From: an archaeon
GTDB lineage: Archaea; Micrarchaeota; Micrarchaeia; Norongarragalinales; UBA97
Direction: 5' to 3'
DNA: 64,000 bases
Assembly (NCBI GenBank): GCA_020057405.1
Contig: JAGVFW010000013.1
Span: 1-64,000, forward strand
Shown: positions 1 to 64,000 of the stretch, one piece after another
Numbering within the stretch: the stretch's first letter is position 1
Layout: each line of letters begins with the position of its first letter
Program-made: the position numbers and the translations under genes
Notes under the pieces: generated by a model
Databases searched by the model: none
What the model saw: only the letters and a program-made list of their open reading frames with translations
What the model was told of the DNA's origin: nothing

Positions 1-44
1 CTTTAGCATGGTTTATTCCGCAATCAAGGTGGGGCTGATCTAAG

Positions 45-356
45 ATGGCTTGGGATACTACACGGGATTTCGGCGTGGCAAGCACGATGGCTGATGCCAG
101 CCGGCCCATGGTAAAGGACACTTCCCGCCTCGAGTTTCTAGAGCGCTACATTCCCTACTGGCGCGAGGCGAGGCAATTCCGCGCTTACTCGATCATGCTT
201 GCAATCGTCGGGGTCGTGATGCTCTTCCGCATTCCGATAATCGCGGTTCCGGCTTTCGCTGCCGCAGGGTATTTTCACGTGCGGGGGCAGCAAAAACAGT
301 GGTACTCGCAGGGCGCTTACGCCGGCCACAGGACGATAATGGGAGCTGACATTTGA
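45..356 (+). CDS. small membrane protein (two-TM hairpin), paralog of 805..1119
   Basis: 103-aa ORF with hydrophobic C-terminal half; shares R-x-E-[FY]-L-x-RYIP-x-W, [FY]RAY and AAGYF with 805..1119. Confidence 0.6.
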   Translation: MAWDTTRDFGVASTMADASRPMVKDTSRLEFLERYIPYWREARQFRAYSIMLAIVGVVMLFRIPIIAVPAFAAAGYFHVRGQQKQWYSQGAYAGHRTIMGADI

Positions 357-790
357 AAATGAAAACTTTGAGCCAGGTAAGGCACGAACTGAAGGGAGGC
401 CACGACGGCCACAAGAGCGCCAGCCCCGACCACACCGAGGAGAAGGCGTTCGTCCCCTACTTCGTTCCCATGGGCCGTGCCCCCGACGCGGACACGATAA
501 AGTGCGGCGGGAAAGACGTTCCGGTGCACACCACTGACGTCATCCGCAGGGGAGACTACCTGTGGGAAAACATGGACTCGACGATGAGAAACGGCACTTT
601 CGGCGCAGTCTACAAGGCATACCTGCTCGCCTCGCTCTTCTTCGTGCTAACGATAGTCACGGCTTTCTTCAACCCCTACGTGGCAGGCGTTTGCGCCTAC
701 CTCGCGGGGCACTTCTGGAGCGAGAGAATGTTCAACAGCGCCTGGGGCATTGAGTGGTACAAGGGCAAGAACCTGGTATACACAGTATAG
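353..790 (+). CDS. hypothetical membrane protein, distant paralog of its neighbours
   Basis: ORF overlaps previous stop; YKAY-hydrophobic hairpin-AGHF pattern. Confidence 0.6.
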   Translation: MKMKTLSQVRHELKGGHDGHKSASPDHTEEKAFVPYFVPMGRAPDADTIKCGGKDVPVHTTDVIRRGDYLWENMDSTMRNGTFGAVYKAYLLASLFFVLTIVTAFFNPYVAGVCAYLAGHFWSERMFNSAWGIEWYKGKNLVYTV

Positions 791-804
791 GGGGAGGGGT
801 AAAA

Positions 805-1119
805 ATGAGCGAACAACACGGACACCAACACTTTGACGACCACATTCGTCAGACTACGGTAGTCACCGACTTTAACAAGCCCCTCATTGCGCGGACCACC
901 CGCTGGGAGTACCTGGCGCGCTACATTCCCCTTTGGAAGTCCCTCATCCGCTACCGGGCCTACATGTGGGCGTGCATCGTGCTTGCAGCAATCGCGGTGC
1001 TTTCGGACTACAGCTTCTTCGTCGTGCCCCTAGCAGGCGCTGCGGGTTACTTCTTCCTGTTGCAGAAGATGGTCACCACTCGTGTCGCAAGCTCGAGGAA
1101 AGTAATCATCGGCCACTAG
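805..1119 (+). CDS. small membrane protein, paralog of 45..356
   Basis: GGAGG upstream of ATG 805; RWEYLARYIPLW...YRAY...AAGYF. Confidence 0.65.
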   Translation: MSEQHGHQHFDDHIRQTTVVTDFNKPLIARTTRWEYLARYIPLWKSLIRYRAYMWACIVLAAIAVLSDYSFFVVPLAGAAGYFFLLQKMVTTRVASSRKVIIGH

Positions 1120-1154
1120 GCAACGCCATCGACAAGTAGGCACGCGAACCGCGT

Positions 1155-1376
1155 TTACCAGCGAATCCCGCCAGCGCCCGGCTTGAAGTGGGAAACCTCG
1201 TTGGGAATGCCATGGCCAGACAAGACCGCTAGAAACAACGCGGTGACGCCAAGCACCCACTCTCCTGTTACAAAACTGCCGGCCGAACCCAAAAGCATGG
1301 CTACGCGAACGAAATCAAGGGCAGGTGAGCGCTCGGCAACATCACGATGATACCCGAGCAGTTCATACTTACCCAT
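1155..1376 (-). CDS. small membrane protein
   Basis: GGAGGTG SD upstream of ATG 1376; two short hydrophobic segments. Confidence 0.5.
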   Translation of the reverse strand: MGKYELLGYHRDVAERSPALDFVRVAMLLGSAGSFVTGEWVLGVTALFLAVLSGHGIPNEVSHFKPGAGGIRW

Positions 1377-1533
1377 TTCCGCCACCTCCCTGGCAACATA
1401 ATTACAGCCAAGATGTTAATAAATTTAACCTTTAACCGACTTTAGGATAAATAGTGTTAGAATTTGGACAAATATGTACGCCTATCGCAAAGTAATTTAA
1501 GCACTAAGGAGTAGTAATTAATAGGGATTTTCT

Positions 1534-1635
1534 ATGTTGCTTGATTTCTTCTTTGGCTTTGGCGTCGGCATCGCCTTCTTCCACGTTGCCGAGGCAGTCT
1601 TCCCAATGTACCTTGACCAGAAGAACAGGGAATGA
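1534..1635 (+). CDS. putative 33-aa single-TM microprotein (MLLDFFFGFGVGIAFFHVAEAVFPMYLDQKNRE)
   Basis: Read by hand, below the ORF-track cutoff; follows the AT-rich promoter region and precedes the 1642 ORF. Confidence 0.4.
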   Translation: MLLDFFFGFGVGIAFFHVAEAVFPMYLDQKNRE

Positions 1636-1641
1636 GCGAAC

Positions 1642-1854
1642 ATGGAATTGCCCGAAGCGCTCTTTACAGTCGCGATTGCATTATGGGCACTTAGCCTGCT
1701 TTTGTGGGGCCGCGAGGAATACTGGAGCGTCACCGACCCGCGGGCACGCTTTTTGCCAGGCACGCGCATCTTCCACACTATCCTCTACCGTGGCAACAAG
1801 CCGCTTTTCAAGCGCGGGGTCAAGAAAGGCCCCAGCATCAACGCGGGCAACTAA
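1642..1854 (+). CDS. small membrane-anchored protein
   Basis: N-terminal TM helix and basic tail. Confidence 0.45.
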   Translation: MELPEALFTVAIALWALSLLLWGREEYWSVTDPRARFLPGTRIFHTILYRGNKPLFKRGVKKGPSINAGN

Positions 1855-2666
1855 ACTAAGCGACTGCGAATAAACCCGCCGAACTCGACCCTCGCCCGGC
1901 CACTTGGCTTTTGTGGCTTGAGCACCCTGAATTCTGCGCGCCACGAGTCAGTGGACTTGAATGCGCCTTCAGCTTTCAACTTATCCTCTAGGCGTTTTTG
2001 GGCCGCCACGATGGTCGCGGCGGCGCGCTTGGCTTGCTCTTCGCTAAGACCGGCCGTTAGTAGCTCCTTCGCAGCGGCGCTTTCGGACCTTAATACAGTA
2101 ACGGCGAGAGGAAAATCGTCGCCCTTGGCCACATTAAACACCGGCCCGTCACGCCTTTGGTAGCCGAGGAATCCGGTTGCCATGACCTCTTCCTTCGTTG
2201 GCAAGGGCATGACTACGAAGTGCAGCGAATTGGGATTTACGGCCTTGAGCTCGGTTTTGACGCTGAAGAGATTGTCTGTCCCAAGGCCGGACTTGGCCTT
2301 AAATGGATTGTTGGGCTTGAAGGCCAAAGCGTCAGCCACCAGCCTGGCCCAGTCTGCCTCCATCTCCCGCATCATGCCCGCCGCGTGGCTGGCTTCAATC
2401 GCTTTTTTCGCATCCGCTGGCGCCCTCGCGGCCAACCGCCCTTCAAGAAGCGAAAGGTCTTCTGCAGAAAGAGCTATTGGGCGCTCCTCGCTTGAGAGGA
2501 AGCGCAACAGGTTGTTGCCAATGTCCCCCTCCAGGTTTGGCTGGACTTCGAGCCGCCGGTCGGAACCAAAGTGGCGGTAGTCGAACTCACTTGGCTTTCG
2601 GTAAACCCGGTGCTCGGCTACAGAGGCCCCCTCAAGCTTGGCTAGTGCGCGGTTGAGAAACTCCAT
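1851..2666 (-). CDS. hypothetical protein
   Basis: Long ORF (probable ATG 2666); no recognised motif. Confidence 0.55.
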   Translation of the reverse strand: MEFLNRALAKLEGASVAEHRVYRKPSEFDYRHFGSDRRLEVQPNLEGDIGNNLLRFLSSEERPIALSAEDLSLLEGRLAARAPADAKKAIEASHAAGMMREMEADWARLVADALAFKPNNPFKAKSGLGTDNLFSVKTELKAVNPNSLHFVVMPLPTKEEVMATGFLGYQRRDGPVFNVAKGDDFPLAVTVLRSESAAAKELLTAGLSEEQAKRAAATIVAAQKRLEDKLKAEGAFKSTDSWRAEFRVLKPQKPSGRARVEFGGFIRSRLV

Positions 2667-2787
2667 GCCGGACAGGCGGTCGTTGTAGCGGGCCACGCAG
2701 TTTTTTTGCCGCAATCCTTTTTAACTCTGCTCGCGCAACTAGAGTTCCGTATTCTTTTGGAAAACTGTTGGCTAGGGGGCGGTATTT

Positions 2788-4389
2788 ATGGCGAAGTATG
2801 TTTTTGTCACGGGCGGCGTTCTCTCGTCACTCGGAAAAGGAATTCTTGCCGCCAGCATCACCAAACTCCTACGGCAAGGCGGGGTCAAGGCAGTGTCGAT
2901 GAAGGTTGACCCGTATCTTAACTGCGACGCGGGAACGCTTAACCCGTTCGAGCATGGCGAGGTCTTCGTCACCCGCGACGGCTTTGAGTGCGACCTTGAC
3001 GTTGGCAATTACGAGCGCTTTTCAAACGAGTTCGCGGTCAAGGAACAAAACCTGATGATGGGCTCGGTCTACAAGACTGTAATTGAGCGCGAACGGCGCG
3101 GCGAGTACTTGGGCAAGACAATCCAGCTCATCCCGCATGCGACAAACGAGGTCAAGGCGCGCATCAGAAACTGCGCAAAGGCAACTGAAGCCGAAGTTCT
3201 TGTCGTCGAGATTGGCGGGACTGTGGGCGATATTGAAAGCGAGGTCGTCCTTGAGGCCGCGCGGCAGATGAATTTCGAGGAACCGCCAGAGGCGGTCACG
3301 TTCGTGCACCTCGCACTCGTTCCCACGATTACCACGGGCGAAGTGAAAACCAAGCCGATGCAGCACAGCGTCAAATCGCTTTTAGCTCGCGGCATCACGC
3401 CGAACTTTATCGTCGCCCGCTCGCCCAAAATGATTGCCGAGCCGGTCAAGGAAAAGTTGTCGCTCTTCTGCAACGTGCGGCCGGAAAACGTGTTCTGCTC
3501 TCCCGACGCGGTTACAATCTACGAAGTGCCGATGCTGCTCGAGAAGCAGGGAATGCACGAGCGGCTAAGCGAGAGGATGGACCTCAAGCTGCGAAAGCTC
3601 GACTTGAAGGAATGGAGCGGGCTTGTCGACAGGCTGAAAAAGTGCGCAATTACGGAAAAGAAAGTTCGCATCGGCGTCATCGGCAAGTATGCGACTTCGA
3701 AAGACACTTACATGAGCGTTTTTGAGGCACTCAACCACGCAAGCGCGCACGCAGGCGTCTGCGTCGAGGCTGACTTGGTTGACAGTGAGGAAATCGAGAA
3801 GCACGGCATTGGCGCACTCAAGGACTATCACGGCATCCTCGTCCCCGGCGGCTTTGGCGGCAGGGGAATCGAGGGGAAAATCGCCGCAATCCAGTACGCG
3901 CGCGAAAAAGACGTGCCTTACCTCGGCATTTGCTATGGCCTGCAGCTGGCGATTGTGGAGAGCGCGCGAAACGTGCTTGGCTGGAAGGACGCCAATTCGT
4001 CTGAGAACGACGAGACGACAAAGCACGCCGTCATCGACTTGCTTCCCGAACAAAGAAGCGTTACCGAGAAGGGCGGGACGATGCGCCTTGGCGCCTACGA
4101 CGTGGCGATTGTGAAAGGCACCGGCGCCCACAAGCTCTACGGCAGCGAGAAAATCTCGAAAAGGTTCCGCCACAGATACGAAATCAACCCCGAATTCATT
4201 CCCGACCTGGAGAAGGCGGGCTGGGTGTTTAGCGGGAAAGACCCCAAGCGCGAGATAATGAAAGTCGGGGAACTTACGGGCCACGCCTACTTCATGGGCT
4301 CACAATACCACCCCGAATTCGACTCCCGGCTAGAGACGCCAGAGCCAATGTTCCTAGGCTTCGTGTCTGCCGCGGCCAAGAGGGCGTAG
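2788..4389 (+). CDS. pyrG: CTP synthase
   Basis: KYVFVTGGVLSSLGKG, DPYLNCDAG, GICYG glutaminase Cys, QYHPEF. Confidence 0.98.
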   Translation: MAKYVFVTGGVLSSLGKGILAASITKLLRQGGVKAVSMKVDPYLNCDAGTLNPFEHGEVFVTRDGFECDLDVGNYERFSNEFAVKEQNLMMGSVYKTVIERERRGEYLGKTIQLIPHATNEVKARIRNCAKATEAEVLVVEIGGTVGDIESEVVLEAARQMNFEEPPEAVTFVHLALVPTITTGEVKTKPMQHSVKSLLARGITPNFIVARSPKMIAEPVKEKLSLFCNVRPENVFCSPDAVTIYEVPMLLEKQGMHERLSERMDLKLRKLDLKEWSGLVDRLKKCAITEKKVRIGVIGKYATSKDTYMSVFEALNHASAHAGVCVEADLVDSEEIEKHGIGALKDYHGILVPGGFGGRGIEGKIAAIQYAREKDVPYLGICYGLQLAIVESARNVLGWKDANSSENDETTKHAVIDLLPEQRSVTEKGGTMRLGAYDVAIVKGTGAHKLYGSEKISKRFRHRYEINPEFIPDLEKAGWVFSGKDPKREIMKVGELTGHAYFMGSQYHPEFDSRLETPEPMFLGFVSAAAKRA

Positions 4390-4394
4390 AGAAA

Positions 4395-4928
4395 ATGAAG
4401 AAAATCAAGCGCGGGCTTTACTGGGGCAGGTTCAACCCGCCCCATTATGGCCACTTGGAAGTCATCAAGCACTTAGTTTCAAACAAGTGCGGCGAGCTCG
4501 TCATCGCAATCGGAAGCGCGCTTGCCAGCCACGAGCCGCGAAACCCGTTTACTGGAGGCGAGCGGCTCCTCATGCTGCGGGCCATGCTAAAGGAAGCCGG
4601 CATTGACGGGAAAGTCATCATCGTGCAAGTTCCCGACGTTGCCGGCAGCTACGCGGCAACTGCACACAACGCCGTGCTCCTCTCTCCCAAATTTGATTGC
4701 GTTTTCACCAACCGCCCGGTCATTGCGGACGTGTTTTCGCAAATGGGCTTTGCGGTCGAGAGCTTTCCCGACTTTGAGCGCGTGAAATTCAACGCAACCG
4801 ACGTGCGAAAGGCACTTGAGACGGGCAAGTCCGTTGACAAGCTCGTGCCCCCCGCAGTCGGCAAGTGGCTGGCTGAGAACGACGGGGCCAAGCGCATGCG
4901 GACGGTTGAGCTGGATAGGTACGGCTAA
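4395..4928 (+). CDS. nicotinamide-nucleotide adenylyltransferase (archaeal NMNAT)
   Basis: GRFNPPHYGH (HxGH) and SHEPRNPFTGGER. Confidence 0.9.
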   Translation: MKKIKRGLYWGRFNPPHYGHLEVIKHLVSNKCGELVIAIGSALASHEPRNPFTGGERLLMLRAMLKEAGIDGKVIIVQVPDVAGSYAATAHNAVLLSPKFDCVFTNRPVIADVFSQMGFAVESFPDFERVKFNATDVRKALETGKSVDKLVPPAVGKWLAENDGAKRMRTVELDRYG

Positions 4929-4984
4929 GCGGTCGAAGAGCCGTTTCGCAACGGTTTTAAACCCGCGTCTACCCTAATACTTAC

Positions 4985-5096
4985 GGTGCGGTCATAGGAG
5001 GGGTGTCATACCCGTTCCCGTCCCGAACACGGAAGTAAAGCCCCCTTGCGACTTGACAAGTACTGTGCTACGCACGGGAAAATCGGTTACTGCACC
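4985..5096 (+). rRNA. rrf: 5S rRNA (stand-alone)
   Basis: Helix I GGTGCGGT/ACTGCACC; conserved CCCGTTCCCGTCCCGAACACGGAAGTAAAG, AGTACT and GGGAA; TTTTAAA ~30 nt upstream; T-rich downstream. Confidence 0.93.
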
Positions 5097-5170
5097 ACCT
5101 TTGATTTCAACTTTTAGCGCAAGCCTAGTCGGGGCAATCGTTTTTAAATCGGGGGCGCTTAATCGTCTTC

Positions 5171-5479
5171 ATGTCCCCACCTGAGACGCTGAGCGTCTAC
5201 CTTTTTGGTTCCGTCCTAGTGGGAAGCGCAGTTTTGGCGATACTCCTCCAGTACTACTCGCAGAAGGCGCGCGGCCACTTTACCAAGGCCGAGGAGCGGA
5301 TTGAAAAGGCCCGAAAGGCGCTTTTGGAAGCGAAGACGAAAGTCCACTCGCTTCGGGCAAAATCAAGGAGCAAGACAACAATAGCGCAGGTGGAGAAGCG
5401 CATCTCCCGCGCAATCGACGACCTGCTGTCGGCAGCCGCGGAAACGGAAAAGGCCTCAGGCAGGACTGCAAGAAGGTGA
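5171..5479 (+). CDS. membrane-anchored coiled-coil protein (basic)
   Basis: N-terminal TM then heptad-like basic helix. Confidence 0.6.
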   Translation: MSPPETLSVYLFGSVLVGSAVLAILLQYYSQKARGHFTKAEERIEKARKALLEAKTKVHSLRAKSRSKTTIAQVEKRISRAIDDLLSAAAETEKASGRTARR

Positions 5480-5486
5480 AGGGAAA

Positions 5487-5756
5487 ATGGTTGAAGACGT
5501 CGGCATCACATCACTGGCTTTCATCGCCGTAAGCGCTTTTGCATTCGCGTGGATGGTGCGCCTGGGCTTCCAGGTACGAAAAAGCATCCGCGACCACTCA
5601 TCACACTTGCACGACCGCATCGACGAACTTGAGGACGCGGCAGTAGAAATCCGAAACGACCTCGAAAAAGTGTCCGACGACTTAAAGGACAAGGTCGACG
5701 ACGATTATGTCGAAAAGCGGATTTCGGGACTCGTTCAGCTGGTCAGCGGAAAGTAA
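5487..5756 (+). CDS. membrane-anchored coiled-coil protein (acidic)
   Basis: GGTGA SD; N-terminal TM then acidic heptad helix. Confidence 0.6.
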   Translation: MVEDVGITSLAFIAVSAFAFAWMVRLGFQVRKSIRDHSSHLHDRIDELEDAAVEIRNDLEKVSDDLKDKVDDDYVEKRISGLVQLVSGK

Positions 5757-6791
5757 TCAGCGAACGACGAAGTCAAGCACCGCCTGCGTTACGTAAGGCG
5801 CGTAGGGCTTGACTCTCCGACCGCCGACAATCTCGCAGTTTCTTCTCGCTTTAGCGCACGCCTTTTGCGCGTCCTTCCTCGCGGTTTCAAGAAAGTCGCC
5901 GTCCTCGGGGCCGATGGAATAGTAGTGGACTGTGCCCCCTGGCCTGCAGGCGGCAATTGCCGCGGGCAGGAAGCGCTTTGCGGTTTTCGGCAATGGCAAG
6001 AGGACGCGGTCGGCCCACGATGCAACGGCCTTTCGCTTTAGGAAAACTGCCGCGTCTGCAAGCACCACTTTCACGTTTGAGGCGCGGTTTAGCCGCACGT
6101 TTTTGCGCATCGACTTTACTGCGGCGGGATTGAGTTCAACGGCAACCACTTGCGCAGTTGGCACTCGCTTCGCAATTTCGATTGCAAAAGGCCCGACGCC
6201 GGCAAAGAGCACAAGCACGCGCTCGTTTGGCTTCACTAGTGACGCAACGCGCTGGCGCTCAAAACCAAGGCGGGGTGAAAAGTAAGACTCGTTGAGGTCG
6301 ACTTCGAGGAGCACGCCGTTCTCCTTGTGGATTGAACGCGTACGCCTTTCGCCTGTAAGGACCTTGACTTTGCGAACGCGGAAGCGGCCTTCGGTGATGC
6401 CCGCTCGCTTTGCAACCACCTTGACGCGCGGGCCTAGGGACTCGAGAAGGCACGCGGCAATCAGCTTTTCCTTTATTCTTAGGGACGGTGGCACGTCGAT
6501 GACGGCAATGTCGCCAACGAGGTCAAACGACGTGACTAGCTCCTGCACCTGGGCTTGGGAAAGGATTTTTCTTTCAAGCAGCAACTGCTTGAATGGCTTT
6601 CGCTCGCTGACTTCAAAGTCGCGCTCGCACTTTAGTGCGGCAAAGGGGAGTTTTGGAAGCGGGCCGGTGACTGGCAGGTAGAACCAGTTTCCCTCGCGAA
6701 CGGCAAAAGCACTTTGGACAATTAGGCCCCGTTCCTTTAGGAAACGCTTCGCCTTTTCGGCGTCCTTTAGCGCAACGCGCAAACCCCGCAT
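5757..6791 (-). CDS. trm5: tRNA m1G37 methyltransferase, Trm5/TYW2 family
   Basis: SFDLVGDIAV, HKENG, YFSPRLGFER, LFAGVGPF, ELNP. Confidence 0.88.
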   Translation of the reverse strand: MRGLRVALKDAEKAKRFLKERGLIVQSAFAVREGNWFYLPVTGPLPKLPFAALKCERDFEVSERKPFKQLLLERKILSQAQVQELVTSFDLVGDIAVIDVPPSLRIKEKLIAACLLESLGPRVKVVAKRAGITEGRFRVRKVKVLTGERRTRSIHKENGVLLEVDLNESYFSPRLGFERQRVASLVKPNERVLVLFAGVGPFAIEIAKRVPTAQVVAVELNPAAVKSMRKNVRLNRASNVKVVLADAAVFLKRKAVASWADRVLLPLPKTAKRFLPAAIAACRPGGTVHYYSIGPEDGDFLETARKDAQKACAKARRNCEIVGGRRVKPYAPYVTQAVLDFVVR

Positions 6792-6837
6792 GGTAAAACC
6801 TAAAAGTAATAAGCTAGTCGCGGGTTAAAAACTGCGC

Positions 6838-7656
6838 ATGGACTTCGCACAATTCGTCACCGAGTATTTCGTCAACCCGATTGAAAAGCCGGGCGAGTAC
6901 GCGCCCTACAACATCGTCAACACAATCGTCTTCGCCATTGCCGCGCTCTTGGCAGCCTACCTGATTTTTAGGGCACTAAAACGCTTTGGCGTGCGGGTGG
7001 ATGAAAAGTTTGCCTTTGCGGTAATGCCTTTTGCGGCCCTTGGCGCAATCGCGCGCGTGCTTTCAGACGCCGCGGTCCTGCCGCGAAAGGTCGAGGTCGC
7101 GGGGATTGCGGCTTATCCGTTCATCACGCCCGGGATTTACATCGTCACGTTCCTACTCTTTGCTGCCGCGTTGGTTCTTGCGCTAAAGTTTTCACGCGAC
7201 TGGCAGACTACGCTAGGCCAGGCCGGAATCGCGCTTTCAATAGTGGCGCTCTTGCCTTTGCTGCCGCTCTTTAAGGAATTCACGGCCCTCGCAATTGTTG
7301 GAGGGCTTGTCGGCGTGGCGCTTGCGGCCTACTGGGTCGTTGGCAAGATGAAGGCCTATCCCCTAACGAAGTTCGGGTGGCTCGTTGCGCTCGGCCAGGG
7401 CCTTGACGGCGCAGCGACGTTTGCGGGGGTTAGCGTGTTTGGCTACGGGGAACAACACGTGCTTGCAAACGCGATTTTCTCTGCCGGCTCGCCGTTCGCG
7501 TTCTTTGCACTAAAAATCGCGTTCGCCTTGGCGGTCGCTTATGCCGCTAGCAGAGAAAAAGACGGGGACGAAAAGAACTTCGTGATGCTACTAATTGCAG
7601 TGATGGGCTTTGCCCCGGGATTAAGGGACGTGCTTCGGGTCGCCGCGGGAGTTTAG
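6838..7656 (+). CDS. DUF63-family membrane protein
   Basis: YNIVNT, PFITPGIY, LDGAATF, YGEQHVL, GFAPGLRD; multi-TM. Confidence 0.8.
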   Translation: MDFAQFVTEYFVNPIEKPGEYAPYNIVNTIVFAIAALLAAYLIFRALKRFGVRVDEKFAFAVMPFAALGAIARVLSDAAVLPRKVEVAGIAAYPFITPGIYIVTFLLFAAALVLALKFSRDWQTTLGQAGIALSIVALLPLLPLFKEFTALAIVGGLVGVALAAYWVVGKMKAYPLTKFGWLVALGQGLDGAATFAGVSVFGYGEQHVLANAIFSAGSPFAFFALKIAFALAVAYAASREKDGDEKNFVMLLIAVMGFAPGLRDVLRVAAGV

Positions 7657-8180
7657 CCTGCGCGGGCGACCTTGATTGCGTCAAGGGCTGAGATCGCTTT
7701 TGCCTGGTTCGCCAGGGACTCGTTGAGAACGGTTCTCGAGTTCCGGATGTAGTCGCCAATCGTAATGGCGCAGCCGAGCGGTATCGTGACGTTTCCGCTG
7801 TTGATGTAGCCGTTAAAGCCGATGTAGTAGAGGCACCCGAAGTTGTCCATGTCCTTGAAGTTTTTCTGCGCCTTTATCACTGAAGCGTTGGTGGAAAGCG
7901 ACTCCAGGCGCGTCTGGGCTGAAGCAATTGCGTCGAGCTTCTCCTGCGAGAATTCCTTTGCCTGCGAGTCTGCGAGGGCCGTGTCGCATGTTGCCTGGTC
8001 GGCCTTGGCTGAGTCAAGGGAGGACTGGAGTTTTCCGTTTGCAGCGTCGGAGGCGTCGCACTTGGTCTGGAGCGTCTGGAGTTGTGAAGTCAGCTCGGCA
8101 ATCTTCGGGTCTGGCGCATTAGACGAGAGGCAGCCGAAAAGAATCGAAGCGGCGATTAAAGCAAGAAACAATTTTTTCAT
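7653..8180 (-). CDS. putative lipoprotein with coiled coil
   Basis: Signal peptide with lipobox LFGC. Confidence 0.65.
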   Translation of the reverse strand: MKKLFLALIAASILFGCLSSNAPDPKIAELTSQLQTLQTKCDASDAANGKLQSSLDSAKADQATCDTALADSQAKEFSQEKLDAIASAQTRLESLSTNASVIKAQKNFKDMDNFGCLYYIGFNGYINSGNVTIPLGCAITIGDYIRNSRTVLNESLANQAKAISALDAIKVARAG

Positions 8181-8259
8181 ACGCGAAGCACCACAAGCCT
8201 TAGCGGCGTGGGGCTTTTAATCCTTGCGCGCAGAAAGTTGTTCCGGTGCCCACCAATCT

Positions 8260-8760
8260 ATGCCCAAAGCCCTCGTGCTGTATGCTTCCGGACAGGGGGC
8301 TTCCGAAGAAATCGCGCGGGCGATTTACGGAGGCGCGAGCGAAACCGGGCTTGAAACTAATTTAGCCAGCGCGGCTTTGGCTCCAACCGTGGCAGACTAC
8401 GACCTCGTCTTTCTTGGAAGCGGGATTTACGGCTTTGGCCGCTTTGACTCAAAAGTTCTTGCGCTTGCAAGGCAGGCCAACTGGCAGGGCAAACGCGCGT
8501 GCGTGTTCGCGACTCACGGCGGCCGGGGGAAAGCTCACGTCGAGGCGGTTGCGGCCGAGCTTGAGGGCAGGGGCGCCAGGCTGTGCGGCACTCTATCGAT
8601 TCAACTGCCCGGCCTTGCGGCGATGATAGGGAAAGGAAAGCCGTCGGAAACGGACATGGTGCGCGCTTTTGCCTTTGGCGAAAAACAGGCGTACGACTTG
8701 ATTGGCAGGCGCCCGGCTAAGGACCAGGAAAAGTCGCGCATCAAGGGCTACCGCAAGTGA
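8260..8760 (+). CDS. flavodoxin-like protein
   Basis: VLYASGQGASEEIA FMN-loop-like motif; YDLVFLGSGIY. Confidence 0.75.
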   Translation: MPKALVLYASGQGASEEIARAIYGGASETGLETNLASAALAPTVADYDLVFLGSGIYGFGRFDSKVLALARQANWQGKRACVFATHGGRGKAHVEAVAAELEGRGARLCGTLSIQLPGLAAMIGKGKPSETDMVRAFAFGEKQAYDLIGRRPAKDQEKSRIKGYRK

Positions 8761-8775
8761 CTTGCGCTATGATGG

Positions 8776-8871
8776 TTACCTGAGGCTCTTGACGTCGCGA
8801 TAGCAGGTGACTGCGAGGCGCCATGCAAACACCGAGACTAGACCGAAAGCTAGGATTGTCCAAAGTTCCAT
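8776..8871 (-). CDS. putative 31-aa single-TM microprotein (MELWTILAFGLVSVFAWRLAVTCYRDVKSLR)
   Basis: Read by hand; starts 8 nt after the upstream gene's stop on the same strand. Confidence 0.4.
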   Translation of the reverse strand: MELWTILAFGLVSVFAWRLAVTCYRDVKSLR

Positions 8872-8878
8872 CTTGTTT

Positions 8879-9253
8879 TCACGCGCTGTTTGCAACTTCG
8901 TAAATCGCCTTTAGAGACACTACAGCAGCGGCAGGTGCGATGACCGCCACGAAGTAGGCGAGTATGGACGGCAGGGTGAATCCGAACCATGCGAAACCCA
9001 CGGCCGACTCAAGGCCCGCAATGACGCCGGAAAAGCTGCCTGCGGCGACAGTAAAGGCAATTGTGGCAACGAGGAACTCAACAGTCTCCTTGCCGTTCAC
9101 GTTGACAACGCCGATGACGAGGCCCATCAAGCCGAGGACTAGGGTAATCATCGGGTTTTGCGGAGCGAAGACGCCTGCGCCGATTGCAAGCACCAGGCCG
9201 ATGAAGAACGCCCAAGCGCCGATGAGCGGCCACGTGTGATTAGCCTTAGCCAT
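8879..9253 (-). CDS. 4-TM membrane protein
   Basis: G-rich SD before ATG 9253; four hydrophobic segments. Confidence 0.7.
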   Translation of the reverse strand: MAKANHTWPLIGAWAFFIGLVLAIGAGVFAPQNPMITLVLGLMGLVIGVVNVNGKETVEFLVATIAFTVAAGSFSGVIAGLESAVGFAWFGFTLPSILAYFVAVIAPAAAVVSLKAIYEVANSA

Positions 9254-9278
9254 AATGATTTCCCCCCTGGTGTCCGAA

Positions 9279-9542
9279 TTAATGCTTCTCTTCTTCCGGG
9301 TTAGGCGGTTCGCCAACCGGAATCTCGACAAAGCGCACCTGGTCCTCGCCGACAGTGTAAATCACGCGGACGACGCCCGATACCAGCTGCGCGTCAGTAA
9401 GCTTGTCGACAAAAGCGAGGGTAGTGTCTTCCTTCACGCCGATGGCGCCCTCGAAGACCGCGTCAACGGGCGTGAAGCCCGCGTTTTTGAGCGCTTCGAT
9501 GACTTTGAGTACTTCGTCCTTGATGCTTCCCACAAAATCCAC
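9279..9542 (-). CDS. hypothetical protein
   Basis: Acidic 87-aa ORF co-oriented with the downstream gene. Confidence 0.55.
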   Translation of the reverse strand: MDFVGSIKDEVLKVIEALKNAGFTPVDAVFEGAIGVKEDTTLAFVDKLTDAQLVSGVVRVIYTVGEDQVRFVEIPVGEPPNPEEEKH

Positions 9543-9659
9543 CTTTCAAACTCATTAACCGGACGCGATTTAAAAACCCGATTGTCCAGCAAGCAAACCT
9601 ATTTATATTCGCTTCAGGTCATTTGTCTTGCCTGTGCATCAAAACAAGGTGATTTAGAT

Positions 9660-9920
9660 ATGGTTAAGTACGCAATTGCAAAACAACTTGCTGGAAAGCG
9701 CATCATCACGACCGACGGCGAAGAGCTCGGCCGCGTGATTGACCTGTACATGAACGAACTCAATGGCAAAATTGAGCGCGTGATTGTCGAGCCCAACCCG
9801 GACTCGTCGCTTGCGCAGCGCGCAGACCAGGAAACCGGCGGAATGATTACCATCCCCTATTCGAGCGTCCTTGACGTCAAGGATGTCATGGTAGTCGACC
9901 GACGCGAGCTCACGGGCTAA
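9660..9920 (+). CDS. PRC-barrel protein (CdpB-like candidate)
   Basis: GKRIITTDGEELGRVIDL...IPYSSVLDVKDVMVV; GGTGA SD. Confidence 0.85.
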   Translation: MVKYAIAKQLAGKRIITTDGEELGRVIDLYMNELNGKIERVIVEPNPDSSLAQRADQETGGMITIPYSSVLDVKDVMVVDRRELTG

Positions 9921-10780
9921 AGCTCCAAGCCCACTTCCTTTTCTTTTAAATCCTTAGCCTTGGCGAGAGCCTCTTCCACTTTCTCGAAGTTCTCGAAAAT
10001 CAGTTCCCCGGCGCGCTTGGCCTGCGCCTCTTCCGCCTCAAGCTCGACCATTCGCTTCTTCTGCTCCTCGAGCGAGTGCTTGAGTTTGGCAAACTGCTTT
10101 GCAACATCGCCTGACGGGGACTTCTTGGTTTCGACAAAGTCCTTGTAGTAAGAGTCAAGGGCCTCATTGAATGAAGTGAACTCCCGCGGCTCGCCTTTTG
10201 CGTCTTCGACAGGTTCGGCGGCAAAAGAAAGGGCCCCGCTGCCGTCGTAGTAGACGACTGCCCTTGGAACCTTGCCTTCCCATGCCGCAACTGCGTCGGC
10301 AATCTTGCCTGACGACTCGCCTTGGGCGGGCGGCTCGTAGATTGAACCGGCGTGAAGTTTTCTTCCGCCAAGCTCGATTGAACGCATTTGGCGGATGACT
10401 TTCCCACGCTCGTCAAGGAGCATGGCATTGCCCTTGCCGAACTGCTCGAAGACCAGGGTCCGCTTGCCGCCCTTGGCTAGAAAATGCAGTGCAACTAGCC
10501 TATCGGACTGCAGCTGCTCGGATTTGTCAAGCACGGCGTTGTCAAGCTCGCGCCGCACCGCCTCTACGAAGCTGGAGGGCTTTTCCTGCGGTGCTGCAAA
10601 GAAGTGGCTCAAGTGCAGCCGCACGCCGGGCTCGATTAGGAGATTGAACTCGTTTCCCTGCTTGCGCAGGCGCAGGCGGACGCAGTTGCCAGAGTCGTAA
10701 GCGTTGTCAAACCGGCTGCCTTCGGCTGCCGCTAGCTCGGCAACTGCAAGGAAATAGTCAACAGTCTTCATCTGCTGCAT
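9917..10780 (-). CDS. RqcH/NEMF (NFACT) N-terminal half: NFACT-N plus first coiled coil
   Basis: LLIEPGVRLHL, PSSFVEAVRREL, SDRLV, EQFGKGN, FNEALDSYY, GELIFENF. Confidence 0.8.
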   Translation of the reverse strand: MQQMKTVDYFLAVAELAAAEGSRFDNAYDSGNCVRLRLRKQGNEFNLLIEPGVRLHLSHFFAAPQEKPSSFVEAVRRELDNAVLDKSEQLQSDRLVALHFLAKGGKRTLVFEQFGKGNAMLLDERGKVIRQMRSIELGGRKLHAGSIYEPPAQGESSGKIADAVAAWEGKVPRAVVYYDGSGALSFAAEPVEDAKGEPREFTSFNEALDSYYKDFVETKKSPSGDVAKQFAKLKHSLEEQKKRMVELEAEEAQAKRAGELIFENFEKVEEALAKAKDLKEKEVGLEL

Positions 10781-10834
10781 AAATAGAATATGCTATTCGC
10801 TAGCTCTTTAATTCAACGATTTGGCCGTTGCGAT

Positions 10835-11044
10835 TTACTCTGCGGGCTTGGCGTACTGCCGGCCGCTGATGACGCGAAGCGGGATGACGCCCTTCTCGAA
10901 CTCGAGGAATGCCAGTGGCACTGCGCCGATGATGCCCTCGGGCACCTTGACTAGGGGCGGTGCGCCCATTGAGAGCTGGAGAGCACGGGCACCGATTACG
11001 CGGGCGCGTTCGTAATGCGTAATTTGCTTTTCTGCTTTAGCCAT
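10835..11044 (-). CDS. rpoK: RNA polymerase subunit K (Rpo6)
   Basis: THYERARVIGARALQLSMGAP. Confidence 0.95.
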   Translation of the reverse strand: MAKAEKQITHYERARVIGARALQLSMGAPPLVKVPEGIIGAVPLAFLEFEKGVIPLRVISGRQYAKPAE

Positions 11045-11095
11045 TTTAGTTCACTTTAAAGAAGTTAGACTAAGTTATTAGTCCGGAGAAGCTTT

Positions 11096-12082
11096 TTAGC
11101 CCTTGTGGTCGGGCTTGCCCGCCAAAACCATGTGCGCGAGGAGCGCTTCGAGTTGGATTCGCGGGTCGGCGCCCTGGCTCATGCGGAAGTCGTACTCGCC
11201 AATGCGGTCGATGAGCTCGACTTTCTTCCTGTCGTCAACTTCCAAGCTGTTCACCTCGCGGTGGATTTGGGAGATGACGTCCTCGCCGCTCATGCCGTAT
11301 TTTACCATGAGCTCGTCGAGTTGTTTTCGCGCGTCGGTGAAACGGCCCGAAAGAGCGAGCTTGACCATCTCGGCAACTTCAGATGGCCTCGCGCGCGAGC
11401 TCACCGCAAGAATGTCGTCTTCTTTGAGGTGCTTGCCCATTGCCGCTGCGCCCTGCATGACGTTGACTGCCTTTCTTGCGTCGCCTGCGGCGACGTAGAT
11501 TATCGCGGTTCTGGCTTCAGCGTCAAGCTTGAGGTCCTCGTGCTTGGCGATGTTGTCTACGATTTTGCCAATGTCTTCATCCCCAAGCGGCTTGAAACGG
11601 AAGACCGCGCAGCGGCTCTGGAGCGGCTCGATGATTTTGCTCGAGTAATTGCAGGAAAGGCAGAAGCGGGTGTTTGACGAGTACTTCTCCATCGTGCGGC
11701 GAAGGGCCTGCTGCGCGTCGTCAGTGAGATTGTCGGCCTCGTCAAGCAGGATGATTTTGAACTGCACGTCGCTCATCGGGAGCGTGCGGGCGAAGTCCTT
11801 GATGTGGCCGCGGACAACGTCAATGCCGCGCTCGTCAGAAGCATTTAGTTCAGCAAAGCACTGTCCCACGTTCTCGCCGTAAAGCTCGTGAGCCATTGCT
11901 AGGATGCAGGAAGTCTTGCCGATGCCCGCTGGGCCGGCCAAAAGCAGGTGCGGAAGATTACGGTTCTTCACGTACGCTTGGAGGCGCGCGACAGCGTCCT
12001 TGTGGCCTATGACCTCGCTAAGCTTTCTGGGACGGTACTTCTCTAGCCACGGCTGGAATTCTCCGGCGCCTTCCTTGCTCAT
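11096..12082 (-). CDS. rfcS: replication factor C small subunit
   Basis: PWLEKYRP, GPAGIGKT, ELNASDERG, LDEAD, SRC. Confidence 0.97.
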   Translation of the reverse strand: MSKEGAGEFQPWLEKYRPRKLSEVIGHKDAVARLQAYVKNRNLPHLLLAGPAGIGKTSCILAMAHELYGENVGQCFAELNASDERGIDVVRGHIKDFARTLPMSDVQFKIILLDEADNLTDDAQQALRRTMEKYSSNTRFCLSCNYSSKIIEPLQSRCAVFRFKPLGDEDIGKIVDNIAKHEDLKLDAEARTAIIYVAAGDARKAVNVMQGAAAMGKHLKEDDILAVSSRARPSEVAEMVKLALSGRFTDARKQLDELMVKYGMSGEDVISQIHREVNSLEVDDRKKVELIDRIGEYDFRMSQGADPRIQLEALLAHMVLAGKPDHKG

Positions 12083-12144
12083 AAGGAGAAATTAGCGCGG
12101 GAAGACTTTTAAGCCCGACGCGGGGAGTGTGCAAGCTGGGGGTG

Positions 12145-12400
12145 AAAAAGAACGAACCGCCGGCGATTTGCGCTTCCAGCATGGTCAGGCGCCCAAACAA
12201 GGCCGTTTGAAGCCTGCGCATCCACGCGCCTATCCGGCCGGATACGGGAACCCCCCACGCATCCCATCACAAACGAAGCGCTTTTGGCGCAATAGCCTTA
12301 CGGCTGGTGCTATGAAGGGTTGCACAAGGTTATCCCGCAAGCCACGCTGAAGGGTACGCTCGCGACGGTTCTGTTGCAGAATTGCTTCGTGGGTCGAAGC
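12145..12400 (-). ncRNA. unidentified structured non-coding RNA (~250 nt)
   Basis: Own TATA (TTTAAAAG 12429-12422) and U-tract (12149-12145); long-range helices GAACCGUCG/CGGCGGUUC and UUCAGCGUGG/CCAUGCUGGA with G-U pairs on the minus strand; several internal hairpins. Confidence 0.65.
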
Positions 12401-12502
12401 GATAGTGATTACGGAGTCCGGCTTTTAAACGGTGCAATTCCAGTATTCGAAAAATCGGCGTGCCGTTGGCTAATTGAATTTAGTTTTAGGGCGCCAAAAA
12501 AT

Positions 12503-12688
12503 TTAGGCGCTTAGGAACTTCTTGCGCTTCTTGATGTCGCCCCAGCAGTCCTTGCAGAGCACCAAGCGCTTGGTCTTGCTTGCAGTGAGCGAGCTCTTTT
12601 GGCAGTCGCGGCACACCATTCTGGTGCAGCCCGAGCACGCTTCCATATAGTAAGCGTCTTTTCCGCAGCGTCCACACTTGCCTGACAT
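12503..12688 (-). CDS. small Cys-rich zinc-finger protein
   Basis: Four CxxC pairs (CGRC, CSGC, CRDC, CKDC). Confidence 0.75.
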   Translation of the reverse strand: MSGKCGRCGKDAYYMEACSGCTRMVCRDCQKSSLTASKTKRLVLCKDCWGDIKKRKKFLSA

Positions 12689-12748
12689 AGTAAATCCACT
12701 CCTTAACAACCGATTAAAAGAATCGGCGCAATAGGGATTAGCGATAAA

Positions 12749-13183
12749 ATGTTTATTAAAACGATTGGGTGGAGTGCTGCGGCGATGCTAGTGGTGCTAG
12801 CGGCCACTGCGCCCTATGCTTTTGCCGCTGACAGCTTCGTGTCGCTTGACTGCCCCCTGCTTGCGGGAAGCGAAGTGACGGCCTACTACTACGAGGATGG
12901 CGCGGCAAAGTGCGCTTCGATGACTATCGAGGTGACGGCGCCCGACGGCACGGTGCAGTCGTCGTCTCCTTTGTCGTGCAGCGGCGGTAGGCACGTTTTT
13001 CCGCGCTATGCTGCACGGCAGGCGGGCAACTATTCTATTAGTGCTGTTGCGCCGCGGGCGACCGCTGGCTGCTTTGCTGCAGGAGTGTCTGTGCAGAGGC
13101 GAAAAGTGCCGGAATTCAATCCCTTCCTCGCGATTGCCGTCGGAATTGGCGCCATTTTGATTGCCCGCCGGCATGGTTTATAA
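12749..13183 (+). CDS. secreted protein with PEF-CTERM-like sorting signal
   Basis: Signal peptide; C-terminal VPEF followed by a TM helix and RR. Confidence 0.7.
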   Translation: MFIKTIGWSAAAMLVVLAATAPYAFAADSFVSLDCPLLAGSEVTAYYYEDGAAKCASMTIEVTAPDGTVQSSSPLSCSGGRHVFPRYAARQAGNYSISAVAPRATAGCFAAGVSVQRRKVPEFNPFLAIAVGIGAILIARRHGL

Positions 13184-13222
13184 GGAACGAACGCAACTTG
13201 TAGTTAAGGTGTTGAATCGGAA

Positions 13223-13954
13223 ATGACTCGCATTCTCAAAAATGCCATTGACGCTTACTTGGCCAACAGCAGGCTCATCTCGCTCTTTAGCATGCCATTC
13301 ATCATCTCCATTCCACTCGCCCTGCTTTTGCCAAACTACATTGCGCTTAGCGGCATTTTCCTGCGATTGGGCAGCCTGGGCTCGGATGTCTCACTAGTAG
13401 AGACGCTCGTGATGATTGCCGTGCTTTTAGTCTCGCTAATCCTCTTCTCGTTTGCACTCGTAGCAGTAAATTCGGTCATCAAGGCCCAGCGGTCGTTAAA
13501 CAAGCTAAAGCACGCTGACTTCGAGCGCATGGAAGAGGCGACCTTCAAGCTGTTTGCGGTCCTGCTAATCGCATTTCTTGCCACATTCGCGTTCAACCTC
13601 TTGCTTTACCAGTCAGGAATATTCAGCGAAGCCAAACGCGTGCTGCTGAACGCGTTGTTTGCGGCGGCCGTGTCCCTCGTGGTGCTCTTTGCGCCACAGG
13701 CGATAGTGCTTGACAACGCAAGCGTCGAGCACGCATTCACCCTCAGCCTGGGATTGACTGCAAAGCGGCCGGCCCTCGTTGCGCTCTTCGTGCTCCTTTC
13801 CGCCGGCCTCATAATCGCAAGCACAGTAATCTTCTCGCTCTTGCCGCTCTCGTTTGCGCCGCTTTTGGCGATTGCGGTAAACTCGCTTTTGTTCGTGCCC
13901 TTCCTCGAAGTGGTCAAAGTACAGATTTACCTAAGCAAGTACAATCTACTCTAA
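13223..13954 (+). CDS. multi-pass membrane protein
   Basis: About six hydrophobic segments. Confidence 0.7.
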   Translation: MTRILKNAIDAYLANSRLISLFSMPFIISIPLALLLPNYIALSGIFLRLGSLGSDVSLVETLVMIAVLLVSLILFSFALVAVNSVIKAQRSLNKLKHADFERMEEATFKLFAVLLIAFLATFAFNLLLYQSGIFSEAKRVLLNALFAAAVSLVVLFAPQAIVLDNASVEHAFTLSLGLTAKRPALVALFVLLSAGLIIASTVIFSLLPLSFAPLLAIAVNSLLFVPFLEVVKVQIYLSKYNLL

Positions 13955-13986
13955 AGCCAATCGACGCGGGCAAGGACGTTTCGCAA

Positions 13987-16083
13987 ATGGACGGCTACAC
14001 CCTAGTCATCGCCGAGAAGCCCTCAAGCGCGCAGAAAATTGCGACAGCGCTAGCCGACGGTAAAGTCGACAGAAAAGCAAGCGGAAAAGTAGCTTACTAC
14101 GAAATCAGCCGCGGCGGGGAAAACATCGTCGTCGTTCCTGCGGTAGGCCATCTTTACGGCCTAAGCGCCGAGAAGCCAGGCTATCCCGTCTTTGACGTTG
14201 CCTGGAAGCCGTCGTACGAAGTGTCGAAAACGGCTGGCTTCACCAAGCCCTACCTCCAGCTCATCCAATCGCTTGCGAAAAAAGCCAAGCACTTCATCAT
14301 CGCCGCGACCGACTTTGACATCGAGGGCGAAGTCATCGCCGCTAACCTCCTTGACTTTGCCTGCCATGCAAAGGAATCCCACCGCATGAAATTCTCGACC
14401 CTCACGAAAGAAGATTTGGTCAAGGCGTACGAACAACAACTGCCGTCTTTAGACAAGGGAATGGTGAGTGCCGGGCGCACGCGCCACGCCCTCGACTTCT
14501 ACTGGGGCGTCTCGCTCTCACGCGCCCTCATGCACGCGATAAAGACTGCAGGCATGTTCAAGGTCATGAGCATTGGCCGGGTGCAGGGGCCAGCGCTTTC
14601 GCTCCTTTCCAAGCGCGAGAAGGAAATCCTTGCGTTCGTGCCGACGCCCTACTGGGTCGTCCTGGCGAAAATCGATGGCGTGCAGTTCGAGCACGAGAAA
14701 AACCCATTTAAGGAAGAGCCGCTTGCAAAGGACGCGCTTGCCAAAGCAGGAAAGAGCGGCACCATTGTCGGGGTTAAGAAAAGCGAGTACAAGCAGGCGC
14801 CGCCAACGCCGTTTGACTTGACTACCTTGCAGACCGAAGCCCACAAGTGCTTTGACTTCTCCCCCGCGCGGACCCTTGAGATTGCGCAGAAGCTCTACGA
14901 GTCTGCAATCATCAGCTACCCGCGCACTTCGTCGCAAAAGCTGCCGGCCCAACTCGACTTGCCGAAAATCATTTCAAAGCTTGGCAACCAACCCGCGTAC
15001 TCAAAGCTTGCGGGCGAGCTCTTGGAGAAAAAACGCTTTGAACCCAACGAGGGAAAGAACAGCGACCCGGCCCACCCGGCAGTCTACCCCACAGGCGAGA
15101 TGCCAATGCGGCTCTTGGGGCCCGAAGCCCAGCTCTACGACTTGATTGCCAAGCGCTTCCTCGCGACTTTTGCCGAAGCGTCGGTGCGCGAGAAGCTCGC
15201 GGTTGACGCAAAACTGGGCACCGAAGTATTCAAGGCCGAAGGGGTGCGCACGATTGTGAAAAACTGGCTCGAGTTCTACGAGCCTTACTCAAAACAGCAG
15301 GAGACGGTGCTGCCGGCATTTAGCGTCGGGCAAGCGGTGACTGCAACTGAAACGAAGATGGACGAGCGAAAGACCAAGCCGCCCGACAGGTTTTCGGAAG
15401 CGTCGCTCGTGCGAAAGCTGGAGGAAGAGGACTTGGGCACCAAGGCGACGCGCTCTGCAGTCATCCAGACGCTCTTTGACCGGGGCTACATCAAGGGCAA
15501 GAGCATCGAAGTCACCGCGTTTGGAATGTCTGTGAACAATTCGCTCTTCAAGTACTCGCCGCAAGTGCTAAGCGAGCAGCTAACGCGCGATTTCGAGAAA
15601 GACATGGAACAAATCCAGGCCGGCGAGAAGAAGTCGGAGGAAGTGCTTGAGAAGGGACGCGGCACGATTACCCAAATCTTGGATGAGTTTAAGGACAAGG
15701 AACTCGCGGTTGGAAAAGAATTGCTCTCGTCGTTTAACACCACGCAAAGAGTGTACAACACTCTAGGCAAGTGCAACTCCTGCGCTGAAGGAAACCTCGT
15801 GATGCGCAAGGGAAAGTTCGGCCAGTTCGTCGGCTGCTCGGCTTACCCCAACTGCAGAAACACTTTCCCGCTTCCCGGCGACGCCGTTGTCAAGGCTGCA
15901 AACAAGATTTGCGACAAGTGCAAGACTCCAATAGTGTGGGTCCGCCGCAAGGGCAAGCGGCCGTGGAGCATGTGCCTCTCACCAGTGTGCGAAACCAAGA
16001 AAGACTGGGGCAAGCCAAAGGAAGGCACCGGCTCGACCAAGCCCCCAGAAGCGCAGCCTGACGAAAGCGCGTCCGAGCAGTAG
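13987..16083 (+). CDS. topA: type IA DNA topoisomerase with C-terminal Zn ribbons
   Basis: IAEKP, TDFDIEGE, SIGRVQ, ISYPRT (catalytic Tyr), AHPAVYPT, C4 ribbons. Confidence 0.96.
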   Translation: MDGYTLVIAEKPSSAQKIATALADGKVDRKASGKVAYYEISRGGENIVVVPAVGHLYGLSAEKPGYPVFDVAWKPSYEVSKTAGFTKPYLQLIQSLAKKAKHFIIAATDFDIEGEVIAANLLDFACHAKESHRMKFSTLTKEDLVKAYEQQLPSLDKGMVSAGRTRHALDFYWGVSLSRALMHAIKTAGMFKVMSIGRVQGPALSLLSKREKEILAFVPTPYWVVLAKIDGVQFEHEKNPFKEEPLAKDALAKAGKSGTIVGVKKSEYKQAPPTPFDLTTLQTEAHKCFDFSPARTLEIAQKLYESAIISYPRTSSQKLPAQLDLPKIISKLGNQPAYSKLAGELLEKKRFEPNEGKNSDPAHPAVYPTGEMPMRLLGPEAQLYDLIAKRFLATFAEASVREKLAVDAKLGTEVFKAEGVRTIVKNWLEFYEPYSKQQETVLPAFSVGQAVTATETKMDERKTKPPDRFSEASLVRKLEEEDLGTKATRSAVIQTLFDRGYIKGKSIEVTAFGMSVNNSLFKYSPQVLSEQLTRDFEKDMEQIQAGEKKSEEVLEKGRGTITQILDEFKDKELAVGKELLSSFNTTQRVYNTLGKCNSCAEGNLVMRKGKFGQFVGCSAYPNCRNTFPLPGDAVVKAANKICDKCKTPIVWVRRKGKRPWSMCLSPVCETKKDWGKPKEGTGSTKPPEAQPDESASEQ

Positions 16084-16120
16084 TAGCAGTTAAAGCACTG
16101 AACCGTCCAACTTCTTTTCG

Positions 16121-16879
16121 ATGAAAATCAAGCTCGACCCGAAAAAGTCGCTGCATGAGAACGCTGCCGTCTACTTTGAGAAGGCGAAGAAGGCGAGGCA
16201 GAAGCGCGAGTCTTTAATCGTGGCCATGAAGGACATGGAAGCCAAGATTGCCGAGGCTGAAAAGGGCGCGGCCGCGGAGAAGGCAGAAAACGCGCCGAAA
16301 ATGATTGAAAAGTCGGCCGAGAAAAAAGAGTGGTTCGAGCGCTTCCACCACTTCACCACTCCCAACGGCAGGCTCTGCCTAGCAGGCCACGACGCGTCGC
16401 AAAACGAAGTGCTCGTCAAGAACTATTTCGATGACGGCGACCTGTTCTTCCACGCCGATGTGCAGGGAGCCGCCGCGACGATACTGAAAGACGGCGTCAA
16501 GGCAAGCCCGGACGAGAAAGCTGGGGCGGCGCAGTTTGCGGCAAGCTACTCAAAGGCGTGGAAAGGCGGGTTTGCGACCGTCGACGTCTATGCAGTCGGC
16601 CACGACCAAGTAAGCAAGACGGCGCAAAGCGGCGAGTACGTCTCAAAAGGCGGCTTCATCATCCGCGGCAAGCGCGAGTGGTTCAAGAACACTCCACTCA
16701 AGGTGGCGATCGGATTTTCGGGAGAAAAACTAATTGTAGTGCCTAACTTGCTTGCCCAAACGCTGCAAAAACGCGTTGAACTCACTCCGGCAGAGAAGAC
16801 CGAGAATGCCGCCAAAGCGCTAAAGACATTGTCGCTGCCGGCAACCCGTCGCGACGAAGTCATGCGGCTCCTTCCCTAG
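16121..16879 (+). CDS. RqcH/NEMF (NFACT) C-terminal half: second coiled coil plus NFACT-R
   Basis: IKLDPKKSLHENAAVYFEKAKK, WFERFHHF, GHDASQNE, FHADVQGA, QVSKTAQSGEY, GGFIIRGKR. Confidence 0.85.
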   Translation: MKIKLDPKKSLHENAAVYFEKAKKARQKRESLIVAMKDMEAKIAEAEKGAAAEKAENAPKMIEKSAEKKEWFERFHHFTTPNGRLCLAGHDASQNEVLVKNYFDDGDLFFHADVQGAAATILKDGVKASPDEKAGAAQFAASYSKAWKGGFATVDVYAVGHDQVSKTAQSGEYVSKGGFIIRGKREWFKNTPLKVAIGFSGEKLIVVPNLLAQTLQKRVELTPAEKTENAAKALKTLSLPATRRDEVMRLLP

Positions 16880-17061
16880 TGGTGGTAGAAGATGTGCAGG
16901 CACACGTAACCCAGGCTTCCAACCGTGAAGAGGCACATCAGGTAGAAAAGCTGTATTTGGGTGAGGAACGGGTGCAAGAACTGCGCGATTACCGGCAGGC
17001 CGATGATTAGAAGCACCATGACAAGCCCAACTGTCGGAATCTTCAAGTCAGCCAAACCCAT
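16876..17061 (-). CDS. small two-TM protein
   Basis: 61-aa hydrophobic ORF. Confidence 0.5.
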   Translation of the reverse strand: MGLADLKIPTVGLVMVLLIIGLPVIAQFLHPFLTQIQLFYLMCLFTVGSLGYVCLHIFYHH

Positions 17062-17197
17062 GTTAACTCACAACCCCCTCATTCGAGAGATAGCAATTAG
17101 TTGCCCGGCATTTAAACGCTTTGCCGGATTTACGCACAAAGTCGCGGGCCAAAACTAAACCAAATGCTTAAAAGCGTGCATTTTGCATAGTTTCACC

Positions 17198-17467
17198 ATG
17201 GATGTGCAGCGCGTTTACATCCGCATTTCCAAGAGCCACGGGTTCAAGCCGCCGATTTTGAAGGAGATTGTTTTCCTTCGCGGCCGGGGCTTCAATAACC
17301 TGGAGATAGCGGAAGAGACTGGCATTTCGCGAAACACGGTCGCAAGCTACATCGAGAAAATGAGGGAAATGCAGGAAACGGAAGTGGCCGAACTCATGTC
17401 GCTTGTGGCGATGCTTGAGGCCCACAATCGAAGGCGCATGGCGCAAATGCTTAAAGAACTTGAGTAA
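17198..17467 (+). CDS. helix-turn-helix DNA-binding protein
   Basis: GFNNLEIAEETGISRNTVASY HTH; directly upstream of cdc48. Confidence 0.75.
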   Translation: MDVQRVYIRISKSHGFKPPILKEIVFLRGRGFNNLEIAEETGISRNTVASYIEKMREMQETEVAELMSLVAMLEAHNRRRMAQMLKELE

Positions 17468-19705
<2,238 letters not shown>

Positions 19706-19768
19706 GTCCTGCTGCTTTCCGCGAAAGGGCATAAAAGCACGATGGCCCACAATTATTTTAGTGGTTAA

Positions 19769-20188
19769 ATGGATTTGCGCGTACTATCGACTGCACTGGC
19801 GCTTTCGCTTGCCCTAGCGCTAATCGGCTTTGCGCTGCACTCTACAATCAACGCGGCCCTTGGCCTCAAGGAGAGCATTCTTGACAGCGCCTGGCAGTCG
19901 CTCGCCCTTGGCATCGGGCTAAGCATCCTGATTTCCCTCTTCTGGCCATACGCGCGCGGAGTGAGGAAGGGCGACAGGCTGGTTGCGCAAGTGCCGCGAA
20001 CGCAGAACACGCCAGGCGGTGTCTTCGCCTTTGTAGACAACGTCGTCGTCACGGCACTAGAGAACGGGCATTCGGGCGGCAAGATCAAGGTGCGCATCGG
20101 CAACGGCAAGACCGGCGAGGGAATAATCACGTCATACGCAGGCACTTTCACGCCCGCGGCAATCCAAATCACTGAAACGGAGAGCTAA
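19769..20188 (+). CDS. membrane protein with C-terminal beta domain
   Basis: Two N-terminal TMs followed by a beta-rich tail. Confidence 0.55.
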   Translation: MDLRVLSTALALSLALALIGFALHSTINAALGLKESILDSAWQSLALGIGLSILISLFWPYARGVRKGDRLVAQVPRTQNTPGGVFAFVDNVVVTALENGHSGGKIKVRIGNGKTGEGIITSYAGTFTPAAIQITETES

Positions 20189-20193
20189 GTTAA

Positions 20194-20775
20194 ATGAAGT
20201 TTGAGGAATTCTCCCACATCATCATCAGCGTCGTCACCGTATCGATAGCGTTCGCCATCGCCTGGACGGGGCTGACTGAATTCACCCCCGAGTTTGCAAG
20301 CGTTTTTGTCCTCATCCTCGTCACCGTCGGCAGCGGATTTATTTTCCACGAGCTTGCGCACAAGTATGTCGCAATACGCTACGGCGCCTACGCCGAATAC
20401 CGCTCGTGGACCCTCGGCCTCGTACTCGCAATCGGCATGGCCATTCTTTTCGGCTTCGTCTTTGCGGCACCCGGGGCGGTCTACATTTACGGCAGGAACT
20501 TAACTAAAGAGCAGAACGGCCGCATTGCGATTGCCGGTCCTGCGACTAACGCCGTTCTCGCCATTGGCTTTATCGCACTCGCCTTCTTCGAGCCTTCACT
20601 CGCTGGCTTGGCAAAGACGGGCGCAAGCGTAAACGCCTTCCTCGGCCTCTTCAACCTCATTCCAATCTTCCCCCTTGACGGGAGTAAAGTGCTTGCCTGG
20701 AGCCGCGGCGCGTGGATGACGGCAGTCGCAGTGCTTGGGGGAGTGATGTTCCTGGCACCGTCCGCACTCGGCTGA
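20194..20775 (+). CDS. site-2 (M50) membrane metalloprotease
   Basis: HELAH, AGPATN, NLIPIFPLDG. Confidence 0.92.
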   Translation: MKFEEFSHIIISVVTVSIAFAIAWTGLTEFTPEFASVFVLILVTVGSGFIFHELAHKYVAIRYGAYAEYRSWTLGLVLAIGMAILFGFVFAAPGAVYIYGRNLTKEQNGRIAIAGPATNAVLAIGFIALAFFEPSLAGLAKTGASVNAFLGLFNLIPIFPLDGSKVLAWSRGAWMTAVAVLGGVMFLAPSALG

Positions 20776-20848
20776 GCCGACGCGAAGAAAGCCGCAGGGG
20801 CGGTATTTATTCAAGCCCGGCGATAAGTATAATCTGGCAAGTAAAACC

Positions 20849-21586
20849 ATGAAACTGCTTTCCGCGCTAGTTTTCGCGCTTCTAGTATTTTCGGCCGTTC
20901 GCGCCTACACTGAAGTGTCGACCATAGTTGACGTGCAGGTGCAGCCCGACGGCACTGCCCGCGTCAGCGAGCGCTATTCGCTTTTCCTCCAAAGCGAGGC
21001 TGAAGTCGAGGAGTTCGAGAACTTGCGCAAGTTCGGCTCCAACACGGTTGTGAGCTGGAGGCGCTTTTTGCCAAGCATGAAATATCACTTGACGGGGGGC
21101 GTCACGCCCCTTGACACGCGAGTTAGCGCCAGGCGTCTATTTGACATCGGCGCGCGTTCTGCTGCAATCGAGCTTGACTACTATGTCCAAAACCCGATTT
21201 TCAACGCCACTCAGACGCTCGGGCGCACTACCACCTATACGCTGCTTCCTGATGCAATTGCGTTTGACCGGACTGAAAATAGGGTAACCAACCTACCGCC
21301 AACCGTAACCCTTGAGTTCGAGCTGCCTGAAAACGCGCGCGTTGAGAAGGCGACGCTCGCCCCGCCCGTCTCATCAATCAACGGCAACAACGTCATGTGG
21401 GTCGGGCCGCTTGCTGGCTCCTGGACGCTCTCATACAAGCTTGAAAAGCAACTTGGGGTCGAAGTGAGCGAGTATTTCTCAAACGCTTATGCCCAAGCCT
21501 TCCAACTCATCCCGACGTTTCTGCCAATCGCGCTCGTGCTACTGCTTGCGGCATTCGTTTACTCCAAAACCGCGCGCAAGCAATAA
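20849..21586 (+). CDS. secreted protein with C-terminal TM anchor
   Basis: Signal peptide; C-terminal TM and basic tail. Confidence 0.7.
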   Translation: MKLLSALVFALLVFSAVRAYTEVSTIVDVQVQPDGTARVSERYSLFLQSEAEVEEFENLRKFGSNTVVSWRRFLPSMKYHLTGGVTPLDTRVSARRLFDIGARSAAIELDYYVQNPIFNATQTLGRTTTYTLLPDAIAFDRTENRVTNLPPTVTLEFELPENARVEKATLAPPVSSINGNNVMWVGPLAGSWTLSYKLEKQLGVEVSEYFSNAYAQAFQLIPTFLPIALVLLLAAFVYSKTARKQ

Positions 21587-21602
21587 GGGTTGCGGAGCTA
21601 AC

Positions 21603-22772
21603 TCAGCGTTTGGCTCCCGGGTAAAGGCCTGCGAGAACTTTTTCCTCAGTTTCAGTCAGCTTGAGGAACGCGGCTTCTTCAGTGGGCAAGCCCATTAGGG
21701 CGAGCGACTCGAGTGCCTGGCGCGAAGAGCAGTGGAAAGCCTTGCCTGCCTTCCGGCCAGTTGCCTTTAGCGCTGCGCGGTTGATGCGCGCAGCCGAGAG
21801 TGCCTTGACGTAGGCGGGGAAAGCGTATTTGGTGAATTTCGCGTACTTGCGTTTTTTCGCCATTGCAACGCCTGCAATCGTGAGGGCAATCTCGTATTTC
21901 ATGAGCGAATAGTGCTGGCGCTTTATCTTGCGGGCGCGAAAGAGGCTGGCACGGGAGAGCATGTCAAAAGCCCTTGCCACGTCGTCGGCATCGTCGTACT
22001 CGGCGGGAATGTTCTCCTCAATCCAGCGGGAAAGCAGGTCGAAGTCAACTTCGCTTTCATTGCCTGCAGTCATCGCCTCGCGCACAGTCTCGGCCTTGAA
22101 AATGCGGCTGACGACGTTAAAGACGACGCGCTTTCTGTCGCGCACGCTTGAAAAACCGGCCTGAAGGTCGTTGATTGCGCTGCGCAAGTCGCCCGAAGCG
22201 GCGGCCGCCACTTCCTCGACAAGCGCTTGCGGAAGACCCTCCTTTGCGGCTATTGGAGCGAGGGCGCGCTTGATGTCGCCCGCGTTAACTGACTTGAAGT
22301 CAATGAGTTTGCAGTAAGGCCGCACGGGCGCGAGCTTTGGATTCCAGGAGTCATCTGCGACTAAAATGATTGGAGTGTTGGCTTCCTTTAGGATGCGCGA
22401 GAGTTCAGGCACTTCACCCCGGTCAAAAGCCGCGTCAACTTCGTCAAACAAAAGCAGGCGCTTGCCCCCAAAGAGCCCCGTGCTGCCGAGGCCGTAAAGC
22501 CTGGCGACGGCATCCTTGTCGCGAAGCGCGTCGGCGCCAGTCTCTACTAAAAGCCAGCCCTTCTCCGTTGCGAGGGCACGGACGCACGCGGTTTTCCCCG
22601 TGCCCGACGGGCCGGAGATAAGGAGGGGCTTTTGGGCCTTGCCGGTTTCCCACATCGCTGCCCACGTGCGCATTTCCTCGCGCGGCGCGTCGTTGCCAGC
22701 GCACTCGGCAAGCGATTTTGGAGCGTACTTTGTTAGGAAAAGAGCGTCAGTCGTCAAATCTTTCACACCCAC
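21603..22772 (-). CDS. rfcL: replication factor C large subunit
   Basis: KYAPKSL, GPSGTGKT, FDEVD, GDLRSAINDL, WIEENIP. Confidence 0.9.
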   Translation of the reverse strand: MGVKDLTTDALFLTKYAPKSLAECAGNDAPREEMRTWAAMWETGKAQKPLLISGPSGTGKTACVRALATEKGWLLVETGADALRDKDAVARLYGLGSTGLFGGKRLLLFDEVDAAFDRGEVPELSRILKEANTPIILVADDSWNPKLAPVRPYCKLIDFKSVNAGDIKRALAPIAAKEGLPQALVEEVAAAASGDLRSAINDLQAGFSSVRDRKRVVFNVVSRIFKAETVREAMTAGNESEVDFDLLSRWIEENIPAEYDDADDVARAFDMLSRASLFRARKIKRQHYSLMKYEIALTIAGVAMAKKRKYAKFTKYAFPAYVKALSAARINRAALKATGRKAGKAFHCSSRQALESLALMGLPTEEAAFLKLTETEEKVLAGLYPGAKR

Positions 22773-22807
22773 TCGTGTCTTAAACCATTTCCTTCCCCAA
22801 CCTTATT

Positions 22808-23968
22808 ATGTTCATCGCGCTTATCGGGGCGCCCAACAAGGGCAAGTCGACGCTGTTTAACGCCCTCACCCACGGTGCGGCGGTAGTCGCGGACTACCCG
22901 TTCACCACAATCGACCCCAACAAGGGAGTTGCATTCGTAAACGCGCCTTGTCCTCACGCCGAGCTTGGCATCCAGTGCAAGCCCCGCCACGGCAGTTGCG
23001 TTAACGGCGTGCGCCGCATTCCAGTAAACGTCGTTGACGTCGCGGGCCTGGTGCCAGGCGCTGCCGAAGGCAAGGGAAGGGGCAACGAATTCCTAAACGA
23101 CTTGGCGGCGGCTGACGCTTTAGTGTGCGTCATCGACGCTGCCGGCAGGACTGACGACCAGGGAATGCCTGCCCCTGCAGGCTATGACGTTACCCGCGAT
23201 TTTTCATTCATCCAAGGCGAGCTTGACAAGTGGATGTCGAAAGTCGTTGAGAAAAACGCGATGAAGGCAAAGGGCAAAAAGCCCGCTGACTTCGCGCAAT
23301 ACTTAAGCGGCCTGGGCCTGCCTCCTGGCCGCATCCTCGATGAAGTGAAAAAGGCGGGACTGCCGGACAACATCATGTCTTGGAAGCTCCCCGAATCGGG
23401 AGCAGTGCTTGCGCAGCGGCTGCGAAAACCCATCGCAATTGCCGCAAACAAGATGGATGTAGAAGGCGCAAGGGCGAACTTTGAGAAAATCAAGGCGGCC
23501 TTCCCCACCACGCGCGCTTTTGCCTGCAGCGCGGATGTCGAACTTGCCCTCTTGCGCGCGACTGAAAAAGGTTTTGTGAAGTACGACGGCAGGCACGTCG
23601 AGGCACTTGAAACGGCCAAGGCCAATCCTGCAATCGCGAGCGCCGTTGGCCGGCTGTCTGCCTTTGTCGAGGGCAACAATGGCACGGGCGTACAGGCGCT
23701 GATTGACAGCGTGGCATTTGACTTGCTAAATTGCATCGTCGTTTATCCCGTCGAGGACGAGAAACGCTATTCCGACCACTACGGGAACGTGCTGCCTGAC
23801 GCGATTCTTCTCCCGCAGGGAAGCACGCCGCTTGACTTGGCCGGCAAGATTCACACTGACTTGGCAGAGGGCTTTCTGCACGCAGTCAACTGCCGGGTCA
23901 AAATGCGCATAGGCAAGGACGAGCCTCTCAAAAACGGCGACATCATCAAGATAGTGTCAAGCAACTAG
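22808..23968 (+). CDS. Obg-family YchF-like GTPase/ATPase with TGS domain
   Basis: GAPNKGKS, YPFTTIDPN, DVAGLV, ANKMD, KIHTD. Confidence 0.9.
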   Translation: MFIALIGAPNKGKSTLFNALTHGAAVVADYPFTTIDPNKGVAFVNAPCPHAELGIQCKPRHGSCVNGVRRIPVNVVDVAGLVPGAAEGKGRGNEFLNDLAAADALVCVIDAAGRTDDQGMPAPAGYDVTRDFSFIQGELDKWMSKVVEKNAMKAKGKKPADFAQYLSGLGLPPGRILDEVKKAGLPDNIMSWKLPESGAVLAQRLRKPIAIAANKMDVEGARANFEKIKAAFPTTRAFACSADVELALLRATEKGFVKYDGRHVEALETAKANPAIASAVGRLSAFVEGNNGTGVQALIDSVAFDLLNCIVVYPVEDEKRYSDHYGNVLPDAILLPQGSTPLDLAGKIHTDLAEGFLHAVNCRVKMRIGKDEPLKNGDIIKIVSSN

Positions 23969-25042
23969 TTTGACGAGCCGGCTGCCGTCCACCTGGGTCT
24001 TCGATTCGACTAGCTTCTTTTCTTCCAAGTTGCTAAGGTAGTTGCGCACGCTTCGCTCGCTGCCGAGGGCCTTTTTCTCAAAAAGCGCGTAAATTTCCGC
24101 CGAGGTTAGGGAACCACCCGCGGCTTTTAGCATTTCAACAACTGCTCCCTCGCCTGCGGAAAGCAGTTCCTCGTCTCGCGAGCGCTTTTGTTCCGCGCTG
24201 GAACCGGTTTTGGAGAACGCGGCGCGCGCGTCATCCAGTGATACGGCCTTTGCAACCCGACTCGACGCGTTTTTGCCGGCCAGCCAAAGCGCGTGGAGGG
24301 CAACGCGGGCGTCACCGCCGGCTTTTGCACCGTGGGCGGCGCAAAGCGCAATCACTTCCTCGCCGCAGGCACCCGGAACGAAGGCCAATGCGGCGCGCTC
24401 GGCGAGTATTTTCTTCAAGTCTGAGGGCGAATAGGCCTTGAATTCGGTTTCTTTTGGTGAAAGTGACGAGCGCACGCGGCCGTCGGTGCGGGAAAGCATT
24501 CCCGAGTCGTTGGTAACCATCACGATTGAAAAGTGCACGCCGAACATTTCAGCAGCGCGGCTAAAGTCGTAGAGCACTGCGTGCTCGCTGCCGATGAAGA
24601 GCCGGTCCGCCTCGTCTAAAACGACGACGGGCACGCGTTTTTCGTACTTTAGCCTCTGGCAAACTCTCGAGAAAACTTCGTCAGCGGCCAAGCCGCGTCG
24701 TGGCAGCGGCTCGCCTACCTCTTGGGCAAGCTGGGCAAGCACACCCTGGCGAGTCGCGTGCTGCCAGCAGTTTACGTAAACGCAAAGGGGCTTGCCGCTA
24801 AATTCCTGTAGCTGCTTTAGCACGTGGCGGCACACGCTTGTCTTGCCGGTTCCCGGCGGGCCGTGGATGAAGAGGTTGGAAGCTCTGCCGCCTCGGGCTG
24901 CTGGTTCGAGTGCCGAGGCAAGCTCGCGTTCCTCATTCTCCCTTCCCGGCAGCCGGTCTGGCAAAAACTCTGGGGAAAGGAGGTCCTCGTCCTTGAAAAT
25001 GCCTTTGCCTGAGGAAACTTCGCGGAAAACGTTTGAAGCCAT
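23957..25042 (-). CDS. cdc6: Orc1/Cdc6 replication initiator
   Basis: [28 protein letters not shown]-terminal wHTH. Confidence 0.9.
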   Translation of the reverse strand: MASNVFREVSSGKGIFKDEDLLSPEFLPDRLPGRENEERELASALEPAARGGRASNLFIHGPPGTGKTSVCRHVLKQLQEFSGKPLCVYVNCWQHATRQGVLAQLAQEVGEPLPRRGLAADEVFSRVCQRLKYEKRVPVVVLDEADRLFIGSEHAVLYDFSRAAEMFGVHFSIVMVTNDSGMLSRTDGRVRSSLSPKETEFKAYSPSDLKKILAERAALAFVPGACGEEVIALCAAHGAKAGGDARVALHALWLAGKNASSRVAKAVSLDDARAAFSKTGSSAEQKRSRDEELLSAGEGAVVEMLKAAGGSLTSAEIYALFEKKALGSERSVRNYLSNLEEKKLVESKTQVDGSRLVKLVA

Positions 25043-25168
25043 TTGCGGCACTAGTAGGCGGGCGGGGCTATTTATTGATGCAAGTGGCTTGCCGGCCTTT
25101 GCTAAGCGCGGGCGAGAGAGAGCGCCACCTTAAGCCGCAGTTTTATATGAGGAAGTTCGAATTGTTGC

Positions 25169-25540
25169 ATGGAACGCATGGCACTCAAGTCTTCGCGCAA
25201 ACACTTCAATAGCTACGTCAACGCTAATCGCGAGTCAATATTGTCCTTGCTTGAAATGGTTCGAAGCGACCCCGCGCACAAGAACCTTGTCGAAAGCAAT
25301 CGCTCCATTCAACACGCCATCGGACGGCTGGAAACCATTCACGACTGGCTGGGCTACGCCATCAGCACGCGCTCAACAAACAAGCCCGAAGGCCTGCAAG
25401 AATTTGAAAAACTAATTGGAGCAGGTTCCTCAAAAACTGGGGAGAGCAAAAAGACGTTTGGGCTGGTTTCAATACTTTTGCAAGAGTCCCAAGTGCACCA
25501 GGCTACCTTGCGCGCCTTGTTCCAATCGTCAGGGCAATAG
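25169..25540 (+). CDS. hypothetical protein
   Basis: 123-aa ORF with TATA-like TTTTATA upstream. Confidence 0.5.
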   Translation: MERMALKSSRKHFNSYVNANRESILSLLEMVRSDPAHKNLVESNRSIQHAIGRLETIHDWLGYAISTRSTNKPEGLQEFEKLIGAGSSKTGESKKTFGLVSILLQESQVHQATLRALFQSSGQ

Positions 25541-25611
25541 CCCGACGCCCGTTTTTAAGAGACCCTCGTCTTGCGCCAACTTATTTATTGGCGGCCAGCG
25601 CCACTCATTGC

Positions 25612-26451
25612 ATGAAAGCAGTTCTTTCCCTCATCCGGCCGGAATTCCCGGCAATGACGTTTGCGGGCGTGCTATTTGGCGCGGCTGTTGCGACGAAAAG
25701 CTTCGCGCCTGCCTTCGCCCTAGCCGCAATCGGGCCCGCCCTGATTACGGCGGGAAGTTTTGCGCTAAACGACTACTTTGACGTTGCGAGCGACCGGAAG
25801 CTCGGCCGAAAAGACAGGCCGCTAGTTAGCGGTGCAATGCATCCGGCACAAGTGCTTATTGCCGGTGCGGCGATGATGCTGGCCGGCCTGGGCCTTTCGT
25901 ATTACTTTAGTGGCGCCCTCGCCTTCGCAATCGCCTTTGTTTTCGGCGTGCTCGCGCTTGCCTACAACGCTTGGCTGAAAAAAACGCTGGTGGTCGGAAA
26001 CGTGGCAGTGTCGACCACCTACGCCATTCCCTTCATCTACGGCAATATCATCGCCGCGGGCAACCTTGGCGAACTCAACCAATTCGTCCTGCTTTTCGCC
26101 GCAGTCGCGTTTCTTGCCGGCCTTGGAAGGGAGTTTCTCAATAGCATCAAGGACATGGCGGGCGACAAGAAGTTGGGTGCCCTGTCGTTGCCGATGTTTG
26201 TAGGCGCGCGGCCGGTAATCGCAATTGCGGCAGTACTTTTCGCAGCGGCGATTTTCCTTAGCCTGATTCCAATGGCAAGCGGCATTCAACTGCCTTACTT
26301 GGCCCTAGTGGGGGCGTGCGATTTGCTTTTGCTAAAGAGCGCCTACTCGGCGTGGAACGACTATTCGTACGAAAATTTGGCGAAAGTCAGGAAGTGGACG
26401 ATTTACGCACTCGTTCTTGGAGTAATTGGCTTTGCGACTCTCGCACTCTAA
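25612..26451 (+). CDS. UbiA-family prenyltransferase (DGGGP synthase-like)
   Basis: LIRP, NDYFDVASD, RPLVSG, YNAWLK, GREFLNSIKDMAGD. Confidence 0.85.
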   Translation: MKAVLSLIRPEFPAMTFAGVLFGAAVATKSFAPAFALAAIGPALITAGSFALNDYFDVASDRKLGRKDRPLVSGAMHPAQVLIAGAAMMLAGLGLSYYFSGALAFAIAFVFGVLALAYNAWLKKTLVVGNVAVSTTYAIPFIYGNIIAAGNLGELNQFVLLFAAVAFLAGLGREFLNSIKDMAGDKKLGALSLPMFVGARPVIAIAAVLFAAAIFLSLIPMASGIQLPYLALVGACDLLLLKSAYSAWNDYSYENLAKVRKWTIYALVLGVIGFATLAL

Positions 26452-26828
26452 GTAATTTGGTCTAGCGTCATTCCGGCCTCAAGGTCGCCGGTTAGAAGCG
26501 CGTAGCTTTTTTCAGTTTCCCGCAGGGCCTGCAGGGGGTAGAAGCGCCACTGCTGTCGGTGCGCCTTCCACGCAACGTAAGTCTGCAAGTTGGTCGCCTG
26601 CTCCCACTCGAGCATTTGCTTGAAGCGGTCTTTTGGAATGTAGACCGAGTCCTTCCAGGCCTTGCATTCTAGTGCGAAGCGCTTTGTCTTGCCAAGCGCG
26701 ATTAAGTCCGGCGTGTCGCCGGCAACCCCGCTGCCGGCGGCGCGGATGACCTTGAATCCAAGCACTTCAAGGCGCTTTTGCAGCTCGCGCTCGAAATGGC
26801 TTCCCTTCACGTAACGCCAGGCGGGCAT
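26448..26828 (-). CDS. hjc: Holliday junction resolvase Hjc
   Basis: KGSHFERE, VIRAAGSG, PDLIA, LECK. Confidence 0.9.
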   Translation of the reverse strand: MPAWRYVKGSHFERELQKRLEVLGFKVIRAAGSGVAGDTPDLIALGKTKRFALECKAWKDSVYIPKDRFKQMLEWEQATNLQTYVAWKAHRQQWRFYPLQALRETEKSYALLTGDLEAGMTLDQIT

Positions 26829-26862
26829 GCAAGTGTGTAGGAAAAGGCTAAGTAATAAACGC

Positions 26863-27288
26863 TTAGAGCTTGCGTGCGCGCTCCAATGCCGCAATGGCTG
26901 CGTAAGCGCGAAGATACGTGTCATGACCCAGCTGATTTCGGTGGGCGAAGAGCAGTTCCTGCAAGTCATTTAGCAACAGTTCGCGGTTAGCTGCGGGCAC
27001 GGTGCCGTGCAATAGCCCGGCCGAAGTGCGAATCGATTCAGTACCCTGCCTGAATGCGAAATCGTAAAATTTCGCGTTTCCGGGCGAAGCGGCGTTGTTC
27101 AAAACGAGTTGGTCGTGTACGCTGGCAACGTTGCAAACGCCGTAAGCAAATTCAAGTGCCGCCTGCTTTCGCGCCTTGCCGGTGGCTGGAACGCTTGCAG
27201 CGCGCTTGCGCAAAACATCTATCGCGGCTTTGGGAAGCTCCAAACCGTGCCATGCGGGCATATCAAACAATTCAGGTTGAGGCGCCAA
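26863..27288 (-). CDS. hypothetical protein
   Basis: ORF co-oriented with hjc; start uncertain. Confidence 0.45.
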   Translation of the reverse strand: MAPQPELFDMPAWHGLELPKAAIDVLRKRAASVPATGKARKQAALEFAYGVCNVASVHDQLVLNNAASPGNAKFYDFAFRQGTESIRTSAGLLHGTVPAANRELLLNDLQELLFAHRNQLGHDTYLRAYAAIAALERARKL

Positions 27289-27371
27289 TTAACGCCTTCG
27301 CTTCGGCCATTGCCGTAATGGAGTTCGACGATGCTCAAAAGCCTTTTATATTTGCGGCGGCATAATTGTTC

Positions 27372-27791
27372 ATGCGAACAGGAATCAAGGTAGGAGACTG
27401 CATGAAAACAACGCTTGTAGCAATAGGTGCTGGCGCCTCGATTTACGAGGCTGCCGAGCTGATGAAACGCGAGAGGGTAGGAAGCCTTCTTGTCGAGGAC
27501 GGCAACGGCGACCTTAGCTCCATTGTTACCGACACGGACATCGTAGACAAGTGTGTTGCTACGCGCAACATGGACGTGACGGTAGGCTCAATCGCAAACA
27601 GCCCCCTCGTGGCAATTGACTTCGAGGCGGACTTAAGCGAGGCGGCTACGCTGATGGGGAAAAAGGGCGTCAAGCGCATCGTAGTTACAAAGGACGGCAG
27701 GCCCGCGGGCATGGTGTCGATGACCGACATCATCAGCCTCTCTCCTTCTTCGTATGAACTGGTCGCAGGCAAGGTAAGGGGCAGCCACTAG
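27372..27791 (+). CDS. CBS-domain pair protein
   Basis: VGDCM...EAAELM...VGSLLV...IVTDTDI, followed by a second CBS repeat. Confidence 0.9.
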   Translation: MRTGIKVGDCMKTTLVAIGAGASIYEAAELMKRERVGSLLVEDGNGDLSSIVTDTDIVDKCVATRNMDVTVGSIANSPLVAIDFEADLSEAATLMGKKGVKRIVVTKDGRPAGMVSMTDIISLSPSSYELVAGKVRGSH

Positions 27792-27857
27792 GCAGTGGCG
27801 CATACTGAGCAAACCGGCCGGAAACGTTGTTTCCGCCCCCTAGCGAGAGAAAGGTTC

Positions 27858-28232
27858 ATGGAAACGCAGGAAAAGCGAAAACTGCTCTCCAAAATCCGCC
27901 TCATGCTGGAAAAAGAAGCAGTGTTAGTGGAGGGAAAAAAAGACGTTTCTGCGCTGGCAACCGCCGGCTTTACCGTGCCCCGCATAATCGCGGTGCAGGG
28001 AACAAAGCCCGAACGGATTGTTGGCAAATTGGAGCTTGACGGCACTGGCGTGCTACTGCTCTTTGACTTTGACGACGAAGGAAAACGGAAAGAGGCCGCG
28101 TACGAGGCGATTCTCGCATCGTATGGCATCCCGGTTGATCGACCGGGACGAAAGGCCTTCCGCGCGCTTTTCCGCGTACGCACGGTCGAAGACCTCCCGC
28201 ACGCCATGGCGGAGCTCAGAAAAGAGGGTTGA
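27858..28232 (+). CDS. small Toprim-domain protein
   Basis: VLVEGKKD and LFDFDDEG Toprim motifs; upstream of dnaG. Confidence 0.85.
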   Translation: METQEKRKLLSKIRLMLEKEAVLVEGKKDVSALATAGFTVPRIIAVQGTKPERIVGKLELDGTGVLLLFDFDDEGKRKEAAYEAILASYGIPVDRPGRKAFRALFRVRTVEDLPHAMAELRKEG

Positions 28233-28237
28233 TTGAC

Positions 28238-29647
28238 ATGGGTAAGACTTATGTGGACATAGTAAAATATCAAATTCGCGCCTCGCTTGAAGTCAATGGC
28301 ATCGTAGAGAAGCCAGACATTGTTGGTGCAATCTTCGGCCAGACCGAAGGCCTTCTAGGCGACGACCTCGACTTGAGGGAACTGCAGAAGAGCGGACGCA
28401 TCGGGCGCATCGAAGTCGAGACGCAAGTGCGCGGCGGAAAGTGCGTAGGCACGGTAATCATCCCCTCCAGCCTTGACATGGTCGAGACGAGCATTCTCGC
28501 GGCTGCCCTTGAAATCGTCGACAGGGTCGGCCCTTGCGACGCTCGCATCAAGACCGAACGCATTGAAGACACGCGAAACCTCAAGCGCAAGCAAGTCTTG
28601 GGCAGGGCGCGCGAACTGCTAAAGACCATGCTGATGAGCGAAATTCCCGAAAGCAAGGAGCTCTCCGAGATGGTGCGCGATGACGTCAAAGTCGCCGAAA
28701 TCGTCAACTACGGCCCCGACAACCTGCCTGCAGGACCTGCAATCGACTCGAGCCCCGACATCATCGTCGTCGAGGGCCGTGCCGACGTGCTAAACTTGCT
28801 CAAAAACGGCATGAAGAACGCAATCGCCATCGGCGGTGCCAATGTCGGCAAGGGAATTGCTGACCTCTGCCGCAAGAAGGAAGTCACGCTCTTCCTTGAC
28901 GGCGACCGCGGCGGTGACATCATCCTAAAGGAGATGGTGAACGCCACCGAAGTCGAGTTCGTTGCCCGTGCTCCAATCGGCCACGAGGTCGAGGAACTTG
29001 CTCGCAAGGAAATCATCCAGTGCCTGCGTAGGCGCATCCCCACCGAACAGGCGCTCTCCGAGGCAGCTAGCGGCACGGGCCAGCGTGGCGGAGACCGCGG
29101 ACGCGAGCCCGAACGCAGCAGCCCTACTAGGCCTGAGCTTAACCGCGGTCGTGACGACCGTGGCAGCGGAAGGTCTGGCGGCTTTGAGCGCGGCGGACGC
29201 GACGACCGTGGCGGCCGGCCCGGATTCGATAGGGGCAGGCCAAGCTACGACGGGCCACGCGACTCAAGCCCGGCGCAAGCGCCCTCGGCTCCGATGATGC
29301 AAGCGCCAGAGCCAATGCAGTCGGCCCCCGCTCCAGTGCAGGAGCCCCTCCCGCCGGTTCCCGCTGAAGTCGCAGAGCCCCTGCGTGCTTCGCTTAAGGA
29401 ACTGAGCGGCTCGCTAAAGGCGCGCGTCTTTGATGTCGCAATGACTGTGACGCAGGAAGTGCCTGTGCGCGAAGTGGTGCTTGAAGTGGGCAAGATGGAT
29501 AACGTGCACGCTGTTGCCCTCGACGGCATCGTCACGCAGCGCCTGCTTGACCTGGCCGAGACAAAAGCCATCAAGTACGTCGCCGGCATCCGCCTTGGCA
29601 ACGTCACGCGAAGGCCCGAAGGCATCGGAATAGTTCTCGCTGCTTAA
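28238..29647 (+). CDS. dnaG: archaeal DnaG-type protein (exosome-associated)
   Basis: DIVGAIFGQTEGLLG, VVEGRADV, DGDRGG; contains an RGG/Pro-rich insert. Confidence 0.95.
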   Translation: MGKTYVDIVKYQIRASLEVNGIVEKPDIVGAIFGQTEGLLGDDLDLRELQKSGRIGRIEVETQVRGGKCVGTVIIPSSLDMVETSILAAALEIVDRVGPCDARIKTERIEDTRNLKRKQVLGRARELLKTMLMSEIPESKELSEMVRDDVKVAEIVNYGPDNLPAGPAIDSSPDIIVVEGRADVLNLLKNGMKNAIAIGGANVGKGIADLCRKKEVTLFLDGDRGGDIILKEMVNATEVEFVARAPIGHEVEELARKEIIQCLRRRIPTEQALSEAASGTGQRGGDRGREPERSSPTRPELNRGRDDRGSGRSGGFERGGRDDRGGRPGFDRGRPSYDGPRDSSPAQAPSAPMMQAPEPMQSAPAPVQEPLPPVPAEVAEPLRASLKELSGSLKARVFDVAMTVTQEVPVREVVLEVGKMDNVHAVALDGIVTQRLLDLAETKAIKYVAGIRLGNVTRRPEGIGIVLAA

Positions 29648-29657
29648 TTTTGAGCAA

Positions 29658-29686
29658 CGCGCCGTAAACGGCGCGGGCATTTTTTT
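29658..29686 (+). terminator. hairpin plus T-tract after dnaG
   Basis: CGCGCCG-TAAA-CGGCGCG then T7. Confidence 0.55.
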
Positions 29687-29770
29687 ACAATCCCTTAGCC
29701 GGAGGCATGACTCGTGCAGCTGGCTTTTTCCCACATCATTTATTACCCTTAACTGCGCTAAGCCCTAATC

Positions 29771-31312
29771 GTGGAGGAGGAAGCGGCGCCCGCCCAGGAG
29801 TTTGTCTTTTCGCACAAAGCGAGCGACAAGCAAATCAAAAAACGCGTGAGCCTGCATGAGCTCATGGCGGCATACGAGTCGGCCCAGACTACGGCAGACA
29901 TCCCGATTCCAAGAAACCCGCTTGACCAAATTATCGGCCAAGACGAGGCGGTTCGAACGGCTGCGATTGCGGCAAAACAGCGCCGTCACCTGCTTTTAGT
30001 CGCTCCGCCAGGGACCGGCAAGTCATTGATTGCACAGGCAATCAGCCTGCAGCTGCCAAAACCAATGCAGCAGATAGAAATAATCCACAATCCCGAAAAC
30101 CCGGAGCGGCCCATCGCGGAATCACGGACGCATGAAGAGATTGAGAAAGACAAGCGCAGCCTTAGGGAAGTGCAGGGCAAGACCGTAAACCCGCAGGAAG
30201 TGCCGGGGTTCGTCGCCGAGCGCCTGGGCTTCCGCTGCCGCCGCTGCGCAACTTACTCGCCGGCCCGCACTCAGTACTGTCCCAGCTGCAATTCAGACAA
30301 GTACGCCCGCGAGCAAATGCAGTCGCCCTTCGGCGACCTTCTCGCACCCTACTTTGAGGAAAACGAAAGGCAAGATAGGGTGCACACGACCAAGCTTGAC
30401 CCCGGAGGCAGGGAGGAAGTAGTTGTTTACGAACGGTCGGGAGAGCAGGTGCTCGTGCTCGACCAAAAGTACCTCGAGCGCCTCAACACCTTGAAAAAAC
30501 AGAATCCCCGCAGGATACTGGTGCCGTTTAACCGCAAGACTTTCGTCGTCGCAACTGGCGCAAGCGAGACTGAATTGCTTGGCGACGTTCGCCACGACCC
30601 CTACGGCGGGCACCCTGGCATCGGCACGCTACCGTACCTGCGCGTCGTGCCGGGGGCAGTGCACGAGGCGCATGAGGGCGTCCTCTTCATCGACGAGATT
30701 TCGGCACTCGCCTACATCCAACGCTTTTTGCTTACTGCAATGCAAGAAAAGAAGTACTCGATTGTCGGAAGGAACCCGCACAGCGCGGGCGCGTCTGTGA
30801 AAGTCGAGAGCGTGCCGTGCGACTTCATCCTCATCGCCGCAAGCAACATCAACGACTTGCCAAGCATCCTCCCGCCCCTGCGTTCCCGCATCATCGGAAA
30901 CGGCTACGAGGTACTGCTTGAAACGCACGCGCCGGACACTCTTGAAAACCGCGCGAAGTTCGCGCAGTTCGTCGCACAGGAAATCAAAAAAGACGGCAAA
31001 ATCCCGCACGCTTCCCGCGAGGCAATCGAGGCCATCATCGATGAGGCGAAAAGGCGAGCGAAAACAGTTGACGGAATCGACGGTGCCCTCACACTCCGCC
31101 TGCGCGAGCTCTCCGGCATCATCCGCCTCTCAGGCGACATCGCAAGCGCCCAAGGCGCACCCCTCATTGAAAAGGCTTTTGTCGAACTGGCCCGCACCAA
31201 GCGCGGCCGAAGGATTGAAGAGCAGCTAAAGGACCGCTACGGCTCGATGTACAAAGCCCAGATGGGCGACGTCGGAAAAGACAGCGAGCGCGAAGGACAG
31301 GAAGTAAGCTGA
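29771..31312 (+). CDS. LonB-like AAA+ ATPase with Zn-ribbon insert, lacking the protease domain
   Basis: DQIIGQDEA, PPGTGKS, LLGDVRHDPYGG, GVLFIDE, PLRSRI, LTLRLRELSG; ends before the S16 domain. Confidence 0.85.
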   Translation: MEEEAAPAQEFVFSHKASDKQIKKRVSLHELMAAYESAQTTADIPIPRNPLDQIIGQDEAVRTAAIAAKQRRHLLLVAPPGTGKSLIAQAISLQLPKPMQQIEIIHNPENPERPIAESRTHEEIEKDKRSLREVQGKTVNPQEVPGFVAERLGFRCRRCATYSPARTQYCPSCNSDKYAREQMQSPFGDLLAPYFEENERQDRVHTTKLDPGGREEVVVYERSGEQVLVLDQKYLERLNTLKKQNPRRILVPFNRKTFVVATGASETELLGDVRHDPYGGHPGIGTLPYLRVVPGAVHEAHEGVLFIDEISALAYIQRFLLTAMQEKKYSIVGRNPHSAGASVKVESVPCDFILIAASNINDLPSILPPLRSRIIGNGYEVLLETHAPDTLENRAKFAQFVAQEIKKDGKIPHASREAIEAIIDEAKRRAKTVDGIDGALTLRLRELSGIIRLSGDIASAQGAPLIEKAFVELARTKRGRRIEEQLKDRYGSMYKAQMGDVGKDSEREGQEVS

Positions 31313-31318
31313 TGCGCA

Positions 31319-31690
31319 ATGACGCACCTCGTTCTCAAAGTAATGCCCTGGAAACTGGCGGTGTGCAAGCTGCCTCTAAACGCGCGCCTTCCCCGCGTCA
31401 AAGGCTTCTTCTGCATGACAAAGGCAGACGGGGAATACACGTTGGTCTGCGACTCCAAGTTCGTTCCTCCAGACGCGATTGCCGAAAGCGGTTGGACTGC
31501 TTTTAGGGTGGAGGGAAAGCTCGGCTTCGGCCTGACGGGAATACTCTCGTCAATTGCCTCGCCACTGGCTGACGCGAAAATCGGCATTTTCGCAATTTCC
31601 ACTTTTGACACCGACTACGTGCTAGTAAAGCAAGAGAAACTCGAGGCGGCAATTGCCACCTTGGGAAAAACTTTCGAAGTCAGGCGCTAG
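31319..31690 (+). CDS. ACT-domain protein (CASTOR/ACT_7-like)
   Basis: GILSSIASPLADAKIGIFAISTFDTDYVLV. Confidence 0.85.
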   Translation: MTHLVLKVMPWKLAVCKLPLNARLPRVKGFFCMTKADGEYTLVCDSKFVPPDAIAESGWTAFRVEGKLGFGLTGILSSIASPLADAKIGIFAISTFDTDYVLVKQEKLEAAIATLGKTFEVRR

Positions 31691-32103
31691 CGCTTCCTAA
31701 AGCCGCGCGCATGCGCCTGCTTTGCTATGCGGATGAGCTTCTTGTGGTGCTCGGGAATGTCTTTCTCGTATTCCTCGAGAGGCACGACGATTTTCCCAGT
31801 CTGGTAGACTATGAGGGCAACAGTCGCAAGGGCGAGCCAGAAGAGGAACGCCGCAATCGGGCCCATGACAACGCCGACTACGTCCTCGCCCGTGAAGTTG
31901 TAGGGCGCTGCGATGCTCCAGCCGAAGAGCTGCACGATGAGCTCTGGGCGCGCTTGGGCGTAGATGGCCTTGTTGACGGTGACGAAGACCTGGTAGGCTG
32001 CCTCGAGTGCCTTTAGCACAAAAGCGAAGAGGAAGAAAGCGCCCGCAAGCTTGAGTAGATGGAAGCGTTTGCCGCCGACAGAGAGCCAAATTATGCGATG
32101 CAC
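31687..32103 (-). CDS. membrane protein
   Basis: Two to three TM segments and a basic tail. Confidence 0.6.
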   Translation of the reverse strand: MHRIIWLSVGGKRFHLLKLAGAFFLFAFVLKALEAAYQVFVTVNKAIYAQARPELIVQLFGWSIAAPYNFTGEDVVGVVMGPIAAFLFWLALATVALIVYQTGKIVVPLEEYEKDIPEHHKKLIRIAKQAHARGFRKR

Positions 32104-32207
32104 TCAAATCACCCTTAAATGAGTTAGTACTCTTGGCGGCCATTTAAAGCTTGCGAAACGGCTTCTTTGGACCGCATTTTATTCCTTTCCAGCTAAATAT
32201 ACTACGG

Positions 32208-32279
32208 GGGCCCGTAGTCGAATGGTAAGACGTCTGCTTTACACGCAGAAGACCCGGAGTCCGATTCTCCGCGGGCCCA
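32208..32279 (+). tRNA. tRNA-Val(TAC)
   Basis: Cloverleaf GGGCCCG/CGGGCCC; anticodon arm TCTGC-TTTACAC-GCAGA; T-loop TCCGATT. Confidence 0.93.
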
Positions 32280-32318
32280 CCTAATTTATTATACTTAATC
32301 TACGAGAAGTAACGCAGC

Positions 32319-32813
32319 ATGAAAGCGTTTATCACCGCAGTAAAGAGTAGGGATTTTGAGAAAGTGCGGCGAGCGCTGCCCGAGCTTAGTCTAAATGCCC
32401 CGGGAAATAAGAGATTCAACCTTAGCGGCAACTGGTTAGTGGCACACGTCGACAAGCTAACGCGCGCGCTGCCGGGACCGGAAATCAGAAAAAATAACAA
32501 AATGGGCAAAAACTACGAGCTGAGGAAAAAAGTACTGGGGGCGCTGCTTGGCGAGGCCGTGATGCGCCACCTAGGCATAACCGGGCAGGAACGCGAAAAG
32601 GTCAGGGACGTGATTGCCCAAAGGATAGTTTCCGAATCTAGCGACATCGACGAGAGCGACTTGGCTGAGGAAACGATGATGAGGGTATATGCGAAATTCA
32701 GCGAGCTCAAGACCCAGTTAAACGGCATGCGGACAAGGCATCGGATAAACGACGCGAAGCATTACGAAGTGTGGGACCACGCCTCAAAGGCCGCAATCTA
32801 CTTCACGCCCTGA
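32319..32813 (+). CDS. hypothetical protein
   Basis: 164-aa ORF; no recognised motif. Confidence 0.5.
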   Translation: MKAFITAVKSRDFEKVRRALPELSLNAPGNKRFNLSGNWLVAHVDKLTRALPGPEIRKNNKMGKNYELRKKVLGALLGEAVMRHLGITGQEREKVRDVIAQRIVSESSDIDESDLAEETMMRVYAKFSELKTQLNGMRTRHRINDAKHYEVWDHASKAAIYFTP

Positions 32814-32886
32814 GGCGAAACCCAAGACTAACCCTTAAAACGCTTGCCGGGCTAATAGTTGTTTAAACCGCTTTAGGCGGAAAAAG

Positions 32887-33453
32887 GTGAATTTGTTGAA
32901 GAACTATCCCTCGCCACTCAAACTCAACTTAGGCTGCCACTTCAAGAAACTGGACGGTTTTGTGAATGTCGACTTTGACAAGGAAGTCAAGCCCGAAGTC
33001 GTCTGGGACCTAAACAAGATGCCCTGGCCGTTTAAGGCAGGCAGCGTCGACTACATCAACGGCGACGGCGTCCTAGAGCACCTGGGCTACCTCGACCCCG
33101 TGTTTGCCGAGCTCTCGCGCATACTTAAAGTCGGAGGCGAGGCGTACTTCAGCGTCCCTTACGTGACTAACGCGTACTCCATTTCCTTGATGAACTACAC
33201 GAAGTGGCACAACCACACGCACATCGGCTTCATCCACGACAGCTTCGACAGGTTGTGCGAAATCAACGGCATGGAAGTCTACAAGAGGCAAATCGCGTTT
33301 GCCAGGCCGTACCAGTGGCTTGGACTGCAATGGCTCTTCAACAAGATTCCCGGCATCTACAACCACTTTTTCCTCTTCAGCTACCCCGCCCACGAGTTGC
33401 GCGTGTGGGTGAGGAAAAAAGAGCAAGTCAAGAAAAAAGAGTTCCACAACTAG
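32887..33453 (+). CDS. class I SAM-dependent methyltransferase
   Basis: LNLGC, FVNVD, VLEHL, RILKVGG. Confidence 0.85.
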   Translation: MNLLKNYPSPLKLNLGCHFKKLDGFVNVDFDKEVKPEVVWDLNKMPWPFKAGSVDYINGDGVLEHLGYLDPVFAELSRILKVGGEAYFSVPYVTNAYSISLMNYTKWHNHTHIGFIHDSFDRLCEINGMEVYKRQIAFARPYQWLGLQWLFNKIPGIYNHFFLFSYPAHELRVWVRKKEQVKKKEFHN

Positions 33454-33520
33454 GGCGGAAAGCGCTTCCACAAGCGTTTAAATCACATTTCCCGCCCAAA
33501 TAACTAAGCTGCTTCTAGAC

Positions 33521-33594
33521 GCCGCAGTAACTCAGCCTGGGAGAGTGATCGCCTGAAGAGCGATTTGTCGGGTGTTCAAATCACCCCTGCGGCA
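33521..33594 (+). tRNA. tRNA-Phe(GAA); integration target
   Basis: GCCGCAG/CTGCGGC; ATCGC-CTGAAGA-GCGAT; GGGTG-TTCAAAT-CACCC. Confidence 0.96.
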
Positions 33595-33597
33595 TTC
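33577..33597 (+). repeat. attL, 21-bp direct repeat CAAATCACCCCTGCGGCATTC
   Basis: Identical to 38914..38934; covers the tRNA-Phe 3' end. Confidence 0.93.
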
Positions 33598-33645
33598 CCT
33601 TTTTCTTGAAAGTTGGGGAGAACAACTTTTCTCCCCATCAACAGT

Positions 33646-34149
33646 TCAAACTCGCCCTAATGCCTCCCTTCTTCGAAAATAAACTCTACCTACCTGTTCC
33701 CTAGAGGGCGAGTCTATTTTTTCCATAAAATCCTCCCACTTAAGTTGCGAGCCTATGCAGACAAGGACATCGTTACCGTATGCCTCGAAATTCGTATTAT
33801 AAAACTGGGAGGTATTAGCCGGCTGTTGATGCCAAGGATAGTCCTTTAGAATCTTTAATTCCCCGTATTGCTTCGTAACGAAATAGACGTCAACAGTGTT
33901 TCCGTCTTTTGTGTCTTGACGAACTTGAATGAACAAATTAGAACCGCAGTCTGGCGCTATTTCCGCAACAAGCTGCGTACCGTTTTGGCGTAAATATCCA
34001 AATGCAACAATAGAAGCAGAGTCGGCGTAAGATTCGGCCCTTAGGTAGAATGGCATGGAGTCAATAAGACTGCCGGAGTTAACCACTAGTTTTTCGTCAC
34101 CTTCGCTGTAGAACGGTTTCTTGATAGCTATGGCCAAGGCATTCACCAC
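33646..34149 (-). CDS. hypothetical protein, co-transcribed with the integrase
   Basis: GTG start directly after the integrase stop. Confidence 0.6.
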   Translation of the reverse strand: MVNALAIAIKKPFYSEGDEKLVVNSGSLIDSMPFYLRAESYADSASIVAFGYLRQNGTQLVAEIAPDCGSNLFIQVRQDTKDGNTVDVYFVTKQYGELKILKDYPWHQQPANTSQFYNTNFEAYGNDVLVCIGSQLKWEDFMEKIDSPSREQVGRVYFRRREALGRV

Positions 34150-35286
34150 CTATTTTTCTGATGGCAGGAGCAATTTTAAGCTCCTCATGGACTGCTGAAA
34201 ACCACTCCACGCTCCTCTCCTCATTAGCTCTTGTTGGAAGTGTTTCTTGTTGCTGCCGTCTTGAAGGTAGACGGCCATTGCGTGAATTATTGTTGCAAGG
34301 TCGGCGTCAATTCTCGTCGGGTCATTCTTTCCATAAAGCTCTTCGAACTTTTCCTGCACTAGGTAACGGTCGGCGTGAACGTACCTGGCCGTCATGTCCG
34401 AGTCCGGCCTCCAACCGAAGTAATACTTTAGCTGCTGGTCAGTCAGGTGCTTGGCCATTTCGCTTGCCCTGGCGTGCCGCCATGAATGCGGATTGAGTTT
34501 CTTGTTAATTCCCGCAAGTTTCTGTAGGCGAGCAATAGTGTTACAAGCGGCGGCGTAAGACAATTGCTTGCCCCATCCGTTAAGCCACAGGGGAACGTTG
34601 GAATTTTTCTCGAACTTCCTCGGGTGAACGTCAAGATATACCTGCATGAATTCCAAGGCCAACGGCCAGCCAACTGGCACAATCCTTTCACCAGTCTTGC
34701 CGTCTAGCCTAACGAGCGTCTCGTTTCCTTCCTTGAAGACATCACTTACTTTCAGGTTGAGCATTTCGCCGATGCGGGCGCCCGTAGCGTAAAGAAGAGA
34801 GATGAACGCCTTTTCCTGCAGGCTAGCGGTTTGGTCGATTATGCGCTTTACTTCCTCTTCTGAAATCAGTTTTGACGGGTGAAGTAACGCCGGATGAGGC
34901 TTTGCCATGTAGAAGTTGTCAAGTATGCCAGGGTAGCGTTTCCCTTCGCCTAACAGCCATTTATAGAAAGTGCGAGTGGTTAGGAAGAGGTCAAACTTGT
35001 AGGGTTCAGAAATCGGCTTGCCTCTCTTGGCAGTTGCCTGCCTTATCTTGCGGGCAAGCTCCTCCAGGTCGTCTTTGGTAGCGTCCTTGAAATGCTTGCC
35101 TAGAAGGTCAGAAATCTTGCGCAGTTGCCAAGAGCGCTTAAACCGGAGTCGCAGGCTTTTTCCCTGCGCTTCCAGATAAGCTAGGTAGCGTTTCGCCAGT
35201 TCTGCTTCCTCAGGCTGCATCGCTTTGAAGGCGGTAAACTGCCTCGCAATCATCCGTTCCCCTTGCTCCAATTGTTCCGAGTTCAT
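34150..35286 (-). CDS. tyrosine recombinase/integrase
   Basis: TGARIGE (R), GKTG (K), HSWRH (HxxR), FGW, RYVH (Y); probable ATG 35286. Confidence 0.95.
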   Translation of the reverse strand: MNSEQLEQGERMIARQFTAFKAMQPEEAELAKRYLAYLEAQGKSLRLRFKRSWQLRKISDLLGKHFKDATKDDLEELARKIRQATAKRGKPISEPYKFDLFLTTRTFYKWLLGEGKRYPGILDNFYMAKPHPALLHPSKLISEEEVKRIIDQTASLQEKAFISLLYATGARIGEMLNLKVSDVFKEGNETLVRLDGKTGERIVPVGWPLALEFMQVYLDVHPRKFEKNSNVPLWLNGWGKQLSYAAACNTIARLQKLAGINKKLNPHSWRHARASEMAKHLTDQQLKYYFGWRPDSDMTARYVHADRYLVQEKFEELYGKNDPTRIDADLATIIHAMAVYLQDGSNKKHFQQELMRRGAWSGFQQSMRSLKLLLPSEK

Positions 35287-35450
35287 CTTCTCCACCAAAC
35301 GCCACTACCAATTCAATTACCGCCTGCACCACCGTTTTTGAAACTGCCATCCAAAACCACCTCCGCAAAACGCTTTTTGCAATAGAAGAGCAAATGAAAT
35401 GCCTCAGGCTCAGAGAGTTCTTGTCTGCAAAGCGAGCACTTCATTCGACT

Positions 35451-35520
35451 TACCTCTTTACCTACATACCTATAGTAGTATAACGATAGGTGTATTTAAG
35501 GCTTTCGGTATATAGGTATG
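35451..35520. promoter_or_regulatory. divergent promoter region with repeated operator-like sites
   Basis: TACCT at 35451, 35459 and 35467; perfect inverted repeat CATACCTATA (35465-74) / TATAGGTATG (35511-20) flanking TATTTAAG. Confidence 0.6.
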
Positions 35521-35522
35521 AT

Positions 35523-35660
35523 ATGGCACGTGTGAAAACTAGTATTTCAATCGATGAGGAAACCTGGAAGGAGTTTCGCAAGAAGTGCATCGACGTAGGT
35601 AAAGATGCCAGCACAGTTCTCGAGGAACTCATGCATCGGTGGTTAAAGGAAAAAAGCTAG
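35523..35660 (+). CDS. ribbon-helix-helix (CopG-like) regulator, 45 aa
   Basis: Read by hand: MARVKTSISIDEETWKEFRKKCIDVGKDASTVLEELMHRWLKEKS. Confidence 0.8.
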   Translation: MARVKTSISIDEETWKEFRKKCIDVGKDASTVLEELMHRWLKEKS

Positions 35661-35687
35661 CCTCATTTTGAAGTTTTTGGTGAAATA

Positions 35688-36857
35688 ATGGCTGTTGAAG
35701 AAACGCTTCGGGTCGTCGAAGAAATGGATCGCGACAAAGGCAAACGCGTAGCTAGAGTTAGTAGAGAGACAATGCAAAAATTGTCTCTTGAAACCGGGGA
35801 CCGAATCAAAATTGTCGGCAAGAAAACAACCCTCGGGCTCGTCTTACCAGCACACACAGAAGACGAAAAACTCGATATCATTAGAATTAGCGACATTTTG
35901 AGAGCATCCGCGGCAGTTGAACTTAACCAATTAGTTAAAATATCAAAAATCGATGGCGAAATAGCTAGTCTAGTCGTATTAGCACCAAAACAACCAACTG
36001 CCTACGCGCCCGGATTTGACCAGTACGTCAAAAAGAATCTCATCGGCAAGCCTATCGAGACTGGAGAAATAGTTGAGATAAAAGTGTATGAAACTAGCTA
36101 TCCATTTACCGTCATAACAACTGTTCCCGACAGTGTTGTCGTAGTTAGTTATGAAACCGAAGTAAAACTAAGTACCGAACCGTCTGGGATGATTGACTCA
36201 AAAATATTCAGAGATAGAAAGTTTTTAGAAAGAAAATTAAAGTTTTTGAAAAACCGAACGAATAAGTCCAAGGCCGTATTGACAACGGAGTGGGGTTTGA
36301 CCGGAATAAACATTACCGGAAATATAATCCAACTCAATGAAGATGGATTTAAACAATTGAACGTAACAACTGGAGACATAGTTGAAATCACTAACCAGTT
36401 TGACTCGGATTCATTAGAACAAAAAACGGTTTTAGCTAGAGTCGAACCAATTACCGTCGGAAAATTCAATTTTGCAAGAATGCCGGAGAGTATTAAGGAC
36501 GAATTAATTCTTTCAAGTTCATCAAAAAATATTGAAATCCGAAAATCAACGCTTAAACCGGCTAAGAAAATAGCGCTAGTTCGTCAATCGTTCGGACACG
36601 CATTTTTACCATCAGATTACGAAATTAATCTCCTTAAATTAGACTCGATGTTAGACCGATTATTGTTGCCCGGAGATTCTTTCGACGTTGCCGTAAAGAA
36701 TTCCAGCATTCCATTAGTTGTTGAAAAAATCGAGCCCATCGGCCCTACCATTGTAACAAAGGACACAATCGTCGAATTTACTGAAAAGCCATTAAATCAC
36801 AACCAGCTTCTTGAAGATTTCCAAGCATTACGACAATATCTACAAAACAAAGCCTGA
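35688..36857 (+). CDS. tandem Cdc48 N-domain protein without an ATPase domain
   Basis: Two repeats alignable by eye to the host Cdc48 N-domain ([33 protein letters not shown]; [12 protein letters not shown]); no Walker motifs. Confidence 0.85.
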   Translation: MAVEETLRVVEEMDRDKGKRVARVSRETMQKLSLETGDRIKIVGKKTTLGLVLPAHTEDEKLDIIRISDILRASAAVELNQLVKISKIDGEIASLVVLAPKQPTAYAPGFDQYVKKNLIGKPIETGEIVEIKVYETSYPFTVITTVPDSVVVVSYETEVKLSTEPSGMIDSKIFRDRKFLERKLKFLKNRTNKSKAVLTTEWGLTGINITGNIIQLNEDGFKQLNVTTGDIVEITNQFDSDSLEQKTVLARVEPITVGKFNFARMPESIKDELILSSSSKNIEIRKSTLKPAKKIALVRQSFGHAFLPSDYEINLLKLDSMLDRLLLPGDSFDVAVKNSSIPLVVEKIEPIGPTIVTKDTIVEFTEKPLNHNQLLEDFQALRQYLQNKA

Positions 36858-36925
36858 GTTAAACACAAAATAGCGTCCACTACTACCAACCATTAACTTT
36901 AAATTAACCTATCATTAAATAGTTA

Positions 36926-38308
36926 ATGATAACCGTGGACATTGCAACCCTGAAAAAATTGATTGAGTCCGGCGAGGGCAACACCGTAGAATTTCAGCAA
37001 GCTGTAGCAAAGGACACGGGCCGAACTATATGTGCTTTCGCCAATACCGATGGCGGCCACCTGATTATTGGAGTGGAAAAGAATGGCGGAATCGTGGGAC
37101 TTGAACGGGCAAAGTTAGATGACCTCCAACAAGCTGTTTCAAACTCCTACAAAATTTGTAGCCCCGTTCCGTTAACACAAGTAGGCACCGTAGAAATCGA
37201 CGGTAAGTATGTCCTAGTTATTTCAACCGCAAAGCTGGGGGATGGCGTATGCTATTACGCAGATGAAATTTTGCTTAGGGTTGGAAGCACCAACCATAAA
37301 CTCACCGGGCCAGCCATCGAAGAGTTTCTACGAAAAAATCGCGTAATCAACTTTGACTGGACGCGAAGTTCGGCCAAACTTCAAGACGTAGATACAGAAA
37401 AAATGAAAAAGTACATGAACCGTAGGTCGCCAAATTATTTGTTCGACCCTGCCAGCGAAAAGGCTTTAAAAAACCTCCTTATTTCGCTTCATTTGGCGGG
37501 AGAAAACGGCGACTTTTACGTAAGGAATGGCGGCGTCCTGTTCTTCGCCAAGCACCCTGAAACTTTTATCCCGCAAAACAAGGTGAAGTTAGTCCGATTC
37601 AAGGGCAAAATACCAGTGGACGTGTTGGACATACTCGTCCTACAAAATACGCTTGTGGAAAATATCGAGGAAAGCCTGGCCTTTATCCGCCGAAGCACCC
37701 GCAAGAGCTACGAAATAAAGAACCTTGAACGAGAAGAAAAAACTGAGTACCCTGAAATCGCAATCAGGGAAGCAATAGTCAACGCCCTCGTCCATCGCGA
37801 CTACTTCAGCTCTGCCGTGGTACAGGTCAATGTCTTTGACGACAGGATAGACATTGCAAACCCCGGAATGCTCCCAACAGGAATAAGCCCCGAGGATTTG
37901 TCATCACTTGGACTAGGAGTGCCACGTAACCCAATCATCTACCAGATGTTGATAGACATCAAGGTGGTTGAAGGCATAGGAACCGGCATTCCACGAATGA
38001 TTTCGGCAATGCGGGACGCAGGATTGCCAGATCCCGAGTTCAGACAATTGGGTCCATTGTTCAAAACCACGCTGTTTAACGCCTTCCCCAACCAAGCAGG
38101 CAATCTCAACGTCAGGCAAAGGCGCTCCCTGATTTACTTGAAGGATAACAGCATCATCACCGCACCACAGTACCGAAAAATGTTCAAGATAAGCCACCCA
38201 ATCGCAGTCGACGACCTCAACAAGCTCATCAAGCTCGGACTCGTCAAGAAGAGAGGGCGGGGACCGGCAACGGCCTACGTACTAGCAAAACCTAAAATAA
38301 AGCAATAA
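36926..38308 (+). CDS. Schlafen/AlbA_2 + HATPase_c_4 + wHTH protein (RecG-C-like family)
   Basis: GEGNTVEF, ICAFANTDGGHLIIGV; AIREAIVNALVHRDY, DRIDIANPG, PRNP, GTGIPRM; C-terminal wHTH. Confidence 0.88.
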   Translation: MITVDIATLKKLIESGEGNTVEFQQAVAKDTGRTICAFANTDGGHLIIGVEKNGGIVGLERAKLDDLQQAVSNSYKICSPVPLTQVGTVEIDGKYVLVISTAKLGDGVCYYADEILLRVGSTNHKLTGPAIEEFLRKNRVINFDWTRSSAKLQDVDTEKMKKYMNRRSPNYLFDPASEKALKNLLISLHLAGENGDFYVRNGGVLFFAKHPETFIPQNKVKLVRFKGKIPVDVLDILVLQNTLVENIEESLAFIRRSTRKSYEIKNLEREEKTEYPEIAIREAIVNALVHRDYFSSAVVQVNVFDDRIDIANPGMLPTGISPEDLSSLGLGVPRNPIIYQMLIDIKVVEGIGTGIPRMISAMRDAGLPDPEFRQLGPLFKTTLFNAFPNQAGNLNVRQRRSLIYLKDNSIITAPQYRKMFKISHPIAVDDLNKLIKLGLVKKRGRGPATAYVLAKPKIKQ

Positions 38309-38367
38309 TTAAGAACCTAAAGATAGGTTAATAAATACTTAAAGATACAATAATCTGGGAAGCAGAA

Positions 38368-38619
38368 ATGGAAATAACTGGAATTAAGCTTTTTGACAAA
38401 CCGAACATAGCGCTTACTTTCGTCTTTAATGGAAATCAGAGGCAGGAAGTAAGCTTTAACTTGCTTGGAATAATTCTCATCGCCCTAAGCTTGTTCATCC
38501 TGGTTTTTTCAGAGTCATTCCCTCAGCCGATACAGGGGTGGTTTCAAAGTCTGGGGGCGGCAATGCTGATAGCTGGAATCGTAATTTACGGACTAACTAA
38601 AAAACAAAAAGGCAAGTAA
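38368..38619 (+). CDS. small two-TM protein (element cargo)
   Basis: Two hydrophobic helices and a basic tail. Confidence 0.6.
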   Translation: MEITGIKLFDKPNIALTFVFNGNQRQEVSFNLLGIILIALSLFILVFSESFPQPIQGWFQSLGAAMLIAGIVIYGLTKKQKGK

Positions 38620-38621
38620 CC

Positions 38622-38858
38622 ATGTTGCAAGAGCTACTTCAATCAAAAAATCCCCTGATAAAAATAGTGACGATAACCGCGATTGGTTTAGTCGTCTTCA
38701 TAGTCTTCGGGATTCTCTCAATCATCCTCCTGCCCTGGATAGCCCAAAAGCAGGGAGCGACTCTTGGTCCTCAGGAGTGGCTTGCGTTCTACACTAACCT
38801 ACTTGCCGGAATTGCCACCAGCATTACCATCGGTATACTGTTCTTTCTTCAAAAATAG
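38622..38858 (+). CDS. small two-TM protein (element cargo)
   Basis: Two hydrophobic helices; 2 nt after the previous stop. Confidence 0.6.
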   Translation: MLQELLQSKNPLIKIVTITAIGLVVFIVFGILSIILLPWIAQKQGATLGPQEWLAFYTNLLAGIATSITIGILFFLQK

Positions 38859-38913
38859 TCAAATACCGTCGGCGTTCTATGCCTCCGGTTCTCCCCGTCT
38901 TTTGACTTTTGGG

Positions 38914-38934
38914 CAAATCACCCCTGCGGCATTC
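38914..38934 (+). repeat. attR, 21-bp direct repeat
   Basis: Identical to 33577..33597. Confidence 0.93.
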
Positions 38935-39024
38935 TAATACGATAGCGTAATGCCTCCACGAGCTCTACAGCGGCAGCTCGTACGGATAAACCAATAAATA
39001 CGGCTTTTCAAATAGCTTGATACG

Positions 39025-40503
39025 ATGAAAAGCTTGGAAACACCATCGATTGCGCGTTTTCTATTGCTTGCTGCAATAATGATTTTGATTTCGCTTATGC
39101 TGACGAACTCGGAGTTTACAGGAAAAAGCACGGGCGGAGTTGTTTTGAATCTTCCGAATTTAAACCCTGGCGCCATAATTCAAACTACGCCGGGCCCCAG
39201 TCCCACCGCGTCGCCGCAACCCTCCCCGTCTCCCACGCCCCGACCTACTCCTTCGCCCAGCCCCTCGACAACTCCGAGCCCGTCTCCAAGCGTTTCACCA
39301 AGCCCCAGTCCCTCTCCCACGCCAACTCCAAATCCGGACTTCGCGTGTGGGGTTAATGAAAGCGGAAAGACGAAGCGCTTCGTTTCATCCTGCGGCGACT
39401 TGAATCAGTCGAACAGCGCCTATTTCCTCACGCGAGACATCATCAACTCTAACAACGAATACTGTTTCACCATCTCGGCCGACAACGTTGTTCTTGATTG
39501 CGGCAACCGCCGGATTGACGGCGACGGTTCCGGTTACGCGGCAATCTTTGCCAAATCTAGGACTAATATAAGCGTAGTCAAGTGCAGCATGACTGACTGG
39601 TTCTACGGCGTGGAGGGAGAGTCTATCGGCAAAAGCGCCTTTTCCTGCAACAAATTCTCGAACCACATGTATGGCGGATTGCAATTCGACCGCGTTACGG
39701 ACTCGGCAGCATTCAACAACACGTTCCTTTCTGGAGTTTATCAAGCGGCCGAATTAATGCGCTCTAACCGCAATTCATTTAATGAAAACAGCATTTTGAA
39801 CGGCTTTGTCGGAGCACTGCTGACTCGGTCGTCACTCAATACGTTTTACAAAAACAAGTTCATCGGCCCCACCCAGCCCATAACCCTGATAGAAAACTCG
39901 AATGCGAACATCGTATCGGAAAACACGCTTAATGGCCCCGTAAATCCAGGCATACTCGTCATCAATAGCCGCTCTAACACGCTCGAACTGAATAAGATCA
40001 CTTCGGGAAGCGGAGCGCACTTGATTGACCTGCTTGTTGCAAACGGTACCTCGATTCGAGACAACTATTTGGTACCTGCTCCTGGAGCGGCTGCAATCCG
40101 ACTAGATCGATCCCAAAGCAATACATTGCTCAGAAACAAGATAGTGGGAAGCCAACTCTGTCCGGAGGGAATCTTGGTTGGCGAAGCAGGTGACGAGCAG
40201 CCTTCCAAGTTAAACACTATCGCCTATAACGACATTACGGGCTGCTTGTTCGGCCTCAACATCGATAACTCTGACGCGGACCGGATTATTTCAAACAAAA
40301 TAGCCGGCTTCGGTATTAGCGGCATTTTCCTTACGCTGTCCAGCAACGAGTACTTGGCGTCAAATCGTGTTTGTGGCGCCAAATTTCCTAACGCCGACAT
40401 TAGTGCGGAATCCTCTAGCGGCACGGGCAGGGAAAACACTTGCGACACTACTTCTTATTGGAACGACCAGGGACAAACCGGCTGCACATACCGGTGCAGC
40501 TAG
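39025..40503 (+). CDS. surface protein: N-terminal anchor, Pro/Ser/Thr linker, parallel beta-helix (NosD-like) repeats
   Basis: TM/signal; (PS/PT)n linker; [13 protein letters not shown]; Asn-ladder repeats (SNxNxxxxN). Confidence 0.8.
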
Positions 40504-40645
40504 GCCGTTTAGCCTAGAACTAAATGAAACACGTCAATCAGAATGCTAGTCTCACCGTGCTTTGGAAGTGCATCACTTGCTCCAACCAATGCATTCTGCT
40601 CGTTTCTCCCGGAATGAGGGCATCGTTATAGCGTAGTGTACCGCG

Positions 40646-40656
40646 CCCCTGCGGCA
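40646..40656 (+). repeat. third, shorter copy of the tRNA-Phe 3' end (CCCCTGCGGCA)
   Basis: 11-bp match to the att core. Confidence 0.5.
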
Positions 40657-40738
40657 CCCTAATTTTCTTAGACGTTTAAGCGCCTGCGAACGCGGGTTTA
40701 ATAGGCGCGTCCGGCACTTGACCTCGGGGATAGTTTCT

Positions 40739-41038
40739 ATGTTTGGCCTTGACGAGTACGCGAAAAAGAAAGCCAAAGAAATAGAGGCAAAGCTCGCCCG
40801 AACGATAATGCTGGTTCAGGTGTTCGTCTTTGTCGCAGTTGCCTCGGTTGGCCTTCTTATTGGCTCTTTTTTCCTAGAGTCGGTTGAGCTAACTGAAATA
40901 GGCGTCGTCCTCGTAATTGCGGCAGCCGCTGCAGTTATGGTTGGCTCAAGGCTCTGGCGGATTTACAACGAGATAAAACAGGAAGCCCTCAGCTTCGTCG
41001 AAGACCAAAAAAGAAAGATTTCCGGGACGCAGAAGTAA
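40739..41038 (+). CDS. two-TM membrane protein
   Basis: Hydrophobic hairpin. Confidence 0.6.
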   Translation: MFGLDEYAKKKAKEIEAKLARTIMLVQVFVFVAVASVGLLIGSFFLESVELTEIGVVLVIAAAAAVMVGSRLWRIYNEIKQEALSFVEDQKRKISGTQK

Positions 41039-41141
41039 ACTACCCGCAACGCATTAGAAAATCGCCGCCCGTTATTTCTTCGGTTTTCGCTTGTGCGCCC
41101 CCTCCGACACCCTATTAACTTGCAGGGACTAAATTTCTTTT

Positions 41142-41363
41142 ATGAAACACGGATTCCGCAAGGTTTGGGAACTTGATGCCGATACTCCGTTTCTAGGACG
41201 GGCTGAAAAAGTCATCATAATAAATGACAAGAAGCTGCTTGAGGGCGCCGAACAATATAGAAAATTGAATTTGCGCAACTTCGAAGTCGACCTTTTGATT
41301 TCAGAAGCTCCGCAAACCCACCTGAATCAGATAGGCGAACTGCGCGGAAAGATTTACCCCTGA
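41142..41363 (+). CDS. hypothetical protein
   Basis: 73-aa ORF after a TATA-like sequence. Confidence 0.4.
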   Translation: MKHGFRKVWELDADTPFLGRAEKVIIINDKKLLEGAEQYRKLNLRNFEVDLLISEAPQTHLNQIGELRGKIYP

Positions 41364-41386
41364 GGCGATTCCGGTTACGCTTTGGC

Positions 41387-41797
41387 TTAGGGCGCGTGGC
41401 GGAGGATTTCGTGGTTTGCCGGCCGCTTGCCGCCCAATTCCTTTAGCGCCGTGACTGCTTCCTTTGGCACACCCTTGAGGACGATGTTGACGCGGTGAGG
41501 CAACGTTCCATCCTCGTCGTGCGTCTTTGCGACAAAATGGCGTGACTTGGAATCCCATTCGCGCACTTCAATATGGTGCACCGCAATGCCTGGTTTTTCG
41601 GTCCCGGGCCAATGGTCTTCGACAATTTTTTTCAGCTCTTGCTGCACGGAATTTCCGGAACCCTTAACGTTCATCTCGTGCTCGACGACTTTCCCGACTC
41701 CGTCAATGTCGAAAGAGAGCGTCCACGCGTTGTGGGGCTTCTCGTGCTTTAGCTCCATTACTTTTTTCCAAAACGCGACGTAAGGATTTGCCTTCAT
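41387..41797 (-). CDS. hypothetical protein
   Basis: 136-aa ORF. Confidence 0.5.
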   Translation of the reverse strand: MKANPYVAFWKKVMELKHEKPHNAWTLSFDIDGVGKVVEHEMNVKGSGNSVQQELKKIVEDHWPGTEKPGIAVHHIEVREWDSKSRHFVAKTHDEDGTLPHRVNIVLKGVPKEAVTALKELGGKRPANHEILRHAP

Positions 41798-41905
41798 TAA
41801 AAATCAACCCGAAGCACTAATGATTTGCAGCCATTAATAAAACAACAGCCGGACCATGACCCCTATTTCCGCAAGTTTAAATTCTGGCCCGCACTGCGTT
41901 TCCCG

Positions 41906-42373
41906 ATGGACCTGCTGCCGCAAGACGATTGGCTCAAGCTTGGCGCGAGCGTAGCCGCCTGCGAGGTTGCAGGGATTGCGGGGGCGGCGTTTATGGGGCC
42001 CGGCGTAACAGGATTGGCCATAGGCGTGGGGCTTGATTTCGTGACTCCCGACCTCGCCTTCGGCCCGCTCCTTACCGCACTCTACATCTTGATGGGCGTC
42101 GCGCTCTTTCTAGTCTGGAAGCGCGCTAGGCGACCGGGGTCGGGTAGGGCACTTGAGCTATTTGGCCTGCAGCTTGCGTTGGGCGTTATTTGGTCCGCAG
42201 TATTCTTCGGGCTAAAGTCGCCGGTAGGGGGGCTTGTTGTGATAATCTCCTTGCTGGCGACCACGCTGTTAACTATTGCCGAGTTCTGGCGCCTTGACGC
42301 GCGGGCTGGCGCGCTTCTCTTGCCTTACCTAGCGTGGGTCACCTTCGCTGCAGTGACAAACTATTTCGCGTGA
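41906..42373 (+). CDS. TspO/MBR family protein (divergent)
   Basis: LYILMGVA, LFGLQLAL, WSAVFFG, LLLPYLAWVTFA. Confidence 0.8.
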   Translation: MDLLPQDDWLKLGASVAACEVAGIAGAAFMGPGVTGLAIGVGLDFVTPDLAFGPLLTALYILMGVALFLVWKRARRPGSGRALELFGLQLALGVIWSAVFFGLKSPVGGLVVIISLLATTLLTIAEFWRLDARAGALLLPYLAWVTFAAVTNYFA

Positions 42374-42398
42374 GCTTAAAGCGCAGGGGGGGAAGCGG

Positions 42399-42659
42399 CT
42401 ACTCGTGCGAATCCTGAGTCCATGTTTCTTTAAATCTGCGCAGTAAAGCTGAGGCCCTCAAGCGGGTTATAGGAGTATACTGCACGGCGTGAAACCCGCC
42501 GATTTTTTTGTCGTGCTTGAGGTAAACGCCGTTAACTTCCTCCAAGTACGGCTCGTGGGTGGTTAAGCCGCCAACCGATACTACGTACTGTTTGCCGCCC
42601 TCCCGTTGGCGCATCAGGACGTAAGAGTTGGAAGTCACCAGCATCTGCTTTGGTTTCAC
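42399..42659 (-). CDS. hypothetical protein
   Basis: 86-aa ORF. Confidence 0.4.
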   Translation of the reverse strand: MKPKQMLVTSNSYVLMRQREGGKQYVVSVGGLTTHEPYLEEVNGVYLKHDKKIGGFHAVQYTPITRLRASALLRRFKETWTQDSHE

Positions 42660-42736
42660 AACCGGTTTTGAACGAACAAAGCTTAAAATCTCACCCGGTG
42701 CAACTGCTTTTATTGCCGGAGTGGGCTAAACTGTTT

Positions 42737-43213
42737 ATGACAGCGCAGGTACTGGTCCTTCTCGGCAGCGCGTCCGACAAGCCGGTCTTCGAGAAGGCTA
42801 AAACCGTTTTCGACGAGCTTGGCATAAAGTGGGAAGTGCACGTGGCAAGCGCGCACCGAACGCCACAAAAAGTGGTAAAACTAGTCGAGTCAAGCAAGGC
42901 TGACGTCTTCATCGGCATCGCCGGCCTTAGCGCGGCACTCCCCGGAGTCATTGCCGCGCACACTACAAAACCCGTAATCGGGGTGCCCGTTGACTCAAAG
43001 CTAGGTGGCCTTGATGCGCTCCTCTCGGCGGCGCAGTTGCCGCCTGGCATTCCGGTCGCAAGCGTCGGAATCGACAGGGGGGAAAACGCGGCCCTACTCG
43101 CCGCTGCAATGCTTGCCCTCAAGGAACCCGAACTAGGCGAAAAGCTCGCTAGCTATCGAAAGAAAATGCGCGAGAAAATTGAGGCCGACGACGAAAGCGC
43201 GCAAAAGTGGTAA
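42737..43213 (+). CDS. purE: N5-CAIR mutase / AIR carboxylase
   Basis: GSASD, ASAHRTP, AGLSAALPG, PVIGVP, GLDALLS. Confidence 0.95.
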   Translation: MTAQVLVLLGSASDKPVFEKAKTVFDELGIKWEVHVASAHRTPQKVVKLVESSKADVFIGIAGLSAALPGVIAAHTTKPVIGVPVDSKLGGLDALLSAAQLPPGIPVASVGIDRGENAALLAAAMLALKEPELGEKLASYRKKMREKIEADDESAQKW

Positions 43214-43252
43214 GTAACGAAATAAAGCTCGGCGCAACGCGCTTGAGAAAAC

Positions 43253-43966
43253 TTAGGCTTTCCGAATAATGTTGCCGCGGCCTTTCTTGATTTTCTTTAG
43301 CTTGCCTGCGGCCTCGAGAGAAGTTAGCACGAGGCTAACGCGCGCTTCCGACCAGTGGGGCAATGCCTTGCGCAGGTCCTTTTGGGTAATGAGGCCGCTT
43401 GAAGCGTCAAGCGCATTTAGCACGTCGCGCTCTTCCTCAAGCTCGAGCGCCCCGCCCGGTTCAGTGGCTTTTGCATCAGCTGGTTGGGGCGGATGTTTCT
43501 TTCGCCCGCGCAGGCGGTAGTACGCGCCAAGCACTATGGCCGCCAAGGCAACGCCTAAAAGGGCAAGCGGAACTGAGAAAGCGGAACCGCCGTCGACTCC
43601 CTCGCCCAAGTCGGGCAGGCCTCCGCCCGAGAGCTCGCCCAAAGACGCGTTTGCCGCCTGGCCCAAGCCAAGCTCGTCGATAAGCACCATGTCGAGACGG
43701 TAAGTGCCCGCGCGCTCAACAACGAGGGCTTGGGAGGCCGAGGCGTTCTCGCGCGAGGTGGCGGAGAGAAGGTAAGTGCCGGGGCCGACCTCGAAACGGT
43801 AAGAGCCGTTTGCCGCGACGACCTTTTGAACGGGCGTTGAGTTGACCTCGACTACCCCCGCCACGGGGCTAAAGGCATAGTCGTAAAGCGTGCCCTCAAC
43901 AACCGCGGCCGAGGCGGCGGCTGAGAACGCCGTCAACAACACGAGTGCAACGAATAGCTGTCTCAT
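43253..43966 (-). CDS. membrane-anchored wHTH regulator with extracellular beta-sandwich domain
   Basis: Signal peptide; NGSYRFEVGPGTY; TM; ITQKDLRK...SEARVSLVLTSLE...KKGRGN. Confidence 0.8.
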   Translation of the reverse strand: MRQLFVALVLLTAFSAAASAAVVEGTLYDYAFSPVAGVVEVNSTPVQKVVAANGSYRFEVGPGTYLLSATSRENASASQALVVERAGTYRLDMVLIDELGLGQAANASLGELSGGGLPDLGEGVDGGSAFSVPLALLGVALAAIVLGAYYRLRGRKKHPPQPADAKATEPGGALELEEERDVLNALDASSGLITQKDLRKALPHWSEARVSLVLTSLEAAGKLKKIKKGRGNIIRKA

Positions 43967-44148
43967 AACTTAGTTTTGCCCAAAGAGCGTTAATAAGCCT
44001 TGTTTTTTCCTTAGGCGGTGGGGTAAAGTTTTGCGAGGCCTACGCGGCCTGCCTAAAGCTTTGGCGCAAGTTTTTTTGAAAGATTGCTTATAAAGAAGGC
44101 TTGGCAGACTACTTACGCTCTGGTAATCCCGGGGCGGGTGATTGGATT

Positions 44149-45756
44149 ATGAAATTGTTTGGATTAGCTGTTTTGGGCATACTGCTCGCGGCCACGTTTG
44201 CCAGCTTTGCTTGGGCCAACGAGAATGGCGCACCTGACGTGACTGGTTCCGGAAGCGCGTTTGCAACGCCTAGCGCAGCTGCAACCGATGACAGTGGAAC
44301 TGAAGAAAATTGGAATGAAGCAACCAAGTGCATAGTTAGTACTAATGGCATTAAGACCGTGGCGGCAAACTGTGCGGTAAAGTACTGCAACCGGCCGGTC
44401 GCCAACATCCTTGACTTTGAAAAGTGCGTCAAAATCCGCGCGACCGCCTCTGACGGAGTATCGCCAGTACCGACAGCACTTGACGAGTCAAAGTGCGCAA
44501 AGCCCGTTGCCGACGCCAAGACCGCAGCACGCTGCGCCATGCGCGAATGCTACAAGCCCACCGCAAGCGCAACTGGCATCACGACCACAGCTGCTAATGT
44601 ACGCACTTGCATCGTAAAGGCCTGCGCCGACCTTACTGCAGACGAAACTGCGGCAAAGAACTGCGTTAGCGCCATACCGGCCCCGACTTCAATAAAGCCC
44701 CGGGCGACTTCCCGCGAGTACAGCAACTGCGGCAGGCCCGCATCCAGCGCGTCTGACGCCGTAAAGTGCGCCCGCCTTGTTCCCACCGCCGTTTCAGCCG
44801 TTAGCGTAACTGCTGTTGCAGACGCAATAACTTCCGCCTCGCAGGAACACGCAAGGTGCAAGCGACTTACGCCTTCATCGGAAAAGGAAACGTGCTTGAT
44901 AAAAGTCAAGGCAACCCTCGAGGATGCCAAGACACAGGCGACCGACGAAAGCATGGTGAAGGCAGGCCTGCGCTACGCAATGATTGCAAAGGCAATCGGC
45001 GTGAAGCTGACTGACGACGACGCGCCAACCAAGATTGACGCCGAAGTCACTGCCCGCGACGATGCTTACACAAAAGTTGACGGCGAGTACAAGCTGCGAC
45101 TTGACGCGCTAAAAGAATGGCGCTCCAAGAAACTCGCGGACTTATCTGACTCCGACCGCGGCAAATACCGCGAGGCAGTCAGCAACGTCGTGACCGGCCA
45201 CATCAAGCGCTTCGGTGCAGTTCTTGCCAAGCTCGAAGCGAAGGGTGTTGACGTGACTGACGTGAAGGCCAAGGTTGACGCGTGGCTTACCGCATGGAAC
45301 GCCGCGACGACCAAGGAAGCCAAGATGGCCGTAATCACGACTATCAACAGCGAATGGCCGGGCATTAGAGCTAGCCTGCAGGAAAAGTTCGAGCTTGCAA
45401 GCGCTGACGAGCTTGCGACCCGCGTTCTAAGCGTGGCCGCAACCGCCCGCGTGACTGCAGCCGGCGTTGACGTGCGCGGAGGCGACTCCAGCGCAATCAT
45501 CACCGCAGCAGCCCAGCTCGAAGGCATTGCAGCCAAGCTAAAGGCAGCCACCACGGTTGAGCAAGCCAAGGCCGCAAAGGCAGAACTCGAGCCCGCGCTT
45601 AGGGAACTGCGCCAGGCGGTGAAAACCGCTGTTGCAACAGTCACCGGCTCGGTGATTACCCCCGCCCCCGAGGCGAGTGTAACCGCCACTGCAGGCGCTG
45701 AGGCGACCGAAGAGCCCACTGCAGCTGCAACCGTCGTGGCCACCACGACTGCATAA
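44149..45756 (+). CDS. large secreted protein with Cys-pair repeats and a helical C-terminal region
   Basis: GGTGA SD; signal peptide; repeated C-x2-P-x9-C-like units; Ala-rich helices. Confidence 0.75.
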   Translation: MKLFGLAVLGILLAATFASFAWANENGAPDVTGSGSAFATPSAAATDDSGTEENWNEATKCIVSTNGIKTVAANCAVKYCNRPVANILDFEKCVKIRATASDGVSPVPTALDESKCAKPVADAKTAARCAMRECYKPTASATGITTTAANVRTCIVKACADLTADETAAKNCVSAIPAPTSIKPRATSREYSNCGRPASSASDAVKCARLVPTAVSAVSVTAVADAITSASQEHARCKRLTPSSEKETCLIKVKATLEDAKTQATDESMVKAGLRYAMIAKAIGVKLTDDDAPTKIDAEVTARDDAYTKVDGEYKLRLDALKEWRSKKLADLSDSDRGKYREAVSNVVTGHIKRFGAVLAKLEAKGVDVTDVKAKVDAWLTAWNAATTKEAKMAVITTINSEWPGIRASLQEKFELASADELATRVLSVAATARVTAAGVDVRGGDSSAIITAAAQLEGIAAKLKAATTVEQAKAAKAELEPALRELRQAVKTAVATVTGSVITPAPEASVTATAGAEATEEPTAAATVVATTTA

Positions 45757-45770
45757 ACACCCCCTTGAAT

Positions 45771-45808
45771 CCCCCGCTAGTTTTTTAGGCGGGGGGCAAA
45801 CCCTTTTT
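45771..45808 (+). terminator. hairpin plus T-tract
   Basis: CCCCCGC...GCGGGGG then CTTTTT. Confidence 0.5.
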
Positions 45809-45855
45809 ATTTATTAAAACGCTAGACTCCTGTAATCGATTTGGAGGTGCTTTGG

Positions 45856-46104
45856 TTGAAGGAACTGTTGATTGCCCTTTTACTCGGACTTTTGGTAGTA
45901 GGATGCGTTGCGCAAGGCGGGTCAAATGCCACGCCCACACCGTCTGCCACGCCTACGGTTGAGGCCACGCCGCCCGCACCGCCCGGAATTGACTCGAACG
46001 AAACGCAAAACGCGATTAACTCAGGATTAGAGGCAAGCCAAGCACAGCCGCCCGAAATTCCCGACGACTCGCTTGACATCACTGCAGGCGACCTCGGAGC
46101 GTAG
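45856..46104 (+). CDS. small lipoprotein
   Basis: GGAGGTG SD; lipobox VVGC; Pro/Thr linker. Confidence 0.65.
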   Translation: MKELLIALLLGLLVVGCVAQGGSNATPTPSATPTVEATPPAPPGIDSNETQNAINSGLEASQAQPPEIPDDSLDITAGDLGA

Positions 46105-46295
46105 ACAGCCGCTCCCGGCCCCTTCTTTTTTATTTCCCAATTACCCCAAAAATACAGGGGATTGTTTTTAGTGACTGAATTCGAGGCAACTGTTGCCGTA
46201 ATCATCGTGGCCCTCGCACTGCTGTGGCGCTGGTTTTGGCTCTACGGCAGGTAACCACCCGGCGTGATTAAAAACAAAACTGCAGAAGAGTATTT

Positions 46296-47924
46296 GTGAA
46301 ACTAATACCCGCAACCCTCGCCATCCTCCTTCTCTTGGGCGCAGTCGTTGCATTTGATTCAACAACGCCAAAGAACATTGGCACGGCCAAAGTGTTTTTG
46401 GAACTCAATTGGTCCGTCGGATTCCAAAACGGCCTGCCAAACACGTTTACCTTCAAAACATTCAGCTTCCCGACGACAAAAGCGCAAGTGGCTAGAGTGG
46501 AGGCCGGGGGAAGCCACCCCTTTGCCCAAAAGACCGACTCGTTTGGCAACAACCTGCTGGAATTCTCTTTTAGCCCCAAGCGTTCGACTGAAAACATGGT
46601 GGCGCGCGCTTCAGTCGATGTTGACTACGCCAATGCAGCCCCAATGACTGGAGGGGAAAAAGAGTACCTAGCGACTACCGACCTCACTAGAGTCAGCGCG
46701 GGCATCGCCGCCAAGGCACTTGGAATAAAGGCGGGAGCAAGTGGTGAAACCGACACAGTCGTTAGGATGACTGACTGGGTGCACAACCGCGTGCGCTACG
46801 ACGGCCCGGGATATGGAGCGAGCATCCAGAACGCCAACTGGGTGTTCGAAAACCAGGTGGGCACGTGCGACGAGTACAGCCACCTCCTAATCAGCATGCT
46901 CCGTTCGCTATCCATCCCCGCCAAGTTCGTGGCGGGATACGTCTGCAGCGTCAACTGCACTGAATCTGCCAACTGGGGACCCCACGCGTGGGTCGAGGCG
47001 TACGCCGACGGCAAGTGGGTTCCAGCCGACCCCACCTTTAACGAAGCCATACTGCTTGACGCAACGCACGTGAAATTCGCGCAAGGCGCCGACCAAAACG
47101 ACATCAAGGAATCGCTCTCGACAACGCCATTTGGCTACTCGCTTTCAAACGTGCGCGTCGACCGCGCGGCGACAATCGGGCTTGACGAAGCGGGGCCATT
47201 CCCCGCGCTCTTTGAACTCGAGGTAAGCGGGCCAAACACCACGTTGGGCGGCGGGGCGAGCGCGAACATCACCGCGCGCATCAAGTCAACTGCAAGTGAG
47301 CCAATCGCAGTGCCACTGTCGCTCTCGGCACCAGCCGAGACTAATGTCATCGGAGAGACTGACTCGCTCGTCTACTTGCTTCCCGGAAAAGAAATAACGC
47401 GCCAGTGGCAAGTCATACTCCCCAATCAGTTGCAGGACGGCTACACCTACAGTTTCCCAGCCAAGGTAAGCGCCCTTGGAGAAGAGCGCGAAATCACAAT
47501 CAAGGCGCAAACGGGAGGCCAGAGCGACTCGCCCGAGGGGCTCCACATGCTTGACATTGACCCACGGCTTGAAGCCGACGGCTCACTCGCAGTCAAGATC
47601 CAGTTTCTCAACACCGGACAGAAGGAAATACGAAACGCGAACGTCGTTCTCGACACAAACGCAGGCAAGGAAGAACAAACGCTCAACCTCGAAGTCGGCT
47701 CGCGCGGCTCACTCGAGTTCACGCTGCACCCGCAGGGGCTTACGACCGTGAGCGGCAGGATTACGGCTGACACTGGAACCTACAAAATCAGCCGGCCAAT
47801 ACTCGTTGACCTGCCCCAGCCAACGCCAACGCCGGGGCTCACCGAAACATTCTCCGACCAGACCATCTTCACGCTAATCAACGACTTCATTATCGGCGTG
47901 CTCAAGTTCCTCGGCATGGTCTGA
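46296..47924 (+). CDS. secreted transglutaminase-like protein with Ig-like domains
   Basis: GTCDEYS, HAWVE, DPT (Cys-His-Asp triad); signal peptide. Confidence 0.85.
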   Translation: MKLIPATLAILLLLGAVVAFDSTTPKNIGTAKVFLELNWSVGFQNGLPNTFTFKTFSFPTTKAQVARVEAGGSHPFAQKTDSFGNNLLEFSFSPKRSTENMVARASVDVDYANAAPMTGGEKEYLATTDLTRVSAGIAAKALGIKAGASGETDTVVRMTDWVHNRVRYDGPGYGASIQNANWVFENQVGTCDEYSHLLISMLRSLSIPAKFVAGYVCSVNCTESANWGPHAWVEAYADGKWVPADPTFNEAILLDATHVKFAQGADQNDIKESLSTTPFGYSLSNVRVDRAATIGLDEAGPFPALFELEVSGPNTTLGGGASANITARIKSTASEPIAVPLSLSAPAETNVIGETDSLVYLLPGKEITRQWQVILPNQLQDGYTYSFPAKVSALGEEREITIKAQTGGQSDSPEGLHMLDIDPRLEADGSLAVKIQFLNTGQKEIRNANVVLDTNAGKEEQTLNLEVGSRGSLEFTLHPQGLTTVSGRITADTGTYKISRPILVDLPQPTPTPGLTETFSDQTIFTLINDFIIGVLKFLGMV

Positions 47925-47989
47925 GACGCTGTCGTCCAATACTCATTTAAGCCTGTCGCGAGCCTAAAACTATTGAGAGCGACTACCAT

Positions 47990-48060
47990 GCGGCGGTGGT
48001 CCAATGGTAAGATATGGCCTTGCCAAGGCTAAGACCCGGGTCCGATTCCCGGCCGCCGCA
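47990..48060 (+). tRNA. tRNA-Gly(GCC)
   Basis: GCGGCGG/CCGCCGC; TGGCC-TTGCCAA-GGCTA; T-loop TCCGATT. Confidence 0.93.
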
Positions 48061-48069
48061 CCTCTCTTC

Positions 48070-48507
48070 TTATTTTCTCCTAAGTGCCTGGTAGTCCTTG
48101 ACTCCCTTTAGCCAGCCGCCTTGGAAACAACCGGCAGGGTTGAAGTTTTTGATCGAGACCCACTTGGACCTCCCGTGTTGCCCCGACAGCGCTATCTTCC
48201 CGCCCAAAAAAACCGCCAGGTAGCCAATGGCGAATATCCTCGCTTTTTTGCCCGTGCTTGCTTCCACCCGCTCGTGTCGCATGAACACAACGGGCTTTCC
48301 CAAGCGGTATCTTGCGGCGGGCCCCAGCTCCTCGCGCATTTTCCGCTCGAGAATCTTATCGAGTGGAATGTCAAACTCGTGACGCTGAATCCTGCCGCCA
48401 GGAATGTCCCAATCACCATAACTATCCTTGAAGATGAAAAACTTGTCGCCATGCTCGAGGAAAACCTTGACTGCCACAAAATACAAGTCACGTTCGGATG
48501 CGGTCAT
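48070..48507 (-). CDS. NUDIX hydrolase
   Basis: WDIPGGRI...LERKMREELG (variant Nudix box). Confidence 0.8.
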   Translation of the reverse strand: MTASERDLYFVAVKVFLEHGDKFFIFKDSYGDWDIPGGRIQRHEFDIPLDKILERKMREELGPAARYRLGKPVVFMRHERVEASTGKKARIFAIGYLAVFLGGKIALSGQHGRSKWVSIKNFNPAGCFQGGWLKGVKDYQALRRK

Positions 48508-48553
48508 GTCCAGCAAATTAGTGCAAGAACTCTTAAAAGCGGCAGGTGGGAAT

Positions 48554-48994
48554 TTAACCGGCACCGGTTATTTGCGCGCCGTTTGCAAGTCCAAGCTCCG
48601 CCGCCTTGCCGGCATTGACTTCAACCACGTACTTGGCGGCCCGCTTGGGATAGTGAATGGGGCACTCCTGCGGAGTGCAGGGACTCGCGTTTTCCCACGA
48701 GTCGACGACCGAATAGCTCGCGTCAAGAAAGACTATGTCAAGCGGGAACTGCATGTCCTTCATCCAAAAGCCCCGAAAGTCAAGAGTTTCAAACGAAAAG
48801 AGCATGCAGCAGTCGGGACACAAGTAAGAGTAGTTAGATAAGCCCGCCTCCCGCGCTTGGGAAGTCGAGGCGACCTCGCACTGCAGGGTGGCACCGGAAG
48901 GAGTGGAGAGCTGCACGGTCGGGTTCCTTGGGAGAAAGAACGCAATTGCGGCGACCGCGAGGACTAGCACGGCGATTGCAACGAGCTTTGTCAC
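48554..48994 (-). CDS. DUF192 family protein
   Basis: EVAST...REAGL, MLF, FWMKDMQFPLDIVF, YVVEVNAG. Confidence 0.88.
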   Translation of the reverse strand: MTKLVAIAVLVLAVAAIAFFLPRNPTVQLSTPSGATLQCEVASTSQAREAGLSNYSYLCPDCCMLFSFETLDFRGFWMKDMQFPLDIVFLDASYSVVDSWENASPCTPQECPIHYPKRAAKYVVEVNAGKAAELGLANGAQITGAG

Positions 48995-49006
48995 GCGGCA
49001 TCCCCC

Positions 49007-49333
49007 CTAGCGCACTGTCGCGCCGTCACTGATTTCATCTATGACAGTAAGAAGCGCAACCTTGCCGGCGCCGTCGTCGGCGGCCAAAAGCATGCCCTGG
49101 CTCTCGATGCCCCTAATTGTCCTCGGCTCGAGGTTGGCGACAACGACAACTAGCCTGCCCAAAAGCTCGTCGGGAGCGTAGTGCTCGGCCAATCCGGCAG
49201 CCAAAGTGCGTGTCTCGGCGCCGATGCGAACGGAGAGGCGGTAGAGCTTGTCGCTGCCCTCGACAGGCTCGCACTCGATTATCTTGCCCACACGCAGCTC
49301 CAGCTTCTTGAAGTCGTCAAAACTTGCAGACAT
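49007..49333 (-). CDS. tRNA-binding OB-fold protein (MetRS C-terminal/Trbp111/CsaA-like)
   Basis: FDDFKKLELRVGKI, NLEPR, SQGMLLA. Confidence 0.9.
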   Translation of the reverse strand: MSASFDDFKKLELRVGKIIECEPVEGSDKLYRLSVRIGAETRTLAAGLAEHYAPDELLGRLVVVVANLEPRTIRGIESQGMLLAADDGAGKVALLTVIDEISDGATVR

Positions 49334-49561
49334 GCCTAAACCCCCCCACAAACGCTTACATACGTCGCAACAACGGCTTAAAAACGCCGCGACGGCAAGC
49401 TGACGGCCACGTCATTCAGTGAATTTAATAGAACTATTAACAAATTAATAATAGCGGTGCATTTTTGCTTTTAAAGTGGGCCGGAGGAACGCAAGCGGCG
49501 CAAGGCAAGCTTTAAGGGACTTTAAAACAAGTGGCGACCAAATAATGTGGAGACGGTTTAG

Positions 49562-50794
49562 ATGGCAGTAGCAGTCATACTCGCCGCGGGCAGGGGCACA
49601 CGGCTTGAGCCAATTAGCGAGAGTACGCCAAAGGCACTCGTACGGATAGCCGGCAAGCCCCTTGCGGAGTACGCTGCCGAGGGCGTCGCGCCCCTTTTTG
49701 GCAAAATAGTTATCGTCATAAGCGCACAGGACAAGGAAGCCTTTGAAAAGCACTTTTCAGGCAAGGCCTATGCAAAGAAAATTGTTTACGCAATTCAGCA
49801 AAGCGCAAACGGCACGGCGCACGCGATCCTCGCCGCGTCAAAGCAAATCGGCGCAAGCGACTTTCTCGTGCTAAACGGCGACTGCTTCTTTTCCCCAGAG
49901 TTTTACCGAGAGCTGGCGGGCCGCTTGATGAAGCGCGCGCCGTTTATCGTCGGCAAACGCGTTAACGACGCTTACAACTTCGGATTGCTTAAGGAAAAGA
50001 ACGGCAGCCTCACGGGCATTGCGGAAAAGGACCCTGCCGCTAAGGAAGGCATCATCAACACCGGGGCCTACTACGTCAAGAACGATTTTCTGGCCGTCCT
50101 TGCGAAGGTCAAAAAGTCTCCGCGCGGGGAACTCGAGGCAACCGATGGCCTGACCGCCTATGCGGTAAAACAGAAAGTGGAAATCGCAATGCACTCCGGT
50201 TTCTGGACTGATGTGGGATACTATTGGAACTATCTCGACGCCAACGCCTATGCCCTCGAGCACATGGCGAAGGAAGGCATTGAAGGCGTTGTCGAGCCCG
50301 GCGTGACGGTTAAGGGCAAGGTGTTTGTTGGCAAGGGCAGCGTCGTTAAGGCCGGCACCTACATCGAGGGCCCGGTTTACATTGGCGAAAACTGCGTAGT
50401 CGGGCCAGGGTCGCACTTGCGGCCCTACGCGTTTCTAGAAAGAGACAACCACGTGGGCAACTCTAGTGAAGTCAAGAACAGCGTGCTTTTGGCCGGCGCA
50501 AACGCGCCGCACTTCAACTATGTCGGCGACAGCGTGCTTTGCGAGGAAGTCAATTTTGGCGCTGGTGCGAAGACCGCGAACTTCCGCTTCGACGCGGGAA
50601 ACATTTCGTGTGAAGTGAAAGGCAAGCGCGTCGACTCCGGCAGGCGAAAGCTCGGAGCGTGCATCGGCAGGGGAGCGAAAATCGGGGTGAACGCCACTCT
50701 AAACTGCGGCGTGCTTGTTGGCTCGGGCAGCCGCGTGCTGCCAAACGCTTTTCTTGCAGGCAACCTGCCAAGCGGCACTACTTTCAGGGGATGA
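49562..50794 (+). CDS. bifunctional sugar-1-phosphate nucleotidylyltransferase/acetyltransferase (archaeal GlmU-like)
   Basis: LAAGRGTRLEP, PK, SPRGELE, hexapeptide repeats, HFNYVGDS. Confidence 0.9.
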   Translation: MAVAVILAAGRGTRLEPISESTPKALVRIAGKPLAEYAAEGVAPLFGKIVIVISAQDKEAFEKHFSGKAYAKKIVYAIQQSANGTAHAILAASKQIGASDFLVLNGDCFFSPEFYRELAGRLMKRAPFIVGKRVNDAYNFGLLKEKNGSLTGIAEKDPAAKEGIINTGAYYVKNDFLAVLAKVKKSPRGELEATDGLTAYAVKQKVEIAMHSGFWTDVGYYWNYLDANAYALEHMAKEGIEGVVEPGVTVKGKVFVGKGSVVKAGTYIEGPVYIGENCVVGPGSHLRPYAFLERDNHVGNSSEVKNSVLLAGANAPHFNYVGDSVLCEEVNFGAGAKTANFRFDAGNISCEVKGKRVDSGRRKLGACIGRGAKIGVNATLNCGVLVGSGSRVLPNAFLAGNLPSGTTFRG

Positions 50795-52041
50795 ACTTTA
50801 TGTTTAGGGGATACGACATCAGGGGCCTTTACGGCAGCGAAGTCACTGACGAGAAGTTCACTGCCCTAGGCCGGACGCTAAACGCTTTTGCAGGTCGGGA
50901 AATCATCGCCGGAATGGACTACCGGCCGGCAAGCGGCAAGCTCTTCAACGCATTTTGCAAGGGATTTTCAGGCACGGTTAAGTCGCTTGGCATCGTCCCA
51001 ACTCCCGCAGCGTCGTTTTCCTCACGGGGGTGGGGTATTGTATTTACTGCAAGCCACAACCCGGCCCAGTACGCGGGCGCCAAGTTCGTGCACTTGCAAA
51101 GAATGGCAAGCGAAGCGGAACTAAAGTCGCTTGAAGATGGTTACGAAAAGCAGTTGAAGGCCGGCGGTGCAGCCGGAAGTGCAAACGCGAAAGTAATTGA
51201 CTCCCCGGAATTGCTTGCGGCGTACATCGAATCTATTCCGGAAATGGGTAACGCGATTTTCGACTTGGGCGGCGGCTCCGCGTGCGCAGTCAAGCAATTG
51301 TTCGGCAAAAGGCTTTTTGATGTGCCCGACCCGAATTTCGAGAAGCACTCGCCCGAACCAAAGGACGAAACTCTAGGCGAGCTAAAGCGCGCGACGGTGA
51401 AGGAAAAAGCGCTTGGCCTGGCTTTTGACGGTGACGGCGACAGGTGCATGGTCGCCGCAGGCGGCCGCGTGATTGACGGGGGGATTATGGCCGCGTGGCT
51501 TTGCGAAAACCATTTCAAAAAAGGCGACCGCATGGTGATTAACATCGACTTTACGGACGAGGTCAAGTACTACCTCGCCGACGCGGGCTTCCGCGTTTCA
51601 GTCTGCGCAGTTGGCACGACAAACGTCGTTCACGCGGTGCTAAAAGAAAGCGCCGCGCTTGGCGCAGAGCGAAACGGCCACTATTATTTCCCCAAGCATG
51701 TGCCTGACAGCGATGGCATTTACGCCGCGGCGCTCTTCTCGCAAGCAACGGCAAAGGAAATCCAAGAGTTTGCGGCCCGGTTCAAAAGCGTGCTGATTAC
51801 GCAGGCGGTTGAGGGACCTGTGAACTTCATCAGGCTAAAGGAAATCTTGGTGCAGGACGAAAGCTTGCTTGAAACTAGCTTTCTAGACGGCGTTTACGCG
51901 CGCTTTGAGGACTTTACCCTGCTAATACGCGAGTCGAAGACCGAACCCAAAGTGCGCATTAACTCCGAAGGAAAAAACAGGGAAAACGCGCTAAAGGGAA
52001 TGGAGAAGGCAAAAGAAATGCTTGCCAAGTGCAGAGCCTAG
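50791..52041 (+). CDS. phosphohexomutase (PMM/PGM/GlmM family)
   Basis: FRGYDIRG, TASHNP, FDGDGDR; ATGA overlap with the upstream gene. Confidence 0.9.
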   Translation: MNFMFRGYDIRGLYGSEVTDEKFTALGRTLNAFAGREIIAGMDYRPASGKLFNAFCKGFSGTVKSLGIVPTPAASFSSRGWGIVFTASHNPAQYAGAKFVHLQRMASEAELKSLEDGYEKQLKAGGAAGSANAKVIDSPELLAAYIESIPEMGNAIFDLGGGSACAVKQLFGKRLFDVPDPNFEKHSPEPKDETLGELKRATVKEKALGLAFDGDGDRCMVAAGGRVIDGGIMAAWLCENHFKKGDRMVINIDFTDEVKYYLADAGFRVSVCAVGTTNVVHAVLKESAALGAERNGHYYFPKHVPDSDGIYAAALFSQATAKEIQEFAARFKSVLITQAVEGPVNFIRLKEILVQDESLLETSFLDGVYARFEDFTLLIRESKTEPKVRINSEGKNRENALKGMEKAKEMLAKCRA

Positions 52042-52436
52042 GGCTTACGCAGGGGAACTTTTGAAGCCATGGCCAGGAAGTCTTTTGAAAGCGCTATACG
52101 ATAATGGCCGGCATTTACTTCAGTCACGGGCTCTGCTTTTGCGTGCCCCTGCGCTTGGAATCGCGAAAGAAAGGCACGGCCATTTGGCGTAGCGTCCCCA
52201 AAAAATATCTTGTTCCAGTGAGGGTGGGGCAGAAGGGCGTTTTTTGCATGAATCATTAGTTCAGTTGCAGCAGTGTGGCCGTAAGTCTCAAGAAAAGCTC
52301 TTGAAACCTCCCGATCGGTTTGGATATTTTCAATGTAGGCGGGATACGTTTCCGTCGGGCGGTTAAACGCAATCAGGCCGGCAAGCTTTCCGGAATGAAA
52401 AAGAAATAGCGTAAGCCTTTTCTTGCCAAGATTCAA
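52038..52436 (-). CDS. hypothetical protein
   Basis: 132-aa ORF; start uncertain. Confidence 0.4.
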   Translation of the reverse strand: MNLGKKRLTLFLFHSGKLAGLIAFNRPTETYPAYIENIQTDREVSRAFLETYGHTAATELMIHAKNALLPHPHWNKIFFGDATPNGRAFLSRFQAQGHAKAEPVTEVNAGHYRIALSKDFLAMASKVPLRKP

Positions 52437-52559
52437 ATACTCTTTGCGTTCAGTAGGCTCGAAATTCTGGGAATCAAAAAAACTCTTCGGCTAGCCGCTT
52501 CTCCTTGGGCGTTAGAGCGAATTCACTTTTAGCGTAGCTGATGGGCTTCGCTGCCATTT

Positions 52560-54479
52560 TCAACGCCGGTCCTCGATGTCCTTTGCCGTGCGCGCGATGA
52601 ACTCGTCGATGGCAATGCCTTCCTCGATTTTACCGTCGCGCGTGCGGACTGCGAGGCGGCCGCTTGCGGATTCCTTGTCGCCTACTACGAGCATAAGCGG
52701 AATCTTGCGCAGTTGCGCGTTGCGGATTTTCGCGCCCGTCTTTTCCTGCGAATCGTCAACTTGCGTGCGGATGCCTTTTGCGCGCATTTTTTCCGCCAGT
52801 TCGTTGCAAAATCCGTTGTGGCCGTCGTTGACGGGCAATAGCGTGACTTGCACTGGGGAGAGCCATAGTGGGAAGGCGCCGGCGTAATGCTCGATGAGAA
52901 CGCCGAAGAAGCGCTCGAAGCTGCCGAAAATCGCGCGGTGAACCATCACGCACCGGTGTTTCTTGCCGTCCTCCCCAACGTAAGTGACGTCAAAGCGCTC
53001 GGGGAGATTGAAGTCTAGCTGTATTGTGGTGCACTGCCACATTCTGCCGATGGCATCCTTGATTTTTATGTCGATTTTCGGGCCGTAGAAGGCTCCGCCG
53101 CCCTCGTCGACAACGTAAGCGAGCTTGAGGTCCTCAAGAGATGACCTTAGCGCGTTCGTTGCCTTCTCCCACGCGGCGTTCTCGCCCATCGCCTTTTCCG
53201 GCTTTGTCGAGAGGGTGATGACGTACTCGCTAAAGCCGAAGGTCTTGAGAACTTTTAGCGCAAACTGCAGCAAGTCGCGCACTTCGCCCTGGATTTGACC
53301 GGGCGTCATGAAGAGATGGCCGTCGTCTTGGGTAAAGCCGCGCACGCGGAAGAGGCCGCTTAGGACGCCCGAGAGCTCTTGTCTGTAGACCGTGCCGAAT
53401 TCGAAGTAGCGGAGCGGCAGTTCCTTGTAGGAATGGCTGCCGGTGTTGTAAATCGTGATGTGGCCCGGGCAGTTCATGGGCTTGATGCCGTACTCATTGC
53501 CGTCGATTTCGGTGAAGAACATGTTTTCCTTGTAGTTGTCGTAGTGGCCGCTAGTCTTCCACAAGTCGGATTTTATGAGGTGCGGCTGGTAGACGGGCAG
53601 GTAGCCGCGCTTGAGGTTCTCCTGTCGCATGAATTCCTCTAGTTGCGAGCGAATGATGGCGCCATTGGGGTGGTAGAGAATGAGGCCGCCCCCGACGGTG
53701 TCGCTCACGCTAAAGAGGTCAAGCTGCGTTGCAATCTTGCGGTGGTCGCGCTTGGCCGCCTCCTCGAGCATCGCGAGGTGCTCGTCAAGTTCCTTCTTTG
53801 TGGGATAGGCGATGCCGTAAATGCGCTGGAGTTGCTCGCGCTTTGCGTCACCGCGCCAGAAGGCGGCGGCGACTTTTGTGAGCTTGAAGGCTTTGAGGCA
53901 GCCCGTGTTGGGCACGTGGGGTCCCTCGCACATGTCGACAAACGGGCCCTGCTCGTAAAATGAGACTGACTCGAATGGAATGCCCTCAAGTATCTCGAGG
54001 CGGAAGCGGTTGAAGCTCTTCTTTTTCGCCAAGTATTTGGCTGCCTCGGCCTTGTGCATCTCGATTCTATGCACCTTGTAGTCGAGCTTGACGATTTCCT
54101 CCATCTTCGCCTCGATTTTGGCAAAGTCGTCGGGAGTGAAGGGAGTCGGCCGGAAAAAGTCATAGTAAAAGCCCTCGTCGATGGCGGGGCCGATGCCCAG
54201 GGCCACTTCGGGGTAAAGCTCGGCAACCGCCTGCGCGAGAACGTGGTTGACGCTGTGCCAGAAAACGCTCTTGCCTTCCGCGTCCTTGAAAGTGAGGATT
54301 TGAAGCTTGCAGTCTTTCTCGAGTTGGTGGCTCATGTCAACGAGCTTGCCGTCAACTTTGGCAGCCATGGCGGCTAGGGCCAAGCGCGGGCCGATTGCCT
54401 CGGCAACCTGCATGCAGGTGGAACCACGGGCCACTTCCTTTACTGCCCCGTCGGGAAGGGTTACTTTGACTTTGGACAT
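52560..54479 (-). CDS. thrS: threonyl-tRNA synthetase, bacterial-type (TGS + SAD editing domain)
   Basis: VTLPDG TGS, WHSVNH, GFYYDF, CEGPH, RDHRK, KPMNCP, RVRGFTQDD, HRAIFGS. Confidence 0.97.
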   Translation of the reverse strand: MSKVKVTLPDGAVKEVARGSTCMQVAEAIGPRLALAAMAAKVDGKLVDMSHQLEKDCKLQILTFKDAEGKSVFWHSVNHVLAQAVAELYPEVALGIGPAIDEGFYYDFFRPTPFTPDDFAKIEAKMEEIVKLDYKVHRIEMHKAEAAKYLAKKKSFNRFRLEILEGIPFESVSFYEQGPFVDMCEGPHVPNTGCLKAFKLTKVAAAFWRGDAKREQLQRIYGIAYPTKKELDEHLAMLEEAAKRDHRKIATQLDLFSVSDTVGGGLILYHPNGAIIRSQLEEFMRQENLKRGYLPVYQPHLIKSDLWKTSGHYDNYKENMFFTEIDGNEYGIKPMNCPGHITIYNTGSHSYKELPLRYFEFGTVYRQELSGVLSGLFRVRGFTQDDGHLFMTPGQIQGEVRDLLQFALKVLKTFGFSEYVITLSTKPEKAMGENAAWEKATNALRSSLEDLKLAYVVDEGGGAFYGPKIDIKIKDAIGRMWQCTTIQLDFNLPERFDVTYVGEDGKKHRCVMVHRAIFGSFERFFGVLIEHYAGAFPLWLSPVQVTLLPVNDGHNGFCNELAEKMRAKGIRTQVDDSQEKTGAKIRNAQLRKIPLMLVVGDKESASGRLAVRTRDGKIEEGIAIDEFIARTAKDIEDRR

Positions 54480-54595
54480 AAGGTATTCTAGACTGGAAAG
54501 GTAGATAAAAACTGACGGTTGCAAGCCACTTAGATGAATGGGGGGTGCCGCACGCAATATATTTAAACGGCTGCCGATGAGTTTTAGGTGATTTG

Positions 54596-54973
54596 ATGAG
54601 CTACCCCAACTTCGTAACGCACGTTAGAGAACAACTGAAAGAACACCCTAAATTCGGGCCACGGCTAGACCAAGTAACACAACTACCGGGATCCACAAAC
54701 AGGCACGTAATCAGTTTCAAGGAAGGGACGAAACCGGCGACGGTAATAGCTGCAAAGAAATTTGTTGCAGGTCTTCTTTCGTCCACGGGACTGAAGGCTT
54801 CCAGAAAGGCAAAGAATGGCGAGCAGACCTGGGGTGTTCTCGTCAAACGAGAAGGAACCGCGGTGCACTTGCAGGCCTTTCCTAACGCAACGCTTGTCCA
54901 AAGCTCTCGGGCCGAAGTGCGCAGACGCTTTGAAAAAGGTAGGAACCGCACATTTACTGGCGAAGGGCTCTAA
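54596..54973 (+). CDS. basic hypothetical protein
   Basis: GGTGA SD; TATA upstream. Confidence 0.5.
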   Translation: MSYPNFVTHVREQLKEHPKFGPRLDQVTQLPGSTNRHVISFKEGTKPATVIAAKKFVAGLLSSTGLKASRKAKNGEQTWGVLVKREGTAVHLQAFPNATLVQSSRAEVRRRFEKGRNRTFTGEGL

Positions 54974-55026
54974 TAAAGAGAAAAAGAAGGACTCCCGCCG
55001 CATTGCTGCAGCGGGGGGAAAGGAGC

Positions 55027-55437
55027 TTACGCTCCCTCTTCGCCCGTGTCGTCGCCGGAGTTGTCAGAGGGGGCTTCTTCTGACTCAGTGGCTGCCGGTG
55101 CGGTTGAAGCCTCACCTGAGCGTTCGCCAACTGCAAAGCGGTTGAAGACGCGCGAGATGCGGATCTTCATCCTGTCTCCCTGGCGTGCGCCGGGAACAAA
55201 CACGACGAAATTGTTGACCTTGCCTACGCCATCACCGCGCGAGCCGACTGACTCGATGACGATGTCGTATTCCTGGCCTTCCTTGACGGGCTTCTCGAAG
55301 CTGCCGCCGCCGCTTCCACCACGGTCTCCACCGTAGTCTCCGCCACCGCCTCGACCACCGCCGCCATAACCGCGCGATTCGCCGCGGTCGCTGTCACGGT
55401 CTCTGCTGTGTCCGCCCCTGTCCGAATATCCTCTCAT
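55027..55437 (-). CDS. TRAM-domain RNA-binding protein with Gly/Arg-rich N-terminal tail
   Basis: PVKEGQEYDIVIESVGSRGDGVGKVNNFVVFVPG. Confidence 0.92.
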   Translation of the reverse strand: MRGYSDRGGHSRDRDSDRGESRGYGGGGRGGGGDYGGDRGGSGGGSFEKPVKEGQEYDIVIESVGSRGDGVGKVNNFVVFVPGARQGDRMKIRISRVFNRFAVGERSGEASTAPAATESEEAPSDNSGDDTGEEGA

Positions 55438-55528
55438 GATTCCACACTCCTTATGTATTTCTTTTCTTTCCGTCCCCCTAAAGCTCCGGGGAACAGAAAT
55501 ATTGTGTCAAAAGCTCCTTTTATTCCTC

Positions 55529-56839
55529 TCATCCGGCCGCGAAGACGTTGTCCACAATCCACTCGGCGTCAAACGGCCTTAGGTCATCGTACTCCTGGCC
55601 CACGCCGATGAAAAGCACCGGCAGCTTCGTCTCGTAAGCTATTGAGAGGGCTCCGCCACCTTTTGCGTCGCAGTCGAGCTTTGTTAGGATGATACCGTCG
55701 AGCTTGATTGCCGAATTGAACTTCTTGACCTGCTCGACTAGCGCGTTTCCGGCTATTGCCTCGCCGACGAAAATCTTGAGGTGAGGATGCAGCACCCTGT
55801 CCATCTTCTCCATCTCTTTTACGAGATTGTAGTTCGTCTCCTGGCGCCCCGCAGTGTCGATTAGCACACAAGCGATGCCGTTTGCTTTTGCGTGCGCGAT
55901 TGCGTCAAAGGCGACTGCGGTTGGGTCGGCGCCATAAGCGTGCTTGACAACTCGGATGCCAAGCTTGTCGCCGTGAAGCTGCACTTGCTCGATTGCCGCG
56001 CGGCGGAAAGTGTCGCCGGCGGCGATGACTGTCGAAATTCCTTTGTCCTGCAAGTGCTTGGCGAGTTTTGCTATCGTAGTTGTCTTGCCGCTGCCGTTGG
56101 GGCCGACGAAGAGTACTATGCCGACCTCGCCTTTTGCCTTCACTGCTGCAAGGTAGTTGAACAAGTCAAACTGCTCGACCTTCATGGTCTTTAGAAGCGA
56201 CTCGCGCACGACTGCCTTGATTTCCTCGCCAGCGCGGGCTTTGTTCACGCGCTTTCCCGCAAGCCGCGAGCGCAGGTCGCTTGCAAGAAAGCTCGCCGCG
56301 TCGTAGGAAACGTCGCTCTCAAGGAGCGCCATTTCAAGCTCGTGTATCGCCGGGGCAACTTCCGCCCCAGTAAGCTCGATTTCGGGAGAGAAGAGTGAAG
56401 TGACGCGCTTTAGCAGGCCGACTTTCGGCGCGAGTTGGATTTCCTGCCTTTCGACTGGCCTTGCGGGAGCGACTTGCGCGGGCTTTAGGCGCTCGGGCTC
56501 GACGCGGGCGGGCGCCGATTGTTTGACAACGCTTTGGGCAGCAGGCGCGGGTTCGACGCGGGCTGGTTCGTAAACGGGCTTGGAAATTGGTGCGGGCTCA
56601 GGGTGGACTTGCTTTTCTGGAATTGCCTTGACTACGGCAGTGGGCTTTTCAAAAACAGGTTCTGGCTCGACTTGAATGGGTTCGGGTCGCGAAATTTCCT
56701 GTGCAATGGGCGGCCTCACCGCGGGCTTTTCCTCGGGCGCCGGCTTTGGCGCTATAGTTGGTTCGGTTGGCTTTTCCTCGGCCTTTCCGACAATAGAGCT
56801 TACGAAAGAGGAGAGCTTGTTGCGCAGGCTATCGAACAA
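55529..56839 (-). CDS. ftsY: SRP receptor FtsY
   Basis: GPNGSGKTTT, DTFRRAA, DTAGR, TKLD, GVGQ. Confidence 0.96.
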   Translation of the reverse strand: MFDSLRNKLSSFVSSIVGKAEEKPTEPTIAPKPAPEEKPAVRPPIAQEISRPEPIQVEPEPVFEKPTAVVKAIPEKQVHPEPAPISKPVYEPARVEPAPAAQSVVKQSAPARVEPERLKPAQVAPARPVERQEIQLAPKVGLLKRVTSLFSPEIELTGAEVAPAIHELEMALLESDVSYDAASFLASDLRSRLAGKRVNKARAGEEIKAVVRESLLKTMKVEQFDLFNYLAAVKAKGEVGIVLFVGPNGSGKTTTIAKLAKHLQDKGISTVIAAGDTFRRAAIEQVQLHGDKLGIRVVKHAYGADPTAVAFDAIAHAKANGIACVLIDTAGRQETNYNLVKEMEKMDRVLHPHLKIFVGEAIAGNALVEQVKKFNSAIKLDGIILTKLDCDAKGGGALSIAYETKLPVLFIGVGQEYDDLRPFDAEWIVDNVFAAG

Positions 56840-56840
56840 C

Positions 56841-57242
56841 TTAATTCACGCCGGCTTTTTGAAGTTCGTCTACAAGAGCGTCGTTGCGGTCCATCAGTTT
56901 TTTGAGCTCAACCTGGATGCTGTTGGCGGCCTTGTCGACTTCGTCGAGTCGTGACTGCAGGATTACCGCCGTTTCTTCAGGCGTCTTTTCGGCAACCACG
57001 CCGGCGCCGATTTCGACGAGCACTTTTGCGCCGTCGCGGACGCTCGCGCGCACGAAGACGCCCGAGCCGATGGGAAAGAGGCTCTCGCCTTTTGAGGCGT
57101 CCTTGATGTTCTTGACTGTGTTTAGGGCGATTATGACGTCGTTTGTGAAGGACTGGAGTGACGAGAGCTGATGCTGGCCTTCCTCAATCTGGGCCTGGAT
57201 TGCGCGCATTTCCCTTATCTTGCGAGTAGTCTGTTCGTCCAT
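56841..57242 (-). CDS. pfdA: prefoldin alpha subunit
   Basis: PIGSGVFV, VLVEIGAGV; conserved operon position. Confidence 0.92.
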   Translation of the reverse strand: MDEQTTRKIREMRAIQAQIEEGQHQLSSLQSFTNDVIIALNTVKNIKDASKGESLFPIGSGVFVRASVRDGAKVLVEIGAGVVAEKTPEETAVILQSRLDEVDKAANSIQVELKKLMDRNDALVDELQKAGVN

Positions 57243-57247
57243 GTGAT

Positions 57248-57913
57248 TTAATCGCCTCCAAGCGCTTCGTAAATCTTTTGCGTCTCAACACCACTCGTCA
57301 GGCCCCCAACGATGGCGCCGTTCGAATTTGCTACGACGCTTAGGGAATTAAAGTAAACGCCCATGTTGCTCGTGGTGTTGACGCCCTTGACGCCGAAAAT
57401 GTGCTCGAGCTTCTTTAGCTCAAGTTCGGTGAGCTCGTTGTAGGCCAGCAAGCCCTTGTTTGTCACAACAGTTGTTGGAGCGAGTGGGAATTCGCCAAAG
57501 CGCGGGTGGTGCACTTCGACGCCAAGGCAGTCGGAAAGCTTGCCGAGTTCAGCGCGCGGCATTTTCTCGCCAACCACGCCAGCGTGGTCGTTGGCGGCGA
57601 TGTTGTTGCCGGGCGAGAGCCGCTCGATTGTGCAGACGTTGAGCCCTGCCTTTCGCAGTTCTTTGCACTCGCGCTCGTCCGCAAAAGAAGGAAGCACTAC
57701 GCCGTTTGAGTTCATTGCGCAAAACACGCCCAGTAGCGGCGAGCTGTTGACAAAGAGCTTGAGGACCGGCACTGCGAGGGCGTCCTCTACCTGCTCGAGT
57801 AGTTTCGCGCTTATCGTGGGCGGTGAAAGCACGAGCCTATCGCTAGCGCGCAAGTACAAGCCAACGAAGGGATTGTTGTAAAAAGAGGCTTTATGTAACT
57901 TCACAGAAATCAT
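57248..57913 (-). CDS. eif6: translation initiation factor 6
   Basis: NPFVGLY, GVFCAMNSNG, GNNIAAND, VANSNG. Confidence 0.93.
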   Translation of the reverse strand: MISVKLHKASFYNNPFVGLYLRASDRLVLSPPTISAKLLEQVEDALAVPVLKLFVNSSPLLGVFCAMNSNGVVLPSFADERECKELRKAGLNVCTIERLSPGNNIAANDHAGVVGEKMPRAELGKLSDCLGVEVHHPRFGEFPLAPTTVVTNKGLLAYNELTELELKKLEHIFGVKGVNTTSNMGVYFNSLSVVANSNGAIVGGLTSGVETQKIYEALGGD

Positions 57914-57923
57914 CACTTCGGAC

Positions 57924-58535
57924 TTAAGCGGGAGACGCCTTTGGCGCGGGCTTGACTTGCGCCTTTGCCGGGGCCGCGGGCTTTTCGGCTTTAGGGGCCT
58001 TGGGCGTTGCGGCGGGCTTGGGTTTAGCCTTTGAAGCCGCGCGCTGTGCGGCTTTCTTCGCCTTTCGGGTGGCTGCCTTGGCTTCATTCGCCTTCCTTAC
58101 GGCATCGTCTACGACGAGCGTCACGAGTGCGAGGCCGGCGTCGTCCTTTGCCACGTGCACTTTGACGTGCTTGGGCGGGTTGCGCGAGCCGCGCGCCAGG
58201 ATTAATGAGTTGATTTCGGTGCTGATGCGTACGTTCTCAAGCGCCGTTTTCGCGTGCCTTGCAAGAAACGCCTTTAGTAGCGACATTGCGCGGCGGCCGC
58301 GGTGCGAACGTGACTTTAGGTAGGCGTCCATGAGTGGGACGGTGTAAACGCGGTCGAGAACTAGCTTCTTTTTCTCTTCCTTCTTCTCGGAAGTCTTTGC
58401 CGGAGCGGCTGCCTTCACGGCGGGCTTTGCGTCTGCGGCCTCGGCCTTTTCCTTGGCTTCCTCGCGCTTTTGCCCCTGCTTGGCTACTTCCTGGTTTTCT
58501 TTTGCCTGTTGGATTGCTTCAACTTTGTCGGACAT
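57924..58535 (-). CDS. rpl31e: 50S ribosomal protein L31e with long Lys/Ala-rich extensions
   Basis: RVYTVPL, FLARH, RGSRNPP core. Confidence 0.9.
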   Translation of the reverse strand: MSDKVEAIQQAKENQEVAKQGQKREEAKEKAEAADAKPAVKAAAPAKTSEKKEEKKKLVLDRVYTVPLMDAYLKSRSHRGRRAMSLLKAFLARHAKTALENVRISTEINSLILARGSRNPPKHVKVHVAKDDAGLALVTLVVDDAVRKANEAKAATRKAKKAAQRAASKAKPKPAATPKAPKAEKPAAPAKAQVKPAPKASPA

Positions 58536-58545
58536 TTTCAACCAC

Positions 58546-58710
58546 TCACTTGACCTTTAAATCTAGCTTCTTGCCGCGCCAGTGGCGCGCTTTCGGGTTT
58601 CTTGAGACCTTGCGCTTGGTCTTGGCAATCACGAATATGGGCAGGCGCCGGTTCTGGCGGAGTGCCTTTCCGAGCGCTCTTTTCTTTGCGTTAGACTTGC
58701 GTGCAGACAT
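58546..58710 (-). CDS. rpl39e: 50S ribosomal protein L39e
   Basis: Read by hand: [54 protein letters not shown]. Confidence 0.93.
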
Positions 58711-58715
58711 TTTTT

Positions 58716-58997
58716 TCATTTCCTCTCAAACGTTATCTTCGGCTCGCGTTTCTGCTCAAGCACGCGCGCCACAAGCGACTTTAGCTGCTCTTCCGACACT
58801 TTCCCGGAAATCCTTCCCTGCTGGTAGAGCGTCACGAGGAGCTGCACGAGCTGCTCGAACATGTCCGGGCTTGAAATCCTGATGTTGTTCAGGCGTTCGA
58901 GGGCCGGGGGTTCAAGCAGTTGTTGCAACACCATTTTGAGGCGAGCGTCCTGTTCCTTCCTCTTGCGAAAATCATCTTGCTCGGAAGAAGGCTCCAC
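58716..58997 (-). CDS. PDCD5-family DNA-binding protein
   Basis: [23 protein letters not shown]; conserved operon position. Confidence 0.9.
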
Positions 58998-59006
58998 TTG
59001 CCCAAC

Positions 59007-59402
59007 TCACACCTTTAGCTCTGCAGCGACATGGTCGACAAGCGAACGGCCTGCGGGCGAAATGCTGCGGCCAATCTTTTCCTTCTTCACAAGCCCAGCC
59101 TTCTCAAGCTGCTGCATGGCAACGCGAATGAGCTTGCCGCCGGCTGGTCGGTGGTGGCTTCGGGAAACGACGTGCGCGTGCCTGCCGCCGTACTTGTGCT
59201 GCAAGCGTCGGACGCCGACGTTGTGAGTGTAAAGAGTGACTAGGACTGAAGCGCAGCGCTTGAACCAGAAGTCGGCCTCCTGGGGAGGGCGCTCTGCGTG
59301 GCTGCCGGTCTTGACGACAGCTGACCACGGGGGAATCTGGATGGCCTCCATACCCTGTAGCTTCTTGGCAATCAAATCAATGAACGCGTTCAAAACACAC
59401 AC
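59007..59402 (-). CDS. rps19e: 30S ribosomal protein S19e
   Basis: PPWSAVVKTGSHAERPP, KYGG, QQLEKAGLV; exact start uncertain. Confidence 0.93.
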   Translation of the reverse strand: MCVLNAFIDLIAKKLQGMEAIQIPPWSAVVKTGSHAERPPQEADFWFKRCASVLVTLYTHNVGVRRLQHKYGGRHAHVVSRSHHRPAGGKLIRVAMQQLEKAGLVKKEKIGRSISPAGRSLVDHVAAELKV

Positions 59403-59514
59403 TCTCCGTTAAGCAAATTAAACCGCTGCAAAAGGCGACTTACATAACACTTTAGCCTGCCAAGGCTTTAAATACGTTATTCTGGGGGGTGGGCGCAAGC
59501 CCCTGGCCGGCCCC

Positions 59515-59838
59515 TTACTTGCCGCTCTTCTTCCTTGCAGACGGCGCCCGCTTTGCCGAAAAGCCCTTCTTCGCCGCCGTTCCGCACTCGATGCAGATGG
59601 TGAGGAGGAGCTTTTGTGCGCCCAAGCGGGTTTTGGCGGTGAGGCCCGGCACCAGAGGCGCGCCACAGCCCTTGCAGGCAACGGCAGGCCCTAGCGGGAA
59701 GCGGTGGCGCATGGCAATGGCGCGGGCAAGGGAAACATAGCGCTTGGCGAGCCTCTTGTCGCCCGCGCGCCATTTCCCAACCGCCATGCGCAATAGCTCG
59801 ACGCACCGTTCCTTTGCAATCTGGTCTGCGGACTTCAA
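59515..59838 (-). CDS. rnp4: RNase P protein component 4 (Rpp21)
   Basis: IAKERC, LAKRYV, CKGC...PG...CIECG. Confidence 0.88.
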   Translation of the reverse strand: MKSADQIAKERCVELLRMAVGKWRAGDKRLAKRYVSLARAIAMRHRFPLGPAVACKGCGAPLVPGLTAKTRLGAQKLLLTICIECGTAAKKGFSAKRAPSARKKSGK

Positions 59839-59852
59839 GTTTTCACCGTTAG

Positions 59853-59999
59853 TGGGCCTACGGGGATTTGAACCCCGGCGCTCTGGTTGGCCTAGAAACG
59901 CGTCCGTTGCGGACGCGCGTCATATAAGACTTGCGCGAAAAAAGGGCGGGAAAACCAACCCCGTTTCACAGCGCTCTGGCCAGACTGAGCTATAGGCCC
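59853..59999 (-). tRNA. tRNA-Ile(TAT) with two introns (29/30: 59931-59968; 37/38: 59889-59922)
   Basis: Removing both introns gives a 75-nt cloverleaf with anticodon arm CUGGU-CUUAUAA-ACCAG; both junctions form BHB motifs. Confidence 0.9.
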
Positions 60000-60040
60000 G
60001 TTGCAAGGAATATAATGCCTTGGCAGGCTAATTAATTCGT

Positions 60041-60538
60041 ATGGCTTTATCGAAGACCGGTCTCGGTTTGAAGGACGTCCTGACCCTAGCTAGCGCAGCC
60101 GCAGGCGTTGCCGCGATTTCGTTTGCGCTAAAAGGCAACATTCCAAACGCTTCGGCACTCATTGTCGCCGCCGCTTTTCTTGACTACGGCGACGGCGTTG
60201 TCGCACGCACTCTTTCAAGCGCAAACGAGTTTGGAAAACAGCTCGACTCGCTAGCCGACGCGATTAGTTTTGCAGCAGCGCCCGCGGTAATCGCACTTGT
60301 CCTCAATAACGGCCTGCCGTCGCTCATTGCGGCGATAGTCTACGCCATTGCGGGTGCGTATAGGCTCGCTCGGTTCAACGTGCAGAAAGAAAAAGGCGTC
60401 TTCCACGGCCTGCCCGCCCCCGCGGCGGGAGTGTGTTTTGCGGCTGTTGCGCTAGTCGCACCCGACTACGCGTGGATCTCGCTATTCGCGCTTGCGGCGC
60501 TCATGGTAAGCTCAATTGAGTTTAGGAAAGTCGGTTAA
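60041..60538 (+). CDS. CDP-alcohol phosphatidyltransferase (PssA-like)
   Basis: DYGDGVVAR...FGKQLDSLAD, RLARFN, FHGLP. Confidence 0.9.
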   Translation: MALSKTGLGLKDVLTLASAAAGVAAISFALKGNIPNASALIVAAAFLDYGDGVVARTLSSANEFGKQLDSLADAISFAAAPAVIALVLNNGLPSLIAAIVYAIAGAYRLARFNVQKEKGVFHGLPAPAAGVCFAAVALVAPDYAWISLFALAALMVSSIEFRKVG

Positions 60539-60577
60539 ACGCCGGAAGTCGAACTTCGGTTTCTGCGGCTTTTTGAT

Positions 60578-61120
60578 TCAATGCGTTTCAAAGGGATTGT
60601 GCTGGCTTATACCACGCGAGTGGGCAAGAAGAACAGCGTAAGCGACTATCTGCTCGTGCAGACTCTTCAAATAGGGCTCCAAATTTGGCATCGACGTCAC
60701 CTTGCCCGACAGCGTCTCGTATTTGCCAGTGCCGGTTATCTTGTGGGCGCTCATGCCTTTTTCGGGCTTTTCCAAATCTAACACGTCAGTTGATATGGTA
60801 AGGAAATCAGGCTTACCTAGTTTCTCGAAAATCGTGCCGCGGCCTGTGCTTACGCTGTGGCGTATTTCCCAATCCGGACTCATGTGAGCTTTGACTACTG
60901 CCTGATGGCTGGACGCAATGCCTTTAACCTGCTTTGCCAACTCTTCTAGCACGGCATTTGCTTGATCGGAATCGAACCTTACGTTAAGCGCCACATGCGT
61001 AGTAAAATCAGGAGGGCGCTCTTCGTTTGGAAATATTTCGCTGACTATGGCCGAGGACTTCTTGACTGGATTGGCTTCTAGCTTGGGCGCTGGCTTGGAA
61101 CGGCGCCAGGGTGTTACCAT
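60578..61120 (-). CDS. hypothetical protein
   Basis: 180-aa ORF; TATA-like upstream. Confidence 0.5.
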   Translation of the reverse strand: MVTPWRRSKPAPKLEANPVKKSSAIVSEIFPNEERPPDFTTHVALNVRFDSDQANAVLEELAKQVKGIASSHQAVVKAHMSPDWEIRHSVSTGRGTIFEKLGKPDFLTISTDVLDLEKPEKGMSAHKITGTGKYETLSGKVTSMPNLEPYLKSLHEQIVAYAVLLAHSRGISQHNPFETH

Positions 61121-61279
61121 GAGTTATTTTTTCCGACCGGTACTTAAATAAGTTGCGTAAGTTTGAAGCCTGGTCTGGGCTGCCTTTTACCTGCGGTGCT
61201 GGCGCCAGCCCGAGGGGGTTTTATTGGCTCTTACCTCTAAAACCTATTGGCGGGCACTAATTCCGCCAAAGGCAATTGC

Positions 61280-62596
61280 ATGGGACTTGGCGAAGGCATT
61301 CGAAAGGCACTCGCGCGCATTACCGGCGCGACGCTAGTCGACGAGGTGGCGGTAAAGGAACTCGTCAAGGACTTGCAACGCGCGTTAATCTCAAGCGACG
61401 TCAACGTCAAGCTCGTTTTTGACATCACGAAACGCATCGAAGAGCGCGCGATTTCGGAAAAGCCTCCCGCGATGCTCTCACAGCGCGAGCACGTCATCCA
61501 GATAGTCTACGGCGAGCTCGTGAAAATGCTCGGCGAGAAGCACGAGGCTCGCGTGGGCAAGCAAAAAGTGATGATGCTTGGCCTCTTTGGAAGTGGAAAG
61601 ACGACGACAATCTCAAAACTCGCGAAGTTCTTCCAAAAGCACGGCCTTAGCGTGGGCGTGATTGCAGGCGACGTGCACAGGCCGGCTGCCTACGAGCAGC
61701 TCGAGCAGCTCTCGAAGATAGTCAACTGCGGGTTTTACGGGAGAAAGGGCGGCACGGCAGTAGAGATTGCGCGGGAAGGAATGCAGGCGCTTGCGAAAAA
61801 CGACGTCATCATCCTAGACACCGCCGGCAGGAGCGCCTTTGACGAGGAGCTTGCAAAAGAGCTAAAGGAACTCAACGCCGTTTTCGAGCCAGACGAAAAG
61901 TTTCTGGTCGTGAGCGCCGATGTCGGCCAAGTTGCCGGCAAGCAGGCTGACGAGTTCAACAAAAACATCGGCGTCACCGGCGTCATTGTCACGAAAATGG
62001 ATGGCTCGGGCAAGGGCGGCGGCGCGCTCTCAAGCGTGCACAAGAGCGGCGCTAAAGTCGCCTTCATCGGCACTGGCGAAAAGCCAGACGCGCTTGAAGA
62101 GTTTGACGCGACCAAGTTCGTCGCCCAATTGTGCGGATTCCCTGACCTCGCGGCGCTCTTGGAGAAGGCAAAAGAGGCGACTGAAGAGCAGGACCTCTCA
62201 ACGGCAATGGAGAGCGGCAAGCTTGACTACAATAGTTTTATGGCGCAAATGAAGGCAATGCGCAAGATGGGTCCCCTCAAAAGCATTTTGCAGATGATGG
62301 GCGCTTACGACCTGCCCGAAGAGCTCGTCGTGAAAAGCGAAGAGAAGATGAAGAAATTTGAGGCAATCGTGCACAGCATGACACCCGACGAACGGACTAC
62401 GCCGGACTCGATGAAGAACGCCAAGCGCCAGGAACGCGTCGCGCGCGGGGCCGGCGTCAAGCCCGACGAAGTCAAGGAACTCGTCAACAACTTTGAGAAA
62501 TCGCAGAAGATGATGAAAGCAATGCAGGGCAACCGCGGGCTCATGAAGCGCTTCAACAAGATGGGCGGCAACCTCGGCGGCCTGCTTGGAAGGTAA
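61280..62596 (+). CDS. srp54: signal recognition particle protein SRP54
   Basis: GLFGSGKTTT, DVHRPAA, DTAGR, TKMD, Met-rich M domain. Confidence 0.97.
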   Translation: MGLGEGIRKALARITGATLVDEVAVKELVKDLQRALISSDVNVKLVFDITKRIEERAISEKPPAMLSQREHVIQIVYGELVKMLGEKHEARVGKQKVMMLGLFGSGKTTTISKLAKFFQKHGLSVGVIAGDVHRPAAYEQLEQLSKIVNCGFYGRKGGTAVEIAREGMQALAKNDVIILDTAGRSAFDEELAKELKELNAVFEPDEKFLVVSADVGQVAGKQADEFNKNIGVTGVIVTKMDGSGKGGGALSSVHKSGAKVAFIGTGEKPDALEEFDATKFVAQLCGFPDLAALLEKAKEATEEQDLSTAMESGKLDYNSFMAQMKAMRKMGPLKSILQMMGAYDLPEELVVKSEEKMKKFEAIVHSMTPDERTTPDSMKNAKRQERVARGAGVKPDEVKELVNNFEKSQKMMKAMQGNRGLMKRFNKMGGNLGGLLGR

Positions 62597-62601
62597 TTGA
62601 A

Positions 62602-63675
62602 ATGCTAGAACTCGTTGCAATCGCAGTTGCCCTCATCGGCACTGCAAAGGCTGCGTGGCAGGACTTTAAGACGAGCTTCATCGACGAGAAAATCACTTAC
62701 TCCATGATTGGCGCTGGCTTTTCATTGACGTTAATGAACACGTTGAACGCTCCAATCGAACTTGCCCTCGCTTTTACAGCCATCATCTTAGCGGCAGGCT
62801 ATTTCTTCCTCAAACAGTATCCGAATATTACACCCCAATCCAAACACGGCGGGTTCTTCGTTATTTTTCTCCTCATAGTTCCACATCTCCTAAAACAAAC
62901 TCAGGCATTTGGCCCGAACGTAGACTACGGGCTACTCATCTTATCGTTTAACGGCGCGGCAGTCATCTTCGGCCTCGGCTGGCTCCTCTACAAGACGGGC
63001 AAGCTTGGCGGGGGGGATGTGCTGCTTTACACTGGCCTTCAACTGCTTTTGCCCGTAAAGCCGCACGCACTTGACGGCATCATCCTGCCTTACGTTCTTA
63101 CTCCCGACAAGCTATTCCAATGGCAACTGCTTTCCGACATCGGCCTGCCGTTCTTTCTTAGCATCTTTCTCCTTAGCACGATGCTTGCGCTCTTGGGCAG
63201 CTCGATTGTATACGCTTGGAGGTTGCGCAAGCTCAAGCTAAAACCCGAATTGCTCTCCGCCGGCCTTGGCTTGGTTGCAGTAATCGGGTTTGCGTACGTG
63301 ATGAACGTAATGGGCGCCTCACTCAAGGCAACCGCCTTCTACGCAATATTCCTCTTGCCTTCGGCGCTGCTATTGGCGTTTAGAAAGCAGCTGATGGACG
63401 AAGTCATCGTCCAGAAAGTGACTATAGCGCAAGTGGAGGACGAGGACATTCTCGTGCTCGACAAGATGCCCCAAGCCATTGTAAAGAAATACTCGCTTGG
63501 GCCTGTGCTCACCAAGTCGGAGGTCGAGAAGCTAAAACTCATCGTCAAGAAAGAGAAGATAACGAAATTCCCGGTCGCAAAAGTGCTTCCGCGCCTTGGG
63601 CCCTACGTTTTCCTCGCAGTGTTGCTTGGCGTGCTTGGGCTCGACTTGTTTACAATCATTCTGGCAATCGCGTAA
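62602..63675 (+). CDS. A24 prepilin/prearchaellin peptidase (PibD/FlaK-like)
   Basis: AWQDFKT and GKLGGGDV aspartate motifs; multi-TM. Confidence 0.8.
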   Translation: MLELVAIAVALIGTAKAAWQDFKTSFIDEKITYSMIGAGFSLTLMNTLNAPIELALAFTAIILAAGYFFLKQYPNITPQSKHGGFFVIFLLIVPHLLKQTQAFGPNVDYGLLILSFNGAAVIFGLGWLLYKTGKLGGGDVLLYTGLQLLLPVKPHALDGIILPYVLTPDKLFQWQLLSDIGLPFFLSIFLLSTMLALLGSSIVYAWRLRKLKLKPELLSAGLGLVAVIGFAYVMNVMGASLKATAFYAIFLLPSALLLAFRKQLMDEVIVQKVTIAQVEDEDILVLDKMPQAIVKKYSLGPVLTKSEVEKLKLIVKKEKITKFPVAKVLPRLGPYVFLAVLLGVLGLDLFTIILAIA

Positions 63676-64000
63676 AGCCCGTGCCGCTAACTTTCACTTC
63701 GCCTTTTTCGCCTTCGTTACCTCTAAGTTCAATTTCGCACTCCGGCAGGAACTGCCTTAGTACCCATGCGTTGGTGATTAAGTGGCGGTCCACGCGGCTG
63801 ACGGTAAAGCTGCTTTCGCCTTTCGCTAGCGCGGCGTAAAGCAATAGCTGGTCAGCCAAGTGCTCCTCAAGCGTTGTGCCGGCCTCAAGAAAAACCTTGA
63901 GCGCATGGACTGCCTCGCCGGCAACCTTGTGCGCCGGCTTGCTCTTCTCGCCGAGGGCAGAAAAGCCGTTGGCCAACCCGTTTGACTCGGCAAGCAAAAA
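63656..64000 (-). CDS. rtcA: RNA 3'-terminal phosphate cyclase, C-terminal part (runs off the window)
   Basis: HLADQLLLY, HLITN, RQFL. Confidence 0.85.
   Translation of the reverse strand, partial: FLLAESNGLANGFSALGEKSKPAHKVAGEAVHALKVFLEAGTTLEEHLADQLLLYAALAKGESSFTVSRVDRHLITNAWVLRQFLPECEIELRGNEGEKGEVKVSGTGFTRLPE

What the first reader, a model, noticed from the sequence alone, without database searches (positions are those of the whole stretch)
12145..12400. Unannotated, independently transcribed ~250-nt structured RNA between a zinc-finger gene and rfcS
Seen on the minus strand: TATA box TTTAAAAG (12429-12422), then about 22 nt later a 5' hairpin GCUUCG-ACCCA-CGAAGC. A closing helix GAACCGUCG (12371-63) / CGGCGGUUC (12162-54) and a second helix UUCAGCGUGG (12351-42) / CCAUGCUGGA (12184-75) enclose several arms: UUGCG..UGCAA, CCC-UCAUA..UGUGA-GGG, AGCC-GUAA-GGCU (GNRA loop), GCGC-CAAAA-GCGC, UAUCC-GGCC-GGAUA, AGGCGC/GCGCCU and AGGCU..GGCCU. 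A U-tract follows. The pairings use G-U wobbles on this strand that would be A-C mismatches on the other, which fixes the strand. rfcS has its own TATA (~12107-12113), so this is probably not its leader. I find neither the SRP helix-8 motif nor canonical RNase P CR-I/CR-V. Inference: a novel or highly divergent ncRNA.
Basis: partly seen in the sequence, partly recalled or inferred. Interest (0 to 1): 0.8.

Follow-up and report, generated by a model that had tools for sequence, protein, structure and literature searches.

The report
New structured RNA gene in Micrarchaeota
A roughly 255-base gene for a highly folded non-coding RNA that matches no known RNA family sits between a zinc-finger gene and the clamp-loader gene rfcS in a small group of ultra-small archaea; its fold is kept by compensating mutations, but its function is unknown.

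Summary
On the minus strand, about 12400 to 12145, a TATA box, a 5' hairpin, a long closing stem, a four-way junction with three arms and a T5 run are all present. The minus strand folds better than shuffles (z -2.93; plus strand -0.84). No Rfam 15 family matches it or its four homologues. The same genome has its RNase P RNA and SRP RNA elsewhere.

Homologues lie in three other species genomes of the same family and on one metagenome contig. All are upstream of rfcS on the same strand and each has its own TATA-like box. Pairwise identity is 39-64% (one pair 90%). Even so, 94.7% of pair cells stay paired and 44 of 80 pairs change on both sides (5-14 in slid controls).

It is not coding, not repeated and not in viral contigs. 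It was not found in other families of the order. Best reading: a new, clade-restricted, trans-acting structured RNA, with its mode of action inferred.

Two leads remain untested:
- A loop in arm C is complementary to a downstream segment in 5 of 5 sequences, which suggests a pseudoknot or a switch.
- The stem has the layout of a relaxed bulge-helix-bulge site, so the inner 186 nt or so may be cut out and circularised.

Expression was not shown.

The parts
12422..12429 (-). TATA box (TTTAAAAG) of the RNA gene. A GGAAT.GCA-like element just upstream is shared by 4 of the 5 copies.
   Evidence: Read directly. All 5 homologues have a TATA-like octamer 29-66 nt upstream of the modelled core. The combined GGAAT..TATA pattern occurs once in the 1.22-Mb genome.
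12384..12400 (-). 5' leader hairpin (6 bp). Its loop holds ACCCAC, a motif present in the leader of 4 of 5 copies. The transcription start is presumed to be near 12400.
   Evidence: The L123 copy keeps the hairpin through a U-A to U-G change. ACCCAC is also in the G001 and G002 leaders but not in G003. The start site is inferred from the TATA distance and was not measured.
12360..12371 (-). P1, 5' strand of the closing helix (12 bp).
   Evidence: Pairs with 12154-12166. 11 of 12 pairs change on both sides among the 5 sequences, and 98.2% of cells are paired (helix 1).
12356..12359 (-). P1b, 5' strand of a helix that is 4 bp in all 5 sequences (candidate central helix H of a bulge-helix-bulge-like motif).
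   Evidence: Pairs with 12170-12173. 4 pairs, 100% of cells paired (helix 2; alignment).
12352..12355 (-). Inner bulge on the 5' strand: 4 nt in the CM alignment (3 in L123), read as 3 nt in G001-G003, facing 1-2 unpaired nt (1 by that reading) at 12174.
   Evidence: Alignment A10, columns 22-25 and 275-276.
12342..12351 (-). P2, 5' strand (10 bp).
   Evidence: Pairs with 12175-12184. 5 of 10 pairs change on both sides, and 90% of cells are paired (helix 3).
12245..12337 (-). Arm A: a long irregular stem ending in two small hairpins. Its 3' strand carries UUUGUGAUGG (12264-12273), identical in 4 of 5 copies.
   Evidence: Helices 4-7: 5 of 5, 9 of 20, 1 of 4 and 2 of 4 pairs change on both sides. 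The motif is visible.
12231..12244 (-). Arm B: a short hairpin (5 bp, 4-nt loop).
   Evidence: Helix 8. The arm is longer in G001-G003. G002 and G003 share the 10-mer CCUUGCAAGG here.
12188..12230 (-). Arm C: an outer 5-bp helix, an inner GGC/GCC hairpin whose loop holds CAAAC (12205-12209), and a downstream GUUUG (12194-12198) complementary to that loop. Candidate pseudoknot or two-state element.
   Evidence: Helices 9 and 10. The loop and the downstream segment are complementary in 5 of 5 sequences. In G003 they read CGAAC and GUUCG, which is one change on each side relative to the other four.
12185..12187 (-). Junction UGA between arm C and the 3' strand of P2. The GA is kept in 4 of 5 copies.
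12175..12184 (-). P2, 3' strand.
   Evidence: helix 3.
12170..12173 (-). P1b, 3' strand.
   Evidence: helix 2.
12167..12169 (-). Outer bulge on the 3' strand: exactly 3 purines in 5 of 5 copies (AAA three times, GAA, GGA).
   Evidence: Alignment A10, columns 281-283.
12154..12166 (-). P1, 3' strand, with one bulged C.
   Evidence: helix 1.
12145..12149 (-). T5 run, the presumed archaeal terminator.
   Evidence: A T run of 4 or more lies within 45 nt downstream of the core in 3 of 5 copies, and not in G002 or G003.
12106..12113 (-). The TATA-like box of rfcS itself. It is not part of the RNA and marks the boundary.
   Evidence: The rfcS ORF is 11096-12082 on the minus strand.

Best explanation
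This is a real stand-alone gene for a structured non-coding RNA of about 255 nt. It belongs to a previously undescribed family found, so far, only in one family-level clade of Micrarchaeota-like (DPANN) archaea.

Shown:
- The fold is conserved. It has a long terminal stem (P1 of 12 bp, a 3-nt purine bulge, a 4-bp helix, an asymmetric loop, and P2 of 10 bp). The stem is capped by a four-way junction with a long arm A, a short hairpin B and an arm C.
- There is one copy per genome.
- The position is conserved: upstream of rfcS and co-oriented with it, in what is ancestrally a short spacer between a zinc-finger gene and rfcS.

Inferred:
- It is transcribed from its own TATA box and ends at an oligo-T run.
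- It acts in trans as a stable folded RNA, most likely as the scaffold of a ribonucleoprotein.
- Its functional core is probably the sequence-conserved 3' strand of arm A (UUUGUGAUGG) plus arm C. In arm C a hairpin loop (CAAAC) is complementary to a segment just downstream (GUUUG), which would form either a compact pseudoknot or two mutually exclusive states.

No target, ligand or protein partner could be named.
For: Fold and strand:
- Minus strand z -2.93, with 0 of 200 shuffles as stable. Plus strand z -0.84.
- In all 5 homologues the sense strand folds 11.8-18.6 kcal/mol lower than the antisense strand.

Homologues:
- Same-genus G001: nhmmer E 1.8e-7; model R2 131.5 bits.
- Metagenome contig L123: 211.7 bits.
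- G002, another genus: 34.8 bits, E 2.0e-6 per genome (3.9e-8 to 4.5e-8 over the small locus sets).
- G003, a third genus: 21.3 bits, E 1.3e-4, lying exactly between the zinc-finger stop and the rfcS start.

Covariation on the 5-sequence alignment A10:
- 94.7% of 361 cells are paired.
- 44 of 80 pairs change on both sides.
- Partners slid by 1-3 columns give 36-43% paired and 5-14 such pairs.
- 0 of 500 shuffles reach the observed values.
- Pairwise identity is only 39-64%, apart from G000 with L123 at 90%.

Gene-like features:
- All 5 copies have a TATA-like box 29-66 nt upstream of the core, and 3 of 5 have a T run after it.
- There is no conserved ORF. Six-frame products match only between the two 90%-identical copies, and those matches jump between frames.
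- There is a single copy in the genome.

No known family. RNase P RNA and SRP RNA lie elsewhere.

Arm C: the loop and the downstream segment are complementary in 5 of 5 copies. G003 has one change on each side.

Occurrence elsewhere: short contigs in 4 of 4 laid metagenome runs (4 studies) match parts of 12163-12454 at 80-99% likeness.
Against: - No transcript was observed.
- There are only five sequences, two of them 90% alike, so the number of independent changes is small.
- A10 was fitted to the model's structure, which favours that structure.
- The G003 match (21.3 bits) scores no better than the antisense strands of true copies (about 23 bits). It rests on synteny, orientation, its own closing helix and a 10-mer shared with G002.
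- Two of five copies lack a T run of 4 or more after the stem.
- It was not found in 3 of 7 species genomes of its own family (these are 72-82% complete).
- It was not found in any other family of the order searched. A broadly essential role is therefore unlikely.
- No protein partner is linked to it. The adjacent zinc-finger gene is conserved across the order whether or not the RNA is present.
- 'Scaffold of an RNP' is an inference from the architecture only.
Confidence: 0.8

Rival explanations
1. Precursor of a circular RNA. The P1 / 3-nt bulge / 4-bp helix / bulge / P2 stretch would be a relaxed bulge-helix-bulge (BHB) site. The tRNA-splicing endonuclease would cut in both bulges, and RtcB would ligate the inner part of about 186 nt (about 12353-12168: P2 plus arms A-C) into a circle. 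This is what happens at archaeal pre-rRNA processing stems and at the permuted SRP RNA of Thermoproteus. It refines the best explanation and does not exclude it.
For: - Geometry is kept in 5 of 5 copies: the outer bulge is exactly 3 nt on the 3' strand, the central helix is exactly 4 bp, and the inner bulge of 3-4 nt is on the 5' strand. Flanking helices are 9-12 bp and 10 bp.
- The stagger matches a pre-tRNA with an intron at 37/38, where the 3' splice-site bulge must adjoin the anticodon stem on the 3' strand. This comes from established tRNA numbering, not from a call.
- The genome encodes the enzymes. One 407-aa frame has two PF01974 matches, and RtcB scores 576.8 bits.
- Passages of PMC3239211 say that the three-unit endonuclease of Ca. 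Micrarchaeum cleaves both strict 3-4-3 sites and relaxed sites, and that relaxed sites have bulges of 1-4 nt.
- All sequence-conserved motifs lie inside the part that would be excised.
Against: - The inner bulge is not clean. It faces 1-2 unpaired nt and is 4 nt long in the window's copy.
- No read across a circular junction is available.
- I tried to find the same geometry in this genome's own 16S processing stem. It gave a look-alike in G000 only. The minimum-free-energy fold does not use it, and it is not kept in G002, where the would-be bulge is paired.
- Any functional irregular stem would also keep its bulges.
Confidence: 0.2
2. Cis-acting leader or riboswitch-like element that controls rfcS or the next gene downstream.
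For: All 5 copies lie upstream of rfcS on the same strand, within about 50-1200 nt. In G000 and G003 no gene lies in between. G003 has no T run between the RNA and rfcS. A four-way junction with a pseudoknot is a common aptamer design (recalled).
Against: - rfcS has its own TATA-like box 30-40 nt before its start in G000 and G003.
- In G001 an antisense YbjQ-like gene lies between. In G002 a 180-aa ORF plus an antisense YbjQ-like gene lie between. In L123 an unrelated 177-aa ORF lies between.
- The zinc-finger/rfcS adjacency is ancestral and exists without the RNA in other families, with gaps of about 53-107 nt. The linkage therefore looks historical.
Confidence: 0.07
3. Highly divergent member of a described RNA family: a second RNase P or SRP RNA, a C/D-box or H/ACA guide RNA, a transposon-associated guide RNA, a retron RNA or a Y RNA.
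For: Size and a helix closing the 5' and 3' ends resemble RNase P and SRP RNAs. GUGAUGG and CUGA resemble box C and box D (recalled consensus).
Against: - No Rfam match in any of the 5 copies, even at E up to 10.
- RNase P and SRP RNAs lie elsewhere.
- The box-like motifs cannot form a terminal-stem kink-turn, are paired elsewhere in the supported fold, and are absent in G003.
- No complementarity to 16S, 23S, 5S, RNase P or SRP RNA beyond chance. The longest match is 11 nt, and 49 of 200 shuffles reach 11 or more.
- No reverse transcriptase or TROVE gene in the genome, which is 90.6% complete.
- None of the flanking ORFs scanned matched a transposase, Cas or other mobile-element family in Pfam: 3 of the 7 window ORFs and 2 of the 3 L123 ORFs had no Pfam match at all, and the flanking ORFs of G001-G003 were not scanned.
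Confidence: 0.04
4. Non-functional DNA that merely folds well: a relic of a small mobile element with inverted ends, or a chance GC-rich structure. Or a small protein-coding gene.
For: The closing helix could pass for terminal inverted repeats. The spacer between the zinc-finger gene and rfcS has taken up other insertions (the YbjQ-like gene and ORFs). ORFs of 53-73 aa overlap the region.
Against: - One copy per genome.
- Syntenic across three genera.
- 44 of 80 pairs keep pairing through double changes, including strand-specific G-U pairs.
- A conserved promoter is present.
- ORFs are not conserved, and indels break the frames.
Confidence: 0.03

Closest known systems
Archaeal RNase P RNA (Rfam RF00373) and archaeal SRP RNA (RF01857)
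   Same: Stand-alone genes for stable RNAs of 250-300 nt with their own archaeal promoter. The 5' and 3' ends pair in a long helix that carries a branched, fast-evolving structure maintained by covariation.
   Different: No model match. The genome has its own RNase P RNA and SRP RNA on other contigs. The branching is different, with a four-way junction directly on P2. The distribution is one family-level clade, not universal.
BHB-flanked processed RNAs: archaeal pre-16S/23S processing stems, and the circularised permuted SRP RNA of Thermoproteus (PMC4731332, seen as search listing and start of abstract only)
   Same: A long helix formed by the flanks of a structured RNA contains two bulges on opposite strands, 4 bp apart, with the canonical stagger. 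The endonuclease and ligase genes are present.
   Different: The inner bulge is part of a 3-4 by 1-2 nt loop, not a clean 3-nt bulge. No cleavage or circular junction has been shown. The cargo is neither rRNA nor SRP RNA.
Orphan large structured ncRNA classes found by comparative genomics (for example raiA, OLE, GOLLD, ROOL; recalled, not taken from a call)
   Same: A complex, covariation-supported fold with conserved sequence patches, its own transcription unit and no assigned function at discovery.
   Different: Those are bacterial and each is in Rfam; none matches here. This RNA is archaeal, smaller than most of them, and known from only five sequences.
Box C/D sRNAs
   Same: Short motifs resembling box C (GUGAUGG) and box D (CUGA) are present in 3 of 5 copies; G002 keeps the C-like motif but only the GA of the D-like one, and G003 has neither.
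   Different: There is no terminal stem next to the boxes. The boxes are paired elsewhere in the supported fold. The RNA is about four times the size of an archaeal C/D sRNA. No guide complementarity to rRNA beyond chance.

Membership tests
RNase P RNA (archaeal, RF00373) | Match to the family covariance model, including the conserved P4 core regions | tested here: not met
   No match in the region at gathering scores or at E up to 10. No match in 4 homologous loci. The genome's RNase P RNA is at G000:C11:132846-133114, 94 bits.
SRP RNA (archaeal, RF01857) | Match to the family model, including the helix 8 motifs | tested here: not met
   The only match is a 14-nt, 9.9-bit hit to the fungal SRP model at E 8. 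A full-length SRP RNA match lies at G000:C10:2906-3173 (65.5 bits, E 9.6e-15, below the 96.5-bit cut-off).
Bulge-helix-bulge (BHB) processing site | Flanking helices h and h' of at least 2 bp on both sides | tested here: met
   P1 is 9-12 bp and P2 is 10 bp in all 5 sequences (helices 1 and 3).
Bulge-helix-bulge (BHB) processing site | Central helix of exactly 4 bp | tested here: met
   Helix 2 (A10 columns 18-21 with 277-280) has 4 pairs, with 100% of cells paired in 5 of 5 sequences.
Bulge-helix-bulge (BHB) processing site | Two 3-nt bulges on opposite strands with the canonical stagger (strict 3-4-3). Relaxed forms have bulges of 1-4 nt or lack one bulge (PMC3239211, passages read). | tested here: inconclusive
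   The outer bulge is exactly 3 nt on the 3' strand in 5 of 5 copies. The inner bulge is 3-4 nt on the 5' strand but faces 1-2 unpaired nt. The strict form is not met. The relaxed form is plausible. That the stagger is canonical follows from tRNA numbering, not from a call.
Bulge-helix-bulge (BHB) processing site | Cleavage by the splicing endonuclease, followed by ligation or circularisation | not testable with these tools
   No RNA run holds the locus. The enzymes are encoded.
Box C/D sRNA | Box C (RUGAUGA) and box D (CUGA) brought together by a terminal stem to form a kink-turn, plus a guide region complementary to rRNA or tRNA | tested here: not met
   By reading, the sequences flanking the two motifs are not complementary, and the motifs are paired elsewhere. 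They are absent in G003. There is no above-chance complementarity to rRNAs. The box consensus is recalled.
Riboswitch or cis-regulatory leader | Lies in the 5' UTR of a consistently associated gene, with no promoter in between | tested here: not met
   rfcS has its own TATA-like box in G000 and G003. Unrelated genes intervene in 3 of 5 loci.
Miniature inverted-repeat element or other repeat | Several dispersed copies in each genome | tested here: not met
   One full match in the 1.22-Mb genome. The other two matches are 18-20 nt at E above 0.5.
Retron, reverse-transcriptase-associated RNA, or Y RNA | A partner gene (reverse transcriptase, or a Ro/TROVE protein) in the genome or next to the RNA | tested here: not met
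   PF00078 and PF05731 give 0 matches in G000, which is 90.6% complete.

The most novel reading that the evidence does not exclude
The gene encodes the precursor of a covalently closed circular RNA of about 186 nt. It would be cut out of a relaxed bulge-helix-bulge stem by the broad-specificity three-unit splicing endonuclease of Micrarchaeota and sealed by RtcB. Its four-way junction and the pseudoknot or two-state element in arm C would then form the core of a lineage-specific ribonucleoprotein or catalytic RNA. That would be a new class of stand-alone circular structured RNA in DPANN archaea.
Probability: 0.15. Interest if true: 0.85.

Novelty: categorically new. Interest (0 to 1): 0.62.

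Why it matters
Structured non-coding RNAs longer than 200 nt with complex, covariation-supported folds are rare, and several have turned out to be ribozymes or the cores of large RNPs. Very few are known from archaea beyond the universal ones, and I found none described for DPANN archaea in four full-text searches. These organisms have reduced genomes of about 1 Mb, so keeping a dedicated 255-nt RNA gene with its own promoter points to a real cellular role.

If the bulge-helix-bulge reading is right, the locus would also show the tRNA-splicing machinery making a stand-alone circular RNA from a dedicated gene. A single RNA-seq experiment could test this.

The limits are plain:
- The family is known from five sequences in one narrow clade.
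- Expression has not been shown.
- The function is unknown.

I rate it 'categorically new' because it fails every family test that I could run, not because a new mechanism has been demonstrated.

Tried and rejected
1. BLAST of the 266-nt RNA against 40 relatives. Only short matches of 15-38 nt with E of 4.6e-4 or worse; none proved homologous.

2. Single-sequence model R1 over 41 genomes. It found only G000 and G001.

3. Wider search with R2.
- 40 relatives: 3 real matches, plus 3 with E above 1.
- 25 rfcS loci with filters off: one match below E 0.01 (L042). The next best was 13.7 bits at E 0.038, which I did not accept.
- rfcS neighbourhoods of G005 and G006: nothing above 9.2 bits.

4. Motif scans.
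- Genome contigs: 56 stretches. 55 are bacterial or unrelated and treated as chance. One carries the G001 sequence itself (L106, shown identical), so it is not counted again.
- Metagenome contigs: 1 stretch, L123.
- 401 genomes sampled from the phylum: 2 with the motif, G000 and G002. G001 was not in the sample.
- Viral contigs: 61 stretches, of which 0 pass R2 at E up to 1.

5. Third covariance model from the 5-sequence alignment. MAFFT alignments of sub-domains (A11 and A12) were not structurally consistent, so I built no shorter model. More distant homologues may therefore have been missed.

6. Expression. No RNA holder was listed. Only DNA contigs could be laid.

7. Coding potential: rejected.

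8. Guide-like complementarity to rRNAs, RNase P RNA or SRP RNA: not above chance.

9. Kink-turn or C/D reading of GUGAUGG with CUGA: rejected by reading.

10. Calibrating the BHB idea on this organism's own substrates.
- The tRNA at 59853-59999 has an insertion of about 75-83 nt, but neither Rfam nor ARAGORN gave a trustworthy intron placement.
- A look-alike motif in the 16S processing stem of G000 is not used in the minimum-free-energy fold and is not conserved in G002.
- This gives no support either way.

11. A conserved protein partner. The ORFs between the RNA and rfcS in L123 and G002 are unrelated. The zinc-finger gene occurs with and without the RNA.

12. Literature. Four full-text searches (Micrarchaeota or DPANN with non-coding RNA, ncRNA, structured RNA, small RNA) listed nothing on such an RNA. 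I saw listings and the starts of abstracts only. Supplements were not consulted.

Full report
**What is there.**
- a TATA box at 12429-12422;
- a 6-bp hairpin at 12400-12384;
- a closing helix, 12371-12363 with 12162-12154;
- a second helix, 12351-12342 with 12184-12175;
- a branched interior;
- a T5 run at 12149-12145.

The next gene, rfcS (11096-12082, minus strand; Pfam Rep_fac_C and AAA), has its own TATA-like box at 12113-12106. Upstream on the same strand lies a 68-aa ORF with four CxxC motifs (12503-12709).

The minus strand of 12140-12405 folds at -111.4 kcal/mol, z -2.93, and 0 of 200 dinucleotide shuffles fold as well. The plus strand gives z -0.84, and 35 of 200 shuffles fold as well.

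**Not a known family.**
- At gathering scores Rfam 15 finds a 5S rRNA and four tRNAs in the window and nothing in this region.
- At E up to 10 over 11900-12700 the only match is a 14-nt, 9.9-bit hit to the fungal SRP model.
- The four homologous loci (24,008 nt) give three chance matches at E of 7 or more. None overlaps the RNA.
- The window's genome (1.22 Mb, 17 contigs, 90.6% complete) has an RNase P RNA at C11:132846-133114 (94 bits). It also has a full-length SRP RNA match at C10:2906-3173 (65.5 bits, E 9.6e-15, below Rfam's cut-off of 96.5). The candidate is therefore neither of these.
- The one archaeal record that shares the RNA's motifs is titled 'Candidatus Micrarchaeota archaeon' (L106). 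This places the lineage among the DPANN archaea.

**Homologues.**
Plain BLAST against 40 relatives found nothing usable. I then took the regions upstream of rfcS from 30 loci. nhmmer found a homologue in the same-genus genome G001 (E 1.8e-7).

I made a single-sequence covariance model, R1, and then a three-sequence model, R2. With these I found:
- G001 at 131.5 bits;
- a metagenome contig, L123, at 211.7 bits, first picked up by a motif scan;
- G002, another genus of the family, at 34.8 bits and E 2.0e-6;
- G003, a third genus, at 21.3 bits and E 1.3e-4, found with filters off over 25 rfcS loci.

The G003 score is no higher than that of the antisense strands of true copies (about 23 bits). I accept it for four reasons:
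- It fills the 358-nt gap between the zinc-finger stop and the rfcS start, in the right orientation.
- It has its own TATA-like box.
- It has a 9-bp closing helix.
- It shares a 10-mer in arm B with G002.

**Where it was not found.**
- A motif pattern matched 2 of 401 genomes sampled from the phylum. Both are in this family.
- R2 found no copy in the other 36 relatives searched: the other families of the order (33 genomes) and G004-G006 of its own family.
- R2 found nothing near rfcS in G005 or G006.
- 0 of 61 motif-bearing viral contigs pass R2.
- So 4 of 7 species genomes of one family carry it, plus one metagenome contig.
- Short contigs in 4 of 4 laid metagenome runs (sediment, groundwater, soil, freshwater; four studies) match parts of 12163-12454 at 80-99% likeness.

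**The fold is conserved.**
On the two-sequence alignment of G000 and G001, 96.6% of pair cells are paired and 15 of 80 pairs change on both sides.

On the five-sequence alignment A10:
- 94.7% of 361 cells are paired.
- 44 of 80 pairs change on both sides.
- Partners slid by 1-3 columns give 36-43% paired and 5-14 such pairs.
- 0 of 500 shuffles reach the observed values.
- In P1, 11 of 12 pairs covary.

Pairwise identity is 39-64%, except 90% for G000 with L123. In all five sequences the sense strand folds 11.8-18.6 kcal/mol lower than the antisense strand, and 5-16 model pairs are G-U.

Three caveats apply. The alignment was fitted to the model. Five related sequences hold few independent events. 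The shuffle control ignores relatedness.

**Architecture.**
- A variable 5' leader with a small hairpin. ACCCAC is present in 4 of 5 leaders.
- P1.
- A 3-nt purine bulge on the 3' strand.
- A 4-bp helix.
- A 3-4 nt bulge on the 5' strand, facing 1-2 nt.
- P2.
- A four-way junction carrying three arms:
  - Arm A, long, ending in two small hairpins whose loops vary (GUAA, GUCA, UUCG). Its 3' strand reads UUUGUGAUGG in 4 of 5 copies.
  - Arm B, a short hairpin.
  - Arm C.

In arm C, the loop of a GGC/GCC hairpin reads CAAAC and a segment just downstream reads GUUUG in four copies. In G003 they read CGAAC and GUUCG, which keeps the complementarity through one change on each side.

The hairpin and this second pairing overlap or abut. 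The connecting loop would be only 1-5 nt. The element is therefore either a tight pseudoknot or a pair of mutually exclusive states. I could not decide between them.

**A gene of its own.**
- All five copies have a TATA-like octamer 29-66 nt upstream of the modelled core. Three have a T run of 4 or more within 45 nt after it; G002 and G003 do not.
- All five lie upstream of rfcS on the same strand. In L123, rfcS is a 963-aa frame with an intein.
- What lies between the RNA and rfcS differs:
  - nothing in G000 and G003;
  - an antisense YbjQ-like gene in G001;
  - a 180-aa ORF plus an antisense YbjQ-like gene in G002;
  - an unrelated 177-aa ORF in L123.
- The zinc-finger gene lies upstream of rfcS in 11 of 30 loci across the order. 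The gaps are about 53-107 nt where nothing is inserted. Where there is an insertion but no RNA, it is the YbjQ-like gene.
- So the RNA gene was inserted into an ancestral spacer, and its linkage to rfcS is probably historical.
- There is no conserved ORF, one copy in the genome, and no above-chance complementarity to the genome's rRNAs, RNase P RNA or SRP RNA.
- Reverse transcriptase and TROVE genes were not found.

**How it most likely works.**
Shown: a conserved fold, on a defined strand, single-copy and syntenic, with promoter-like and, in three copies, terminator-like signals.

Inferred: it is transcribed on its own and acts in trans as a stable folded RNA, probably within an RNP. Its conserved single-strand-like patches (the 3' strand of arm A, the arm C loop and its partner) would be the working surface. 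I put 0.8 on 'real, new, stand-alone structured RNA', and much less on any particular activity.

**A specific, testable lead.**
The stretch P1 / 3-nt bulge / 4-bp helix / bulge / P2 has the layout of a bulge-helix-bulge site, with the same stagger as in a pre-tRNA. There, with an intron at 37/38, the 3' splice-site bulge must adjoin the anticodon stem on the 3' strand.

- In 5 of 5 copies the outer bulge is exactly 3 nt and the central helix exactly 4 bp.
- The inner bulge is 3-4 nt but faces 1-2 nt. The site is therefore at best 'relaxed'.
- The genome encodes a 407-aa frame with two endonuclease-domain matches and RtcB.
- Passages of PMC3239211 state that the three-unit enzyme of Ca. Micrarchaeum cuts both strict and relaxed sites, and that relaxed sites have bulges of 1-4 nt.
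- If the site is used, about 186 nt (about 12353-12168) would be released and could be circularised. Pre-rRNAs, and the permuted SRP RNA of Thermoproteus (PMC4731332, listing and start of abstract only), are handled this way.
- My attempt to find the same geometry in this organism's 16S processing stem did not hold up in G002.
- The intron-bearing tRNA in the window could not be parsed reliably.
- I give this reading about 0.15-0.2.

**Verdict.**
This is a new structured RNA family with no relative in Rfam, restricted as far as searched to one family of Micrarchaeota-like archaea. Expression and function remain to be shown.

Noticed in passing
L123:6341-9232 (+); also G007 and G008 rfcS frames: The rfcS gene on the metagenome contig is a 963-aa frame that carries an intein with a LAGLIDADG domain. 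In G007 and G008 the rfcS match lies in open frames of 797 and 790 aa and starts at residue 79 of the query. This suggests inteins there too.
   Followed up: partly
window 59853-59999 (-): A tRNA match (43.4 bits) with an insertion of about 75-83 nt. Neither Rfam nor ARAGORN places it as a canonical 37/38 intron. It is probably a non-canonical intron, or two introns.
   Followed up: partly
G000:C6:129521-130000 (+): The splicing endonuclease gene is a single 407-aa frame with two catalytic-domain matches. This fits the three-unit type described for Ca. Micrarchaeum (PMC3239211).
   Followed up: no
G000:C11:132846-141592 (-): 16S rRNA (140071-141592), 23S rRNA (135910-139650, about 750 nt longer than the 2987-position model) and the RNase P RNA gene (132846-133114) lie in a row on one strand. 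A tRNA-like sequence follows the 16S gene.
   Followed up: no
G002:C21:15326-18198 (-), loci L199 and L202: The 16S rRNA gene of G002 is interrupted. The model matches in two pieces, and the 3' end lies about 2.9 kb from the 5' end. This points to one or more large insertions near the 3' end.
   Followed up: partly
G000:C10:2906-3173 (+): The SRP RNA of this genome matches the archaeal model over its full length but at 65.5 bits, well under Rfam's gathering score of 96.5. Standard annotation would miss it.
   Followed up: no
window 12503-12709 (-), and 10 other rfcS loci: A small protein of 58-68 aa with four CxxC motifs (weak match to a B-box-like zinc-binding domain, E 5.6e-4) is encoded just upstream of rfcS in 11 of 30 loci across the order. 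Its function is unknown.
   Followed up: partly
window 9917-10780 (-): A 287-aa ORF matches only the N-terminal and middle part of NFACT (profile positions 9-166 of 456). It is either a short form or a split gene.
   Followed up: no

Follow-up and report, generated by a model that had tools for sequence, protein, structure and literature searches.

A tRNA-Phe-integrated element of a small-genome archaeon encodes a protein made of two Cdc48 N-domain modules

An integrative element of 5.34 kb is sited in the tRNA-Phe gene of a small-genome archaeon (1.22 Mb; nearest named Cdc48 matches in Micrarchaeota), within the 64-kb stretch of DNA analyzed here and referred to as the window. The element contains seven ORFs. 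Its target, borders and genes are listed below, with the two central proteins named P0001 and P0002.

33521..33594, + strand, tRNA-Phe (GAA), integration target (ARAGORN)
33577..33597, + strand, attL core, exact 21-nt repeat overlapping the tRNA-Phe 3' end (repeat search)
33646..34149, - strand, orf167, directly downstream of the integrase (ORF list)
34150..35298, - strand, tyrosine integrase, XerA/XerD-like (PF00589, E 8.6e-24; phrog_1 integrase)
35523..35660, + strand, RHH, Arc/CopG-like repressor of 45 aa (phrog_3180 Arc-like repressor, E 4.6e-5; weak ParG match, E 0.001)
35688..36857, + strand, P0001, 389 aa, two Cdc48 N-domain modules (Pfam, BLASTP, AF2, Foldseek)
36926..38308, + strand, P0002, AlbA_2 (Schlafen-like) plus HATPase_c_4 (Pfam AlbA_2, E 1.1e-18; HATPase_c_4, E 3.3e-21)
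38368..38619, + strand, small protein of 83 aa, hydrophobic at residues 28-46 and 59-77 (Kyte-Doolittle peaks)
38622..38858, + strand, small protein of 78 aa, hydrophobic at residues 18-36 and 58-76 (Kyte-Doolittle peaks)
38914..38934, + strand, attR core, second copy of the 21-nt repeat (repeat search)

The direct repeat copies extend over 33564-33597 and 38901-38934, and the 21-nt att pattern within them matched twice in the window against zero matches expected from 100 shuffles. GC content was 0.43-0.48 within the element and 0.55-0.58 outside. In one same-genus genome (G001), whose tRNA-Phe is 96% identical to that of the window, a homologue of window positions 40747-41016 follows the tRNA after about 100 nt, a spacing which indicates that the element is absent there; this empty-site evidence comes from a single genome in which the far flank is 66% identical and the near flank lies on a different contig. 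With an integrase, a tRNA-overlapping repeat and a relative whose site is empty, the locus is a tRNA-integrated tyrosine-recombinase element. It shares its tRNA target, short att repeat, attL-adjacent integrase and low-GC cargo with other small tRNA-integrating elements of this kind in archaea. Relatives of the integrase were found in one genome (G007) at tRNA-Phe, the same tRNA as here, with 83-87% identity over the C-terminus, and in another (G005) near tRNA-Pro with 52% identity. Genes for replication, capsid or conjugation were not recognized among the seven ORFs with Pfam, NCBIfam or PHROGs, which suggests that the element is non-autonomous or relies on unknown functions. The cargo is a mosaic. 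The att-bounded tRNA element and its gene content, as proposed in an initial annotation of the window, were thereby confirmed, as were two small proteins with two membrane segments each, seen here as hydrophobic segments of 19 residues. The 83-aa protein had no family above cut-off in Pfam, NCBIfam or PHROGs, and neither the 78-aa protein nor orf167 had a match in Pfam, PADLOC, NCBIfam or PHROGs; relatives of orf167 were also absent from 20 AlbA_2 loci of the host's order.

The genes for the RHH protein, P0001, P0002 and the two small proteins are co-oriented, with gaps of 27, 68, 59 and 2 nt. By eye, TATA-like sequences lie about 10-30 nt upstream of the RHH start codon (TTTAAG/TATATA) and about 24 nt upstream of the P0002 ATG (TTTAAAT), and a ribosome-binding-like GGTGA lies 6 nt upstream of the P0001 ATG. 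The RHH gene and the 389-aa ORF probably form a two-gene unit in which the RHH gene comes first.

P0001 is a real gene, so far unique, and its product consists of two Cdc48 N-domain modules alone. At this composition, 389 open codons would arise by chance with a probability of 2.3e-12. The product divides into three parts.

35688..36191, + strand, module 1, residues 1-168, Cdc48 N-domain complete with double-psi barrel and beta-clam (CDC48_N and CDC48_2, AF2)
36192..36296, + strand, inter-module linker, residues 169-203, a helix and then a low-confidence stretch (AF2)
36297..36857, + strand, module 2, residues 204-389, strongly diverged N-domain plus C-terminal helix (CDC48_2, BLASTP, AF2, Foldseek)

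Two modules of CDC48_N plus CDC48_2 had been anticipated in the initial annotation. Module 1 carries both domains: residues 7-166 matched CDC48_N (PF02359, E 2.6e-24, 85.7 bits against a cut-off of 35.1) and CDC48_2 (PF02933, E 5.6e-21, 74.4 bits against 22.4), its AF2 model had pLDDT values of 85-92, and its nearest solved relative was VAT-N (1cz4, E 4.6e-15). For module 2 the expectation held for CDC48_2 and for the predicted fold but not for CDC48_N, which stayed below threshold when residues 171-389 were scanned alone (E 0.023, 15.3 bits against 35.1; for CDC48_2, E 2.1e-9, 37.3 bits against 22.4). In pairwise BLASTP, module 2 and the host Cdc48 (residues 15-188) shared 28% identity (E 4e-12, 193 columns). 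Modeled alone, module 2 gave pTM 0.61 and pLDDT 68.9 (29-78 within the full-length model), in a model that was built with an N-domain alignment and is biased towards the N-domain fold. With this moderate-confidence model and its N-domain alignment input, Foldseek returned 223 matches at E <= 1e-3 (best E 3.5e-8), headed by the N-domains of p97, Cdc48, VAT and PEX1, whose alignments spanned 160-195 columns and reached a target-based TM of 0.67. The linker was modeled as a helix at residues 171-190, with pLDDT below 50 at 176-206, and the C-terminal helix of module 2 corresponds in alignment A2 to the N-D1 linker and the beginning of D1. According to AF2 and Foldseek, both modules are predicted to retain the complete order of N-domain secondary-structure elements. 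The motor domains are missing, as the initial annotation had also noted: P0001 has neither a Walker A nor a Walker B pattern, against two Walker A matches in the host Cdc48, has no AAA match in Pfam (PF00004), and scores 146.5 bits with TIGR01243, against a family cut-off of 802.65.

The host's own Cdc48 is encoded within the same window.

17492..19705, + strand, host Cdc48, 737 aa, N-D1-D2, presumed functional counterpart of P0001

This protein was the only other CDC48_N match in the host genome and the only AAA match above 60 bits. The 20S alpha and beta subunits are present in the genome and no PAN-like protein was found in it; apart from Cdc48, no strong AAA+ unfoldase was found there to accompany the 20S proteasome. 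Passages of two papers describe archaeal Cdc48 as a proteasomal ATPase and term its N-domain regulatory (PMC3493965, PMC5423775). Identity to the host N-domain is 50% for module 1, compared with 73-89% for the housekeeping N-domains of the order, and GC3 is 0.37 in P0001, the lowest of the element, compared with 0.67 in host cdc48; P0001 is on these grounds not a recent host duplicate. In phylogenetic trees, module 1 was nested within the clade formed by the order's Cdc48 N-domains, with support of 90/91 (94/90 without long branches), a placement that hangs on a very long branch and has support values below the top class. Judging from these trees, the Cdc48 of the host's own order was the source of module 1, whose evolution has since run about 12 times faster than that of the housekeeping copies (end branch 1.84-2.1 against a median of 0.16-0.18). 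Divergence amounts to roughly 2 substitutions per site in module 1 and 8 in module 2. Of 49 columns whose conservation across 41 housekeeping N-domains is 90% or more, module 1 has kept 31 and lost 18 and module 2 has kept 15 and lost 34, and the second conserved GD turn is absent from both modules, so that the ligand sites of P0001 may be gone. One 17-residue stretch of P0001 is identical to the host Cdc48. Given the whole N-domain fold and the helix aligning with the D1 start in module 2, the unit resembles the 5' part of a cdc48 gene that was captured. Full-length relatives of P0001 were not found in any collection searched, its sequence cluster has one member, a search of 1.84 billion representatives with module 2 found only P0001 itself, and 60 relatives yielded no second P0001-like gene. 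The sole occurrence is supplied by a single metagenome-style assembly of 17 contigs.

P0002 matched AlbA_2 (PF04326) with 68.3 bits against a cut-off of 25.3, and the C-terminal wHTH proposed for it in the initial annotation had no Pfam match at E <= 0.01. It is a full-length match to the prokaryotic-virus family phrog_12156 (E 2.8e-66) and resembles the PDB entry 3lmm, an 'uncharacterized protein' (E 1e-13); its likeness to Schlafen is local, covering 57 residues of SLFN12 with E 4e-4. Residues E17, E22 and D65 were invariant in 16 homologues, with no correspondence to a known catalytic triad recognized. P0002 is 31-44% identical to 15 homologues from the order (alignment A3), and its search matches in the order ranged from 27% to 45% leaving aside two short matches and a fragment of 147 residues at 63%. 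AlbA_2 genes are patchily distributed accessory genes, occurring in 22 of 68 genomes of the order, and the family is found with integrases, independent of P0001. One close homologue adjoins an HSDR_N fragment. Nothing sets P0002 apart from other 'COG2865' proteins with both AlbA_2 and HATPase_c_4, which are often annotated as RecG-like helicases or transcriptional regulators; in the part of PMC7641849 that deals with it, the replication/repair label of COG2865 rests only on HHpred similarity to RecG.

Among described proteins, P0001 is closest to archaeal Cdc48/VAT (TIGR01243), with which module 1 shares a full N-domain and module 2, as modeled, the same fold. It differs in lacking the D1 and D2 AAA domains, in having two tandem N-domains where Cdc48 has one, and in being a fast-evolving gene on a mobile element. 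Ufd1, a eukaryotic Cdc48 cofactor with ubiquitin and Npl4/Cdc48 contacts, is likewise ATPase-less with a double-psi barrel and beta-clam (UT3), whereas P0001 has two modules and is clearly Cdc48-derived. PEX1 and PEX6 have two consecutive Cdc48-N-like modules (N1-N2) per chain, and the PEX1 N-domain (1wlf) matched module 2 in Foldseek with E 3.5e-7. These tandem modules are, however, eukaryotic and peroxisomal and precede two AAA domains, unlike the ATPase-less P0001.

The initial annotation suggested that P0001 could be a decoy or sensor for Cdc48-binding proteins, such as those of viruses, that would signal to the Schlafen-like AlbA_2 protein and/or the membrane proteins, together forming a candidate new defence system, and the proposal was made to depend on recurrent linkage of Cdc48-N-only and AlbA_2 genes. 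Co-orientation and short gaps are consistent with such a system, as are the accessory distribution of the AlbA_2 gene, the HSDR_N fragment beside its homologue, and the presence of AlbA_2/HATPase_c_4-like regions within pAgo and pAgo-associated defence proteins. The linkage, however, did not recur: in 20 AlbA_2 loci from the host's order (2.7-17.4 kb each, 11 of them cut by a contig end), relatives of P0001, the RHH protein or the small membrane proteins, or any Cdc48-like gene, were found in the flanks of none, and the related element of G007 has an AlbA_2 gene and no Cdc48-N gene on the 2.7 kb seen. A PADLOC-DB 2.0 scan of 10 proteins called no system; P0001 had no matches, the matches of P0002 were confined to parts of the pAgo and Aga fusion models (E 1e-27 and 8e-18), and the nine proteins other than P0002 had at most marginal component matches, such as those of the integrase to KwaB (E about 1e-3). 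The GC3 of 0.37 in P0001 against 0.55 in P0002 suggests different histories for the two genes, and the uniqueness of P0001, the separate TATA-like box of the AlbA_2 gene and the virus-encoded, full-length PHROG relatives of its product also speak against a joint system. A Cdc48-N/AlbA_2 pairing is not supported as a recurrent unit, the defence reading appears very unlikely, and the genes for the AlbA_2 protein and the two small membrane proteins fit best as independent passengers, not as partners. A toxin-antitoxin-like addiction pair serving to stabilize the element, in which P0001 would poison Cdc48-dependent proteostasis under control of the RHH protein, would fit the usual type II layout of a small RHH gene directly upstream of a larger gene, as well as the weak ParG match. 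Yet the RHH protein, at 45 aa, amounts to the DNA-binding fold alone and lacks a C-terminal tail for toxin binding, Arc-like repressors are its best matches, and P0001 matched no toxin family in Pfam, PADLOC, NCBIfam or PHROGs, leaving this pair scarcely credible.

It is possible, but doubtful, that P0001 is a neutral passenger or relic, that is, a 5' piece of cdc48 that was captured and duplicated, drifted on mobile DNA, and is now functionless with its frame still open. Its singleton status, the extremely long branches with many conserved positions gone, the low GC3, and a C-terminal helix that resembles a truncation scar where it aligns with the D1 start would all be expected of such a relic. 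Unselected drift of this length should, however, have broken the frame, and all 389 codons are open; the predicted element order is complete in both modules despite the substitutions accumulated, and the start codon has a ribosome-binding-like sequence and a repressor gene just upstream. The sequence does not look like that of a decayed fragment, which the initial annotation had named as a further ground for rejecting its proposal, though for a singleton decay keeps some probability. An unlikely alternative role is that of a Ufd1-like adaptor or stand-alone holdase, whose tandem N-domains would bind clients and pass them to Cdc48 or keep them soluble, a role of recruiter or chaperone in place of competitor. 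Eukaryotic Ufd1 binds ubiquitin with the same fold and no ATPase, and the isolated VAT N-domain reportedly has chaperone-like activity. The Foldseek viral library gave giant-virus UFD1-like proteins (E 2e-8 to 5e-8), and a weak UFD1_N2 match was found (E 0.092). That match, at 13.2 bits, is far under the 37-bit cut-off, no Cdc48-binding motif was recognized in P0001, and its sequence resembles the Cdc48 N-domain itself and not Ufd1.

We assign a probability of roughly 0.4 to the reading of P0001 as a host-derived, element-borne competitor or adaptor for the N-domain ligands of the host Cdc48, and an adaptor or competitor that retunes Cdc48, the alternative offered in the initial annotation, appears to be its most plausible mechanism. 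P0001 has no AAA rings, and therefore could not unfold substrates and could only bind N-domain ligands. If expressed, as we presume, it would bind host Cdc48 substrates or adaptors as a soluble bivalent competitor or mimic, and Cdc48/proteasome processing might be damped or redirected to the benefit of the element, for example by stabilization of element proteins. We know of no archaeal Cdc48 N-domain ligand in this lineage, and the proposed competition has no named target. A more specific version, which we regard as unlikely, is that the element took over and duplicated the substrate- and adaptor-docking domain of the one proteasomal unfoldase in its host lineage, producing a motor-less bivalent mimic that titrates Cdc48 clients. 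Our literature searches found no description for archaea of interference with proteostasis by a mobile element through domain mimicry. Were the mimic reading true, the rapid change in both modules would be a sign of adjustment to host factors or of conflict with them.

As things stand, P0001 is one gene in one assembly. The useful result is a negative one, namely that the Cdc48-N/Schlafen "system" is no recurrent unit and that the AlbA_2 gene is a passenger of an ordinary kind which moves independently. What the archaeal Cdc48 N-domain recognizes is, to our knowledge, a question poorly answered outside eukaryotes, and if P0001 truly competes for Cdc48 ligands, that recognition could be probed with it as a natural dominant negative. 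Host protein turnover would then also be shown to be a target of manipulation by mobile elements in small-genome (DPANN-type) archaea.

The 389-aa protein encoded at 35688-36857 (+) of the window (P0001) is a Cdc48-N-domain protein. Residues 7-166 form a canonical Cdc48 N-domain (CDC48_N, E 2.6e-24; CDC48_2, E 5.6e-21), and the nearest solved relative of the protein was VAT-N (1cz4, E 4.6e-15). Scanned separately, the second half passed the CDC48_2 cut-off (E 2.1e-9) and fell short of the one for CDC48_N (E 0.023). Of the two tandem Cdc48 N-domains described in the initial annotation, the first (module 1, residues 1-168) was thus recovered with both Pfam domains, and the second (module 2, residues 204-389) with CDC48_2 and a sub-threshold CDC48_N. 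In BLASTP, residues 207-386 paired with host Cdc48 residues 15-188 at 28% identity (pairwise E 4e-12); both here and in a module alignment that includes host Cdc48, module 2 extends into the N-D1 linker and the beginning of D1. AlphaFold2 prediction of full-length P0001 gave pLDDT values of 85-92 for module 1 and 29-78 for module 2, with a helix at residues 171-190 and then a low-confidence stretch between them. Folded separately with an N-domain alignment as input, module 2 reached a pLDDT of 68.9 and a pTM of 0.61, and its order of strands and helices matches module 1 one for one, with a terminal helix. A Foldseek search with this model returned 223 PDB chains at E <= 1e-3; N-domains of p97, Cdc48, VAT and PEX1 ranked highest, over 160-195 columns, a result that carries the caveat that the model was guided by the N-domain alignment. 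The TIGR01243 match was confined to positions 3-166 and scored 146.5 bits, where the cut-off is 802.65. No AAA domain was found in P0001 by Pfam, and a pattern search bore out the earlier observation that it has no Walker A or B motif; host Cdc48 has two Walker A matches. P0001 is therefore made up solely of two N-domain modules, with a helix after each. It shares the N-domain of the CDC48 ATPase family but lies outside that family, because the ATPase features were looked for and were absent.

The gene is carried by a 5.34-kb insertion in tRNA-Phe. The 3' end of the tRNA gene recurs 5,337 bp downstream (33564-33597 and 38901-38934), and the att pattern has two sites in the 64-kb window versus none expected by chance. 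GC content is 0.43-0.48 between the att repeats versus 0.55-0.58 outside. Seven ORFs lie between the repeats, and ORF, Pfam, PHROG and hydrophobicity data agreed with the gene content first described for the element:

33521-33594, tRNA-Phe, integration target
33577-33597 and 38914-38934, att cores, exact 21 nt
33646-34149 (-), ORF without family (orf167), directly downstream of the integrase
(-), tyrosine integrase (PF00589, E 8.6e-24)
(+), RHH protein, 45 aa, top matches Arc-like repressor phrog_3180 (E 4.6e-5) and ParG (E 0.001)
35688-36857 (+), P0001, 389 aa, two Cdc48 N-domain modules
36926-38308 (+), P0002, 460 aa, AlbA_2 and HATPase_c_4
(+), two small ORFs of 83 aa and 78 aa, two hydrophobic segments apiece

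Among these ORFs, Pfam, NCBIfam and PHROGs identified no gene for replication, a capsid or transfer. In G001, a genome of the same genus, a tRNA-Phe 96% identical to that of the window is followed after about 100 nt by a homologue (66% identical) of window 40747-41016. The element is therefore missing in G001, an imperfect comparison with one relative in which the near flank sits on a different contig. The element is a recent acquisition, and the P0001 gene on it sits behind a repressor gene. Just outside attR, a 492-aa, secreted-looking protein (39025-40503, +) carries NosD/right-handed beta-helix repeats and a Pro/Ser/Thr-rich linker; its gene has a GC content of 0.51. This stretch, up to about 40640, is also missing in G001, and the window holds no third att copy. 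It may date from an earlier insertion or be a variable locus for a surface protein.

Within the limits of each sequence search, the full-length form of P0001 appears to be unique. Its 90% cluster has one member from one contig. A word-index search near its length gave 12 matches including P0001, the other 11 being Cdc48 proteins or fragments at 41-54% query coverage. At shorter lengths five matches were obtained, all singletons, three of which (P0014-P0016) are housekeeping-type N-domains truncated where D1 begins or shortly ahead of it. An exhaustive phmmer search of 1.84 billion representatives, queried with residues 171-389, returned the self-match only. IMG/VR viral contigs, queried with P0001 and with an alignment (A1), gave pattern matches with zero confirmed, and tblastn of P0001 gave no match in phage records and 17 in plasmid records, at coverage of at most 42%. 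Nine of these 17 fell under 'CDC48 family AAA ATPase' genes and one under 'hypothetical protein'; the remaining seven had no listed feature in the PLSDB gene table, which is incomplete. No relative of the tandem form was found in viral contigs, phage records or plasmid records. With AAA-bearing clusters set aside, the ESM Atlas contained 24 clusters, 160-200 aa long, in which CDC48_N/CDC48_2 are the sole domains; these are a lead only, as stand-alone proteins and contig-end fragments are not told apart and two of the three clusters shown are named 'Fragment'.

Searches of related genomes gave a similar picture. Among 60 relatives searched with P0001, 59 had one match and one had none (60 of 61 genomes matched when the host genome is included). 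The matches in relatives covered module 1 only, and the frames were Cdc48-sized except for three below 500 aa (267, 454 and 115 aa), whose identities match the housekeeping genes of their respective genera. In the phylum sample, CDC48_N was found in 383 of 401 genomes, a tally that includes two genomes flagged as unpublished (G241 and G094), of which the other counts are independent; most genomes had one match among the matches listed (150, with 289 more). Ten genomes had at least two CDC48_N matches, and no N-only gene was shown among them: G253 has three full-length Cdc48 paralogues, and in the other nine the extra match was weak (19.8-27.4 bits), falling in a 499-537-aa frame in eight and, in the ninth, in a frame of 199 aa close to the start of its contig. 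Weak second matches of this kind (20-27 bits) in open frames of about 500-537 aa occur in many relatives, at G018:C35:52404-52628, G012:C45:11630-11872, G013:C5:40212-40430, G071:C2:135572-135793 and G073:C3:101859-102080, among others, and may represent an AAA protein with one ring and a divergent N-domain. None was reported in the host genome.

P0001 descends from the Cdc48 of the host's order, judging by its N-domain phylogeny. In the host assembly (1.22 Mb, 17 contigs, 90.6% complete) the one other CDC48_N match is the 737-aa housekeeping Cdc48 (17492-19705, also in the window), the N-domain of which has its nearest named matches in Micrarchaeota-type (DPANN) archaea. Module 1 is 50% identical to this N-domain; the order's housekeeping N-domains are 73-89% identical to it. 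In a maximum-likelihood tree of 47 N-domains, module 1 was nested in the host-order clade (support 90/91) and outside the host's family group, on an end branch of 1.84 versus a median of 0.16. Module 2, with a branch of 7.77, could not be placed. When four rows (module 2, P0011, P0012 and L093) were removed, the clade of the order and module 1 had a support of 94/90, and the module 1 branch was 2.1 versus a median of 0.18. These supports are good and below the top class, and long branches carry a risk. P0001 evolves fast. Its gene has a GC3 of 0.37; host cdc48 stands at 0.67, the integrase gene at 0.61 and the AlbA_2 gene at 0.55. By this contrast the P0001 gene is no recent duplicate of host cdc48, and the cargo of the element looks mosaic.

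Of 153 aligned residues, 27 are common to the two modules and 48 to module 2 and the host N-domain, a pattern compatible with duplication at an early stage or with two captures made separately. Among 41 housekeeping N-domains of the class, 49 columns reach at least 90% conservation; 31 of these are retained in module 1 and 15 in module 2. A stretch among the positions lost from module 1 aligns with the loop facing D1 in p97, a correspondence that we infer. PDB titles among the Foldseek matches of module 2 name the N-D1 mutants R86A, R95G and R155H. One 17-residue stretch of module 1 is identical to the host Cdc48 sequence. At the DNA level this stretch (36113-36163 versus 17806-17856) is 88% identical over 51 nt and also matches the cdc48 genes of many relatives at 72-87%; it is the only part of P0001 conserved in DNA.

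The initial annotation had proposed that P0001 and P0002 form a Cdc48-N/Schlafen defence system. Of 68 genomes of the order, 22 encode homologues of P0002 with AlbA_2 and HATPase_c_4, frequently in multiple copies; these are 27-45% identical to it apart from a few partial matches. Searches by tblastn with the seven element proteins and host Cdc48 covered 20 such loci of 2.7-17.4 kb, of which 11 are truncated by the end of a contig. The AlbA_2 protein matched at 20 of 20 loci and the integrase at 2 of 20; P0001, host Cdc48, orf167, the RHH protein and the two membrane proteins had no match. Because none of the 20 loci holds a P0001-like gene, the recurrent linkage of Cdc48-N and AlbA_2 expected of such a unit is absent there. 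PADLOC called no system, giving only partial matches of P0002 to pAgo and Aga fusion proteins. P0002 matched phrog_12156, a prokaryotic-virus family, end to end (E 2.8e-66), and its nearest solved relative was 3lmm, an uncharacterised protein (E 1e-13). Likeness to Schlafen was confined to a local match with SLFN12 over 57 residues (E 4e-4), a short alignment of uncertain numbering. Complex prediction for P0001 with P0002, run without controls, gave a score of 0.00 and a mark of 0.32, which speaks neither for nor against an interaction. Upstream boxes, read by eye for this archaeal host, comprise a TATA-like box before the RHH gene, a GGTGA 6 nt before the ATG of P0001 and a separate TTTAAAT about 24 nt before the ATG of the AlbA_2 gene; they suggest that RHH and P0001 form one unit and the AlbA_2 gene another. 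With no linkage at the 20 loci, a virus-family P0002 and no PADLOC system, the proposed Cdc48-N/Schlafen system is not supported.

A 2.7-kb contig of G007 (C72, 1-2709) matches the att end of the window at 79% DNA identity and carries the following features:

223-296, tRNA-Phe
376-1755 (-), AlbA_2 gene
1825-2325 (-), 166-aa ORF, unrelated

The contig stops inside an integrase gene whose 3' end is 83-87% identical to the window's. It is a sister element at the same tRNA with the AlbA_2 gene in another position; its 166-aa ORF has no similarity to orf167, which occupies the same position, and no Cdc48-N gene was seen on this short contig. G005 (C43:8249-18326, locus positions 5267-9137) has a related integrase, 52% identical to that of the window, close to tRNA-Pro. 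Between the two lie genes for a 261-aa class I methyltransferase and for a 565-aa product without family, the same layout of tRNA, cargo and integrase as in the window. Pfam searches of ten neighbours at related loci returned a methyltransferase and an HSDR_N fragment and nothing else. The integrase lineage of the window and G005 carries varied cargo. G050 (C28; intervals 3520-4908, 7010-8383 and 8760-9965) has a pair of AlbA_2/HATPase_c_4 paralogues separated by 2 kb. The second precedes a tyrosine integrase that has 31% identity to that of the window, a further example of AlbA_2 genes travelling with integrases.

Being motor-less and having bivalent N-domains, P0001 would bind N-domain ligands only. 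The most economical function would be to compete for substrates or adaptors with host Cdc48; delivery of such ligands to it would be less likely. To competition and delivery together we assign a probability of about 0.4. The host genome encodes 20S proteasome alpha and beta subunits, Cdc48 is its only AAA match above 60 bits, and no PAN-like match was found in the 90.6% complete assembly. The host Cdc48 ends in EEQPGIS, by eye without a hydrophobic-Tyr-X motif. Archaeal Cdc48 is described as a proteasomal ATPase and the VAT N-domain as regulatory (PMC3493965, PMC5423775).

That P0001 is a functionless relic is rather unlikely, though the next most probable reading; its branches are long, and its ORF is intact, the chance of 389 open codons being 2.3e-12. 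A role as an adaptor or holdase is less probable still for this pair of N-domains. The defence-system model is improbable given the AlbA_2 loci. A toxin-antitoxin-like pair is the least credible of these readings. Competition or delivery remains the preferred reading.

The Cdc48 passages of PMC11090510 deal with ATPases, not with N-only proteins. Prokaryotic mobile elements did not appear in the titles and abstract openings of the CDC48_N literature, and no archaeal, tandem, ATPase-less and element-borne Cdc48-N protein was found in the Cdc48, CDC48_N and Micrarchaeota-integrase literature, mostly at title and abstract level. In eukaryotes, Ufd1 has an N-like fold without an ATPase, and PEX1/PEX6 have tandem N-domains. 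Both have structural echoes among the Foldseek matches. The tandem, element-borne form seen in P0001 has a single occurrence.
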